From contig NC_087245.1 in NCBI RefSeq assembly GCF_037042905.1, positions 36,892,001 through 36,956,000 of the forward strand: a stretch of DNA of 64,000 nt, in the 5' to 3' direction. Shown here one piece after another: positions 1-64,000 of the stretch. The notes under the pieces were generated by a model that saw nothing but the letters and a program-made list of their open reading frames with translations, made no database searches and had not been told where the DNA came from. The stretch is from Lytechinus pictus. Taxonomy: Eukaryota. The translations under genes and the position numbers were made by a program. The first letter of the stretch is position 1; every line of letters begins with the position of its first letter.

Positions 1-337
1 GGGGGGGGCTTCAGCCCCCCAGCCCCCATCCCCCCCCCCCCCCCCCCCCCGCTTCCGCGGCTCCTGATAACAGTCTAGGAACAATAACTAAAATAGTTCT
101 TTCTCATTTATAAGCATGGGGAAATAACATAGTAAACATAAGAAACATCAAATGAATGAAATTGTAAATAATATATTTTTTTTTTCATTTTTGGCTTCCT
201 ATAATTTTAGTACAGAGTTATACCACGTTATAAGTTGGACGTCAGAATACAGGCCCTCAAGTTGAGCATTAAATTGCGATGGTGTATATTCTAGTGTAAA
301 TATCATTATTCATGTTGCCTTTCTCTTTCCTCTTCAG

Positions 338-604
338 CTATTCATTTCACAGTATCACATCTGGCTGGCCCAGGATACAAAGACCCTCCTCGTTCTCGTG
401 CCTGGTTACCCGACCCTCAACCTCATCGTCACCTCCTTCATCTTTGTTTGCGTTGCCGTGGAGATCAAAGACATCACGGGGACTCTCACATCAATCGCCG
501 TTCCAAACGAACCTAAGAAGCTCTACGTCCGTCTGGGTCTCTTCGCGCTCTTTCTTGCCTTTCTTCTCGCCTATACAACTCTTTTAGGGGAACCAACGAC
601 GTAG
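338..604 (+). CDS. CASD1: CAS1 domain-containing protein 1 (sialate O-acetyltransferase), last coding exon; gene begins before the window
   Basis: A pyrimidine tract and CAG acceptor end at 337. The exon reads LFISQYHIWLAQDTKTLLVLVPGYPTLNLIVTSFIFVCVAVEIKDIT...GEPTT*, matching the CASD1 C-terminal membrane region (LFIxQYHIWLA...LVLIPGxPxLN...FIFVCVAxEI). Confidence 0.9.
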   Translation, partial: LFISQYHIWLAQDTKTLLVLVPGYPTLNLIVTSFIFVCVAVEIKDITGTLTSIAVPNEPKKLYVRLGLFALFLAFLLAYTTLLGEPTT

Positions 605-3308
605 TGTGAACAGAGCTGGGATGTGGCTGTGTAGTAATTAGTTACTATTACTTTGTCACATGCTTCTCGGCTATGACAAAAATATATCAAATACAATCAA
701 TATATTATAATTGCCATAGTTTCAATTTGCAATTTGAATTCATGCCATAATAAGTGTAATTGAGATATATGTATATCAATGTACATGATAGTTTTAATTG
801 AAATGCTGTTAACAGTTGCCTTCAAAAAAGTTTTATCCCATATTTTTTTCATGCATTTGTATACAAAGTTCTTTCAGCTTGAAGTGGTAAGCATTAGTGT
901 GTTCTAGTTAACTTTGAAGCTAAGTTATTGTGAATATTCAACAAGATATGACTGTATATTTAGCAAGATTATGAAAATATATATTTAGAATGGGAACATG
1001 GTAGTGAATGATTTCTCCATTTCTCAGTCAGGACAAAGTGCATGGTGGGTTTATAAAATGAGATTCAATTCTGAAGGTTTTATCAGATTTTTACCAGTAT
1101 TCGCTTCCCTTGATCAACAACAATAACAATATCCAACATAACACCTACAGGCAATGTTTGTCAAAATTGAATTTATCTCCTAAAGTCGGTCAAATTAATT
1201 TTGAATTACAAATATTCCTATTTGCTGAAATACGTTATAAGAAAATAAAAAGTAACTATAAATTTTAGTTCACGCCTTTGAAAATAAGCAAATTTCTCAG
1301 GAAGATACACAAAGCTATTCAAACAACACAACACATTTGTGCAATTAAATATGAAATGCCTGTTATGCCATCTGAAAACTGCCAGTCATTTTTTTTCTTA
1401 AATAAAAAAATATCTACTTTACAATCCCCAATGGGTTGGAAAGAAAACCCTCTCCACCGCCCGTGAAAAAAAATTGTAATGAAAAGGACAAAAATCGTAT
1501 TTATTCATACATTACCTTCCAGTTTTTAATATTTGTGTTGAGGATGTATAGAAGTTTCAAACCTAATTAGTCTTTAAAGGTAAGATTATAGTATACCACA
1601 TTTTTGTATGCATAATTTGTGGTGTCGAGTTTAAAAACCAAGCTCTCAGATACTGTTGAATCCATGAAAGGCCCATCATTTTCATTGAAATAAGAATATA
1701 TGGTATATATTTAAAAAAATATTTTCTTCGATGACTGTCACAGCATCAGAATAAAGTATGCAATGTACTTCAGATCTGGCATTGGCAGAGGCATAAATTT
1801 CGTCTGTGTATAATCGAGAATCCATCTACTTTTTCGTTACGTATCGATGCAGTTTTCTGTATTTTGCTCGTTTAATTTTTACTTCTCATTTACTTTCAAA
1901 GTACTAGTATTATACACCCAATTTTGTTTATTGTTCTGATAAAGAAAAAACTCACAGCATCTACTTTCATAGTTGCCTATGTCTTTCTGCTAGCTTGCTA
2001 AAACAAAAGAAAAAGTTAACAAATATTTTTAGTAAGCTATCACCAAAACTGAAACTATTTCAAAAACATTTGTAATGTTTGGCCTTGTTTTGAAACTTTA
2101 AACGATGTCCTTTTTTATTTTCTATTTGAAATATGCATATTGATATTTTAGAATACTTTAGATGTGTGAGCTTTAGTTGGAGCTATGTTTTATAATATTT
2201 CTTCAATTTTAAATCATCTTTGCTTTCCATTCATTTTCATATGTAGACAATTATTAGCTGAAAAAATAAAAATGGCCGTAACTTGCTTTTTCCGTCAAAA
2301 TTAAGCTGTTCTCTTATGTAAACAATTGAATTACCTAGGTTGATTTACCCTTTATTTTATAAAATGCTGCTTTTAACATGTAGAGCAATACTGTAGTTAG
2401 GCTGAAAGATTAGTTTACTTTTAGTTGGTTGCTTCTTAATCTTCAACAACTCATGTTAATATTTTATGTATTATCGTACAATAAGATATTCCTTTTCTCA
2501 CTAACTTATTAAGATTGAATTGCAATACTTGAATTGAAAGTTATTGAAAAAATAACTAAATAAAGGTGCATGAAATTAGTGAGTCTTTTGAATATTTCAT
2601 AACTGATTTATGAAATTTTGTAAATATTGTAAATTATCAGATGATAATGACTTAAATTACTATATTCATGAAATTAAAATTTGCAATTTTGTTGAATTAG
2701 TGTGAGTCTTCATTTTTTGGAATATTTAGAGTTTAGAAAACCAAAGTTGCAAAAATCTTTTTTTAGCATTTCAGCGTTTTTGATATCAGATTTTGTTAGA
2801 GCATGATGAAAAACCGCCACTACCATAATATGGTGGGAATCGGGCCATTGGCGCATTATTGCCCTGGTTCTAAATGTTAGGAACCAGGCCAACAATACAT
2901 TAAATAATTCATTATTACTATCATTTCATTCAATTGTCAAATTATGAATTTATGTTGACTTTGTCATCTTTTCTTGTATGACTTCCAACTGTAATGAAGT
3001 TTTTTATTGATTTCATTTTTTTTTGTACAATAAGCCGAAATGAAGGAAAATTAATGAATGAAAATCAACACCGACTTCAAGAACAGACACAAATAAAAAC
3101 AGACCAGTGTACACAATGAATCTGCATTATTTATTCTACTAAAAACTTACAAGCGCATTATTAGTGCAATATACAAGAGCTTGGGTACATACACAGTTCA
3201 AAGTAACAATGGGTTTGGGGATTTAAATAAAGATAATAGTACTGGGGAATGCTCTCTACATACAAAATTTGGTACAAGCCATAACAACTCCTAGTACTTG
3301 GCCACTAT

Positions 3309-3610
3309 GGCCCGTATTCTGAAGTCGGGTTTAAAGTCTGGTCTGAAGTTGTGGTTTAACTATGGATAGCCAATAGTGGCATAAATCTCTAGCAGTATAA
3401 TTTCAATGCATCAGCTCAATTTTCTCATATCATTCTTAACTGTTTCAAAAAGATAAATAAGATAGCCTTTTTTCACCATTCACGAGTTGGGAAAGAGTAT
3501 AGTAAACATAACATACAATGTAAGGAAAATTTTGACATTTTTGGCTTTCCATAATTTTAGCACAAAGTTAGACCATGGTCTAAGTTAAACCCGACTTCAG
3601 AATACGGGCC
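3309..3610. mobile_element. MITE with 26-bp TIR; a degenerate right-end copy of the same family lies at about 85-257
   Basis: GGCCCGTATTCTGAAGTCGGGTTTAA ... TTAAACCCGACTTCAGAATACGGGCC. Confidence 0.85.
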
Positions 3611-4702
3611 CATGTAGTTCATTTTATCTGTTCAGTGTGATATATGTTATATTCAATGAAGGAAAATGTAAAACTGTTGTGCAATAGAGGCTGGTTAACA
3701 ATGGTTGATTAAGTTTTTTTTTAATGAACACGCAAAGGCAGTATTCGTTCATGGATCTTGAGGGATATTTTCACGTTGATCACATGTGCATATAAACCAC
3801 ACTTTTTTGAAAGGCAGTCTTGTTTTTTAAACAAAATATACAAGCCAAACAAATACCATGCAAAAGATTATTTTTCTTCATGAATTATTAGGTACTTGAC
3901 TTGAAACAAGCAAGTGGTTCGAATGAATACAACCGGAAGAATCAGTTTAATTTCTTTTAAAAAGAAGGCAATTTCAAAATCATGGTTGCGTTGATTGACA
4001 CTTCTTTGCCATGCTGTAAACAGTAGTCTCTAAATGGTGCAATAATACAGTATAGTTTACAACCCCATACAACTGTACATTTGAATACACATGATGATAA
4101 AAATAAATAATTGAAGAAAAAAATAATAAAAGCAAGTGCACTAATACTGTTTGATTACTGTCGCTACCGCTTAGTACCTCCTTTATACAAATTGATCTGC
4201 ATATCATTCCTAATAATACATGTTAATCTGTATACTAAATGCCAGCAGATAGAATTACATCGTATGGAAGATTATAAAAATATTCTTTTGGGGTATATTT
4301 TCTATTTTTATTTTTATTATTTTTCTGTCATAGAGGAAGAGAAGGTTCAGGTGGTTATTTTCAAAGCTGGCGCTGATTACGTCATCTTACAAACTTATTT
4401 GAGTAAAGCAGGATCCACTTGCTCTGTATATACAAGTTTCTATAACATACATCCGACTCCTCTATAACGATCATATATTATTCAATATTCATCCGCTATC
4501 TGCAATGCTACAGGAGGTTCGTTTCTGCTAAGATTGCTTATACAATAAAAAAAGTTTTTAAAAAAGAACAATGAAAACACTCAATTTCAGTACAACCTAA
4601 AGACAACGCATCAAACATAATTCACATAAACATAGAAGATGATCGACTAACTAACAAGAAAACAAAAAGTTCGCATTGAAAATTGTAATGCTTAAAAACC
4701 CC

Positions 4703-4838
4703 GGGGGGGGTGTTTCATTGAAGGTTTTGCCAGTGATTTTCACTGACTAATTTGCTCTAAGCCAATCAGAATCGAGGATTTTAGTAGCTTATAGCAATAG
4801 TCAGCGCAAGTCACCATTCGTATCACGAAATGCTTCCC
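4703..4838. mobile_element. Degenerate hairpin MITE (PIF/Harbinger-like)
   Basis: GGGGGTGTTTCA...GAAATGCTTCCC ends, AGCCAATCAGAATC core. Confidence 0.6.
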
Positions 4839-7123
4839 AGACCTAACGAATATCATATCTGTAATATATTTGCAACATGATTTTTTAAATTGCCTAAATC
4901 TTCCAGCTTGGTTTACAAAAGCCCCATGTCAAATTGGGATACGAATCACTTCATTGAAATTCAAATAGCAAAAGGAGAGTTGAATACATACATTATATTA
5001 TTTAAAAACAGCTCCATAGAGTCATGATAAAATTTACAATTTGAATACAAATCATTGTTTTTTTTTCTTCAAATTCATCAAATTATTTTTACGCATTCAA
5101 TATTTTTATTCACAAATGTAAGAATGGATATGTACATCATGATAAATACACCGAAACAGATTTTGATCCTTGAATACCCTTCCTTGTAGATAACCCAACC
5201 CGATGAGGAGCTAGTCCTAAATTGTAATTTGGTTTGCATAATCCAACTCCACTCACTTCTGAAAAAGTGTGGAGGGAAGATCATGAATATGCTTTTGTTA
5301 TTTACATAATTATTTTAGAAAAATAATCAAAAGAGGTGGTCTATCTTAACCCATTTTTACCACAGGGGCATAATGCCTCAATTCATCTGAATTTTGAATT
5401 ACTTGAATGAGAAACTCTTTTCATAATCTTCTGCAATCTGCACAAAGTCTTCTTTCCTTCTAAACTATCATTATATGGAGAGTAATTCGTTGATTTTTCA
5501 TCAAGAATGTGAACCCCAAATAATATTAAATTCAGCAGAACATAATATTGTCATGTTAATAAGTAACTCCAAACAAGGAGGTCACTTTGAATGAATAATG
5601 GCCAACGTGTCTCCTTACACAGTCAATAAATATCTACCACTAGCAACAAACTTCCGCCTGTTTCTCCTCTTTTAGGTCAATATAAAAGAATGAATACAAC
5701 AATGTGCTCTGAAAAATGTGAATACCTAACTAGAATACAACTTTGGAAATTTATGCATAACAGTATCAAATCCATGCATACGGTTGGTCGATTAAATTAT
5801 TTTCCTGAATACATTAGCAGGCAGCTTTGAATTTGCATCAAACCTTCTGTTGCGGCATTATTTGGCGTAAATATTATCATGCCCTTGCCCAATAACCAAC
5901 TTTTTGTCATAACAGTATATTTGGCCAGATAAAAGTGTCACTGAAGTGACATTGCAAATGTGAAACTGAATGATGAAAGTTTCTTTAAAAAAGAAAAAAA
6001 AGTTTGAACTTGGTGAGAATCACACAACGTACAAAATAAAGAAAATTGGTGAGTTTTCTCCTTCTTTGTCATCTCCCCCTCTGTTAAAATCCCATTTTGA
6101 AAATCCTTAGCTTTTCAAGAATCATTACTGAATTTGAAGGGATGCAGTGAAACTATCCAGCCCTACTCTAGAACCACTGGGCAGCATTTTTGGAAGGCAA
6201 AGACCGACTACTGCTCCACCACTATGACAAGGTCCCTAGGAAAGGACACTTTTCAGTAGGTCACCAGTAATATAGTCAGATGCCCCCTACTGCATAGCGT
6301 TAGCACTGACCCTATCAAAACCTCCATATTCCAGGGGGATTTCATGCTCATCCCACTTGGTTTAAAATGATTCCTTCCAATTTCAATCGAATTACTTTCA
6401 AAGTTTTTTCATAGTTGCCTTTTAAAGAATGACTATTTTCACATTTTTGCCCTTTATAGAATGGTTGTTTTCACCTTTTCAACTTTCAAAGAATAATTTT
6501 TTGCACATAATATCACATTTATAAGTATTAACTGGTAGAATAAGCAGAACAAAACCTAAATACATGTAGAGTAAAAAGAGTGACGTTATTGATTTGAGCA
6601 ACTAAAATCATTCTGACTTCAATTAAAAACATTCGGCCCACATGTTATCACAAAAAGTTTAAATTTTTCAACGAGTACTGAATTTGCCTGAATAAACGCC
6701 CGTCTCCTTAATCAATCATTAATTAAAACTGAATGATGAAATTTCTTGTTTCCTTGCTTTTCCTGAAAATGAAATTCAATAAATCCATTTGTGTAAGTTG
6801 CATTTTTATGAATAAAGATGAGAATTTATGGATTTCTTTTGATTTGTTTCCTAATTCAATAACCCATTTACAATTCAAAGGTGTACCATACTCCTTGGAG
6901 TGAAAACATCTTCAGACCTGTGAAGTTTCACAAAATACTATCTTACTCCAGAGAGTTTATATACCAAGCAATCTATGTACACGATGATTCACCTGCATAT
7001 GGATGTAACACACAGGAAAATGCATTGGGCTGTTATCAATCACGTAACCAGTTCTCACAGACAGAACCAATGCTGAACCTTCCTCTGTAGCAAAAAAAAA
7101 AATTGCTTGTTTATACCATTCCC

Positions 7124-7290
7124 GGGGGTGTTTCACAATAATCACAAAGAATTAAATATGACTCACATGTGTGAGATGATGTTCATGGGCAGCACGCTAC
7201 TGCATAGTCATCAGTAGGATTGCGCAATCAATATCATGTGCACACTAGCATTTAAGCATGACTCACTTTGAATGGTTTGTGAAACACCCC
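7124..7290. mobile_element. Hairpin MITE at the start of the beta-catenin 3' UTR; same family as 15732-15942
   Basis: GGGGTGTTTCACAA ... TTGTGAAACACCCC TIR; shared internal CTACTGC..ATTGCGC. Confidence 0.8.
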
Positions 7291-7314
7291 CTGGGTTGTC
7301 TAGCCCGATGCAGC

Positions 7315-7496
7315 TTAGAGATCGGTGTCGAAGAACGCCAGGCCGGTGTTGTCCGCGGGTGGGATGCTGTCAAGGTTCAAATCGTTTGATGGCGGTCCCA
7401 TGTCGGGCAGGCTGGGATCCATGCCAAAGTCTCCGCCCCCTCCGAGGTCCAGGTCCTGCATCATAGGCTCAATGGGTCCAGTTCCATCATGATAGC
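7315..7496 (-). CDS. CTNNB1: Beta-catenin coding exon 16 (last)
   Basis: [13 protein letters not shown]...LAFFDTDL* with the conserved C-terminal PDZ-binding motif. Confidence 0.96.
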
Positions 7497-10400
7497 CTAG
7501 GAATTATAGAAGAAAGGCTTATACTTAGTCATATGGTGACAAAAGGTTTGATTCGCTTATATTTAGTTTAAAGCCTATCTTAAGCTTTGGTGAAGGGTCA
7601 GTAATTCAATAAGACTCGAGAATCATCTAACATTGATTACACAGAAGGTTCAGATTATATCGGACAGTCTGAGAAGGTACTAATCTTGAACATTTCTAGA
7701 GTGTATAATACCCCACCCCCCTTAAAAAAAAAATGAAAATTAAGAAATTAAAAATAAAAATATAAAAAAATAATATAAAAATAAATAAAGTAGTAAATAA
7801 TGAAAAAAATTACTAAAATGAAATAAATAAAAAATACACAAAATAAATCAATAAAAATATGAGCCAATTATAAATTACTGGGAAATGGAGATTGCCAAAT
7901 TGCCAAACTAATACATTGTACAGGGAGTCAAAGATAATCAGTTTCTCATAGCAAAAGACACAAAGCACTGATTCTTTTAAACAGAATGCAGCATGACAAA
8001 TTTCTACAAGTTATTTTATTATTAATGAACATTTCGATCAACTTCCTTTGAAAGAAATGTACAAACCAGTACTACTAGACTTACCCTGCATTGGGGGTGG
8101 GGGCTGCCTATATTCGCCATGGTTGCTATGAAGGCTATGTACGCTACCATGTTGAGGGTAACCAGGATCCGATGGATGCCCTCCCATTGAGCTAGGGGGG
8201 AGGATCTGGTTATCAGAGGGCATATCAAGAGGCTGGAAATAAAACAAAGAAAGAAAACTCTCCTGATTACTATGAAGACTGTCAACTGCCATGTTAGCCG
8301 TTTCAAGGGTCTGAATTCAAGACTGTACTCCAGGAACATATCTCTATTAAAAACATACTAATTCGTGTCATATTTGGTGTGTGGAGTTTCTTTATCATGC
8401 TCTATACAAATATTGTCATGAAAATTTCGAAATGAAAAAAAAAAAGAAAAGAAAATTGATGACATCACACTGAAACTCAGCAGGGGGGGGGGGTAGACAT
8501 TACACATTTGATAGAATTTGCCTGAAATAAGATCATAATTAGTAGACCCAATTCTCATCTACTTTCTTAAACTAGTTTATTTAGAGTGGAAACCAGTTTT
8601 AATGTGTAATGGGAATGCTTAAAGTGGTCTTGGAAGCGATTACAAGTGGTCTTCCAAACCAGTTTGTAATTTTCAAAACCACTTTGCCTCATTCAAATTG
8701 TTAAATTGGAGAGCAATCCAATAGTAACAAGACTACTTTAGGGCAAGTGGTTATGGAAACCAGGGATCCGTATCATAAGACTTGTTATAATAAAAACTTT
8801 GTAATAACAGTTAAAAGCTACTGAAATCATTCAGCCTGATTGGCTGGTAGTAAATTTGTTATAGAAATTGTGCATTTGTTATAATAAATCTTTATGAAAC
8901 AGAACCCAGGTCAGGAGGTAGTGATGAGAATGCAAGGAAGTGATCTTCTACACTGGATTCCTAAATTGGTTTAAGGGAAACCAGTTCAAGAAAGTTGATG
9001 GGAATGGGGTACTAGATCTAATGACTTTAGCAGAGCTGCCAAGTTGTATTTTGCATTTTCAGTATTCTCATCACCCAAAATCAGTATTTTGACAAAAAAA
9101 ATCAGTATTTTTACCGTGTGAGATAAATATTTTGTATTTTTCCCCAAAAAAGTGTATTTCATAATAAAATGCTTGGCGCATGCAAGCTAAAATGTGCACT
9201 GCTCTTGCAGATGAAAAAAACAAAAACATTGAAACTTGTGTATATCTCACCCTGGTTTTTACAAAATAATTGAAAAAAAAACAAGTTACCTGAAATTACA
9301 TTGATCTAATAACCATATTTGTGTACATTTTATGAAATAGAGACATATAGAGATGATTTTTCTCAATAAATTTCGATTTTTTTTTTTTTTTTAATACAAA
9401 AAACGTATTTTTTAAAGAAAAAACGTACTGCCGAATTTTGGTTGCAAAAACGTACTAAAAACGGAAAAATCGTACTACTTGGCAGCTCTGCTTTAGCCTT
9501 AGGAACCATCGATACTCACATCACCCCATGGTACAGAATCACCTCTGAAGAGAGAGTTACCAAGTTCCACTGAGATCCTCTTCTTGTAGTCCTGAGGCTT
9601 GTCATCTGACATACGGTACAGTACGGCTGCAGCGTAGGTAGCTGTATGAACCACAAACGGGGAAATCTCGTTTACACTCTGCGCGCTGACTTTCTAGGGA
9701 TGGCAATGCACCCCAACTAGTCTGAAGTAGCCCTTTTACATTTCAGAAGAGCCCCAAGAAAATTGTTCGTGGGTTCAATACTTAGTCTGATTTTGAAAGA
9801 AGACAACCTACCACCACCACCTACCCCACCCTTCATACTGGATCGACAAATCCAAATGTTGAAGTTTCTACTCCTTCCTCATTTCAAGATTATATGAATG
9901 AACAATGATTTCTGACTAAAAAGTGCAATTGATATATTCACCCTAACGATCATGAAGATTTGAAAAGCAAGTTTTTAATTCGAACACACATTTATTCAAC
10001 ATCCCATATCCTACCGTCCTGCCACCCAAACGGGGAAATCTCGTTTACACTCTGGTAAATTGCCAACTCGTCCACTCACCACATGGTCTACCTTCATTTA
10101 GTCCAATGCCATTCCCTGCATCAACATTTCGTCTAACAACCACTTGGTCAAATAACCATTTGGTCCAATCATCACTTCGTCTAATCACCGGTTGGTCTGT
10201 GACCATTTCGACCGGTTGGACTAATCCTCGTTTTGTTTTCATTTATTTTTCACTTAGTCTAATTAGACCAAATGGTATATGGACTAAATGGCTATTAGAC
10301 CAACTGGTTATTAGACGAAATGGTGCGTGGTAGAATTGGCAATTAGACCATGTGGATATTGGACGAACTGAAGGTAGATCAAATGATAGTATACGAGTTG

Positions 10401-13400
10401 GCAAATGGACAAATTGGCATTGGACCAAATGAAAATAAACCATGGCAATTAAATAGCCCTTTTACATTTCAGGAAAGCCCAAGAAAATTACTTATGGGTT
10501 CAATACAAAGTCTGCTTCTGAAAGAAAAGAACCTAGCACCCCCCCCCTCCAAACTGGATCAAAAAGTCATAATGTTGAATTTTTTACTCCTTCCTAATTT
10601 CAAGATTCTGTGAATGAACAATAATTTGACCACAAAATGCAACAGCAATATAATCCCTAATGATTATGAAGATTTCAAAATAAAGTTTCTAACCAGAACA
10701 AATATTTATTCAACATCCCATATCATCCCATATCCAACCTCCATGTCCCCCAATACTCCTTTGTGATATGGAAAAATGGCAATCTAATTCAATTTTTAAT
10801 CAAAATGCTATGGAAATCCTTCTGAGAATCTTGTTTTAGAGTTACGAAAGAAAAAAACTAACTAAATGCACTCCTCAAGAACATTAAATAGAGTTAAAGA
10901 TAAATGCCAGTTGTGGTGATGATTTCAAAATGGGTTCGTACAGAATCCAATAAAATGACCACACTCGTCCCCCTATGTATGAATAACGTATGCCAAAGGA
11001 TTCTGCAAGCATGACAATAAGCAATAATAATACACTGTCCCACGTGTGCCAATATCTGTGATAGTGATCCTCAAGGTGGAAGTTTTTCAGCCTTGGATTT
11101 CATGATTTAACAGAGTTCGCTTTATGTATATGTACCAGATCTAAATCTATGATGATATATTGACAACGAACCTTGGTTTTACAGACTCTCTCATAAAATC
11201 AGTATTTATTGCAACTACAATCAAACCTTTCTATTAAGACCACAAAAGAAAAGCAGAAAAAAATTGGTCACTGTAGACAGATGGTCTATATAGACAGGTA
11301 CCATAACAGGCATTCCTTTCAAATGGGAGACAATATTAGTGGCCACTAAAGGCCCAGTCACATCGCTCCGTGCAAGCCTTGCGTGTGACCTGCAGGTAAC
11401 TGTTTTTGTTACCCGCAGGTCGGCCGCATTGACAGTATCTCTCACGCAACTCACACGCAAAAGTGCACGCAAGTCTGATTTGCGCGCAGACAAGTTTTGA
11501 ACATGCTCAAAACATTTTTTGTGGGTGAGTTGCAGTTAATCACGCGCAACTCACCCCCAAGGCTTATACAGAACGATGCGACAGAGCCTTTAGACAGGTT
11601 TAACTTATTTTCATTGATGTTTAACTTACCAACTCCCTCATTCCTGGAGTGTAGTAGCTCCGTGAGGGGTGCAGTGGCGCCCTCTTGCTCAATCATCTCG
11701 GCACCCTGTTTCTCCAAAGAAAGCTCCGACAACACACCTGCTGCCACACGCTGGATGTTCTCGATGTTGGAGTAAAGCAACTGTGGGTGAATAGAGTCAA
11801 GTTAGTCTTAAAAGTGAATGATAGTCACTAATTAATCAATTAATTAATAAAACAAAAACAAGGTGAAAGTTCTCATGTAGCCTGTTTTATGGAATAAATT
11901 TCCAAATTCCCTTAAAATGATTGATACAGTATCTAAAATTCAAAACAGCTCTTAAAACTTCTTAGTGAAAATGTACGTCAATTCAACAAAAAGAAATCAG
12001 TAAAAATCTTTATCTTTTCTGTATATTCTGAAGTGCATAGAGACACAAGTATAGCAATTAATGTTCACTCTGTTTCCTAAATCAATATTTAAGGCCTGAA
12101 AAAATGTGTTTTCTTGTGAATTTCGTCTTCCTGAATTCCAGGATTTTTTCCTGTTTTTTCGTATCACGGAAAACTGGGGACTCTAATCTTAATCAGTGAG
12201 TCACAAGAACGATCATCCTTTCTTGATAGCAAATCAATTCGCATAATAATGAAAGAGAAGTCGTTTACGAACAGGGCATGACGGCTCACTGGTAGAGCGC
12301 CCGTCTCATGAATGGAAGGTCATGGGTTCCATCCCCAGCCAAGTCATACCAAAGACTCATCAACATGGGACCTTCTGCCTTCTTGCTTGGCGCTCAGGAT
12401 TTAGATTATAGGAGGAGAATAACATTATGTTATGCAGGGCCAGCTGGAAGAGCAGTTTTATGACTGACGTGGCTACCCTGGGTAAATCAATTATTATAAT
12501 TATTATTATCATTATTTATTACCTGTACGAAGAGAGGGATACAGTTGAGACCCTGGATGAGGGCTCTGTTATGGGAGTCCCTGGCTAGGATGTGAAGTGC
12601 TCCAGTAGTACCTTCTACGATGTCCTCCATACGTACACCATCTGCATAATTACCACCCTGGCTACCAGTGCTACCCATCGAGGAACGCTGGAAACAAGTA
12701 GACAAAATGTTAATTATCATTCCATTTGTTGAAGTTTCTATAAATTTGTCATTCGTGTCATATTGGTTACTCCATGCACACATACACATACCAGATAGTA
12801 GTTAACGACAAAAATCCACTCACTTAACTACTTTGAGTAAGTAAAAATACAATTATTGTTAATAATTATCATTACTTTAAATTTTGAATTATTTTGAATT
12901 TGAATTGTTTTTATTGTAATTGTAATACCGGTGTGTTGGCTCAGTTGGTAGAGCGTCCGCCCCACAACCGGGAGAGCGGAAGTTCACGCCCCAGTCGCGT
13001 TAGACCAAAAGACGTTAAAAAATGGGAGTTGCTGCTGCCCTGTTTGGTGTTAAACAATGCAAGGAATAGAGCTATTTAGATCTGGCAGTGCACGGTGGCT
13101 GCTGGGCCCACAATCAATTGGGCAAAATAAATTTTCAGAGTATATTCTATATCAGATTTCTATTAGGAAGAAAATATGGACTTTATTTTTTTCAGATTTC
13201 AACAATTCCGCCATTGGTTGCGAAATTGAATAAGCCATTATCTTGAATCTTGAAGAGAGTGTAGACTTACCCTCTGTGTGTCTTGATGAGCTCTCATAAG
13301 AAGCTGAACCAATCTGTGTAGAGCACCTTGTTCTCTCAATGGGGCGTGGTTAGCAGGGCAGAGGGCTAGGTTACGAACCAATCCAACGGTGGCCTGGTGT

Positions 13401-16400
13401 AGAGGAAAAAGGTCAAATGAAGCAATGTTAAAATTCTTTTAAACATACTGGTTAACACTGACTTGATTTTTAACATGAGCTGGTGGGTGTTTCGTAAAGC
13501 TGTTCGTAAGTTAAGAGCGACTGGTGATCCCTTCTTGTGGTAAATGGTATATTCATTGGCGATAGTTTAGTGTGTAAGAAAGGTTCACCAGTCGTTCTTA
13601 AAGTCGCTTACGAACAGCTTTATGAAACGGCCCCCAGGATAGTCCTGATTGTTGCCTGTATCTATGATATGCTGTAAAAAATAAAGCCCAGAAAAATTTG
13701 CACCTGCTGAAAAGCTTCAAGGAAGTTAAAATATACGATGAGTGAAACACAGTCAAATTGTAACTGCATTTACTACATGTATCTTGTCCCCCCAGCCCAG
13801 CAGAGAAACAAAATGATTTCAAATTGTCTTCAGTTGTAAGTGAAAATCTGTACCGGCCACACAGGAACATTGTTAGCCTAATAGAGCACTAACTAAGCCC
13901 AGTCATATCTTTCGGATTGTGAGGTCAAACATTCATCCAAGAAGTACAAAATAATGTGTTGCTGTGACATTAGACATTGCTGCGGCATGAAAGGTTGTAA
14001 AAGGTCCTCTGTTAGCGTTAACGTTTCTGTGCAGCCCGTCCTGTTTGTTTCATATGTTCCGATGATCTTGAAAGAGATCCTGTCTTACCTTGATCAGAGG
14101 CCATCTTGATGGAGGATGAAGGAGCTTGACAATGACCGGGATACCATAGTTAAGACGGACAGTATTCTGACACATCTCAGCCCCGGGGTGGCGGCTGGTA
14201 ACATGACGTAGGGCACATACCTGAAAGAAAGAAGACACAAGATCATTAGAGGCAGGTCAATGTGTTTTGGTTCTCTTTCATTGAAGCAAAAGAACTTTTC
14301 GATGAATAACAAATGATAGGTATATCATAAATTGTTCCTTGTTAATAATCAACTCAACAGAATTCAACATCGGCTTGTAAAACATTGATGATATCAAGTT
14401 TAGTGAAATCAGAAATGGGTATTCAAAAAGAATATCTTGAGAATTTAGAAATCTCATTAGAAAAGCGTGAATTTAATGCTTCAATTTCGTTGCAAATTCA
14501 AGTATTTCACAATTGATTTCAATTAAATCTTTCAACTATAAATGAAAAACGGTGGTAGAAGTAGAATGGGCAAAGTATGTGGCATAGTTTGTTTTCTTTC
14601 GGTGCACAAAACAAAGAATGCGGTCACTTTGTTTTGAGTGGGACAGAGCAAGGCCCTGTTGCATAAGAAATACCATTGAGTATTTTTGTTGTGCAATTGT
14701 AACTACCATGCTGAGCTCAATAGCCAACCAAAATCAAGGATTTCATGTAAGTAACCATTGTATTACAACAGTTACTTTTATGCAAAATGGTCCTAATAAA
14801 GAAATAAACATTGTCAGAGCTTACATTAAATAAGGATGAGCAATGTATCATGAAATGGAGGAAGGAAGTATTACACGTCCCCCCAAAACGACTGTGTTGA
14901 CTTACTGCTGGTTCTGTGATTTCCTCTCTGTCTCCAGCTTTCATGAGAGTCTGCACCAGGGCTTCAACACCGGCCATCTGACTGACTATCATCTTGTTGC
15001 GGGTGTTGTTGCAGGTCAGGTTGGAGAGGATACCACAAGCGCAGGTCACCACGTTGATGTCGTTGGATGCGAGGAGCTGCACCAACATCTGAAGGAGGGG
15101 CTCAATGTCATCCTGTTCCAAAGGAAAGACCGTGAAACCGTACATGAACAAGCTTGTTATAATGCAGGAAGGTGTTTTCACAATTAAAAAAAAAAAACTT
15201 AATCTGCATAATCATTCATTCATTCATGCATATTCATTCATTCATTCATGCATATTCATTCATTCATTCATGCATATTCATTTGTTCATTCATTCATTCA
15301 TTCATTCATTCATTCATTCATTCATTCATTCATTCATTCATGCATGCATATTCATTCATTCATGAATGAATGAATTTATTTATTATCCAATACAATCAGC
15401 CAATCATTTATGAATAAATAGAAAAGCAAGGATAATAGGAACCAGAAAATCATGAGTTGTTACATTCATTATTTCAGTATTGTTTCCAAGGAAGCAAAGG
15501 CAATATACAAATTACAAAAGTGAAAATTTAACTGATGTGGGACCGACAAAATTTTTTGAGAATAAAATCTTCTTCAAAATTTCAGCCTGTTGAGTGTAAT
15601 CAGTCTACATTGTAAGGCGTAGTCAGTGACAAGGTGTCACTATACACACTGTAGTGTTATCATGGTTGATCGTACCATGGATGTGTTTTGGACACTTTTG
15701 ATTTACACTTTTTCAGCTTGTAAATGATCAGGAGGGTGTTTCACAAAGATTTAAGTATGACTTAGAGTCGCACTTAAATGCCTAGTTGCGTGCGTTATAA
15801 AAGGCATAACTGCACTGGTCAGATCATGTAAAGAAGACGCGCACTACTGCGTATTGATCAATCAGATTGCGCACTATATTTCAGATACGCGTCAGCATTT
15901 AAGTGCGATTTAAGTCATACTTAAATCTTTGTGAAACACCACCAGGAGATATTCAACGTCCCAGCTAGATACTGGGACATTTCCTTGTCATGAATTGTGT
16001 ATTGAATCAAAAACAAAAATATATCTCATATTTCTATTAATTTCTATCACACACACACACAAATTCCTGACATGTTTCTTATATTTCAAATGAAAGAATG
16101 TAAATAATTCTCCCTTTGACTTTCAAAAGTTGTTAGACTACTCACAGTTCCACGATGACAGTCGGAGAGATTCCTCAAGGTCCAAAGACAGTTCTGGACC
16201 AATCGGTTGCTGTGGTGTCCAAGGTGGAGCCCAAGGGCTGACATACCTCCTGTAACGTACAAAAGGATAACACACGATATTACATATGACACGGTTTCTG
16301 CACCACTGTCAGATTCTATGAATGCTGGAGATGAAGAAATCTTATCTGGGTCAGTTTAAGTACATTATTGCAACCTTTACCTACACTGCATAATAAAAGA

Positions 16401-19400
16401 CTTATCACTTCCTACAAAACATTATTTAAAAAAAAATTGGGGCTGGACATACAAAATGGTAACCTTTTTTTCATGGAATTGCAATTGCACTTATGCAAGA
16501 ATTTCATCCACATTGTACTCCATCTGATCCAACTAAAGTAAATGGGAACATTGGTGGGAATAATCTATAATTTTGAAATGCTTGTGTGCAGCAAAGGCAA
16601 AGAAGCAAGAAAGCCGGACAATAATGTCAATTAATGTTTTGTGCAGTCTGGACATTGAACACTTAATGATGTGCACTATTCTCATTCTGACCATGGTCAG
16701 ACCTGCTTTAGTGACTTGCCTTTGAAGAGTTTGATTTTCCTTAAATTGTATTCCCAATAGAATCCTGCCAAGATCACCTGATCATGAAGACCAATTTTCA
16801 TGTATCCCTTGGGTGGTCAGTCTTTATACCCAGGTTTCACTGTGTATATCAAATACCTACCTGCTTCAACGATGGCTGGTTTGTTGTTGTGGCAGACGGA
16901 GAGTACCTTGAGAACCCTACTGGTGGTCCACAGAAGCTTCTCGTATTCATAGGTACGCATGATGTGAACCAAAGCTGCTGGCCCACCACTGGCCAGGATG
17001 ATCAACTGCAACAAAAAGTGAGACAATAATATGCTTTTCACACTGCACTTTTTTTTCCTTAACCTCGGGAAATAACTGATAAAGAATCACCCCCAAAATC
17101 ACTGGCTGATCAGGGGGGGGGGCATGGGCCGGCTGTGCCCCCCCTCCCCTTGATCAGCCAGTGATTTTTTGGGGTGATTCTTTATCAGTTATTTTGCTTT
17201 GGTTTTTTTTTCTGTGATTGCGTTATCTTAGAAATCTGAAATATGTAGAGCAAACTCATTTCTCTCATCTGTCTTTGGTTAAAGGGCAAGTCTACTCAGC
17301 AAAATAGTTTATATGAACATGGAGTAGCTCCATGATGAACGTGGAACTACAATAATTATAAGAGGAAAATCAAACAAGCTTACCCATGAAAATTCAACAA
17401 ATCGGATGTACATTGTAATTAAAGAAATTATAGATTGAAATTAATTATGTGCATCTTTTGTATGCAAATGAGCAAACGGATGACATTTTTGGGATTTTCA
17501 TTTTTGTTTTTACTTGATGAGCATATCCCCAATTTCTTGTCATATCTGCAAACAGTGATTTTTTTTTAACATTATAAAATACGCCGAGCGAGCGACATCT
17601 TCGTATCTTTGTGAAAATTCATGTCACTGTTTTGTGAAAAATAATCAAAATGTAATAATTTAATTAATAGCCTTCTGAATCTATCCATTTCAAAGAAATT
17701 TTAAGGGTTATGCTTGTTTGATTGTTCTATTTTCATTCAGATCAACTTTTGTTGGAGTCAACTTCCCTTTTTAATTTTAGACCAATCATCCCCAATCTCG
17801 CTCATATATCTTGTTTCTAAAATTCTTTCATCTTCAAGATCTCGCTCTCATCATCACTCTTATCCTTTCATTTCACTCAAATTTAAAAAATACTCCATTT
17901 GCTGTAACCACCAACTTCACTAATCTTACAGATAAAACATCGGCACTGCACGGTCATTGCACGAGGCAGTTTTCGCAATTGCAACATGGACGGATTCTAG
18001 AACATAGTCGATTTATTGAAAATGCCTTTCAAATAAAAAAAGAACAGCTGATCAGCCTGAGAGAAAAAGTGCAAATATGATGTTTGTCTCGAGTCAAAGA
18101 CGAAAACTGCTGTTTTGATTTACCAACTTTTGACAGAAGGGCTTTTGACAATAGATGCTCTATGCTCTTGAGGCGTTGTGGGTGCATGGGGGAAGTGATT
18201 GAACTCCCTTAATCAATTCTAAGAAAAAACACAACCAGTTCAACATAATGCGATTGAAAACAGTTTTAATAAACTTTTCTTCACACATTATCTTTCACCA
18301 ATCGTGATTGACATAACCATTTGGCCATACGGGTGGATATCGTTTTCTTCACACTTTAAATATTATGAAACTATTACACACATTATCTACGATGTTATGA
18401 CATGTATGAGATACATGCAATCAAATATGATTTAAGTTACTTGATTCTAAATTTGTAAGATTTTGTACCCCACCCCTCCCCCCAAAAAAAAAAATCTTTG
18501 TAATCAAATTCAATTCATATTAAGGATTTCCTCTGTCCATTCCATATCAAACCAAATTCCCTAACTCCGTCCAAATTCTTGTCAAGAGAAATATTGTTTA
18601 TACTTGTTACAGAGCGATGACTATCTGTCAGTCTTTTTTCTTCTCTTATCCACTTCCAGCCCTGCATATCTAAAAATAGCCTACTGCCCCTCTCTCTCCC
18701 TCATGGCCTCACCCCCCTCTCTCCATTCCCCTACCTCAATTTCAGTTCAATTTTTTTAATACTGAACATAACAAAATATCGCACACAATATGAATATACA
18801 AAACAGAATACTTCAGATGAGTAAATAATAAATCGTTGTTTCATAATATTTTGATGATTAACAAAACAATATACAGATAATTATATCAATAATAATTGGG
18901 AAAGATATAAGCACAATCGAATAGTTACAATTTTAATGTTTATTTAAAATGTTAGTCCATGTACATGTAGATGACGTAGTTCTTGAGTTTGAACTTTGAC
19001 CCCGCCCCACACACACATTTATCTCAGACGTAATTTTATCTCACAATAATTACATTTTCATCAATCTTGGCACTTTCTATAGTGATAGTACAACCTCCAG
19101 GACCATGGAGCTACCCATGCCAAGACATTTGAAATTAGACTTGGAAGGCCAGCTAGCTCCGGCTCCCCTAAAGCTTTCTTTATGTTTTGGGGCGGCCAGC
19201 AAAGGTCAGAGATCAAGAGTGATGAAGGTCAGTATATCGGGGCGAGATTGATGGGAGAGGTGGAACTGGGAAGATCATAAAGGCATGCTTGTCGTCATCT
19301 TATCTCAAGAGAGATTACTTTGTTTACAAACTTTGCTAGACTGCTGTGCGGAGGTGATGGTAATATGATTTACGTTCATTGTACTCGAGTGCCTGTGCAG

Positions 19401-22400
19401 TTTTGATTGTGGGCTGTTAATTCATTCATCACATCACACCGGCGATCGACCGTGTGTTTTGACTTGGCTGCAGGGTGGTGTGTGGCTCGACGATAAAGGC
19501 GAGCCCAGGCATGAAACTTGGCTCACGCTTTGACGAGCTCGATGCTGTTTCGTCGCCTCCACCCCTCCACGCTTTAAATTCTTGAATGTATTTGTTTGTA
19601 ATTTTCAATCCGATCTTTCCTATTTTTATTCACAAGAATCAAAATCGGAAATCGGAAAAATGTAGGAAAAGGGGGAAATCGGATCGGATATTGAAATAAA
19701 AATCGCTTACAACATTACGTGACGTCAGACTAAATAGTTCAAACCTATTTACGGGTGGGCGGGGTTTAACCCAAACTCATGAGCACGTACAATGCGCTTA
19801 TGTGATTAAGCCAGAGGCCTCACCAAAGCTAATAAAAAGAATTACTGAAAGCTCTCTCAAAGATTGCTTTTCATTCATTTATATCTACATTCCTATCTGA
19901 TGCATTTAATTCCGATGACGGATATAAATCAAATATATACTGCCTTCGATCGAAGGTTTGGTGAAACTATGATACCCTCAGTGATGCGAATGCGACCATT
20001 TTCCTCCAGCATCACTTCGGGAACCATAGTTCCAACCACCTCCTCTGGCAGCCATACATATTTGTTCACTGTCCTGGTTTCCAGCCCAAGTGGAAGGAAA
20101 ACCGGGTTAAATGATGATAGATTTCACACGTAGAACAAATAAGTCAAGTCTACACGCCACAGTGATCAGGGAATTCAATGAACTGGTAGGAGTTAGAGTG
20201 GGTACAAAACAAGTTGCCACACATCCTGTAGAATTCCTGGACACTTGACATTCTTTTGACGATGCTAGTCAGATTCCTACCTTACTCTCCTGATTTCCGT
20301 AGGCCAGGATCTGAAGGCAGTCAGTCGTGATGGCCAGGAACTTGGGGTTGTTACGGGAGAGCAGAGCGACCATCTTCTGCAGGCCTCCTGCAAGACGAAC
20401 GGCCATCTTGGAGCCTTCTTGGTGAAGCAGCAGGTTGTGGAGGGTTGTGATGGCATAGAAAAGAACAGATTCTACTGGCGAGCTGAAAAGAGAGGCACAT
20501 GAAAAACATGAACGGTTAAAAAAGAAGCATTAAATTTCCATATGCGTTAGGATGGAATCTGACCTCCGATGTATCTGTACACATGTAATTGCCAACACGT
20601 GCCCTGGGTTTGCAGTCGCACATCCCCCCCGTCTTTTTTTTCCAATAATTCTTCAGTGGTCTAAATTTGAAGACTAGAAGAGAGGAATGGGAATTGTTTT
20701 TTGTAGCGGCTCTAACCATCAATTGAAACAAGTTTAAAATTGTGTTAGACACACAAAATAATTAGTGCCATATAGGGTCTGTGACTACAGACTAACTTGA
20801 CCTCTCCTCGCTGTTCCATGTCATTTGCTACTGTGACAATTGTGCCTTACAAAAATATGGGAGCAAAAACAAAGTCACTGGGTCACCCTAGGAAAACGGT
20901 GTGAACTTCATCTGGGAACTTTGGTTATTGTTGATAATGAGGATCAGTTGTATTGCAAATGTTACATTCACTCACTCACATTACACTCGACCTGTAATTT
21001 ACCTGAGGAGCTTGATGAGGGCCGGGATGCCACCACTCTTGAAGATTTGGAGGAGACCCGACCTATGGTGGGACAGGTTGTGCAGGGTGCCAGCAGCACA
21101 TCTTGTGGTCTCAGCATCGTTGCTGTTGGACATGGCCCTGACCAGAGCTGCAACCATCTGAGGGGAGTTCATGATGGCATGTCGGCTGGCCTCCTTCTTG
21201 GACAGTTGGTGGACCATCATGGCAGCCTGGTTTACCACAACCTAGAAGAAAGAGAGAGAGACGGGTTATTTCAAAATGATTCTTAACCATTTCCTAATTT
21301 TCTGCTTTTTATCATCCTGCAAGAGTAATTAAACTTCATTCAAAGAAAGAAACTGCCATCGATTTGATGATGTGGGGGTGGAGTGAAGTAGCACTCCACC
21401 ATAAAGGAGTGAGTATTCAATTGGTTTAGTTACTTTTGTTTGCTAGCAGACCCAGTGTTGAAGGGGAAGTTCACCCTGAAGAAAATTTTGTTGTAAAAAT
21501 AGCAGAAAAAAAACAAAAAAACATTGGTGGTTTGAGGAAAATCCATTAAAGATTAAGTTATTAGAATTTTAAGTTTTGGATTTGTGATGTCATAAACGAG
21601 CAGCTGCCCATATGTTATGTAACATAAAATGCATAAATTTCAAATTTTGTGATGACTTATTTTTGTTTTCTTTTTAGGAACGGGTGTAAAATGATTTGTC
21701 TATTGATATACTGAATGTACATTAAAAACCATTTTCAATTTTCTGAGAAAATGACATTTCATTGATTTTTTTACCATTTGATATGTAGGAAAGCTGCTCA
21801 CATATGTCACAAATCAAATAAGTGACATTCTAATAACTTTTTCATTCTTTGATGGATTTTTCTCAAACCTTAGGCAGTATTTTTTATTATTTTTTCTACT
21901 ATTTTTACAACAAACTTCTTTTGATTCAACCCCCCCTGAGATCTCGGCCGCCAATTGCGCGAGCGCCGCAAAAATTTGCACGCTGGTACTGTGCGATGTA
22001 ATCTACAAGGCTGTATGGTAAAATTTTCCAAAATAATGAGATTTTATTTTATATGAATTAATTATGCTAATTTATGCATAAATCATACTTTTTGCTCTAA
22101 TTCACTAAATAAAGCTCCTAGAATGCTAATTTTTGGTAAAAATATTCTTTGTAGCATTCTTAACAATCGCAATTGAAAAAAACTTCGGTTTGGAAATCAA
22201 TTTCTTATGTATTTTATTGTTTTATGAATTTCTTATATATTTCTCTGTTTTTCAACCTTTTGTTTTTCACCAGATTTATTGCACAACCTCTTTGACGCAT
22301 AATTATGCTAAAATCAATTGATTTCAGCTGTTTAAAGCAAAAATAATCATATCTTTATGAATAAGATGAGAAAACTCAATTTGCATTGACTTTGTACACA

Positions 22401-25400
22401 AAATCACGTTTTGGAACAATTTTTGGTCTGACATGCACTTACAAAATGTTGCGTAATTTCGGAACCGCGTACCGGGGCGTCGCAAATTTGGTCTCAAAAG
22501 ATGCGCGAGACTTGAAAGTATAAACTCTGTAAGTGGCGCCGCGGTCAAAAAATTTCGCGCGGCGGAATGATCGCAGAAAATGTTGAGGGGGGGTTGATTC
22601 AACCCCCCCCCCCCCCGGTCAGTTTAGGGTTAAGAAAGTTCTTGTTGTGTTATAAAAGCTGAGAGTATGGAGCGCAGTAAGAGTATTCATTTGGGTTGGT
22701 TGATGTTATTTCTTCTCCGACTCTAAATCAAGAGGGTTCCCATATGAACTTCATGAACATCTGGGAACTACTTACCAGGTCGTCATCATTTAGGAGCTTG
22801 GTGAGCTCTGGGATGGCCCTGGTAGCCAGATCAGCATCGTCCTGGTAGTTGATCAGGTTGACAACGGCATGCTTCAGCATCTGGGAGGGTTCGGAGAGAC
22901 GCTGTACGGCAGTCGGATGGGCAGGATCAAACTGAGTGGATGGGATCTGAACACCTTCTTCCAGGGTCTCTGGGAACATTGCTGCCCTCACACGCTGAGA
23001 GCGTGTCTGTGTGAGTTGCTGGTTCATCTCTGTTCATATTGAAGAAGAAATCAGCGTTTTATTGTAGTCTAAACACAGCAAGGGATTAGACCTCACTGGT
23101 TACCCAAAATGTTGGACCACCAAGTCCACAAATGAAGAAAAAGTAAGGAGACTGTATGGTAGTTATAATATATAAACCTATCAACTGAAATTAGATTTTA
23201 TAAGAGAGAAATTTGCAAAAACCTAAAAAAAAAGAAGAATGAGCTGGTGTTTACCGGTCAAATCTTGAACCAACAATCACCATGAACCCTCAATTGTTCT
23301 CTCATTTACAACCCCTAATTTTGGCTTTCTTTGTATATTTGTGACTGCCCAAAGCTGACCAAACTAAAGTTGATCAGACTAGCTGACAAGCTTAATCACT
23401 AAAATTCATATTTTGCTTCTATGTCATGATGATATGATGTTATACATATTACAAAGAGCATCAAAACAAAAAGGGTGAAGTCAATTTGACCCCCCCCCCC
23501 CTTTAGATCTCGGCCGTATTGTCACTCAAGCAAGACATCCCCCTAAGACTTTAATGGGATTATTTAACCATATTAACTGAAAAAAAAAGATAGTTGGTCC
23601 AAAACTTAGTTACAAGTAAGTTTTGATGGATGACTCACCATCGACCTGTTCCTGTGTGTAAGCTTGACCATAGCCAGCATCCCAGTCAAACATCCCCTGA
23701 CCTTGGGCTTCTTCACCACCGTCCTCATGGCGGGACTTGCTGCTCACTGACGGCGCCTGGAAGAACAAATATAGTAAATGGACAACTTCAGTGAAACTGT
23801 AAACACATTACTAGTACTTGCATTCAGTAAATTATCTCAGTTGCTAATATTACCCAGACACTGTATAAGCCCTGTCACAAGCACAACATTGAACATTTTT
23901 TTTAATAGTAGTAAAAAGAAACTATAAAGCAGGCAAAAATATTTATTTTCAGGTGCTACTTTACACAACCTAAAAGCTAAATCTCCAACATTGGATAAGT
24001 ACAGTGAATGGGATTTTCGAGGGCTCTGTTTTTTGTTATTTTCAACGGCTCTTGAGAATTTTAGGGACGAAATTACCCTAATTCCCTGTGTAAGTTTTCG
24101 CTGCTATATGGGTCAATTATTGCTTAAGTTGAAAAACAAATATAGGGGGGAAAAGTAACTATGGAGGTCTTTACTTCTTCCATCTAGGCAAGGGATGATA
24201 TACATGTAATTGTTTGATATTGATGGGGTAAAAAATGGGAGCGACTGGTCTTCTTTGACATACATGTATGCCCAATTAACCAGACATGGTAGCTTAGTGG
24301 TAGTAGAGCGCCCGCGGAGTCAAACAAAAAGCTTGTGGGACCTTCTGCCTTCTTGTCAGGTCCTCAATTTTTTTAGTGGTCCCCTTTTTACCAAATATAT
24401 TTTTTTCCTTGTTTGTACATCAATAGTATTGTCTTTGCAATGCATGTAGGATTGTTTTTGGTAATTATAAAGTTTCAAGTTTTCAACATTATTTCATATG
24501 CAGGGCCCACTGGGAGAACGTAACGATTCATAAGAGCGAAAATGAGAATTATTATGCCTATACCTTACCATTTAAAGGACAATTGCACCCGAACAAAAAG
24601 TTGATTCGAATAAAAAGAGAAAAATCCAACAAGCGTAACACTGAAAATTTCATCAAAATCGGATGTAAAATAAGAAAGTTATGGTGTTTTAAAGTTTCAC
24701 TTAATTTCACAAAACAGTTATATTCACATCCTTGTCGGTATGCAAATGAGGAGACTGATGACATCACTCACTATTTCTTTTGTATTTTATTATGTGAAAT
24801 GTGAAATATTCAATTTTTTCCCTATTGTCGTATGAAACAACGATTTATTCCTTCCTGAACATGTGCAATTAGCATTGTTTAATACTATATGGTTCAATCA
24901 AGTTGGTCCTTATTGTCAAATCTGTAAAAAATGAAATATTGTATAATTCAAACAATAAAAAACAAAAGAAATAGTGAGTGAGGGACATCATCGACTGTCT
25001 CATTTGCATGTCACTGAGTTGTGCATATCACTGTTTTGTGAAAAATAAGCGAAAATTTAAAATGTCTTAACTTTCTTATTTTACATCCGATTTTTATGAA
25101 ATTTTCAGCATAATGCTTCCTTGATTTTTCTTTATTTATTCAAATCAACATTTTTCTGGGGTGGACTTGACCTATAACATTTCTCCCTCTATTCGATCAA
25201 CCAGGATATTACAAACATCATGATCTACTTGTCTAACTCATTATAGCCAAAATATGTATTTTTTTAATGGTTAGAATTTTGTATTATCAATGTTAAATTT
25301 CATATAATAAAGTAATAAGAACAAAAGAAATCTGATCATCCAGGAACTAAAATGGGAAAGGCAACCAATATTGTACTGCTAACACATGGGAGTAATATAA

Positions 25401-26895
25401 TGTGGTAATAATATTATTCATAATGGTTCCCACAAAAGATAAGCCTTCCAGATTACAAAACAAACCAAAGGTCAAAATCTCCATTACATATCTTACATAC
25501 AAGCATATTTTTGTAAGATAAAACTTAACTTGTATAAATATCAAGTTAAAGGAAATCTGTTTAGACACCGTTATCACTGCCGTCCTAAAACTAGTTAACT
25601 GGAAACTACTTAAGTGGAAACTAGTTTAACATGTAATGAGAACGGTCGAAGCGATCTTCCGAACCAGTTCATAAAACCTCCTCGCGATGTAGTTTTTCCA
25701 GATCGCTTTGCGTCATTAAAATGGTTTTAGCATAAGTGAGGACACAACCGTTCTTCCGGAAGCAACATTCGCACATTTTTAGCGCGCTACTCCACACACT
25801 ACGTGTAGAATGCCTACGCTGCGGTTCCAAATTTCGCGCGAAACGAGTCAGCCCACTGAGAGCTTTCCCATAGCAACAAGGTCGCTTTACGTGAAGTGAT
25901 TTTCAAAACCACTTTCGGGTGATCAAGTGGGAATGCTAGCAAAGCGATCTTCCAAACTGGTGTCCTGAACCGAATTCCAGTAAACTAGTTTTAGAAAGTG
26001 TAATGAGAACGGGGTCAGAGTTTGACTTACATGTGAGGTGGCGCTGCTCTGAAATCCTGAATCCATACCATAGCCATGATGCTGCCATTCCATGGTATTC
26101 TGCATGGGGTCTTGCTTTGGCAGGTCTTGAAGCCCTGGACCGCCATACCCTTTCTGTTGTGGGTTCACAGGCTGTTGTTGGTTAGAGTACTGCAATAACA
26201 AAAACAACAAAGAAAAAAACCCATAAAATTACAAATATATGCAGATAAATTCCTGGGGAAAAAAAAGAGGAAGTCCCACATACTTATCTTATCACTATGT
26301 AACTACAGGTATAGTTGATTTAAGGACTGGAACCTAAGGAAATTTAATTCTGAAATTGGTTTAATTTGAATTCCAAAGTCTTTTGAAGATGTCTGATCCA
26401 CCTATCAATAAACCGACTGGCGAACATATGGGGGGAGGGCGTTGGAAGGCCATGGACCCACAAAATTTTCACAACCAAGAAAAACAAGAGAACAAAACGA
26501 AAGAAAAGGGGGGAAAAAGGGTGAAATATGATACTAGTTTGCAAAGAGTATGTCAAAATCTATAACAACATTTTATTTTTGTATCCAAGGCTGTATCAAA
26601 AGGTCAACAATTCTATACGCTAGTAGCTTTTTAAGAAATTACTGCCCCATACTTTTGCTCATTATGCTACTGAATGAACCCATCAATGGCTAAAACCAGG
26701 AAGGGTGAGATAAAAAGCATCACTGCATTGGTTCATAGGTCACATCACAATCAAGGGATGTGCCCTTCCACATATTCATTCCTGTACCACACACTCAATT
26801 ATATCAAGTGCACATGGGCTTTTTTTCAGAATATCTTCTTGTGAAACCACCCTCCTTGCAAATAAGTGATTCTCTCTTACCCTTGCCTGCTCCAT
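7315..26895 (-). CDS. CTNNB1: Beta-catenin (armadillo), complete spliced CDS, 16 coding exons, 821 aa
   Basis: All exons have GT-AG boundaries with matching phases and lengths sum to 2466 nt. Contains the DSGxxS degron, armadillo repeats ([39 protein letters not shown]), the KKRISVEL site and a C-terminal DTDL*. Confidence 0.97.
8085..8232 (-). CDS. CTNNB1: Beta-catenin coding exon 15
   Basis: [13 protein letters not shown]...[15 protein letters not shown] acceptor, GTAAGT donor; 148 nt, phases fit both neighbours. Confidence 0.9.
8547..9010. mobile_element. TIR element with a nested hairpin MITE (8764-8906, CAG TSD); related to 25566-26015
   Basis: ACCCAATTCTCATCTACTTTCTTAAACT ... AGTTCAAGAAAGTTGATGGGAATGGGGT imperfect TIR. 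Confidence 0.7.
9031..9490. mobile_element. Non-autonomous DNA transposon with 6-bp TSD
   Basis: TIR CAGAGCTGCCAAGT / ACTTGGCAGCTCTG; CTTTAG duplicated at 9025-9030 and 9491-9496. Confidence 0.9.
9520..9641 (-). CDS. CTNNB1: Beta-catenin coding exon 14
   Basis: [27 protein letters not shown]...VPWGD; 122 nt. Confidence 0.97.
10054..10441. mobile_element. Foldback-like element with many inverted sub-repeats, inserted into a duplicated intron segment
   Basis: TGGTCTA/TAGACCA, CCAACTCGT/ACGAGTTGG motifs; interrupts the second copy of the 9654-10010 segment. Confidence 0.7.
11216..11607. mobile_element. Tc1/mariner-like MITE with nested TIR element (about 11350-11589)
   Basis: TACAATCAAACCTTTCTA ... 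TAGACAGGTTTAACTTA ends; nested GGCCCAGTCACATCG...CGATGCGACAGAGCC. Confidence 0.65.
11630..11780 (-). CDS. CTNNB1: Beta-catenin coding exon 13
   Basis: [20 protein letters not shown]...[13 protein letters not shown]; 151 nt. Confidence 0.97.
12274..12487 (+). mobile_element. tRNA-derived SINE; degenerate relative at about 24283-24520
   Basis: A-box GGCTCACTGGTAGAGC, B-box GGGTTCCATCCC, non-tRNA body, AT-rich tail. Confidence 0.75.
12523..12687 (-). CDS. CTNNB1: Beta-catenin coding exon 12
   Basis: RSSMGS...[21 protein letters not shown]...CIPLFVQ; 165 nt. Confidence 0.97.
12928..13130 (+). mobile_element. tRNA-derived SINE
   Basis: TGGCTCAGTTGGTAGAGC A-box, AGTTCACGCCCC degenerate B-box, followed by a SINE body. 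Confidence 0.75.
13271..13393 (-). CDS. CTNNB1: Beta-catenin coding exon 11
   Basis: [24 protein letters not shown]...RAHQDTQR; 123 nt. Confidence 0.97.
13483..13634. mobile_element. Hairpin MITE; second copy at 36928-37104
   Basis: GTTTCGTAAAGCTGTTCGTAAG ... CTTACGAACAGCTTTATGAAAC; CWG flanks. Confidence 0.85.
14089..14220 (-). CDS. CTNNB1: Beta-catenin coding exon 10
   Basis: [11 protein letters not shown]...[13 protein letters not shown]; 132 nt. Confidence 0.97.
14662..14793. mobile_element. Hairpin MITE; related to 53420-53577
   Basis: GGCCCTGTTGCATAA ... TTATGCAAAATGGTCC. Confidence 0.65.
14906..15112 (-). CDS. CTNNB1: Beta-catenin coding exon 9
   Basis: [14 protein letters not shown]...[10 protein letters not shown]...[11 protein letters not shown]; 207 nt. 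Confidence 0.97.
15210..15374. repeat. (TTCA)n microsatellite ending in a short inverted (TGAA)n
   Basis: Directly visible. Confidence 0.95.
15732..15942. mobile_element. Hairpin MITE with CAG TSD
   Basis: About 48-bp near-perfect inverted arms; CAG at 15729-15731 and 15943-15945. Confidence 0.9.
16146..16249 (-). CDS. CTNNB1: Beta-catenin coding exon 8
   Basis: GMSALGLHL...[15 protein letters not shown]; 104 nt. Confidence 0.97.
16861..17005 (-). CDS. CTNNB1: Beta-catenin coding exon 7
   Basis: LIILASGGP...[18 protein letters not shown]...KPAIVEA; 145 nt. Confidence 0.97.
17070..17194. repeat. Palindrome with about 43-bp arms and a G/C-rich loop
   Basis: AAATAACTGATAAAGAATCACCCC..CACTGGCTGATCA / TGATCAGCCAGTG..GGGGTGATTCTTTATCAGTTATTT. 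Confidence 0.9.
20281..20482 (-). CDS. CTNNB1: Beta-catenin coding exon 6
   Basis: [38 protein letters not shown]...AYGNQESK; 202 nt. Confidence 0.97.
21003..21241 (-). CDS. CTNNB1: Beta-catenin coding exon 5
   Basis: [24 protein letters not shown]...[10 protein letters not shown]; 239 nt. Confidence 0.97.
21923..22633. mobile_element. Truncated piggyBac-like non-autonomous element
   Basis: Right end AGGGTTAA, GATTCAACCCCCC repeats, CpG-rich ends. Confidence 0.55.
22776..23029 (-). CDS. CTNNB1: Beta-catenin coding exon 4
   Basis: [21 protein letters not shown]...[16 protein letters not shown]; 254 nt. Confidence 0.97.
23639..23756 (-). CDS. CTNNB1: Beta-catenin coding exon 3
   Basis: APSVSSK...YTQEQVD; CAG acceptor, GTGAGT donor; 118 nt. 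Confidence 0.95.
24576..25173. mobile_element. Kolobok-like TTAA MITE; inverted copy at 61092-61695, degenerate relative at about 17282-17769
   Basis: TTAA|AGGACAA...TTGACCT ends, long imperfect TIRs (TTTCATCAAAATCGGATG/CATCCGATTTT). Confidence 0.8.
25566..26015. mobile_element. TIR element ending about 15 bp from the donor of the degron exon
   Basis: CCGTTATCAC..TAAAACTAGTT / AACTAGTTTTA..TAATGAGAACGG; internal similarity to 8547-9010. Confidence 0.7.
26031..26189 (-). CDS. CTNNB1: Beta-catenin coding exon 2 (contains DSGFQS degron)
   Basis: YSNQQQP...[18 protein letters not shown] acceptor, GTAAGT donor; 159 nt. Confidence 0.95.
26881..26895 (-). CDS. CTNNB1: Beta-catenin coding exon 1 (MEQAR); whole exon with 5' UTR is 26881-26934
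   Basis: TTTCAG acceptor at 26935, Kozak-like ACCATGG, AGG|GTAAGA donor; phase 0 fits the next exon. Confidence 0.8.
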
Positions 26896-29071
26896 GGTGT
26901 ATAACTTTCTCCTTCAATCTCCGTCAACGAAACTCTGAAAGTAATAAAAAACACAAAGATAATAAGGAAATGATCAAAGTATATACATGTATGCAGACGG
27001 AAAATCAGCACGTACAGTAGGCCTATATGATCTGTACATGTACATTATGAATGAAATAAGTTTCTTTTTGAAAAAAATGGGAGCAAAAACAAACCACTAA
27101 TTATCAGAGATGCCACTAAACATTGGTAATACTGGAAATCACCCAAATGTGTTTTCTATGGCTGAAAATGCACTGAAAAGTCTGAAATCAGACTAGTATA
27201 GTCAGAAAAGTGGCATCCCTTAGCAGCAGTCTTTCAGAGTTTTTTTTTAAACATGTAAGATGCTTTTGGTACAATGTACAAGTACAGGTACAACATACAA
27301 TTAAAATGAATAAAGTTACTAACATGGTTACAGTACAGCATTGAAGAAAAGGAATGCTTGAGTCAGTATCAGAGGTGAATTTTAATTGATGGATACATAC
27401 AACGTGCACAAAGCCTGTATAAAGTACGCCCTACAGCTTACACAATATCATGTGCAAAGAAAAGAAAACAGTCATGTGTGCACTATCATCAGTGTTTGTA
27501 AATGTCCAGTGTGTACACAAGCTATAAAGGGCTTCTCAATACTCCCCATGAGAACAACAAAATAGGCTCAGATCTTCTATGAAAGGTACAAACCACTGAA
27601 TGCCTATATTGTGAGCCTTTCAATGTAGCCCTCCTATTGTTCAGATGACTCACACTGCATATCTCAAGACATAAAGTACACACTACCATGGCTTATCTAT
27701 TCTCCACCCATAGTCCGTATTGCTGCGCATGCATAAGGTATGTAATGTATGTACAGAGTACATGTAAATGTACATGAGTACAGTCAAACCTCAGCAAAAT
27801 GATCTTCCTACATGTACATGTCATTTGGAGATGTGCTAATGTATGCACTCATTCAACCACACAATGTCCCTATTCTGTTAAATACAAATCAGAGTTAATG
27901 AGGCAAGAGCTGACATACATGTATGGTCATTGTACCACTCAAAGGGTTACCATACTTGTAGTTCACTTAGAGCAAATATCGGCAATCAAAATTCAGATAT
28001 TCATATAATAAAGTTCTGACTTTTTACTGCTTTGATCGCAAGTATTACATTTTTGTCTCACATCTGCTGTGCAGGCAAGACACAAATTATTGGAGTACAC
28101 TACAGGTACGTAGTAAGGAGGAGGCCAACATGTAAACCTACAAGTATGCTGTGTACATGTACATGAGTCATTCACATTGCATCATTTATGGATGATAAAA
28201 ACATTTAACAAAGAGATTATCATAGGCACAAGAAATGTATTTGTCAAATGAAGCTACATGTAGGTGTAGCCTAGGCCTATGCACATAACATTGTAAATGT
28301 AAACTATTACAGAAAATGGCAAAATTTTCAAAGAAGATCTACATTTACCAATTTCTGAAAGCATCTAATAACCATTTTAATTTGATTTTTTTTTGTATAT
28401 ACCGGTAAGCAAACTTTATATTCTGAGATGAATCAGGCTTGAATGAAAATACTGGACAAGTTTGTACTTCCCATTTTTCCAGTATGCCAGTGAATAATGG
28501 ACTCAGGGTTTTTATTTTTATTTCTTTTCATGGATGAGATATTCTAACGATTGACAGACAGTGGCATGAACTTTTGACATTTGCATAGGAAAACAATGTG
28601 TAAATTCACAGAGGTGGATGAATATGCTAAACAAATCAAAAGTGTATTCTACTACGACATTATGTTCAGTAGTAAATATTTCATTGGGGGATGGTAGATA
28701 GTGACTCGTGGAGATTTTTAAAAAAATGATTGCAATTACTATGCTTGTAAGTAAACAACCAGAGGACAAATTATGGCTTACAAGTAAACAACCAGAGGAC
28801 AACTTATGGCTTACATGTAAAGGAGAATGACAGCCCCAAAATAAATCAAACTTGCATGAAAATAGACAAAGTTTTGAGCATTTGAATGTTTAAATCACAG
28901 ATGCTATGTATGGGGATGCTCCCATTGTCGATGTGACCAAGATTTGTGATGTCACTGAAGTACATCTCTCCCCTTTGTACACTGAAATATACCTCAAAAT
29001 ATTGGTCCGTGACAGATTTCATGAAAATTACCCTCTATTTCAAGTCCTCCACTGAAAAAAAAACACCTCTG

Positions 29072-29223
29072 GGGGGCCCGTCTTACAAAGATTTGTGATT
29101 GATCCGACCAATCGCAACTATGGAAAGCCAGCAAAGTCAACATATAAAATGCATGTTTGTTCAAAAGAGTTCCAAAGAGTTACGATTGATTGGATCAATC
29201 GTAAGTCTTTGTAAGACGGGGCC
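29072..29223. mobile_element. Hairpin MITE with CTG TSD
   Basis: CCCGTCTTACAAAGA..GATTGATCC / GGATCAATC..TCTTTGTAAGACGGG. Confidence 0.85.
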
Positions 29224-30322
29224 CTGGTCTCTGGATAGACTTGATAAATGTGACAATATAAGTAAAATATGTAGAAAAGTAATTTGGGAGTTGTCCAAGT
29301 AGGACATTTCATATTTTTGGTCGCATTGCCAATGGGAATATGTCTAAATCATTATTAAATTAGTGATCTCAACATACATGTAAAATGTTCATAACTTTCT
29401 TGTTCTTCTCCGAACCACAAGATTTTACCCAAGTTTTGCCATAATATAATGTTACCATGCCAACACATTGGAACACAATTTCGGAAACAAGTGAAAAGGG
29501 GAGTTTCGCACATCTTTACCCCAAGACCTACATGTAAGTGTGTTCCAAATTTCATGAGAATTGGTTAAAAACTAAATTAGGAATTCAAACGGAAATATTT
29601 GCAATGAACCGATAGAACACTAATTAGCCTATACCCCCTTCAAACTTTTTTTGGCAGGGTGTGTATGTACAGGTCATATGATTTCCATGTTGTTAATGAA
29701 GTCATATTTGCCTCTGTACACAATGTACATGAACTCTTAAACATGTTATGTAGCTGTATATTTGGTCTGCGAACCAATCAATACAGACAGACATGCATTA
29801 ATGAAATGCTGGCGTCATTAATTAGACCTGTCATCTGGCACATTACAGGCTCATGACAGACTACTCCCCTGTCCATGCTAATTATGTGACAGAGATACAA
29901 ATAGTCTCATCAATCACGCTCTTAAATATAACCTGATGAATCTTCACCACATATAACTATCAAGGATGGTACTTAGGCATACATGTACTGCATGCCCCAC
30001 ACGTATTGTGTAATTTGATCTGTTCAATTGTTCATCATAATTACTGTGATGACAATTTGAGCAATGATTGGCAGTCTGGGGAGATTTCATGAAAACAAAT
30101 AGTGATTTTCACTGTATATTATTGTAAGCTACTGCAATCCTTGTATCTGTTTGGCTCAGAGCAAAATTGTCAGTGAAGATCGACAAATTCCATGTACATG
30201 TAACACTACACATGATACAACTGTATTGGGTAATACATTGCCATTTCAGTTGTTTATATGACTATGGAGGGCCTACATCTTAGGCCTACAATGTACATCA
30301 CTAATTGAAGCAATGGCTTTAA

Positions 30323-31056
30323 CCCTCTAGCACCTACAGATTCCTATGCATAATGGCAATTACTCACTGGAGGAAACAATAAAACTGGTAATAAGTAGGC
30401 ATTGTTCCAAACAAATTGAAATATTTTTTTATAAATTTACTTTTGTTCATTACAAGTTATATTTATTTTTTAGCATAGGACCTGTTGAATAGAATGGTAC
30501 ATGGCAAAGTTCAATCAGATATACGAATATTGACCTTTGGCAATCGTTTGCAGAGCGAGAAGAAAAAAAAAACAAAAGTTCGGGTTTCAGCCGCCCCAGT
30601 CCCACGCCTTCAAAAAAATGTAAAGTATCACTGACAGAATACTAAAGTTTTCGCCAGATCTTGAATCAAATATGTCAAATATTAATTCCAACACACATCT
30701 AGATGTCACTCTGTGTGATATCCAACGTTTTGATGAACATATAGCAAGGCCCGAGCTTCTTCGGCGAAGTAAGTGGTTTTCCGAGACATGGACGCAGCCA
30801 TCTTTGCTGATATCGACTGCGCAACAGTCTGGAACTTGCTACACACCGATGCATGTCAATCGGTTTTTCTCTATTATACTCAATAGGAGCATACACTTTT
30901 CTATGCAGATCTATGTAGCAGCCAACCTATACGATATGCACACGCAATATTACCACGGTAAATCATAGACAAGAGATACTATAGCGCAAAGAAAACGTAC
31001 GGGCGGTTCAGTGTGTAATAGGAAGGGCGGTCTCGGGCGGTTCAGGTGCTAAAGGG
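30323..31056. mobile_element. piggyBac-like MITE
   Basis: TTAA|CCCTCTAGCACCT ... AGGTGCTAAAGGG|TTAA; subterminal GGGCGGT repeats. Confidence 0.85.
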
Positions 31057-31286
31057 TTAAAAAGAAAAAAAAATGTATTGCAAAGAGGCTATTGTGTAAT
31101 ATACAGGTGTTCATGCATTGAGTACATGTACATGTAGGCCTACTGTACATGTATATGATGAAATGCAACATGTAAGAAGAAACCTGAAATATACACATGT
31201 TAACACTCTACATGTGTTTACATATGTAGGACATGCACAGATATTGTTCACCTAGTAATACATGTAGTACGTTACATGTCACTCAG

Positions 31287-31423
31287 GGGAGCGTTTCATG
31301 AAAATGTTTTGTCCGACAAGTCCTGTTTTATCCGACAGTTACAGTGCCTCTCATCCAATCAAAATCAAGGAAAGTTGTCAGATCTGACAACTTGTCAGAC
31401 AAAAATGTTGATGAAATGCTCTC
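31287..31423. mobile_element. Hairpin MITE, CWG flanks
   Basis: GGAGCGTTTCAT..TTGTCCGACAAG / CTTGTCAGACAA..ATGAAATGCTCT. Confidence 0.8.
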
Positions 31424-32128
31424 CTGGTCTACAAGTTTTGATACAGATTTACCTGTACAAGTACACATTAATTTTATCCTATATGTACATGCAACACTGC
31501 AAAATCCAATGGGCTTCAAGCGGTAGACTACATGGGCAAGCATGACATCTTACAGGCAGTCTGGGCTAGGATTTGATTGACATTGCCATGGTGCAATGGA
31601 ATGTGAAAGTCAGGGCACTGGGGTGTAACTGTTCAGAAGCTTTTCTCCAATGGCACCACACCAGTTGACATGAATGTCACAAGAGTGAAGAGATCAGTGG
31701 GCCTACATGTTCAGCTCAATCACGATTCCACTTTCAGAATAAATGCTTGGCCTAGAATTAAGCACTAGTAGCACATGTATTGACAATAATTCAGAATAAA
31801 TAAAACAATATGGCATCCCCCCTGGAAAATACATAATAATAAATATATAAAATGAAAATATGAATTACAAAGTACATGTACATGTAGTTTAAATAAAAAT
31901 TAAAGTAAGAATTTCAAAGAGAGTCAATCTCCTTCCCAGCTGTAAAAAGAAACTAGACATTCATAAGAAACTGATTAAAATCCACAGTAATGCGTGCTGG
32001 TGTACTGATGTACAACCCATTTTAGCATATTCCACACAGACAAAGATGGAAGTTTGATTGAAACAGACTACATGTACATGTCACTGTCTGGGCAAGTACT
32101 AGTGATCATCTGAGAAAATTTGACAGGA

Positions 32129-32604
32129 GGTGGTTTCAAACCGCCTCGATCACAAGAATCCCCGTTAAATTACGAGAACTTTTTTAGGCTGAAAAATACC
32201 CATTAATTATTCCTGCATTCACACCGCCCTGAAACATACCCTTCGGGATAAGTTCCTGAAGTTACGAGCATGCGCAGTATGGTCTGATAAGCAGCAAGGC
32301 GCGAAATTCAAAATCACTAGCCCAGGAGCAACCCATGCACGGCGCCGCACCCAACGACACGCTGGGCTAAAAGTTCCCGTAATTTGCTTTCAGACCGCCA
32401 AAATACCCACGACCTTGGAAAAATCCCCGCGAAAGTTCTCGTAATTTCGCCAAGTACCTACTATTTATCGGGTATTTTCTTTCGGGGATATTACGCGTAG
32501 TTTGCTTTCACACCGCCAAAATACCTGGTATTTTCTGATCGGGGTAAATTTCCCGATCAGAGAATACCTGGAACTGGCGAACTTCGAGGCGGTCTGAAAC
32601 CACC
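32129..32604. mobile_element. CpG-rich TIR element (Harbinger-like)
   Basis: GGTGGTTTCAAACCGCCTCGA / TCGAGGCGGTCTGAAACCACC; internal TTCACACCGCC repeats. Confidence 0.8.
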
Positions 32605-35499
32605 CAGGGTCATCTTACTCACATACTAGATATTCCATGCTGACGTTTGGCTTGAACTTCTCACCCACAATGCTTACAGTACTTCGTTATCACTGTCTCT
32701 TATTTTGAAATGTAAGCCACAAATGTTTCTCATCTTTTTAGCATTGTGTTTTTCATGCGCATACATGTACATGTATACATGTAGGGGGGGGGGGCATCAA
32801 TTTCACTTCAACATTAAAGAAACAAAAAAGGAATATAATAGCCTAAAGGCTAAATACCTCTCATTTTGTGTATTTCATTTACATGTAGGCTTAATCATAT
32901 TTTAAACATTTTTTTTCATGCAAATCTAAACCAGGAAAATATTGAAATTTGCATCTGTTGTTCTTATTAGGGCCAATGCTATAGGCCTACATGTACTTGT
33001 TGCCACTAACCACTCATGATGAATTTCATTTGATACTGTAGGCCTACAAGCAACATGTATGTATGTGAATACATGTAAGCCTCATGTACATCACATTTTT
33101 GTTGAAGACAATTAGACCTCCATCTACATGTTAATAGATAGGGACAGAGATTTACCGCGATCGCGGAAAACGAACCAAATTCACGGAAAAGACCTTTTCA
33201 AACAAAAAGTGGCTTTTCAAATGGAAAATCATGGAAAACATATTTTTTCTCAAAATGCACAGAACAGTGCAAATAAATTACTCCAAAATCTCAACACAAT
33301 ATGAATATTAACTGGCCACAAAACCCCATAAAATTGAAAACGATCTCACTTCGCTACAATCACCACAATCCACACATCGTGACTGTTTTCGACTCCAACG
33401 TATACCCCTCGCCCCAGCCCCCGCCGGACGGCCTGGGCCGTATCGAAAACATTCACATAAATGCGCACATTGTTTGATTATAACCAACATATACATGTAG
33501 AAGGCAGCAATACGGCTGTATGTTGCTGCTCTCTAAGTTCGGTAACAGAACAATATCTCTTGAAATCCAAAATGGCTTTTAGGCGAAAATCATTGACTGC
33601 TCAAAACGATGTCAAAAAAAATCCCCAAATTATATATTAATAAAATTTAATTCAACTGCAAAATAATGCTAATAATGTGAAAGGTAATGTTAAATGTGTT
33701 TGTCAAAATATTTTGTGCACCTGTATAGGTATGATAAGATTCTAATGCGTTAGTACAGTGGCAGATACAAATTTTGACCAGCACGAGTGTTGTGACATCG
33801 CTACTCAATGCGTATTGACGTTCTATGTAAATGGAATTATCACTTTTTCATGTATACAAAGTCTATGGGGGAACAGCATTTCCGTTTTCAAACATGCTGA
33901 AAGAAACGGAATGTAAGAATTTCTGAAACGAACAAGGCCATTTTTGAAACGGAAAATCACTGACCCTACATGTACATGTAGGCCTAGATAAAAACAAATG
34001 ACATAAAATTGAATCACACTGCCATTTAAAAATTCAATGCATAACTGCATCATAGGCCTACATTTTTTTATGCATCTCTATTAGTAAGAGCAAACAGTCA
34101 ATCCTGCATGTACTCTGATATGTATATTGCATGATCATGAATCCATTAAACAAATATATCGGGCTTTGAGAAAGTATAGTGGAATTATTTATCCGAGGTT
34201 GGTCTGGCAATTACTATTTTTTCCCGAGGGGCGAAGCCCCGAGGGAAATATAGTAGTTTTGCCAGTCCAACCGAGGATTAATATTCCCACTATGCTTTCG
34301 AATGAAACGCCTGATATATTTGCTTTATATCCTACTTTTAATAATTTATAACCAAAATCTATGCGCTGAGCATGCAAAGTCCTGTTGAATTACCTACTTT
34401 TTTCCGAGCCACCGCGCCCAGCGGAACGCAGATTAGTGTCTGCGCTGACGCATCGCGCTGGACTTGCGCGCCCGGGAGAGAGAGAGCGCGCAAGCCGGTG
34501 CGCCGAGATATCCAGTTTTGTGAAATAATGACGTCAGAATATTGGTATATCCAAAAATATATCGAGGTCTGACGTCACGCAACATCATAGTTGAAATATA
34601 TTCGGTCACATGATGCTACTTGAACCAATCACTATACAGGATTTACTCTATGTAGGATATAAATTCATTTGTAACCCACATCAATCTCAGCACTCAGCAT
34701 CATTATGCTCATGCGAAATGCACTTGGAAGTCCTACAGAAACAAACAAAGTGCATCCTCTCCAATTGCCAGTGCAATAGTGCATGTGTGTGAAGGAGGCA
34801 AGGGTGTTGAGATAAACAGCAGGTCCATGTACATACTGTACACCCTCCTATCTCCCATGACACACACTCTGTATTTGGCATTCCACTGGAATGAATACCA
34901 ATGCTATACAAACACACAAAGCCACTGCTACTCCCACACACAGAGAAGCCACAATAAACATAGTCTTCCATTGAATAAATATTCAGACATAAAGTTGTTC
35001 ATTATTTAAGGGCTTCGAGTTTCTACATGTGGACCTACATCTTATAGGTCTCACACTTTATACAGTCACATCCACTGTGCACACTACAGGCCGACCTAAA
35101 TGTAGTTTATTGTATTTTCCCGGTATTCTATATATTCACAAATAAAAATGCAACAAATAACAACAGATGACTGAATAATAGACTACAATTATAAAAACCC
35201 ATTTACTCTGCTTGCTCACCTATTGGGTGCACAGCAAGTCATTTACCCATTTCCATGAAGGAGAAAATCTTCACTCTAGTCTTTGCCTTGTTGTACAAGA
35301 TTACCGGAAGTGCATTCCAATTACATATGACTTATTGTATGCGACAAGAGCAATATGATTCTATCCAGTGTCATATAGTAATTGATACAGAGGACAAACT
35401 TTCCTAATCCTTTAATTCAAAATGTGCCCAATCTGACGATGAAACAAAATAACAAGGTGGTTCACTAGTATCACCCGATTTCGCGATCAATGAAATATG

Positions 35500-36020
35500 C
35501 AATATGATCTTTTGACCCCTAGATGACATTTGAGCTTATCATGCTCATTAGAATGCATGTGGTATTACCCCCCCCCCTATTACCCAATTATTATTTGTAC
35601 CAAGTGTAAACAAAATTGATGCAGAAATAAAGAAAGTTGAACAAAATCTTGAAAATTAAAGGATACACATACATGTACCATTTGACCTTTTGACCACTAG
35701 ATGACCTTTGACCCTCATGATCCCCATCATTCTAATAAGCTCACATGTGGTGTTACCCAAGGTTCATGTGTTATACATATAAGTATGAACATGATTGATG
35801 CATAAATAAAGAAATGAGAGCAAGTTGAACAAACACTTGAAAATACAAGGATAGACATATCATAACGTTTAACCTTTTGACCACTAGATGACCTTTGATT
35901 TTGACCCCCATTTTTCTCATGGGCTCACATGTGGTATTACCCAAGGTTCATACATGCATGTACCAAGTATGAACATGATTGATGCACAAATAAAGAAATG
36001 ACAGCAAGTTGAACAAAAAC
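35500..36020. repeat. Three-copy tandem repeat, period about 180 bp
   Basis: TTTTGACC.CTAGATGAC...ATGTGGT.TTACCC...TTGATGCA.AAATAAAGAAA...GTTGAACAAA at about 35511, 35688 and 35875. Confidence 0.9.
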
Positions 36021-36764
36021 TGCTTGTTTAAGTTTTTCCAAGGAAAGATCAAGGGCACTTCAATATCGTTATCATACAAGATCAAGTACTGGTATTTTTT
36101 TTTCTCAAGTTTTACCATATATTCATTACCAAAGGCCTAACCTAATGTTAGCCTAACCCCTACAGCAAAGAATGAATTTAAATTTACGGCTAGTACTAAG
36201 CCTAAATTGTTTACCTTGACAGCCAATCACGGCTCGCCATTCAGCGTACATTGTCTATTTCGGTTCTATTACATATTGTTTTGCTCTAGCGTTTTAGTCA
36301 TTTCATGCGATTTTACTCTGATGCGTGCATGTCGAAAAGCTTCAGTATGTCCGTTTTGAAGGCTATATTACGATTTTGCGGTACCAAACACTTATTTAAA
36401 GAATGAATTGAAACAAGAAACTGAAGAGGGTATGGATTAACAGTTGGACACAAGATGTGGGTGCTTCCAACGAGACACATGTACATGTCCGTCTATTCTA
36501 TATCAAGGTCTCAAAAAGCCTTTACGAGTTGGCCATAATTTTAGACATCTCTGAGACTGACATTATAACCAAACGTATCCATGTACCTCATTCAACAGGA
36601 AAAATTAAGAAATATGGATGTTTCTTTCTACTTTTTAACAGATTTAAAGCTAAATGAAAGAAGTTGCAGAAAACGCTCATTTCATGAGTAAGTGTAAAAC
36701 CAGGCCATATCATACATGTACATGTACCATATCAATCATCCTACACATGTAGATACATGTACTG

Positions 36765-36920
36765 GGGCCCCGTTTCATAAAGACTTGCAACTGTTGTAAC
36801 TTTGCCATTATGGCAACTACCATGGAAACTTTGATTCTGATTGGCTGCTGAGCCATGTTACCATGGTAGTTGCCATTATGGCAAAGTTACAACAGTTGCA
36901 AGTCCTTTATGAAATGGCCC
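36765..36920. mobile_element. Near-perfect hairpin MITE
   Basis: About 60-bp arms TTTCATAAAGACTTGCAACTGTTGTAACTTTGCCAT..CCATGG; CTG/CAG flanks. Confidence 0.9.
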
Positions 36921-38395
36921 CAGATCGGGTGGGTGTTTCATAAAGCTGTTCCTGAGTTAAGAGCGACTTTAAAAACGACTGGTGATCTTTTTTTGTTGTA
37001 AATGGTAAATTTAATGAATTGGCGATGGTTTAGTGCGTAAGAAAGGTTCACCAGTAGTTCTTAAAGTCCCTCTCAACTTACGAACAGCTTTATGAAACGG
37101 CCTCCTGGTACATTTATATAAGCTGAACTTTGTGAAATCACGAAATTGAAGCTGAAAATAATCACACTGAAGTTCGCCAACACAGATGAGTACACATGGA
37201 AAGACCCGACAATTTGGTGAAATGTCATTCTTATTTTGCAGCAATTACACAATTTCTTAAGAATCCTTTGGCACCTAATTTTTTATTCAGTACAAAAAGA
37301 CACTTGGGTGGTCATTTTATAGGATTCTGTACCAACTCATTTTGAAATGGTTACAACTGGCATCTTTAAATCCATACTCAGCTACATGTACATGTAGAGC
37401 TAGGGAAGATCTATGAAGCAATTGGTGCACAGGACAACACAGAAAATACACCAGGGCGATGGGTGGATTCGCTCTCTGGATAGCAAAAAAAAAATGCCCA
37501 TAAATTTCCCCAAATTGAATGTTTGGGTGATAGTCTTTTCTAAAGTCACCCCAAGATCTGCTCAAAGCAATCTAAGAAAGTTAAGAAATCAATTTTATAA
37601 AATACAGCACACTGCTTTTTACAGCATAGTTGCTTGTCTAAGTATATGTATGTAGCCCTTGAAATGAAAGAAATAGCCTTGAAAAATTCAGCAATCATCT
37701 CCAATGTGGGGGAAAATGGCCCCTAAAAATAAAAATTATTTCCAACCCTGGGACACAAGCTTGTCGAAGAGCAATTAAAAACATTATCAACAGCTCCAAA
37801 ACCAATTAACATGAAGCCAATCTTTACATTATATGTGCAGACCCACTACAGAGCAAAAATCTAAAGTGTTTTTGTTCCTACGCAAGTGTAAAAACTAATC
37901 AATTTTTAAAGGTACAACTAATAATTGATAATTTATTGCACGGGCCGTGCGCAATTCGAGTTCGCCATTTTGGATTTGACGGTGAATTAATATGTGTGGT
38001 GTACTGCGAACCGGCTTCATATCACTGATTTTGAGACGTTTACAAGAAAGGGCAAGGAATGAGTCTGTGTCCGATAGTAAGTTTAGACACTGTAGAGTAT
38101 GCTTAATGTCTCTTTTTTACATGACGTGTTGCCTTTTTCTATTTATCGCCCAATGGTTCGGGTAGCCTAGCTAGGTCAGGTGTAGCGGAGGCCGGAGGGT
38201 TAGTGAATAGTGGAGTCTAAAGTTACACAGTACACATATCAGTGAGGTAGGCCTACTAGGTTTTGGCGTGGTTGAAGCCCGAGAGGGGGGGAGGGGGCAC
38301 TCACAAATAATGGTGGTACGGGGATGTGCCCCTTTGATGACCCCCTTTTTCAGACCCAATTTTCAATTCTCTAGACTCCAAATGACAAAAGTTCA

Positions 38396-38943
38396 AGGGG
38401 AATCCAACCCAAATAAAAACTTGTTTTTATAAAAAAAAGAAAAATCAGACAAGTTGATAGGTGAAAGTTTGAACATTGGACAAACAACAAGAAAGTTATA
38501 AAAATTTAAAAAGTTGTAAAATTGGCTGCATATGAGATGTCACAGTGATGTAAGGCAAGGACTACTCTTCCATGTACTCCAATACTTGGCTAAAATGTCA
38601 TTTTCCCCAAAAGTTTTATTTCAAATTATATTTTTCTTTTATGAGGACATGAAACAATATGCAACCTGGGTTTATTACTGCCCCAGGGGAATGGGTACTT
38701 AGGAGAAAACCACAAATCCCTGATAATTAAGTACATGGCCTATGGGAAAGTTGTCCTTGCCCCTTGTCATCATTTACTTACCCAGTTGCCAATTTGAAAT
38801 CTACATAGTATTAGTGATCTCAGTTTTAAAGCAGCTATAATTTTCTTATTGCTTGTCGGATTTCTTTCAAACGTTCACCATTTTGTTTGATTTATTTTTC
38901 TCCTTCCCAACACAACATTTTATGGAAAAGGCTGGATTCCCCT
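38396..38943. mobile_element. Kolobok-like MITE
   Basis: AGGGGAATCCAACC ... GGCTGGATTCCCCT. Confidence 0.7.
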
Positions 38944-39620
38944 TTATTCTTTAAGTTCAGAAGCAGCCCAGCCCCGGCACATCAAGGCACAAACTGGACC
39001 CTCAAAAAAAGGAAAAGTTACACCTCTGTCGCGTTCGTTCTCAGTATCGATCGGCCATTTTGTTTTCAATTTTGACAGGAGAACGAACGGAACGAGACGG
39101 AACTTTTCCTTTTTTTAAGCGCTATGGTGCAACGTACCTACACTGCAGTGCACAGTGCCTGCCGCGATCCCGTTCCATGACCATAGACTGTTTTTCACAC
39201 TTTGCAGTATCTCAAGTTCCCAAGACCCCGTATTCTACCCTTTTAGTCAATTCCTAACATTAGGCTTAGTTAGACCCCCATTTCAGAGTTTCGTGAGGTA
39301 CGGTACACCCCATCAAAAAATTATTTGAGTCCCCCCCCCCCCAGTTGATGAAGTTAAATAAATAATGACATTAATGTGCATTTGATATGATCAGTTAATA
39401 CAATCCACCATTTTGATCACCCCCTCTCACATTGATTCACTATTCAGCTCAGATCGTTCACATTCAGATGATTGCAATTGCACTTTCTCATTCATGTCAT
39501 TTTGCACTCCGCTGTCGCTGCGCTTTCCTCCGCACATCTCCACTCAACCAGTGATCCCACATCTACACTACAGTTATAAAAAATGTTACTTAAACGAACA
39601 AAATAACTTCAAATACTCAC

Positions 39621-39790
39621 CTTTCTGCTAGGGCTTTAAAACCCTTGAAAGTTGAAGAGTCCACAACTGTCACACTGATATCTGGTGGTATTTTCTGTTA
39701 CTTGTACATGAATATTTGAATTTACACGACAGTACGGTACGGAACCACGGGTAGCATAATTTGTACGGTATCTCTGTAAAAATGAATGCA
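39621..39790 (-). other. Probable non-coding first exon / promoter-proximal region of beta-catenin
   Basis: Strong AAG|GTGAGT donor at 39620, locally CpG-richer sequence and a TGACGT motif at about 39835. The ATG exon has an acceptor, so an upstream exon is required. The upper boundary is a guess. Confidence 0.45.
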
Positions 39791-40402
39791 CGTATAATCA
39801 ATTGAAAGCTCGATAACGCTAACCTGTCAATCAATGACGTAAAATCTGCGCACAAAGAATATAGTTCAAATATCAATATCAAATCGCAAACCTTAGATAA
39901 ATTAATTTATGATATGTGCATCTTTCTCAAAAAATGACAAGAAAAAAGGTAATTTCATTCCCATTCTGCCATTTTAGTATCTTAAATTGCAATAAAATCA
40001 TATAAACTTCATCAAAATTTGCGGATGGATATATGTCTGGTAGTGCTTCGGTTGTAGTCTGACTTATTCACTTGGAATGCTTTTATTGTTGATGATAAAA
40101 GGGGTGCATTGTAGTTTGTACAGGTGGGTAGGTCAAATGACTGATTGATTGACTTGAACGACGAATGACTTTTGCTCTTGGCGGATTCAAGTCATTAGCC
40201 ATCTGAAGTATTCATTCTTGAAACTGATTCAGAAATTATTTCCTCATATTTCGCCAAAAGTTCGAATTCTGATAGACATGTACGTGGATCGAGGGTTTGT
40301 CAGATCTGAAAACCTTCCTTGTTTGGAAGCACTCTTCCTATCATAGCTATCATAGGAACTTGGTAACTTTCTTCTTTTTTTTATTAGGAAACTATATCTA
40401 TT

Positions 40403-42756
40403 ACAGGGGCGGATCTAGCCTTCGCCAATGGGGAGGGGGCGGATTTATTTTTCCAGCCATATCCGGCCAAACGGCCGCTCGAAGTTGATTTTTGTTTCTT
40501 TCTTAGCGGCTTCTTAGCTTTATTCTTATAACATAAATATATGATTATCTCATAATCTAAATATTGCGATCACGAGGCGCGAGCTTAACTTTTTTTAATT
40601 TTATGTATATCTTGTTGTAAAATTTGAACATTTTGGGCAATGTTTGTGATCCTGAACAAGATGTGTATGCAACTGCGAGCGCGAAGCCCGAGCAGAAATT
40701 TCGAAAAGGGACCTGTACAGTTAATGCTAAGTTGCAATCAGGCCTTAACAGTATTAAGGCCTGCTTGCAGTTAGCCATGAAGACGTTACATAATTCAACA
40801 ATCAAATAATGCGAGCGCGAGCTGAACATTTTTGACAGTAAGCTTTGTAATCATGAACAGGATAGCTATGATGAGAGCGCGAATTAAGCGCGATCGAGCG
40901 GAAAATTTTTGATATTCTGATCTGAAACTGGAAAATTATTTAAATATATAAAAAGCTGCGTATCTCAATAGCATGCATACGCGTGTTTCAGATTTAGACC
41001 TAGAATCTCGGCACTCTAAATACACTTTTTCCCATGAAAATCAACAAAGCGAGCGCGAAGCGCAAGCTTAAAATAGGGCCTATTTTATACTCCGATCTGA
41101 AAAAAAAAATCAATTTAAGCTCTATATTTCAAGCACTTCGTAGGAAAATTGTGAGGTGGATATGGATCGCACTTAATAAAGAGCTGATACTTTTCATTAT
41201 TATTTCTTTGAGTTTGACATAATTAGGACCGGGACATTCTAAGGACATTTCGTCATAGCATATGAAAATGATGACTATCTTCCTATTTCTCTTTCTAAGC
41301 GCGAGATGAAACTTGTCGATAGGCCTATTCCATTCTGAAAAAAGGGACAATTTAATTATGACTGGATTAAAATCTTATTTTTTTATCTCAATGATTTAAT
41401 AAGCCTTATTAGAGCGCGAAATCTGTTATGGCCTGAAAACTGAACATATAAATGGATGGTCCAGGCTGGACATATTTATATCTCAATAAAGAGAGTCATT
41501 CACAGAGCAAAATGCTGAAAATTTGATCAAAATCGGATAACAAATTAAAGATTTCTGGTGAAACAGTTCTAGGCGTGTCTTTATGAATATTCATTAGGTG
41601 GGCAGATGATGTCATATCCCGACTTGTTCTTTTGTATTTTATTGTATGAAATTAGGTTTATTCAAAATTATTCTACCAACAACTAAAACTTTACTTACTT
41701 TACTTTATACTTTTATCCAACGATGCTTGTAGGACTATGCCTGATCATCGGATTGACAACTGATTGAGTGCATTAGGTATTTATTGCCGCAACTTATTTC
41801 ATTATAATGGAGACACATCATTTACACATGTATGAAATGAAACATTTATGATTTCATGTAATAACATAAAAAAGAAAAAAGGTGGAAATGTGACATCATC
41901 AGCCCAACTAATGAGTATTCATGCATGATATGCATATAACTGTTTTCATAAAATGTTGATAAACTTTAAAATTCAATAACTTCGTTATTTGCTATCCGAT
42001 TTTGATGAAATTTTCAGCATTTTGCTATGTGTATTTTACTATATTCATTTAGATATAAATATTTTCAGCCCGGACCATCCCTTCAAGCATTTTTGTAGTT
42101 ATGTATAAGATGCATGAGTTGATATATTTTTAACAATTAATGCGAGCCGAAGTTTTTGATAAACTGTCATGAAATGGGGATTTTAAGTAGTTGGTTATAA
42201 AATTAATAGCCTATTGAGATATATACATCACTCACCAATCAAAATACAGCGTGCAGCGCTAGCTGATACGTTTTGACAATCATACCTGAATAGGGATATT
42301 TTGAGAACTTTATGGAATACACGAAAATAATAAGTACCTCACAAATAATAAGTGCCTCGTAACGCGAGCAGAAAATTTTACTATTTAGACCATAAAAATG
42401 ACATTTTTACAGAGCACTTAAAAAAAATCAATTTGTAAATCAAACAAAATAATGAAAGTTCGATTTCCGAACTGAAATATGTTTTGTAAATTGATTTCAA
42501 AACTTGATATCTTAAGCTCGATAATGAGCAAGATATGCAAATCACCTAATTGGCAATGCGAGCGCGAAGTGCGAACGAAAATTTTGTAGAGTGACATGAA
42601 AGATTTTTTTTCTTCCAAGTCTTCCGCTCATCTGATTTTATTCACTCGTATTCCTCCTCTTATTTTTCCTCTTCTTTTTTCTCCTCTCTTTTCCCTTCTT
42701 TACTACTTTTCTTTCTTACCCTTTTTTGCTCCGCCAATGGGGGGGGGGGGGGGGGC
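40403..42756. mobile_element. Repeat with periodic GCGAGCGCGAAGC motifs, interrupted by a Kolobok-like MITE (41452-42082)
   Basis: CAGGGGCGGATC start; about 10 GCGAGCGCG variants; nested GGATGGTCC..GGACCATCC element (deleted copy at 59752-59930). Confidence 0.6.
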
Positions 42757-44956
42757 TGCAGCAGAGTTACATTAAAGACCAATCAATAGGAGGCCCCGTG
42801 GGAGGCCATAAATGACTAGCGTATCCATATATCCCAAAACCGTTTTTCAGAGAGAGAGAGAGAGAGCCTAAAGGGGGGGGGGGGGGGGCTGGCCGGTGGC
42901 CTGTAAAATCATCCCACACTTAATTAAGACAGAAAAACACGTTTTAATCATCAAACTAGTAATACTACTGTTAATGCGTGGCTGTAACGTAACGGGGTTA
43001 CCATGCGCGACCGAAAAACTCATAAAAATCATGCCTTTTTCAAGATAGGGCACGTTACGTACGTAACGTAATAAGGGTGTCAAAACACTAAAATAATGAA
43101 AAAAGGGGTATCTATTTCGCTAGGAAAGTTACGTGTTAATTAATGTCAAATTTTGCGAGGGTAGAAGACTAAAATATTACATAAAGGATATCCTCATATC
43201 CACATCTCTCATTTTCTTTCTTTCTTAGTCATTGTTTTAGAACCAATTACAAGAATACATCATAGTACTGATAATAAAATTGAAGAAAAATCAGACAAGC
43301 CAAACAATGAAAAATTAAATTTTATCAAAATCAGACAAGTAATAACGAAGTTCTTGCATTTCTAACTTATTTCGGTAAAACAGTTCTAGGCATGTCTTTA
43401 TGAATATTCAAAGCTCAAACTGATATTCACTCGTGTTCTGCATTTGTATAATTACATGAAGTTATGTTTATTCAAATTTTGTCCTCCAAGAACTAAAAAA
43501 AAAATATATAGGATTGACAAATGATTTTTTGCATTATAATGTAGGCCTGTTGCTTTTATAAACTGATCTGAAAACTATATAATAATAATATACCAAGTAT
43601 ATTTCAGCGCCTTGAGCACATAATCAATGTGGATTTGGCGCTTTATAAATACTCTATATTATTATTATTATTATTATATATTTTGAGGGCCATTTGAAAT
43701 CATGAGCAAAGCAAACGTAACTCACTAAATAAAATAAAAACGAGTGCGAAGCGCGTGCTGATTAAAAAAATAATAATTATATCCCCTTTTTCGCCGCCAA
43801 TATGGTGGGTGGAGGGCGGTTCGCCCCCTGGATCCGCCTATGACTATTCTCTCATTTTGTTTTACATAATAAGAGTTGCTAGAGTTGTCATACGGGACAT
43901 CATCAATATGATTTCTTTTTTTTAATGTCAGAATTATCGAATATACGATAGGCAAAGGCATCAAGGCAGGGGGGGGGGGTAGGATCATCTATCAAAAACC
44001 CATTTTCAATGACCCCTGCATTTTAGATAACTGAAACTCGAAATCGATCAATCGCCACCTTTTCTATTTTTTGTTGTTGTAAAATTACTTTTCTTGTTCG
44101 CGCAAAAAGTTTCCTCATTGGACAGTATTTGAACAGTAGATGGGGTACTTTCTCGGCGTCATACAGTACAGGGCACATAGGAGTAACTCGGACTCACATT
44201 CACTCACGTAGCTCACAAAATCATTGAAATCAACCCCTATATAGATTTCGATGTATTATACATTCATAAAAAACATATTGCCGAATTTTTATGAATTATT
44301 TTATTTTAAAAAAATCACGTGATCTTTACTTGCACCTGTCCGAAAAGCATTGCACGGTAATGATTTACTCGTGTGTGTAGGTGCCCTGTATGAGCTGTAC
44401 TTATCTTGAAATGTTAAACGGGGAGGGGGGGGGGGGCTAGCTGGGGTGGGAAACGTTACCCCCCCTTTTTTTTTTGCTGTGAGCAGGGCGGGAGTGGGGG
44501 ATCCAAGTGAAATGATGAAGAGGGCAATAATAAGCACAATAAATATAGGCCTACTATAAAATAATTAAACAATTATGATCAGCCTTGATAATCATGATGA
44601 TCTACGTACGTGACACACGGGTCTTCAGTATGTTTTAGATCCATAACAATATGGAGAGGGCAAATGCCCGTTGCGAGAGTAGTACCAGTATTCTTTAAAC
44701 TTTCAGGCGCTTGCCCTTCACCAGTAAGTCATGGAGTCAGGCTTTAGAGTATCTTTTTAAGATTGACCTTCCACCATGTCCATAGCTCTACATGTCGGCT
44801 CCGTGGAACAGGTCAAGTGCCATCTGCGGTAAGCTACATACAACTTTTCTCGAGAAGTCCCATTTCTCTCTCAAAAGTCTACCTTTGTACACGACACATG
44901 GCTGATACATCGTGTTTTAGTGGTGATGGTGGCGTTGGTGGCGGCGGCGGTAATAA

Positions 44957-44963
44957 TAGTAGT

Positions 44964-45014
<51 letters not shown>

Positions 45015-45111
45015 GTAGTAGAAGTAGTAGTAATAATAGTAGGGTAGTAGTATTATATTAGTAGTAGTAGTAGTAGTAGTAGTAGTAGCAGCAGGAGAAG
45101 AAGAAGTATAC

Positions 45112-45149
<38 letters not shown>

Positions 45150-45170
45150 TATAGTAGTAGCAGTAGTAGC

Positions 45171-45202
<32 letters not shown>

Positions 45203-45350
45203 CAGTAGTAGTAGTAGTATTAGTAGCAGTAGTAGTAGTAGCAGTAGTAGTAGCAGTAGTAGTAGTAGTATTAGTAGTAGTAGTAGTAGCTAGTAGTAGT
45301 AGTAGTAGTAATAGCAGTAGTAGTAGTATTGTAGAAGAAGAAGAAGTAGA
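44957..45350. repeat. (TAG)n microsatellite
   Basis: Directly visible. Confidence 0.97.
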
Positions 45351-46295
45351 ATATTAAGTAGGGATAGTTCATTATGTTGTTGCTATAAAAGGAGGAGGAG
45401 AAGTATAATAGTTGCATGCATTCCCTTTCTCTGTTACCATTCAATGGATTGGTTTGAGAACGCTCCGTTAAGTATAAAATTGCTTAGCACTATCGATATC
45501 ATCATCAACATCATCATCATCTTCATCATCATCATCATTTTCTTTTCCTAGAACGGCTCAAATTGCTTTACAGCATATTAAACAAATATCAAACTGAATT
45601 ACTTTTTGTACCAAACTTATTAGAAAGAAATAATTTTTGTAGTTTCAGTTGAAAACTGCTTCAATAATTTCATTTGTTATGGCAAGTTTCTCTAATTTTT
45701 AACATGAAATGTTCATGTACAGGCCTATAGGCAATTGACTTTTAATATCAAATTATGAATAAACCGAATGTCTTGAGAAGGGGGGGGGGTTGGAGAAAAA
45801 GAGAGAGAGGGGGAGGCAGGGAGAGAGAGGGAGAGAGAGAACACGATGTTTTGACAATTATTTTTCATGAATATACACTTCGCTTTACCTGGTATTTACA
45901 CTTACAGAGGAACTTAATACCAGCTAAAGGCGAATAAACTTGATTAACTACACATTTATATTTACTTTTGAATGTCCAGAAAACAGCAATTTCACGTCAT
46001 CATTCTTGTCAAGAAGTGAACGTGTATGGAAGGCTTTTATCTTTTCGTTATTTTTATGAACCACCCTAAGCATCATCCCTCTGTGACTTTGAAATGAATT
46101 TGACCTTTCAATCGCTGCTTCCATATAAACAATCATCCACACATTCACTTTACGTTGACATCTGTAGAGAGCTTTTCCCCAGCGAACTATACTCTCACAC
46201 GCCTCACACGTACAGTCAATAATCTTGCAAAGTATTTTCTTTTAGCTAGTAGAGTACAACCTGCATAGCTATTAAATCACTTACAAAATCACAAT

Positions 46296-47236
46296 CATAA
46301 TCGTCATCATCATCATCACTTATCATCATCCTCATCATCATCTCCATCATTATCATCATCACAATCGGAATCATCATTATTAATATCATTATCATCATCA
46401 CTTATCATCACATGTTATCATCACCATTATCATAATCATCATCACCATCATCTTCATCATTATCATCATCATCATTATCATCATCACTCATCATAATCAT
46501 CAATATCACCACCATCATAACCATTACCATCCTCATTAGCATCATCACCATCATTACTATCATTATCGTCATCATTATCATTATCATCATCATCATCATC
46601 ATCATCATCACCATCATCATCATCACCATCATCTTCATCATTATCACCATTACCATCATCATTAGCATCATCACCATCATCACTATCATAATCGTCATCA
46701 TCATCATAATCGTCATCATCTTCATCACCATAATTATCATCACTTATCATCATCCTCACCATCATCATCCTCATCATTATCATCATCATCACCATCAGCA
46801 TCATCATTATTATCATCATTATCATCATCACTTATTATCATCACCATCATCATCATCATCATCTTCATCATTATCATCATCATCATCATCATCATCATCA
46901 TTATCATCATCACTCATCGTAATCATCATTATCACTACCATCATCACCATTACCATCATCATTAGCATCATCACCATCATCACTATCATAATCGTCATAA
47001 TCATCATAATCGTCATCATCTTCATCATCATAATCATCATCACTTATCTCCATCATCACCATCATTATCATCATCATCACCATCAGCATCATCATTATCA
47101 TCATCACTTATTATCATCACCATCATCATCATCATCACCATCACTCATCATCTTCACCACCACCACCACCACCACCATCATCATCATCATCGTCATCATC
47201 ATCATCACCATCATCATCACTCATTATCATCATCAA

Positions 47237-47268
<32 letters not shown>

Positions 47269-47641
47269 TCACAACCGCCACAATCATCACCACCACTATC
47301 ATCATAATCGTCATCCTTCTCATCATCACCATCATCATCATCTCCATCATTATCATTAGCATCATTATTATCATCGTCATCATCATCACTTATTATCATC
47401 ATCATCACCACCAGCATATCATCATCATCGTCATCACAACCGCTACAATCATCACCACCACCAACATCATAATCGTCATCATCATCATCATCATCATCAT
47501 CATCAAGATTCATGGTGTTCCGTTAAAACTACTACACTATTCTTCTTCGCCATGGAAACCTTCAGAAGTTACATCATCATCGTCATCATCATCATTATCA
47601 TCACCACCACCATCACAACCACCACCACCAGCATCATCATC
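46296..47641. repeat. Degenerate (CAT)n/(CAC)n array with higher-order structure
   Basis: Directly visible; variant blocks recur. Confidence 0.97.
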
Positions 47642-48367
47642 TTGGGATTACGCCCCCTTGCACCCCACGTAATGATGAGGATGCCCACTGCTCACAGACT
47701 TCATCACGGCGCGGCGGAAGCCCTTCCTTCGTCTCCGTGAGCTAGCTCGCGTCTCTAAACCGCTCAAAACCAAAGAGGATATAACATTACATATTTGTGG
47801 GCATGTAATATTTCATAGCGGGATTTCATACTCCATTCATATTTGCGTGGGTTGGTGGTGTAGTTTTGTGACCCTACTGGACCTTTTTGTAGTGGTTTGT
47901 AGTGGCGGTGTTTATAGTCAGAAGGGTCGTTGTATAGTACTATATTGCTCTCCTCTTCGATGTGAGCCCATATTGTTACTGGGTGATGATACCCATCTAT
48001 ATACCCAAAGACGAGATATGTGAACGCATTATCCAATCTTAGCAAGAACCATTAAAGTGAAAGTTTTGACTCCGTCAAACAAGTCATATATTTGTGAATT
48101 TGGATAAGCATGAACAGTAGATGAAACGACAAGCGATCCGTCAGGTTTTTTTTTTCTATCTCAACTTGATTTATCATGAGCACTGAGCCTGCATGAGGTA
48201 AGTGTATCTATATTTGGTTAATATATGAGTGTACTGTGTACTGCGGAATTCTATCAATAAGACCAAGGAGATATCACCTATCTCCTTGATTATGACCCCG
48301 TCATGTAATTTCATCTCATTTTCACACTTTTTGTCAATTTCAAACAAAACACTGCTGCTGGGGCTGC

Positions 48368-48716
<349 letters not shown>

Positions 48717-50791
48717 CTTATGCTGCTGCAAACTAACTGCCTATTTTTTCTGATACTATTTACGCTGATGTTGTTGCTATGCTGTCACTGTTGTTACTTT
48801 TGTTACAACACCATCAACATCAATATTACAGTTTTGAAATATTACTATACTATTACTATAAAATCAATTTCTGATATTCAAGGTTACCATTGCAATGTGA
48901 AAAGAAAATATCAAAAAGAGATCTAAGGACAGTAAATTCAATGCTAAATAAGAAGAGATAAAGAGATAAAGATAACAATGTGAATACCATTCAATCATTC
49001 ACACGTATACAGTCCTATACTGTTGAGAACTTGAGATATTAATGCAAGAAATAATATTCAATGACCCGCTTCTGAACTATCTCTGCATTCATTGCATTCT
49101 TTTGCCGACAATAACATGACAATTTGACTCTTTGTGTTCGTCTATCATCAAAACCTTTTAGGGTCTACTGACCGAGAAACGTCATTGACTGAGGTCATGA
49201 TGGCTTGACGTTAAACTTGACAGAACCCCCCCCCCCCTAGTTCTTACGATTATTATGTCAACATTACAACAAATGGAAATAATTGTTAAAATCATAATAC
49301 ACCTTTCAGTAAGTTGAGTTAGTATATCTATAGTTTCTCATATTATGGATAATAAATTCCCCAATTGAATATACAGGTAGGTTTACTGGTATATGGTTCC
49401 TCATTAGATTTTGACTTCCGCGCAAATGCCATGTATTTTGTAATTAATTGTTTAAAACAAACTTATTGAAACAAATCACTATGAAAACAAAATTCATGGA
49501 CAAAACAATTAGAGCAAAAAAGAATAATACAAACTGAATCGAATAATCAATTGTATTTCTTTCAAACAAATAAAAGTCTCGCACTCTCTTGGCACAGTGT
49601 TATACCACAACAATGGAGTTGAGATACAATAAAGCTCAATGTTATATGACATAATTATTTGAAGGTGCTCAGAATATGACAATTAACGCGATTTGTTTAC
49701 CACAACCATATATGTATCTTTATCCACGACCACACAACTTGTAATGTAATAAATATTTATTTACTATTTATATGCAGTATTGACTTCAAAATGATCGGCA
49801 AACACTAATTTATTTTTTCGTTAATTCCAAAGGAATGTCGTATATACAACCGCAGTGTATAGAAAGACACCGCTACAGTATTAATATGTTAAATATAAAA
49901 CATGAAGGTCATTTTTGGTATGATGATATCGTAATTTATTTATGCAAGATGACACATCATTTACCTCAAAAATAGTCTTTTGAGGGTCAGTAGAAATGGC
50001 CTTCATTTTGCATTCAGATGAAAAGTGTTTATTTATTTGATTTAATTTTTGGTTCATATCTTTATTTCCATAGAAAAGAAATCAAACTGTAAAATGTGTA
50101 GCCAGGGTCTAAAATAATTAATCTTTTATTTGTTTTCTACATTTGATCTTTTGGTCCGGATGTACCCGCAACAATATGATGAAATGTGGCCCAAATTTAC
50201 CATATTATAAATCATAAAATTAAAATGAATGGTAGAAAGTTATCAAATAAACTAATGAAATAAAAATTAACACAATTTATAAATCTGTCCAAATATATGA
50301 AAAATGTGTATTTCCTTTTGTTCTCATCGAATTGGCAAAGATGCCCGCGAATCCAAACCCTTCTTAATCGTAAATGACGATACCTACAAGCAGTATGTGA
50401 ACAGGTCTACCACCCCCCCCCCCCCTGCACACGCATGCTTTCTTGTCAAGTTCAAAGTTGATCGCCAAAAAATTGTCGTAGCTTCACTTCACAAGTAAAT
50501 AAACAGCGAGCCGTATATCCTTTATAGTTTGGTTTAAAAATCATTATATCCCAACGATAATATTTCATGTTTCATTTTTCTACTTTTTAAAATAATTAGT
50601 AAATTGTAAAGGATCACGTCGGTCGGTCGTGTCACTGCCCAAAGGGGCGTCCCTTTTTTTAGGGGCATCTGTTTTCAAGCCATTGTGCTTATGACTGCCC
50701 CCTCCCAAGCAATGACTATTGTTATTTTACCATGTAATGTTATTGTTCATTCATTTTATAGTGTGCTTTCATTTGTTGCATGGAAGTTAAA

Positions 50792-50933
50792 TAATCAATC
50801 AATCAGCCAATCAATCAATCAAGCAATCAGTCAATTAATAATCAATAAATTAATGATTCAATCAATCAATAATCAATTAATCAATCAATCAATCAGCCAA
50901 TCAATCAAGCAATTTATAATCAATAAATTAATA

Positions 50934-50980
<47 letters not shown>

Positions 50981-50982
50981 AG

Positions 50983-51013
<31 letters not shown>

Positions 51014-51102
51014 GCCAATCAATCAATCAATCAATCAGCCAATCAATCAATTAAGCAATCAGTCAATTAATAGTCAATAAATTAATAATTCAATCAATCA
51101 AT
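50792..51102. repeat. (TCAA)n microsatellite
   Basis: Directly visible. Confidence 0.95.
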
Positions 51103-52118
51103 AAAATAATTGGTTTAATCGACCCTTTCGCTTAATAGGAAAAGTTTGCAACTTACAAAAAATATTTCAGTCATAATCGTATTGTCATCTGAGGTATTAT
51201 AGGTGCAGAATGTACCGATCATCCAAACAAGACATTAAATATCCTTAAATCATGTTCTTCAAATCACATTACTGAATGTGTTAAGGTCATGGGTGTGTCG
51301 ATCTACAAGTATACCAGGAGTTAAAGAAAGAGGGCAACGTCGCACCCTTCTTACTGGTTCCCACACCCCTCATCTCGGTGTGATCCTAATAAAGTGACCT
51401 TCAAGTTCTCGTTTTTTACCCAGCTGGATCCCGTTGTGTGCCGTGCCGCGGGAAGAGTGTATCATGGTATACAAATACTTGGCTTGGAAACAAAATTCTA
51501 CTTCCAACTTCAACCAGTGGCGGATCAAAGGGGGGGGGGGGGGTGGGGGCACTGGCCGGGGGCGCCCCCCCTTTGAGATCCATAAAAAAGTGTTAATGTA
51601 AATATGCCGTTCTTACACAAGTGTGCCCCCTATTCGAAAGTCACAGCATATATTTTTTATGTGAATATGTCGTTAATACACAAGTGAGGAGGGCCTCCTT
51701 TTTTTCTTTGTTTGTCAAATTTTACGTGGACGAAATGACCTTCACTTTTTGGTGATATCCTTTTTTTTGGCTTGTCAAATTTTCCTCGGGAAAATGTGTG
51801 CCCCCTTGGAAAATCCTGGATCCGTCCCTTAATTCAACTATTAGTAAAAGATAATGTAAAGGAGTAAAATTATAGGATCAAAGATGCATAGTTTTTTATT
51901 CGCATGCAATCCATGAACGTTTGGTAATCAGGGCCGTAGCTGGAAATTCTTGGTGGAGGGGGGGGGGGTCTGAATTAGAAAAAGTGATCCTTTTTCCGAT
52001 GCGTATTCTAACCAAATACCAAGAAAACTAAATGGGGGGTTCATTGGAAACCCTGTAACTTTCCATCCACCAAGCTAAAATGAACGACTTTCCTCCGTCT
52101 TTTTTTTCTTCCCTCTCT

Positions 52119-52152
<34 letters not shown>

Positions 52153-53419
52153 GGGGGGGGGGGGGGGCTGTTGGTGAGAGGCGGGGTTCCGCGGATGCCA
52201 GGGAACCCCCCCGCCCGGCTACGGACCTGGTTATGAGGGTCCAGTATAAATAACCTAACTAAAATAGTTACAATTGATTATAACTCATGCTCATGTGTAT
52301 TTGCTTGACTTTGCCACAGACAGTGAGGCCTATGCTTTAATATCTACCACCGAGACTGTCGGTTGTATCATATTATTTTTTTACAGGGAAATGTATACAT
52401 TGTGCACAAAATCAGCCTATGCAATTGTAGACCCTCATGTAGGCCCTAATTCCTTTGATATACAAATATTACAAATGAGATCAAGTCTATTTGATTTCCT
52501 GAACTATCTAATATATCCAGTTGAGTGCTCATGAATCATGGATAAAATAATGTTCCAAGAAATAAAATTCACACTGGAAATTTTGCTACATGTCGATCGC
52601 AAATTCCTACTCTCAACAGAAATTAACCAACCCCCCAATTTTGGTTAAAGTATAAATCGACCAACTGTTGTTTTAAAAAAAAAATCCCAATTCATTTTGC
52701 ATGCAAGTGTATTTTAACCAACAGTTAAATAATTCATGTTTTAACCAACTTGTAGGTTTTTGTTTAAAAAAAAATCTTTCAAAAGTGTTTCGTCACCCAT
52801 GACAATTCACTAAGAGAAGTTACCCCGGTTACCATAGCAACGGAGCAATAATATCCCTGTGCTTATTTTCTATACCATTGCCTCTATAGCATTTCGAGTT
52901 TCTCCTTTTTTATGCTTCTTTTTTTTGTCCGCTCCCCCCCCCTTTTTTTTTTGGGGGGGGGGTCGATCTTTTCACCTGCATGGTGATTTGATATAGGCCT
53001 ATCTTGAGTGGTTTGAATGTTAAAGGCTTGCTGGGGAAGTTTCATTATATTGTAAATACTTATGGCTTTCTTCCAATGAATAAAAAAGGTGGTTTGTTCT
53101 TCATAATTTGAGTATAGGCCTGTGTGTGCGTGCGTGTGTGTGAGTGGGTGTTTGCATTTCGCCTCGATGAGTTTTAACATTCCATTTTGAAAATAACACT
53201 ATTATATACGGTATAGATGGTCCTTGGATATCATCAATTCACTCTAAATGCATGTTGACAAAGGCGAATATTTCCCCTGTAATCTTATCGCGTGTAATGT
53301 AGTACTTAGAATTTTAAACAGGTACTGGTTAGAAGTCTCACGGATAGACAGACGGCATATGTGGTATCAAAATATGATACACCCCAGTTCACACGAATTC
53401 ATTACATCTTTAGGAGCAG

Positions 53420-53577
53420 GACCCCGTTGCATAAAAGTTATCATTATGGTCACTTTGCCATCCAATGGTAACTTGCATGGAATCTTTGATTTTGATTGGC
53501 TGTTGGTCAGCGTTACCATGGTAGTTACCATTGGATCGCAAATTACCATTATAGTAACTTTTTTTTGCAACGGGGTG
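53420..53577. mobile_element. Hairpin MITE with CAG TSD
   Basis: ACCCCGTTGCA ... TGCAACGGGGT; GATTTTGATTGGCTG core. Confidence 0.8.
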
Positions 53578-56500
53578 CAGGTATTTTAACTTGAGTGCAG
53601 GCAGTGGCGTTTGCAGGGGAGGGGGGGGGATGATGAAACCGCCTCCCCAGAAATTTTGAGAAACGAAGGAAAAGGGTAATCCGCCCCTATAAAATTCTGG
53701 TGTCGCATCTGGATGCAGACGCATGTACACATAATATAGGAGCAGGTTCCATACAGTATATAAGGCATACAATCATGACCATATACAAACAGAAAAGAAG
53801 ACTTTGCTTGTATTGTGTTTGGTTAATTTTCGTTCAGTGACACCATATGGAGCTATACGGTGATACACTTTTATCTTCTTTAATACTTTTGTTGCTTGTT
53901 TTGTCATTTTTTCCGAGAAAAAAATCTCATTTTGGAGTGATAACCCTCAATTGTCACATTGAAACTCCCTAAAAACTAAAATAGTTTATGGGCTTATTTG
54001 TGACATATCCTCTATAGAATTTCACAAGCACATTCGCAATAAGATCCTTGACAACTTCAATGGAGTAAAGTGACTTAAATATAAACTGGGTTCCAAAAGA
54101 AACTGATCAAACTGTACACGGTTACTGCACAAATTCCACCCAGTCAAAATGAACAATATTTTTACACAGGCTAGCTTCAATAATCTTTGCCAAGCACATG
54201 TCAATAATTAAGAGATTGGTTCAATCACAGAGAGGCTATAGCCCCTCACAGCAATTGGTTTGCCCTTCAGAATCCAAAGTCACGAAAAGGCAAAAGAAAG
54301 ACCGATGAAATTGAGATGGGATTAACAAACGAGTGGAGAAGGAAAGGAATATCATTACGTAGCCATTATTACATACCCTCCAACACAAGAGGACGAATAC
54401 AGCAAAAATCTAAATTTTTTGTTGACTGGATATTGAAAAGTGCAAATATATTCTTAGCTTTGATGATATATCTCTTGATATGCTGTGAGGAACAAAAATC
54501 AACGTAAAAAGGTTAGATAAGCTATTAGTTATTATTTTCAGGGCAAAGGGAAAAAAATGTTTCAAAGAGATGGGCCTGTCGGGTATAGGACCTACAATAG
54601 CCTCGTCAACAAAATGATGCATGATAATAAAAAAAAAGACATTACCGTGAAAGGGATTATTGGATCAAGCTAAACCTCGCATTTTCTTGGAATATATTTG
54701 ATTGATATTTGGTCTTATTTTATATCGTCGAGATAACTCATTCTTAAAGGAATGTTGATAAACAAGTTATAACAGTATCAAAAATGTGATTGGGTATCTG
54801 ACATCAACCCCCCCCCCCCCATTAAAAAAAACCCTCCCCTATCAATTATCGGACCCTCGATATTATTTTCTTTGTTTTCATACAAAAACTATAGACTTAT
54901 CTTGTTACCGTCAAGGAGATAAAATATACCAAACATTTGTTTCTCCTATAATTCGCCTGCTCTATCTCTTACCACTTTCCATTATCATACTTCGGCAGGA
55001 GCGGTGCCAGAACATTTCGAAGGGAGGAGGGGTAGGGGGCACATTACAATCCAACGGTCATTTTCTTTTCAATTAAATAATATGGTAATTAACGTTAAAC
55101 TCCTAAAAACTCTTCTTTATTGTCTCCTATCTCTTTCGTTTTCCTCCATTTTTCTTTTTCTCACTTTTTTTTTCACTAGTAGAAATAATCGTAGGGTCAG
55201 TCGCCCCTTGCCCAGTATGAAACTGCCCCTGTAATATGTAGGCTTATACTCCAATACGACGTATTGTGTCCCATTTTGTCAATAACTGACTAACCAAGAT
55301 GAAATTAAATTTTATATGTGATTGGGGTAAAGGTTGAGGAACGAATGAAAAGGTAGCTAGGTCACATTCCAGATACTGTCAAGTCAAGGGTCGAGGAACT
55401 TGGAAAACGTAAAGAAAACTCTTGTTTCTCCTTCGTGACACCCTCAAGACGTAATCATGATCGATGGATACTGCATTTAAAGGCCCGTACGAGAGGGAGT
55501 GAGAATGCTAAAGAAAATGAAAGAAAATCCACATTAATTTTTGTCAAACTATATTTTAGATTTTAACAAAAGTCAAGATTTTAGTATACCCCCAAAATCT
55601 CAAAGCCGTAGAATGCCGAGATAATACAAAGTCAAGATTATAAGCATTTTTGTAATAGAACTGAAAGAATATTTACAAAAAACATGTTTAAAGTGAGAGG
55701 AGGGGAATATGACAAATAATACTAGTAATGGTAATACAAAATATGAAAAAGATATCTCACGAATCACACAAATTTTCACTTTTGGTCATAGTAACAATAA
55801 TTATTGACAACAATGTCCGCTTTTAATAATGCATCAAATTGCAATACTATAAAAAGAACAGTATTAAACTTTGTACGTAGGCCTACACCCCAGCCCCTCA
55901 AAATTTAAACAGAATTCAGTGCGATTCGAACGACAAATTTGTTCTTTATAACCAATTGTTGGGTAAACCTTTTTAAGTGTGTATAGTTGAAAGAGAAAAA
56001 GTACAGTGAGTTGTCCTGGGTTGTTGAAAATTTTCCTTCGGATAACATATACCATCTTATCTGTTCTCCTTGTCATCATTGTCATTTGCCGCCAGGTATG
56101 ACCTTCGAAGGAATGTTAAACAACACTACACTGCAGAAGTAACGGTTTTAAAACTACACCATTGTGATATTCGCGGTGTAAGTTAAACATATTTTATTTA
56201 ATTAGGCCTATGTGTGTTTTTCGACTACACACTTGAAATGTTGGGCAACATACTGACCACTGTGTTGGGTAATGTATGTTGGTTAAATATATATATATTT
56301 TGGGCAATAATTTTTATCCAATTGAGCAAATGTATTACCCAACTATTAGTTTTTAACTTTTTATTACCCAATTTGGGCAGATTTTAACCAATAGTTGTGT
56401 GGACAGTATGTTGCCCACGGTTGTCTAAAAGTTGGCCGTTTTTTGCCCAACTATTTTAAGAGTGTATATATTTGATATTATACACAAAGTCCATGGTGTA

Positions 56501-56610
56501 TTTTAACACCTTAAGCTGCAGTCCACTCAGAACAACGATTGGTGTTATGTTAGCATCTATAGTGCTGCACTGCAGCGAATAAATCGGACCTGATATTAGA
56601 TCATGGAGAT

Positions 56611-56889
56611 CAGTGGCGTACCTAGGATTTTCCACAGGGGGGGGCAAATTCGTCCGCCAAAAAATTTGACCAGCCAAAAAAAAAAAAAAGGGTCTTCAAC
56701 CACAAATAAAGGATTTCGTACCAGAAAATAATTTGACAAGCAAAAAAAAAAAAAGGTCTTCAACCACAAATAAAGGATTTCGTACCAGGAAAAATTGGTC
56801 TTCAAGACTCGTCAGGGGGCAGGGATATGTCCCTTGCATGGGTTGTGACTCGTCAGGGGGGCAGTCTGCCCCCTGTAGGTACGCTAGTG
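56611..56889. mobile_element. hAT-like MITE with 8-bp TSD and an internal tandem duplication of about 60 bp
   Basis: CAGTGGCGTACCTA / TAGGTACGCTAGTG; ATGGAGAT duplicated at 56603-56610 and 56890-56897. Confidence 0.9.
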
Positions 56890-57101
56890 ATGGAGATACA
56901 TAAATGGATCATTATCTGTTTCACCAAAGGCAAGGTGAACACATTCGTCGTCCCAGGCATGGTGATCTTCATGGTCGTCCTGAAAGGACCAACCCATAAA
57001 GAAAAAAAAAAATCTTTCACATCTTTTATCTGGAGTGGGAATTTAAATTGTCAAACAATCTGACATGAAATGAAAAAGGAAGGTGACACACTGCAAAGCA
57101 G

Positions 57102-57252
57102 GGTTCCGTTTCATAAAGACTTGTTATAATAACAAATACAATATTTCTATAACAAATGTACCATCAGCCAATCAAATGGAAGGATTTCGCTAGCTTTTAA
57201 CTGTTATTGCAACTTTGTTATTGTAACAAGTTTTTTTTTATGAAACGGGCCA
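57102..57252. mobile_element. Hairpin MITE with CAG TSD; same family as 8764-8906 in opposite orientation
   Basis: CCGTTTCATAAAGACTTGTT ... AACAAG..TTATGAAACGG. Confidence 0.85.
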
Positions 57253-59283
57253 CAGGTCTCGCCCCACCCGCTATGAATTAGACACCCCCATTCTTTCTTG
57301 ACTATTTTATGAAAACTGCCCCACTGGTTCATGATCCCACATCCAAAAAATAAAAAATTTAGGGCCTCAAATATAAGCACAGGATGCTTTTTCAGAGGTC
57401 CTGGCTCATTCATATGTATTTGTTTACTTTGTAACTTCTTGATTGTTTTAATTTGCCAAATAAAATTGAATTGAATTGAATCCAACGTCTGAAATTATAA
57501 CAAAATCTTTATTTTCTGAAAACTTAGAATTTGATTTGTGGCATCATATGCGAGCAGCTTTCCTATATATCGTATGGTAAAGAAATGAAATGAAAATTAT
57601 AGAAATCATATTGCGTATGACAAAATGTTTAGAAATATGCGTAATTGATTCAGCCATTCCAAAATTATTTCCTTTAATGAAGGACAATAAATGCTAAACA
57701 AAAACATATTTTACAAAGAATAAGAGGGTCTTTTTATGGTATTTTCCGCTCATATTTGATAAATAATTTTGTCAGTTCATTTTCATTTGAACTTTATTTC
57801 GTTAGGAGATGGCGGACTCGTGAGAAACTTTTTGTTTTTCCTTCTTCTTCTTCTTCTTTTTGGTAGGCCCTATACTTTTGAGGCAAGTAGGCATATAGGT
57901 GCTTGGTTCTAGGAATGACTTTGACTCGTAAACTTGTCTCGGAGAATAGAATGATTTATGATACAAATAAAATAATATCGTAACACGTCAACGCAAGAGA
58001 AGGGTCACTGCTGTGGCATCGAGGGAGAAGGGTATAGGATGAGGGAGAGAGAGGGGGGGGGGTCGTGGAGGGTCTGATGTTGCCCAGGACGCATTTTTTT
58101 CTTCGATACGCTTCCTTTTAAGTGGAAGCATCTTACGAATTCGAAAGTGAGTGAAATGCCAGGTTCCATTTAAAAAAGAAAAATCGAATAGCTGTTTTTA
58201 GATTCAAGAAGCTTCAATGCCTGTGACAGACATTAACAACGACAGAAAGAGAGCGATGGAAAGGAAAATACTAAACCTAAATTATTTTTAAAGGCTGGTG
58301 TGAAAGTGTATTGTTACATACAGATTATTAAAAAAACCCTCATGGATATTTTCAAGAATCATGGGGAGGTAATTAATGACCCCCCCCTTCCGAAAGCACC
58401 GAGGCCCAAATCTAATTTTGTCTCATTTTGTCTCTACTTTTGTCTCAATTCTATCGCCAACGCTATCATGTGCTATCATGGCTATGATATAATTTACTAC
58501 ACTTCAAATAGAATACTGGACTGAATATATATTCGGGTCGGACGCCGCGATTTTTAATCTAAAAAATGTCGTTATAATAATCAATTGCTTTTTGTAGCAG
58601 GTCGCATTTTTTAGTTATTCACCTTGCCTTTTTACACCGGCGTATAGATGGGGTTTGAGGGCACTTGCCCCAATAAAAGTCCGACGCCCAAGAAAAAAAG
58701 AACCCGAAGAAGTGGAAAACGAAAGAAGAAAAGGAAACGGAGCAACATATTATTTTCTGAATATTATGTCAACATCTAACGAAGATAGATTTCTTAAAAC
58801 TTCCAGATGTTCACTCACCTGCAATCTTTTAGATTTTTTTTTTATATTTTGAAGTTTTTTTTTAATTTTCAAAATTTTATGACATAACAAAAACAATAAT
58901 CATACAAAATCAAAAGATTGTGCAACAATAATCAAAGGTTACCACCATACGCCATTTTCTGTTCCCCCAAATATTATTTGGCTCAATACGACACTGCCCC
59001 TTATATGGAGATATATGAAGGAATAATTTTGCAATGATAAGTCATAAAATTTTATTGCTACTTGGAATTAGCGTTATTCTCGAAGCTTGTTAAATGTCTG
59101 CTATTATATTATATCCTCCAACATACATAATGTGCCTACATGATTGTAGATATCACCCCCAAAACAGTAAATTGTTGACGTTTCCTTTATTTTTTTTTTT
59201 TCACTTTCAGGTCCACTAATTCTCCTTGAACGTGGTTTTGGAAGTCAGATATTTCCTCTCAATTTTACAATTCTACCATCATC

Positions 59284-59380
59284 ATGCATGCCCAGTCAGC
59301 CAGTCAACTATGTCACCATATATTGGTTTTCACGTTCGTCATTGCTGCGATTTCATGCACCATTACCAAAGCACAAACCG
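59284..59380 (+). CDS. Signal-peptide exon (exon starts at 59211 after TTTCAG)
   Basis: MHAQSASQLCHHILVFTFVIAAISCTITKAQT hydrophobic core; G|GTAGGT phase-1 donor. Confidence 0.75.
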
Positions 59381-62300
59381 GTAGGTTTATCATACTAAAA
59401 TTAAACTTGCCTTCGGAATGAGTCAGTTTTCTTTGTTTGTTATGTTTTATTATTGCTTCCTTATGTATGCCATTAACATTTAAAAGAAATTTGTGAATAA
59501 TGAATCCAAGAAACATAAGCATAAACAAAATTGAATTATAGGGCCTGAATTAAAGAAGTGATGTGGCTCAGTGGATAAGTCTGCGCACTTTGAACTACAA
59601 GGTCCGGGGCGAGGTGTTTGTCTACATTTGCCACTCTCCACCCAGGTGTAGTAGATGGGTACCCGGTAGGAAGGAATTGCTTGAATGCTCGAGCACCTGA
59701 TCAGACCATGGACCTATCACATGATCAGACTAGCTGGAAACATTGTATTAAAGGGATGGTCCAGGCTGGAGATATTTCTGTCAAAAAATAGAGTAAAATA
59801 TTGATAAACTTTGAAATTCAATAACTTCGTTATTTGTTATCCGATTTTGATGAAATTTTCAGCCTTTTGCTTTGTGAATTTTACTCTATTTATTTAGATT
59901 GAATATTTTCAACCCGGACCATGCATCCCTTTAAGCTATATATAAATGTTGCATATTATCTTTTATAGGCTGTACACGTTGATTTATGTTTGTTTTCTTT
60001 TGTGCAGTTTCAGGACGCTATCTTACGGATACTACACCTATCAACCTTACATCACCAAATTATCCGAATCACTATCCGAACAACTTGAACTTTGCATATC
60101 ACATAACTGTGCCGGACGGATGTCGGATATTGGCCAAATTCCATTTTCTAAGCCTTGAAAGCAACAGCGATTTCCTGTCATTTGGAGATGGTATTGGGAG
60201 AGAACTTATCCGACTAACCGGGAGGTATTCGCCCCCGACTATTCTTTCTCCGGCTAACGTAATGTGGATGAATTTCACAAGTGACGCCAGTAGTTCGGAT
60301 ATCGGATTTCAGTTTGAAATTTCTCTGTATAACAAATCAGGTATATCCCCAGTCGCAGCCGACCTCTACACTGTAAAAAATATTGGGTGAAATTTTCACC
60401 ACCACAAGGGTAATCATTTGTCCAACCAATTTGGGGCAGTATTTTACCCAATGCGGGAAGCATATTTTCCAGTAAAGTTGAAATATATATAAGCAGCGAT
60501 TCTTTAGAATGGGCAAAACTTTCATCACACTGCATAAATAAAAATGCCCAAAAGAAATACCCCATGTTGGTTGGACACATAATTACCCTCATGGAACACT
60601 TTTACCCAATATTTTTCTTTAGTGTATATATATTTTTTCCTTTCTCTCTCATTATGTTTTCTCCAAGTTTATCTTCAAAATAGAAAGTATTCTCAAATTA
60701 AATAATGTAACACTTTTTTTATCGCACAATCAACCAAGAGAGTCTTGATATAAAATAATATTGTGATTAGAGTGTCTGTCAGGATAATGGTTATAAAAAA
60801 TCCAAGAGGAATGAGAGGGGCGGATCCAGGATTTTCCAAAGGGGGGGGGGGCACATTTTTCCAAGGAAAATTTTACAAGCCCCCCAAAAAGGATCTTCAC
60901 TTTCAAAGGGGGGGGGGGGACATTTGTGTTTTAACGGCATTTTTTATATTACAAATTTTAATTGTGCCTCTCAAATAGGGGGACACGGGCCGGCTGTGCC
61001 CCCTCCCCCTGGATCCGCCAGTGGTTACTTTATAATTATCAAGGAAATCATATAGCATATTAATTATATGAATTAATGAAAGTATTGTTAAAGGTCAAGT
61101 CCACACCAAAAAAAATGTTGATTTGAGTAAATAGAGATAAATCAAACTATCATAATGCTGAAAATTTCATCAAAATCGGGTGTAAAATAAGAAAGTTATG
61201 ACATTTTTAAGTTCCACTTATTTTTCACAAAACAGTGATATGCACAACTCAGTTGCATGCAAATGAGACAGTCGATGGTGTCTCTCACTCACTATTTCTT
61301 TTGTTTTTTATTGTTTGAATTATACAATATTTCATTTTTAACAGATTCGACAATAAGGATCAACTTGACAGATCCATATAGTATTAATCAATGTTAATTT
61401 CACATGTTCAGGGCGGAATAAATCGTTGTTTCACTTGACAACGAGGAGAAAAGTAGAATCTTTCATATTTCACATAATAAAATACAAAAGAAATAGTGAG
61501 TGGATGACGTCATCAGTCTGCTCATTTGCATACCGACCACGATGTGCATATAACTGTTTTGTGAAATTTAGCGAAACTTTGAAATATCATAACTTTCTTA
61601 TTTTTCATCCGATTTTGTTGAAATTTTCAATGTTAGGTTTGTTAGATTTTTCTCTTTTAATTCAAATCAACTTTTTGTTGGGGTGGACTTGTCCTTTAAT
61701 GACCATTTATCTCTTCTCCCTACTATGGGCTAATTGTATTCATTAATATTCTTAATGCCTGGCAGTCACGGTGGCGTACGCAGGGGGGGGGTTACAGGGG
61801 TTCAAACTCCCTTAAATTTGTTTGATACCCACCCCCCCCCCCAGAATTCAACCCCCCAAAAAAATTGAAGACTTTTTTTTTTTTGGGGGGGGGGGGGTTG
61901 TCAACATTTCATTCAGCTTGAACCCCCTTTTAAAAATCATGCGTATGCTACTGATGCCTATAATTTCTTCCTTTATGGGGGGGGGGGGGGCTTATGCATA
62001 TATATATGTTTTTTCTTTTTTGTTTGTTTTAAAGCCCTACTTAGCAAAAGCCTCTAATATTCTTTTTCATTTCATTTTAAACAAAAACACCGGATAAAAC
62101 ATCCTTTTAGAACAGTTTTCCAAACTAAAAATCGAATGAAATATACTACAGCACTCAAACAGATTAATAATGAATGCAGGGGACGCAGAACTGATGGGGG
62201 TGGCTTATGGGGCTTCTACCCCCACCCTTTCCAGTAAACATGTACAAAACCTACAATTTCAAAACCGTTCCACGACCCGTGCTTTATTATTTCTTTTACT

Positions 62301-63301
62301 ATATAGGTGTTCGTTTAGTAGATGGCACAACTGTCTTTAACGGTCGGGTTGAGGTATACACGGATTCCTACGGCTGGGGCACTGTATCTAGCTTGAGATG
62401 GAACCTAAAGGATGCTTCCACAGTCTGTAAAGAGCTTGGTCTTCCTGGGGCTATAAGCGAGGTCACCAATGCTTACTATGGACCTGGAACAGGCGTAGTT
62501 GTCATGACTAATGTCGACTGCAGTAATGGTATCGAACTTTTTTTTATAACTCATTCAAAATTATGTTTATCTATCACAATGTACCTTTTCCCCCTCTTTA
62601 TCTATATATACCACCTCTCATTCATTAAAACTATATATACTACCTTCACATCAGCCTGAGATAGGACTAATTTTGACATTTCAATGTTTGTTTAAAAACA
62701 AAACCCCGATTTGTTGGTTTGAATTCGTTTGACCTATTGTTTGCTAAATCCATACAAATTCTGGTTGATTTTTTTTTCTGCTAGCATAGGAAGACATTAT
62801 ATTTCCGAACACATATTTTATTTTTAATACCGGTCTTTTTCCAGATCGTATCTAATAATATATTACTTATTCCTAATTGATTAAGATTTTATCATTTTCC
62901 TTTGGATTCATTTTTTTTGTAATTTAATCACAATAATTCCAAATTATACTACTACGTAATCAGTAAATTGTTTTGAAAGAAAATAATGAAATTACATAAA
63001 CGATCTTACTTTGTATATTGCCTAGGAAAAGCTAGTTACAAAAGCTTCGTCATGGGTTTACATAAATTACAGTGCAACATTGGTCTTGATAACAAAAGGT
63101 ATTGCTTTCAAATAAAATATTTTATAATGAATAGCTATACATAGTTATATATTGTGGACAAAATTTAAATTTAATCTTTACTAGCAAGAATCATCATTTT
63201 CCTACTCTTTTTGTCAGATATCTTCCGACTTCAGGATTGTAATTTTCAAAGTCCCTGTTCTGCTTGCCCACACTCCCAAGATGCTGGGGTAAATTGCCAC
63301 C
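59284..63301 (+). CDS. Secreted or cell-surface CUB + SRCR domain protein (DMBT1/scavenger-receptor-like), 5' part; continues beyond the window
   Basis: Four phase-1-linked exons: 59284-59380, 60008-60340, 62307-62528, 63218-63301. Confidence 0.85.
59560..59700 (+). mobile_element. Degenerate tRNA-derived SINE
   Basis: GTGGCTCAGTGG A-box; CTCTCCACCCAGGTGTA..ATGGGTACC body. Confidence 0.6.
60008..60340 (+). CDS. CUB domain exon
   Basis: LTSPNYPNHYPNN...F.LE..DFL..DG...M.FTSD.S....GF CUB signature; AG/GT boundaries, phase 1-1. Confidence 0.9.
60369..60624. mobile_element. TA-flanked MITE with CACT...AGTG ends; relative at about 56129-56464
   Basis: TA|CACTGTAAAAAATATTGGGT ... ACCCAATATTTTTCTTTAGTG|TA. 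Confidence 0.75.
60816..61023. mobile_element. G-rich MITE with GGCGGATCCAG TIRs; relative at about 51515-51829
   Basis: GGGGCGGATCCAGG ... CCTGGATCCGCCAGTG. Confidence 0.75.
61092..61695. mobile_element. Kolobok-like TTAA MITE
   Basis: TTAA|AGGTCAAGTCCAC ... GTGGACTTGTCCT|TTAA. Confidence 0.88.
62307..62528 (+). CDS. SRCR domain, N-terminal exon
   Basis: VRLVDG....GRVEV....WGTV...W...DA.TVCKELG...YGPGTG...NVDC. Confidence 0.92.
63218..63301 (+). CDS. SRCR domain, C-terminal exon
   Basis: DIFRLQDC...CPHSQDAGVNC; TCAG acceptor, GTAAGT donor. Confidence 0.9.
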
Positions 63302-64000
63302 GTAAGTAGAAACTATCGAGGTGATTGGCTGGATGCGCATCACGTGACAAGCTTATATTTTGTTATATTTCCCCTGTGTATGATAGAACTCAACATCCAA
63401 TGAACTGGTCAAACGCCTTTTCAATTCAATCCAGGAATCCCTGATGATTTAGGGATTGACTTTTGCCTCTGTCCAAATACCGCTCTGTTTGTGGGCTAAA
63501 ACAATATATTTTTCATTCCCAATGTGTGCACCCGACAGTTTGAGTACATGCTTTCCCCTCGAAGATTTACCCCCATTTAATAAAATAGATATGGCTCTTT
63601 TAATTAGGGAGACATTATAAGCTTTTGGTTGTATTTTAAGATTAAATACAATATATTTACATTATGAAAATCATTCAAATTACATTCAATCTTATTGTAA
63701 TTTGTGTCACATCTAACTATTAGATATTTTACTGTGCTAATCCTTATAATGGACTTATTTTTGTCCAATATTTCTTCCTCTGCTTGTGTGTTTGGTTATT
63801 TTTAAAACATATTTCATCTACAATAGCTTTTGACAGAATAGAATAGTGGAATGTATAGGGTTATGCCTCATTAAATTTTTTTCTGATTATTCACAACCAG
63901 GGCCAAACTACTTAGGGTGCTACAACTTACCAAATCTCCAATCCGGTTCGAGTACTGCCAAAAGTGTCGATGCCTGTATATCTAAATGCGACCAGGCCAG

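Follow-up and report, generated by a model that had tools for sequence, protein, structure and literature searches.

Short TA-bounded palindromes inserted at single TA sites, probable scars of transposon excision, crowd a 5'-UTR intron of the beta-catenin gene of Lytechinus pictus

Results

The window analyzed here, a stretch of 64,000 nucleotides of L. pictus contig NC_087245.1, carries the gene for beta-catenin on its minus strand, with one exon matching a named sea-urchin catenin beta at 100% identity. RNA reads (n=104) join position 26,189 to 26,881, and as the exon ending at 26,881 codes for MEQAR, the N-terminus of the homologue, the field of short palindromic words described below sits in a 5'-UTR intron of this gene (Table 1). 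A polypyrimidine acceptor lies just upstream of the start-codon exon, which forms the lower limit of the field. The earlier note on this DNA had spoken of beta-catenin intron 1; the gene and the 5'-UTR position are confirmed, and the rank of first intron is likely. The 15 of 1,006 RNA joints listed include none to an exon upstream of the start-codon exon, and RNA depth at 37,492-38,300 is only 1-2.7, with reads placed on 25,900-38,300 from 4 of 23 listed runs. Indels from the read placement (12 of 251 rows listed) are dominated by paralogous repeats. Over 32.6-33.2 kb two contigs show 39-40 gap letters.

Table 1. Coordinates of the features of the window.
Feature	Position	Strand	Remarks
Field of 34 TACATGTA and 8 TAGGCCTA units, 5'-UTR intron of beta-catenin	26984..37396	.	
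Start-codon exon of beta-catenin (MEQAR)	26881..26936	-	RNA joint and sequence; end at 26,936 inferred from sequence and 56-nt read side
691-nt intron following start-codon exon	26190..26880	-	RNA joint; no TA-filler-TA words
Chain TA.CAG.TA.GGCC.TA	27013..27025	.	
Solitary end (TA-CAGTCAAACCTC), taken to be pogo-like	27779..27792	+	amid TA-filler-TA words
Five-unit mixed chain TA.CATG.TA.CATG.TA.GGCC.TA.CTG.TA.CATG.TA	31123..31153	.	
Double TACATGTACATGTA, then immediately another TACATGTA	32762..32783	.	
Chain TA.GGCC.TA.CATG.TA	32982..32995	.	
Chain TA.CTG.TA.GGCC.TA	33034..33046	.	
TAGGG...CCCTA MITE (hAT-like)	33139..33968	.	other copies: 6-bp TSD outside TA
Three-unit chain TA.CATG.TA.CATG.TA.GGCC.TA	33967..33986	.	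starts at terminal TA of hAT-like MITE
TAGGCCTA within repeat; paralogues with single TA	41320..41327	.	cleanest polarized +6 insertion of window
TA-flanked CAC...GTG MITE (TA-CAC...GTG-TA)	60367..60626	.	60,369-60,624 in the earlier note
TA-flanked MITE, decayed ends, downstream intron	11216..11607	.	presumably pogo-like

Between 26,980 and 37,400 TACATGTA occurs 34 times (3.26/kb), as opposed to 5 times in the remaining 53.6 kb of the window (0.09/kb). It is the top 8-mer of this region and far exceeds the local Markov-1/2/3 expectations of 0.46, 1.77 and 4.07 copies (Poisson p 1.6e-31 against Markov-2). The k-mer count that the earlier note had asked for thus upholds its reading by eye of more than 20 copies at about 27.0-37.4 kb and sporadic ones elsewhere, and the positions it gave are correct within 2 bp. 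Of the two words said to co-occur, TAGGCCTA does so, with 8 copies in the region against a Markov-2 expectation of 0.1 and 6 in the rest of the window, whereas TAC(A/T)GTA shows no local enrichment (6 seen, 4.3 expected under Markov-2). Units of the field are linked in chains through common TAs: TAGGCCTA forms 6 junctions with other units within the region, 3 of the 6 TAC(A/T)GTA copies lie inside chains, and further doubles are found at 31,873, 36,713 and 37,383. The three-unit chain at 33967..33986 separates the hAT-like MITE from what is probably the right target-site copy, which shares 4 of 6 letters with the left one. As the chain falls inside the limits of the target-site duplication (TSD; 6 bp in this family), it probably arose after the MITE had landed.

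The words arose, repeatedly and independently, by insertion of 6 bp at what had been a single TA. In a high-copy repeat one particular TA has no insert in 18,145 copies and one of 2-12 nt in 43. Fifteen of the 16 six-nt inserts consist of a palindromic filler plus TA (11 CATGTA, 3 CTAGTA, 1 GGCCTA), and other inserts include CAGTA, CTGTA, CGTA, three TA and two CTGTACATGTA, the last two being one locus on two near-identical contigs; CATA or TGTA was found in none of the 43. As the 11 repeat copies bearing CATGTA are 65-91% alike over their aligned parts and occupy separate places in the repeat array, they represent separate events. A sample of ~1.03 Mb holds 560 motif sites, 47 of them with at least three paralogues; left out of the analysis are two window copies (L001, L031), tandem or overlapping sites (L043-L046, L056), near-duplicates (L148, L151) and 14 sites fetched for their insertion. 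Eighteen of the 47 exceed the modal paralogue by exactly 6 bp for each unit (2 of the 18 weakly supported), 22 have another length, about ten of which are by eye a +6 insertion plus a nearby indel, and 7 have the length of the modal paralogue and arose by substitution, one from TACACGTA. The proposal of the earlier note that the units are insertions at a single TA therefore stands on paralogue, TSD and contig comparisons, and fails for these seven sites. Three testable in-repeat sites of the intron itself lack a clean +6 (29,375 is +5, 33,492 is +4 versus its subfamily and 35,670 is ambiguous), and at 29,529 two single-base differences separate the paralogues.

Two further comparisons bear on the insertions. 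Of the 28 hAT-like MITE copies for which both ends were recovered, two (L006, L009) have a CATGTA that separates the terminal TA from one copy of the TSD. The near-identical contigs C9 and C27 (6,523 matches, 51 substitutions) differ by 12 internal indels, two of which are of footprint type, +6 CATGTA and +7 CACTGTA; no presence/absence polymorphism of an element was seen in 6.6 kb of near-identical contigs.

Genome-wide, TACATGTA totals 224,046 copies in 812 Mb (0.28/kb), the field having about 12 times the genome mean. Three of 75 other 10-kb loci carry 24-45 copies, and the dense field is special neither to beta-catenin nor to first introns. The hot zone that the earlier note had tied to this 5' intron is thus one of many, and a general rule of 5' introns of housekeeping genes is not supported, as Ras-family loci have a median of 2.5 copies compared to 2 in random loci (p = 0.07) and 20 Ras-family genes show no upstream bias (87 copies lie before the first coding exon and 67 after it). 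TACATGTA is denser where DNA is CpG-poor (rho -0.53 with CpG o/e, n = 75 loci), and TAC(A/T)GTA co-varies with it between loci (rho 0.44). Chaining is also seen genome-wide: TACATGTAGGCCTA occurs 2,421 times compared to 7 for its reversed control, and CATGTA follows 5.6% of the TAs that end a TACATGTA but 0.55% of all TAs (10.5% and 3.0% in hot loci only). Enrichment between two TAs is 14-fold for GGCC, 9.2 for CATG, 6.3 for CCGG, 2.9 for GATC and 2.7 for CTAG, TA being the top palindromic flank for 4 of these 5 fillers, and TACATA is not enriched (1.0-fold).

As to candidate donors, both TA-flanked elements that the earlier note had pointed out in the window are present, the one at 11216..11607 with decayed pogo-like ends, and the CAC...GTG MITE is a possible donor type for CATG fillers. 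The solitary pogo-like end could be a remnant of imprecise excision. TA-flanked elements with CAG/CAC...CTG/GTG and CCG/CCC...CGG/GGG ends exist in the genome, and the fillers CATG and CCGG match terminal bases of these candidate donors. A high-copy DD34E Tc1 family is intact, 150 of 150 scored matches being free of stops. The active CACTAC-ended Tc1 family (450 end matches, i.e. a few hundred copies) has T beside the TA in 91 of 100 ends listed, counted by eye, versus 40% for the scars, and so does not fit as their main source. Flanks of the scars are T40/C28/G17/A15 (%) at +1, with T at +3 in 45% against a background of 33%; those of 100 listed pogo-like ends, T53/C27/A14/G6, are closer to the scars than those of the active Tc1, about a quarter of pogo-like end matches being possibly chance (control 141 of 513). 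Two of the 100 pogo-like ends listed lie directly on TACATG.TA.

In ~1.03 Mb (0.13% of the genome) we found no TA-flanked GG...CC family, though TAGGCCTA is the most enriched word, and no convincing GA-ended family with a TA TSD; TA-flanked CT...AG candidates there are single copies. The TAGGG...CCCTA MITE was considered as the source of TAGGCCTA and rejected, as the 6-bp TSD outside the TA of its copies makes it a target of the scars rather than their source. ISL2EU was likewise discarded, since its target-site duplication is AT (PMC4482050). A scan for elements beginning right at a scar gave none that convinced, most rows being microsatellite, and no site where one allele had the element and its counterpart the scar was seen in the near-identical contigs or among the 12 of 251 indel rows listed.

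Discussion

From the insertion at single TAs, its recurrence, the presence or absence of words between contigs, their varied vocabulary, their chaining and their patchiness, we infer excision itself, with a transposon intermediate, a repair route and a cause for the patchiness. Most probably the units are excision footprints of several TA-targeting families of the Tc1/mariner/pogo type, with both 2-nt overhangs kept. Each unit would be a scar left by a single round of insertion and excision of a cut-and-paste transposon (IS630-Tc1-mariner type, including pogo-like MITEs). Insertion would duplicate the TA; upon excision the transposase would cut 2 nt inside each end, leaving non-complementary overhangs (CA/CA, GG/GG, CC/CC or CT/CT), and end joining that retains and fills both would yield TA, XY, its reverse complement and TA, a net gain of 6 bp. 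A 3-nt stagger would produce TAC(A/T)GTA and a 3+2 cut the +7 words, e.g. TACACTGTA. As each scar would hold two TAs in a favored context, the site could be reused by the same or another family and chains would grow. Scars made in the germ line would be inherited and accumulate in some CpG-poor gene bodies, the beta-catenin intron included.

The units share with Tc1 and Tc3 of C. elegans the TA target, the CA...TG ends, the 2-nt stagger and element-end bases between two TAs. The commonest Tc3 footprints are TACATA and TATGTA. For Tc1, taCATGta is cited as a rare footprint (excerpt of PMC3520976); in the text available of PMC13148408, empty sites are produced by NHEJ, 78% of somatic excisions leave a +4 scar, and in the germ line homologous repair restores most breaks. 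In the urchin, by contrast, +6 is dominant (11 CATGTA and 0 CATA or TGTA of 43, TACATA at background), and the products are inherited and number ~2 x 10^5; the +4-dominated laboratory spectrum is not matched. Sleeping Beauty leaves TACAGTA, TACTGTA and six minor forms, and TACATGTA is not among the eight in the portion of 10.1101/659086 that lists them. CAGTA, CTGTA, CGTA and TA inserts at the tested urchin TA resemble its products, whereas the GGCC, CCGG and CTAG fillers require other element ends. The dominant +6 word is therefore not the usual Tc1-type footprint for which the earlier note took it, being unlike the laboratory spectra of all three elements. In rice, according to the excerpt of PMC4423477, excisions were read genome-wide by comparing related sequences and DNA transposons are a source of small indels, clean excisions being only 8 of 94 and most having deletions or filler; the urchin, in contrast, shows one exact product, recurrent and stacked. 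The literature searched contained no genome-scale report of such scar words.

It is unlikely that the six-letter units were written without a full transposon intermediate, by a domesticated or orphan TA-cutting transposase or nuclease with fixed palindromic fillers, or by capture of tiny transposon-end fragments. Such a process would accommodate the lack of a GG-ended donor in ~1.03 Mb, the ~224,000 copies of TACATGTA next to a few hundred of the one active family found, the ill-fitting target preference of that family and a product more uniform than laboratory footprints. However, staggered end cleavage predicts the TA duplication, the palindromic fillers, which match known element ends (CA, CC, CT), and the accompanying TATA, TACGTA, TAC(A/T)GTA and 3+2 words, several of which are Sleeping Beauty products listed in the same portion of 10.1101/659086. 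As scars outlive their donors, a mismatch with present-day families is expected under excision.

A selected cluster of transcription-factor sites controlling beta-catenin, TACATGTA serving an Irx homeodomain or CATG the BEN-domain binders, is very improbable. The field does lie in a 5' intron of a regulatory gene, and in the excerpt of PMC3520976 TACATGTA is cited as a preferred Irx site and an abundant Phytophthora promoter motif. This motif-1, very abundant and also doubled (excerpts of PMC3520976 and PMC11134190), is identical to the urchin word, and its authors, in the same excerpt of PMC3520976, reject a footprint origin and read it as a transcription-factor site. Yet the urchin words are inserted midway into unrelated repeats, vary in presence between near-identical contigs, are chained with GGCC and CTG units that have TA alone in common, and seldom occur at homeobox loci (mean 0.67 per 10 kb versus 2.98 in random loci, p = 0.002). 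Some scar copies may later have been co-opted as binding sites.

Slippage of a self-complementary (TACATG)n microsatellite is scarcely credible. Doubles in tandem do abound (25 in 445 occurrences), as does the overlapping word ATGTACAT (85,448 in the genome), and some doubles may have this origin, but single units at TAs with no CATG template nearby and chains of different fillers, which slippage cannot make, refute it wherever units are single or mixed. Decay of CpG in TACGCGTA, or plain substitution within methylated DNA, is barely conceivable and is refuted as the main source, as decay, while in keeping with the density at low CpG o/e and with the seven substitution sites, predicts CATG, CACA+TGTG and TGCA at 1:2:1 where 400 kb show 119:28:18 and the intron 34:1:1, makes no length changes such as the 43 filled TAs, and does not produce TAGGCCTA, as the earlier note had already objected to it as a source of that word.

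Returning to excision, past events of this kind in DNA transposons are considered difficult to recognize in genome sequence, given the variable damage left behind. As one exact product dominates in the urchin, past cut-and-paste activity becomes countable, assignable to end types and mappable, and our counts suggest that excision has contributed small insertions to L. pictus on a large scale and with a regional bias. Nothing in the data points to a function of the scars for beta-catenin itself. We put forward, as a tentative reading, that the TA-filler-TA words form a mutational signature of the germ line that can be read, with ~2 x 10^5 transposase breaks recorded and inherited. If so, each filler would identify the ends of its donor family, including a predicted GG-ended one, and scar density would chart where germ-line chromatin had been broken and then mended by end joining that keeps overhangs, CATG marking CpG-poor gene bodies and GGCC CpG-rich DNA. 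Scars would re-attract elements, giving stacked fields in a subset of broadly expressed genes such as beta-catenin and a Cdc42-like gene. The dominance of one product also opens two questions to testing, namely what parts of the germ-line chromatin take the breaks and by what route these are repaired. TA-bounded palindromes that abound in motif scans of invertebrates are not necessarily regulatory, and should the tentative reading apply to invertebrates and oomycetes at large, a part of the common palindromic "promoter motifs" from motif discovery would be scars, or scars co-opted as binding sites.

Results

The minus-strand gene of the window is beta-catenin, in which RNA reads (104) splice 26,189 to 26,881 across an intron of 691 nt. 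A short exon, whose end is 26,881, codes MEQAR, the N-terminal start of the sea-urchin homologue. This start-codon exon is preceded near 26,937 by a polypyrimidine acceptor, so that the field of TA-filler-TA words at 26,980-37,400 lies within a 5'-UTR intron, its first unit 48 bp from the acceptor and its last at 37,396. No joint matching an upstream exon was found among the 15 listed of 1,006, and RNA depth is low at 37,492-38,300. The apparent CWG-triplet flanks of short hairpin MITEs in the window (Table) resemble those of NuwaI elements, as described in the accessible part of PMC4482050.

The local excess of TACATGTA (filler CATG) reported in the earlier note is real: 34 of the 39 copies in the window fall in the field and 5 across the other 53.6 kb, with a count of 5 over 20 kb of the gene body downstream. 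Local Markov-1/2/3 models predict 0.46/1.77/4.07 copies in the field, where TACATGTA is the most strongly over-represented 8-mer. Of the words said to accompany it, TAGGCCTA (filler GGCC) does so, ranking second among TA-NNNN-TA words (8 against 0.1 expected, with 6 more elsewhere in the window), whereas TAC(A/T)GTA shows no enrichment there (6 seen, 4.3 expected). Neighbouring units are linked in chains by common TAs.

As the whole genome (811.7 Mb) holds 224,046 TACATGTA, the intron is ~12 times denser than the genome mean. Evenly spaced stretches (n=40) carry a mean of 2.98 per 10 kb, with a variance of 16.4 and a maximum of 24. The mixed chain TACATGTAGGCCTA occurs 2,421 times in the genome and its reversed control 7 times. 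Relative to Markov-3 in 75 stretches, the fillers enriched between TAs are GGCC (14-fold), CATG (9.2), CCGG (6.3), GATC (2.9) and CTAG (2.7); TATATATA reaches 4.2-fold, a figure confounded by microsatellites, the 9-mers TAGGCCCTA and TACACTGTA reach 10-fold and 3.2-fold, and TACATA is not enriched.

The ancestral state of scar sites was read from paralogous repeat copies. A survey of ~1.03 Mb covered 560 motif sites, 47 of them testable with at least 3 paralogues: 18 are longer by exactly 6 bp per unit (2 of these with weak support), 7 are substitutions and 22 belong to neither class, ~10 of which appear by eye to be +6 insertions with an indel close by. When a single TA of a high-copy repeat was compared across the copies, 18,145 copies were empty and 43 carried 2-12 additional bases, mainly CATGTA (11), CTAGTA (3) and GGCCTA (1); two were CTGTACATGTA, one locus present on two near-identical contigs, CAGTA, CTGTA and CGTA came once each, TA in 3, and the remaining 20 were miscellaneous, several being local duplications. 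Neither CATA nor TGTA was found among the 43. As the 11 CATGTA-carrying copies are 65-91% identical over their aligned parts and belong to different units of the repeat array, these inserts are separate events. The same TA was struck in three copies of one repeat, and in two hAT-like MITE copies CATGTA lies between the terminal TA and one copy of the 6-bp target-site duplication (TSD). Contigs C9 and C27, haplotypes or a recent duplicate with C27 a probable haplotig, differ by 51 substitutions over 6.6 kb and by 12 internal indels, including +6 CATGTA and +7 CACTGTA. Unplaced C27 (679-686 kb) matches the start of C9 (492-499 kb) at ~99% identity, a pair useful for polymorphism tests.

Insertion at a single ancestral TA, as the earlier note supposed, thus holds for the word class genome-wide, but the copies in the intron itself are untidier, since 29,375 is +5, 33,492 is +4, and 35,670 and 29,529 are ambiguous. 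Slippage could account for some double units. CpG decay, the alternative named earlier, is excluded as the source of TACATGTA by the 119:28:18 seen against the 1:2:1 predicted.

In 20 Ras-family genes, taken in order from the top of a list of N-terminal matches, the surroundings of the first coding exon hold a mean of 7.7 and a median of 2.5 TACATGTA, the counts in the upper tail being 45, 28, 17, 12, 11 and 9. The 45 lie within 10 kb at a gene Cdc42-like by eye (L115, G000:C14:1,876,211-1,886,210) and the 28 at one that by eye is M-Ras/R-Ras-like (L109); with 13-14 TAC(A/T)GTA each, both are scar fields similar to or denser than that of beta-catenin. The mean at 15 homeobox loci is 0.67, lower than at Ras-family loci (p = 2e-5) and at random ones (p = 0.002); the comparison of Ras-family with random loci gives p = 0.07. 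Every one of the 8/75 loci with at least 9 TACATGTA has a CpG o/e <0.6 (rho -0.53), and yet the CpG-poor loci, 28 in number, have a median of just 3. The trend for TAGGCCTA is the opposite (rho +0.31). CpG depletion is an established proxy for germ-line gene-body methylation in invertebrates (PMC11292947, in the part available). From these counts and the CpG pattern, the hot zones are a subset of CpG-poor gene bodies that are probably transcribed in the germ line. First introns as a class are not the hot zones: the claimed 5'-intron hot zone stands for the density of this intron but not as a rule, the halves of the Ras-family loci holding 87 TACATGTA upstream and 67 downstream. The patchiness may stem from targeting, from a bias in repair, from local hopping or from selection acting against full elements.

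Features in the window and of related elements (coordinates without a contig or stretch are those of the window)
Feature	Position	Remarks
Lone pogo-like terminal repeat	27,779-27,792	without partner end, among footprint words
Short hairpin MITEs	29,068-29,228; 36,762-37,109; 31,284-31,424	apparent CWG-triplet flanks, by eye
Mixed chain TA.CATG.TA.CATG.TA.GGCC.TA.CTG.TA.CATG.TA	31,123-31,153	most striking chain
TAGGG...CCCTA MITE family, ~800 bp, 6-bp TSD	33,139-33,968; L002-L030 (sampled stretches)	terminal TAs are CATGTA insertion targets; presumably hAT6-like
Chain between MITE terminal TA and TSD	33,967-33,986	equivalent position in window MITE; TSD match 4/6
GCCATTTTG word, two copies	37,964 and 39,054	taken by us to be YY1-like
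Cleanest insertion case of the window	41,320	TAGGCCTA
Long trinucleotide microsatellites	45,050-48,750	TAC/TAG and CAT/GAT, opposite orientations
Open frames (+)	59,983-60,390; 62,195-62,659	by eye CUB-domain and SRCR-domain exons, neighbouring gene
Young DD34E Tc1 copy	L065:2226-4121 (G000:C2 near 15.0 Mb)	CACTAC ends, ~30-bp inverted repeats, 364-aa open frame

Discussion

We consider excision footprints the best, and a quite probable, explanation of the scars. No pair of element and scar alleles was seen at one site, so that of the footprints claimed in the earlier note the insertion at TA is observed, whereas the excision itself is what we infer. According to the accessible parts of the sources, the cuts of Tc1, Tc3 and mariner are staggered by 2 nt and those of SB by 3 nt (10.1101/659086), empty sites in worm soma are produced by NHEJ (PMC13148408), and in rice 8/94 excisions were clean (PMC4423477). 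We propose that a TA-targeting element with inverted ends would excise with both 2-nt overhangs retained, leaving a duplicated TA around a palindromic filler. CA/CA, GG/GG, CC/CC and CT/CT overhangs would be unable to pair, and therefore Pol mu/lambda-type fill-in would presumably preserve all four overhang bases. To our knowledge, this polymerase family is absent from worms.

In scar flanks, position +1 is preferentially a pyrimidine and position +3 a T. A TA ending a scar is followed by CATGTA in 5.6% of cases against 0.55% for any TA genome-wide (10.5% against 3.0% at hot loci), a re-use of sites that would be explained by CATGTA itself matching this preference.

Elements flanked by TA with CAG/CAC or CCG/CCC ends are present. 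The CACTAC-ended DD34E Tc1 family has at least 150 near-identical intact copies genome-wide (150/150 scored matches stop-free, with mostly equal scores) and 450 end matches, and yet it is ruled out as the main donor, since T occupies +1 in 91/100 of its ends listed but in 40% of scars. In many of its copies one end pair encloses two oppositely oriented transposase matches (e.g. C1:5,457,167-5,460,091). Pogo-like ends are closer to the scar flanks, and 2/100 of those listed adjoin TACATG.TA, although the pattern that defines these ends is noisy. The GG...CC-ended donor proposed for TAGGCCTA found no counterpart, as ~1.03 Mb yielded no GG-ended family with a TA TSD; the TAGGG MITE is rejected by its 6-bp TSD and ISL2EU by its duplication of AT instead (PMC4482050, in the part available).

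Excision footprints as a kind are already known; the novelty lies in their scale, in the uniformity of the +6 product, in a vocabulary that spans several families, in the stacking of units and in a patchiness linked to chromatin. Full-text literature searches, in a collection that lacks most subscription journals, turned up no description of fixed TACATGTA/TAGGCCTA scar fields at genome scale in an animal. The accessible part of the Phytophthora study (PMC3520976) gives taCATGta as a rare Tc1 footprint, dismisses a footprint origin for the equally spelled promoter motif on the ground of its abundance, and names Irx as its binder. Our results in the urchin weaken this argument from abundance against a footprint origin of the Phytophthora TACATGTA.
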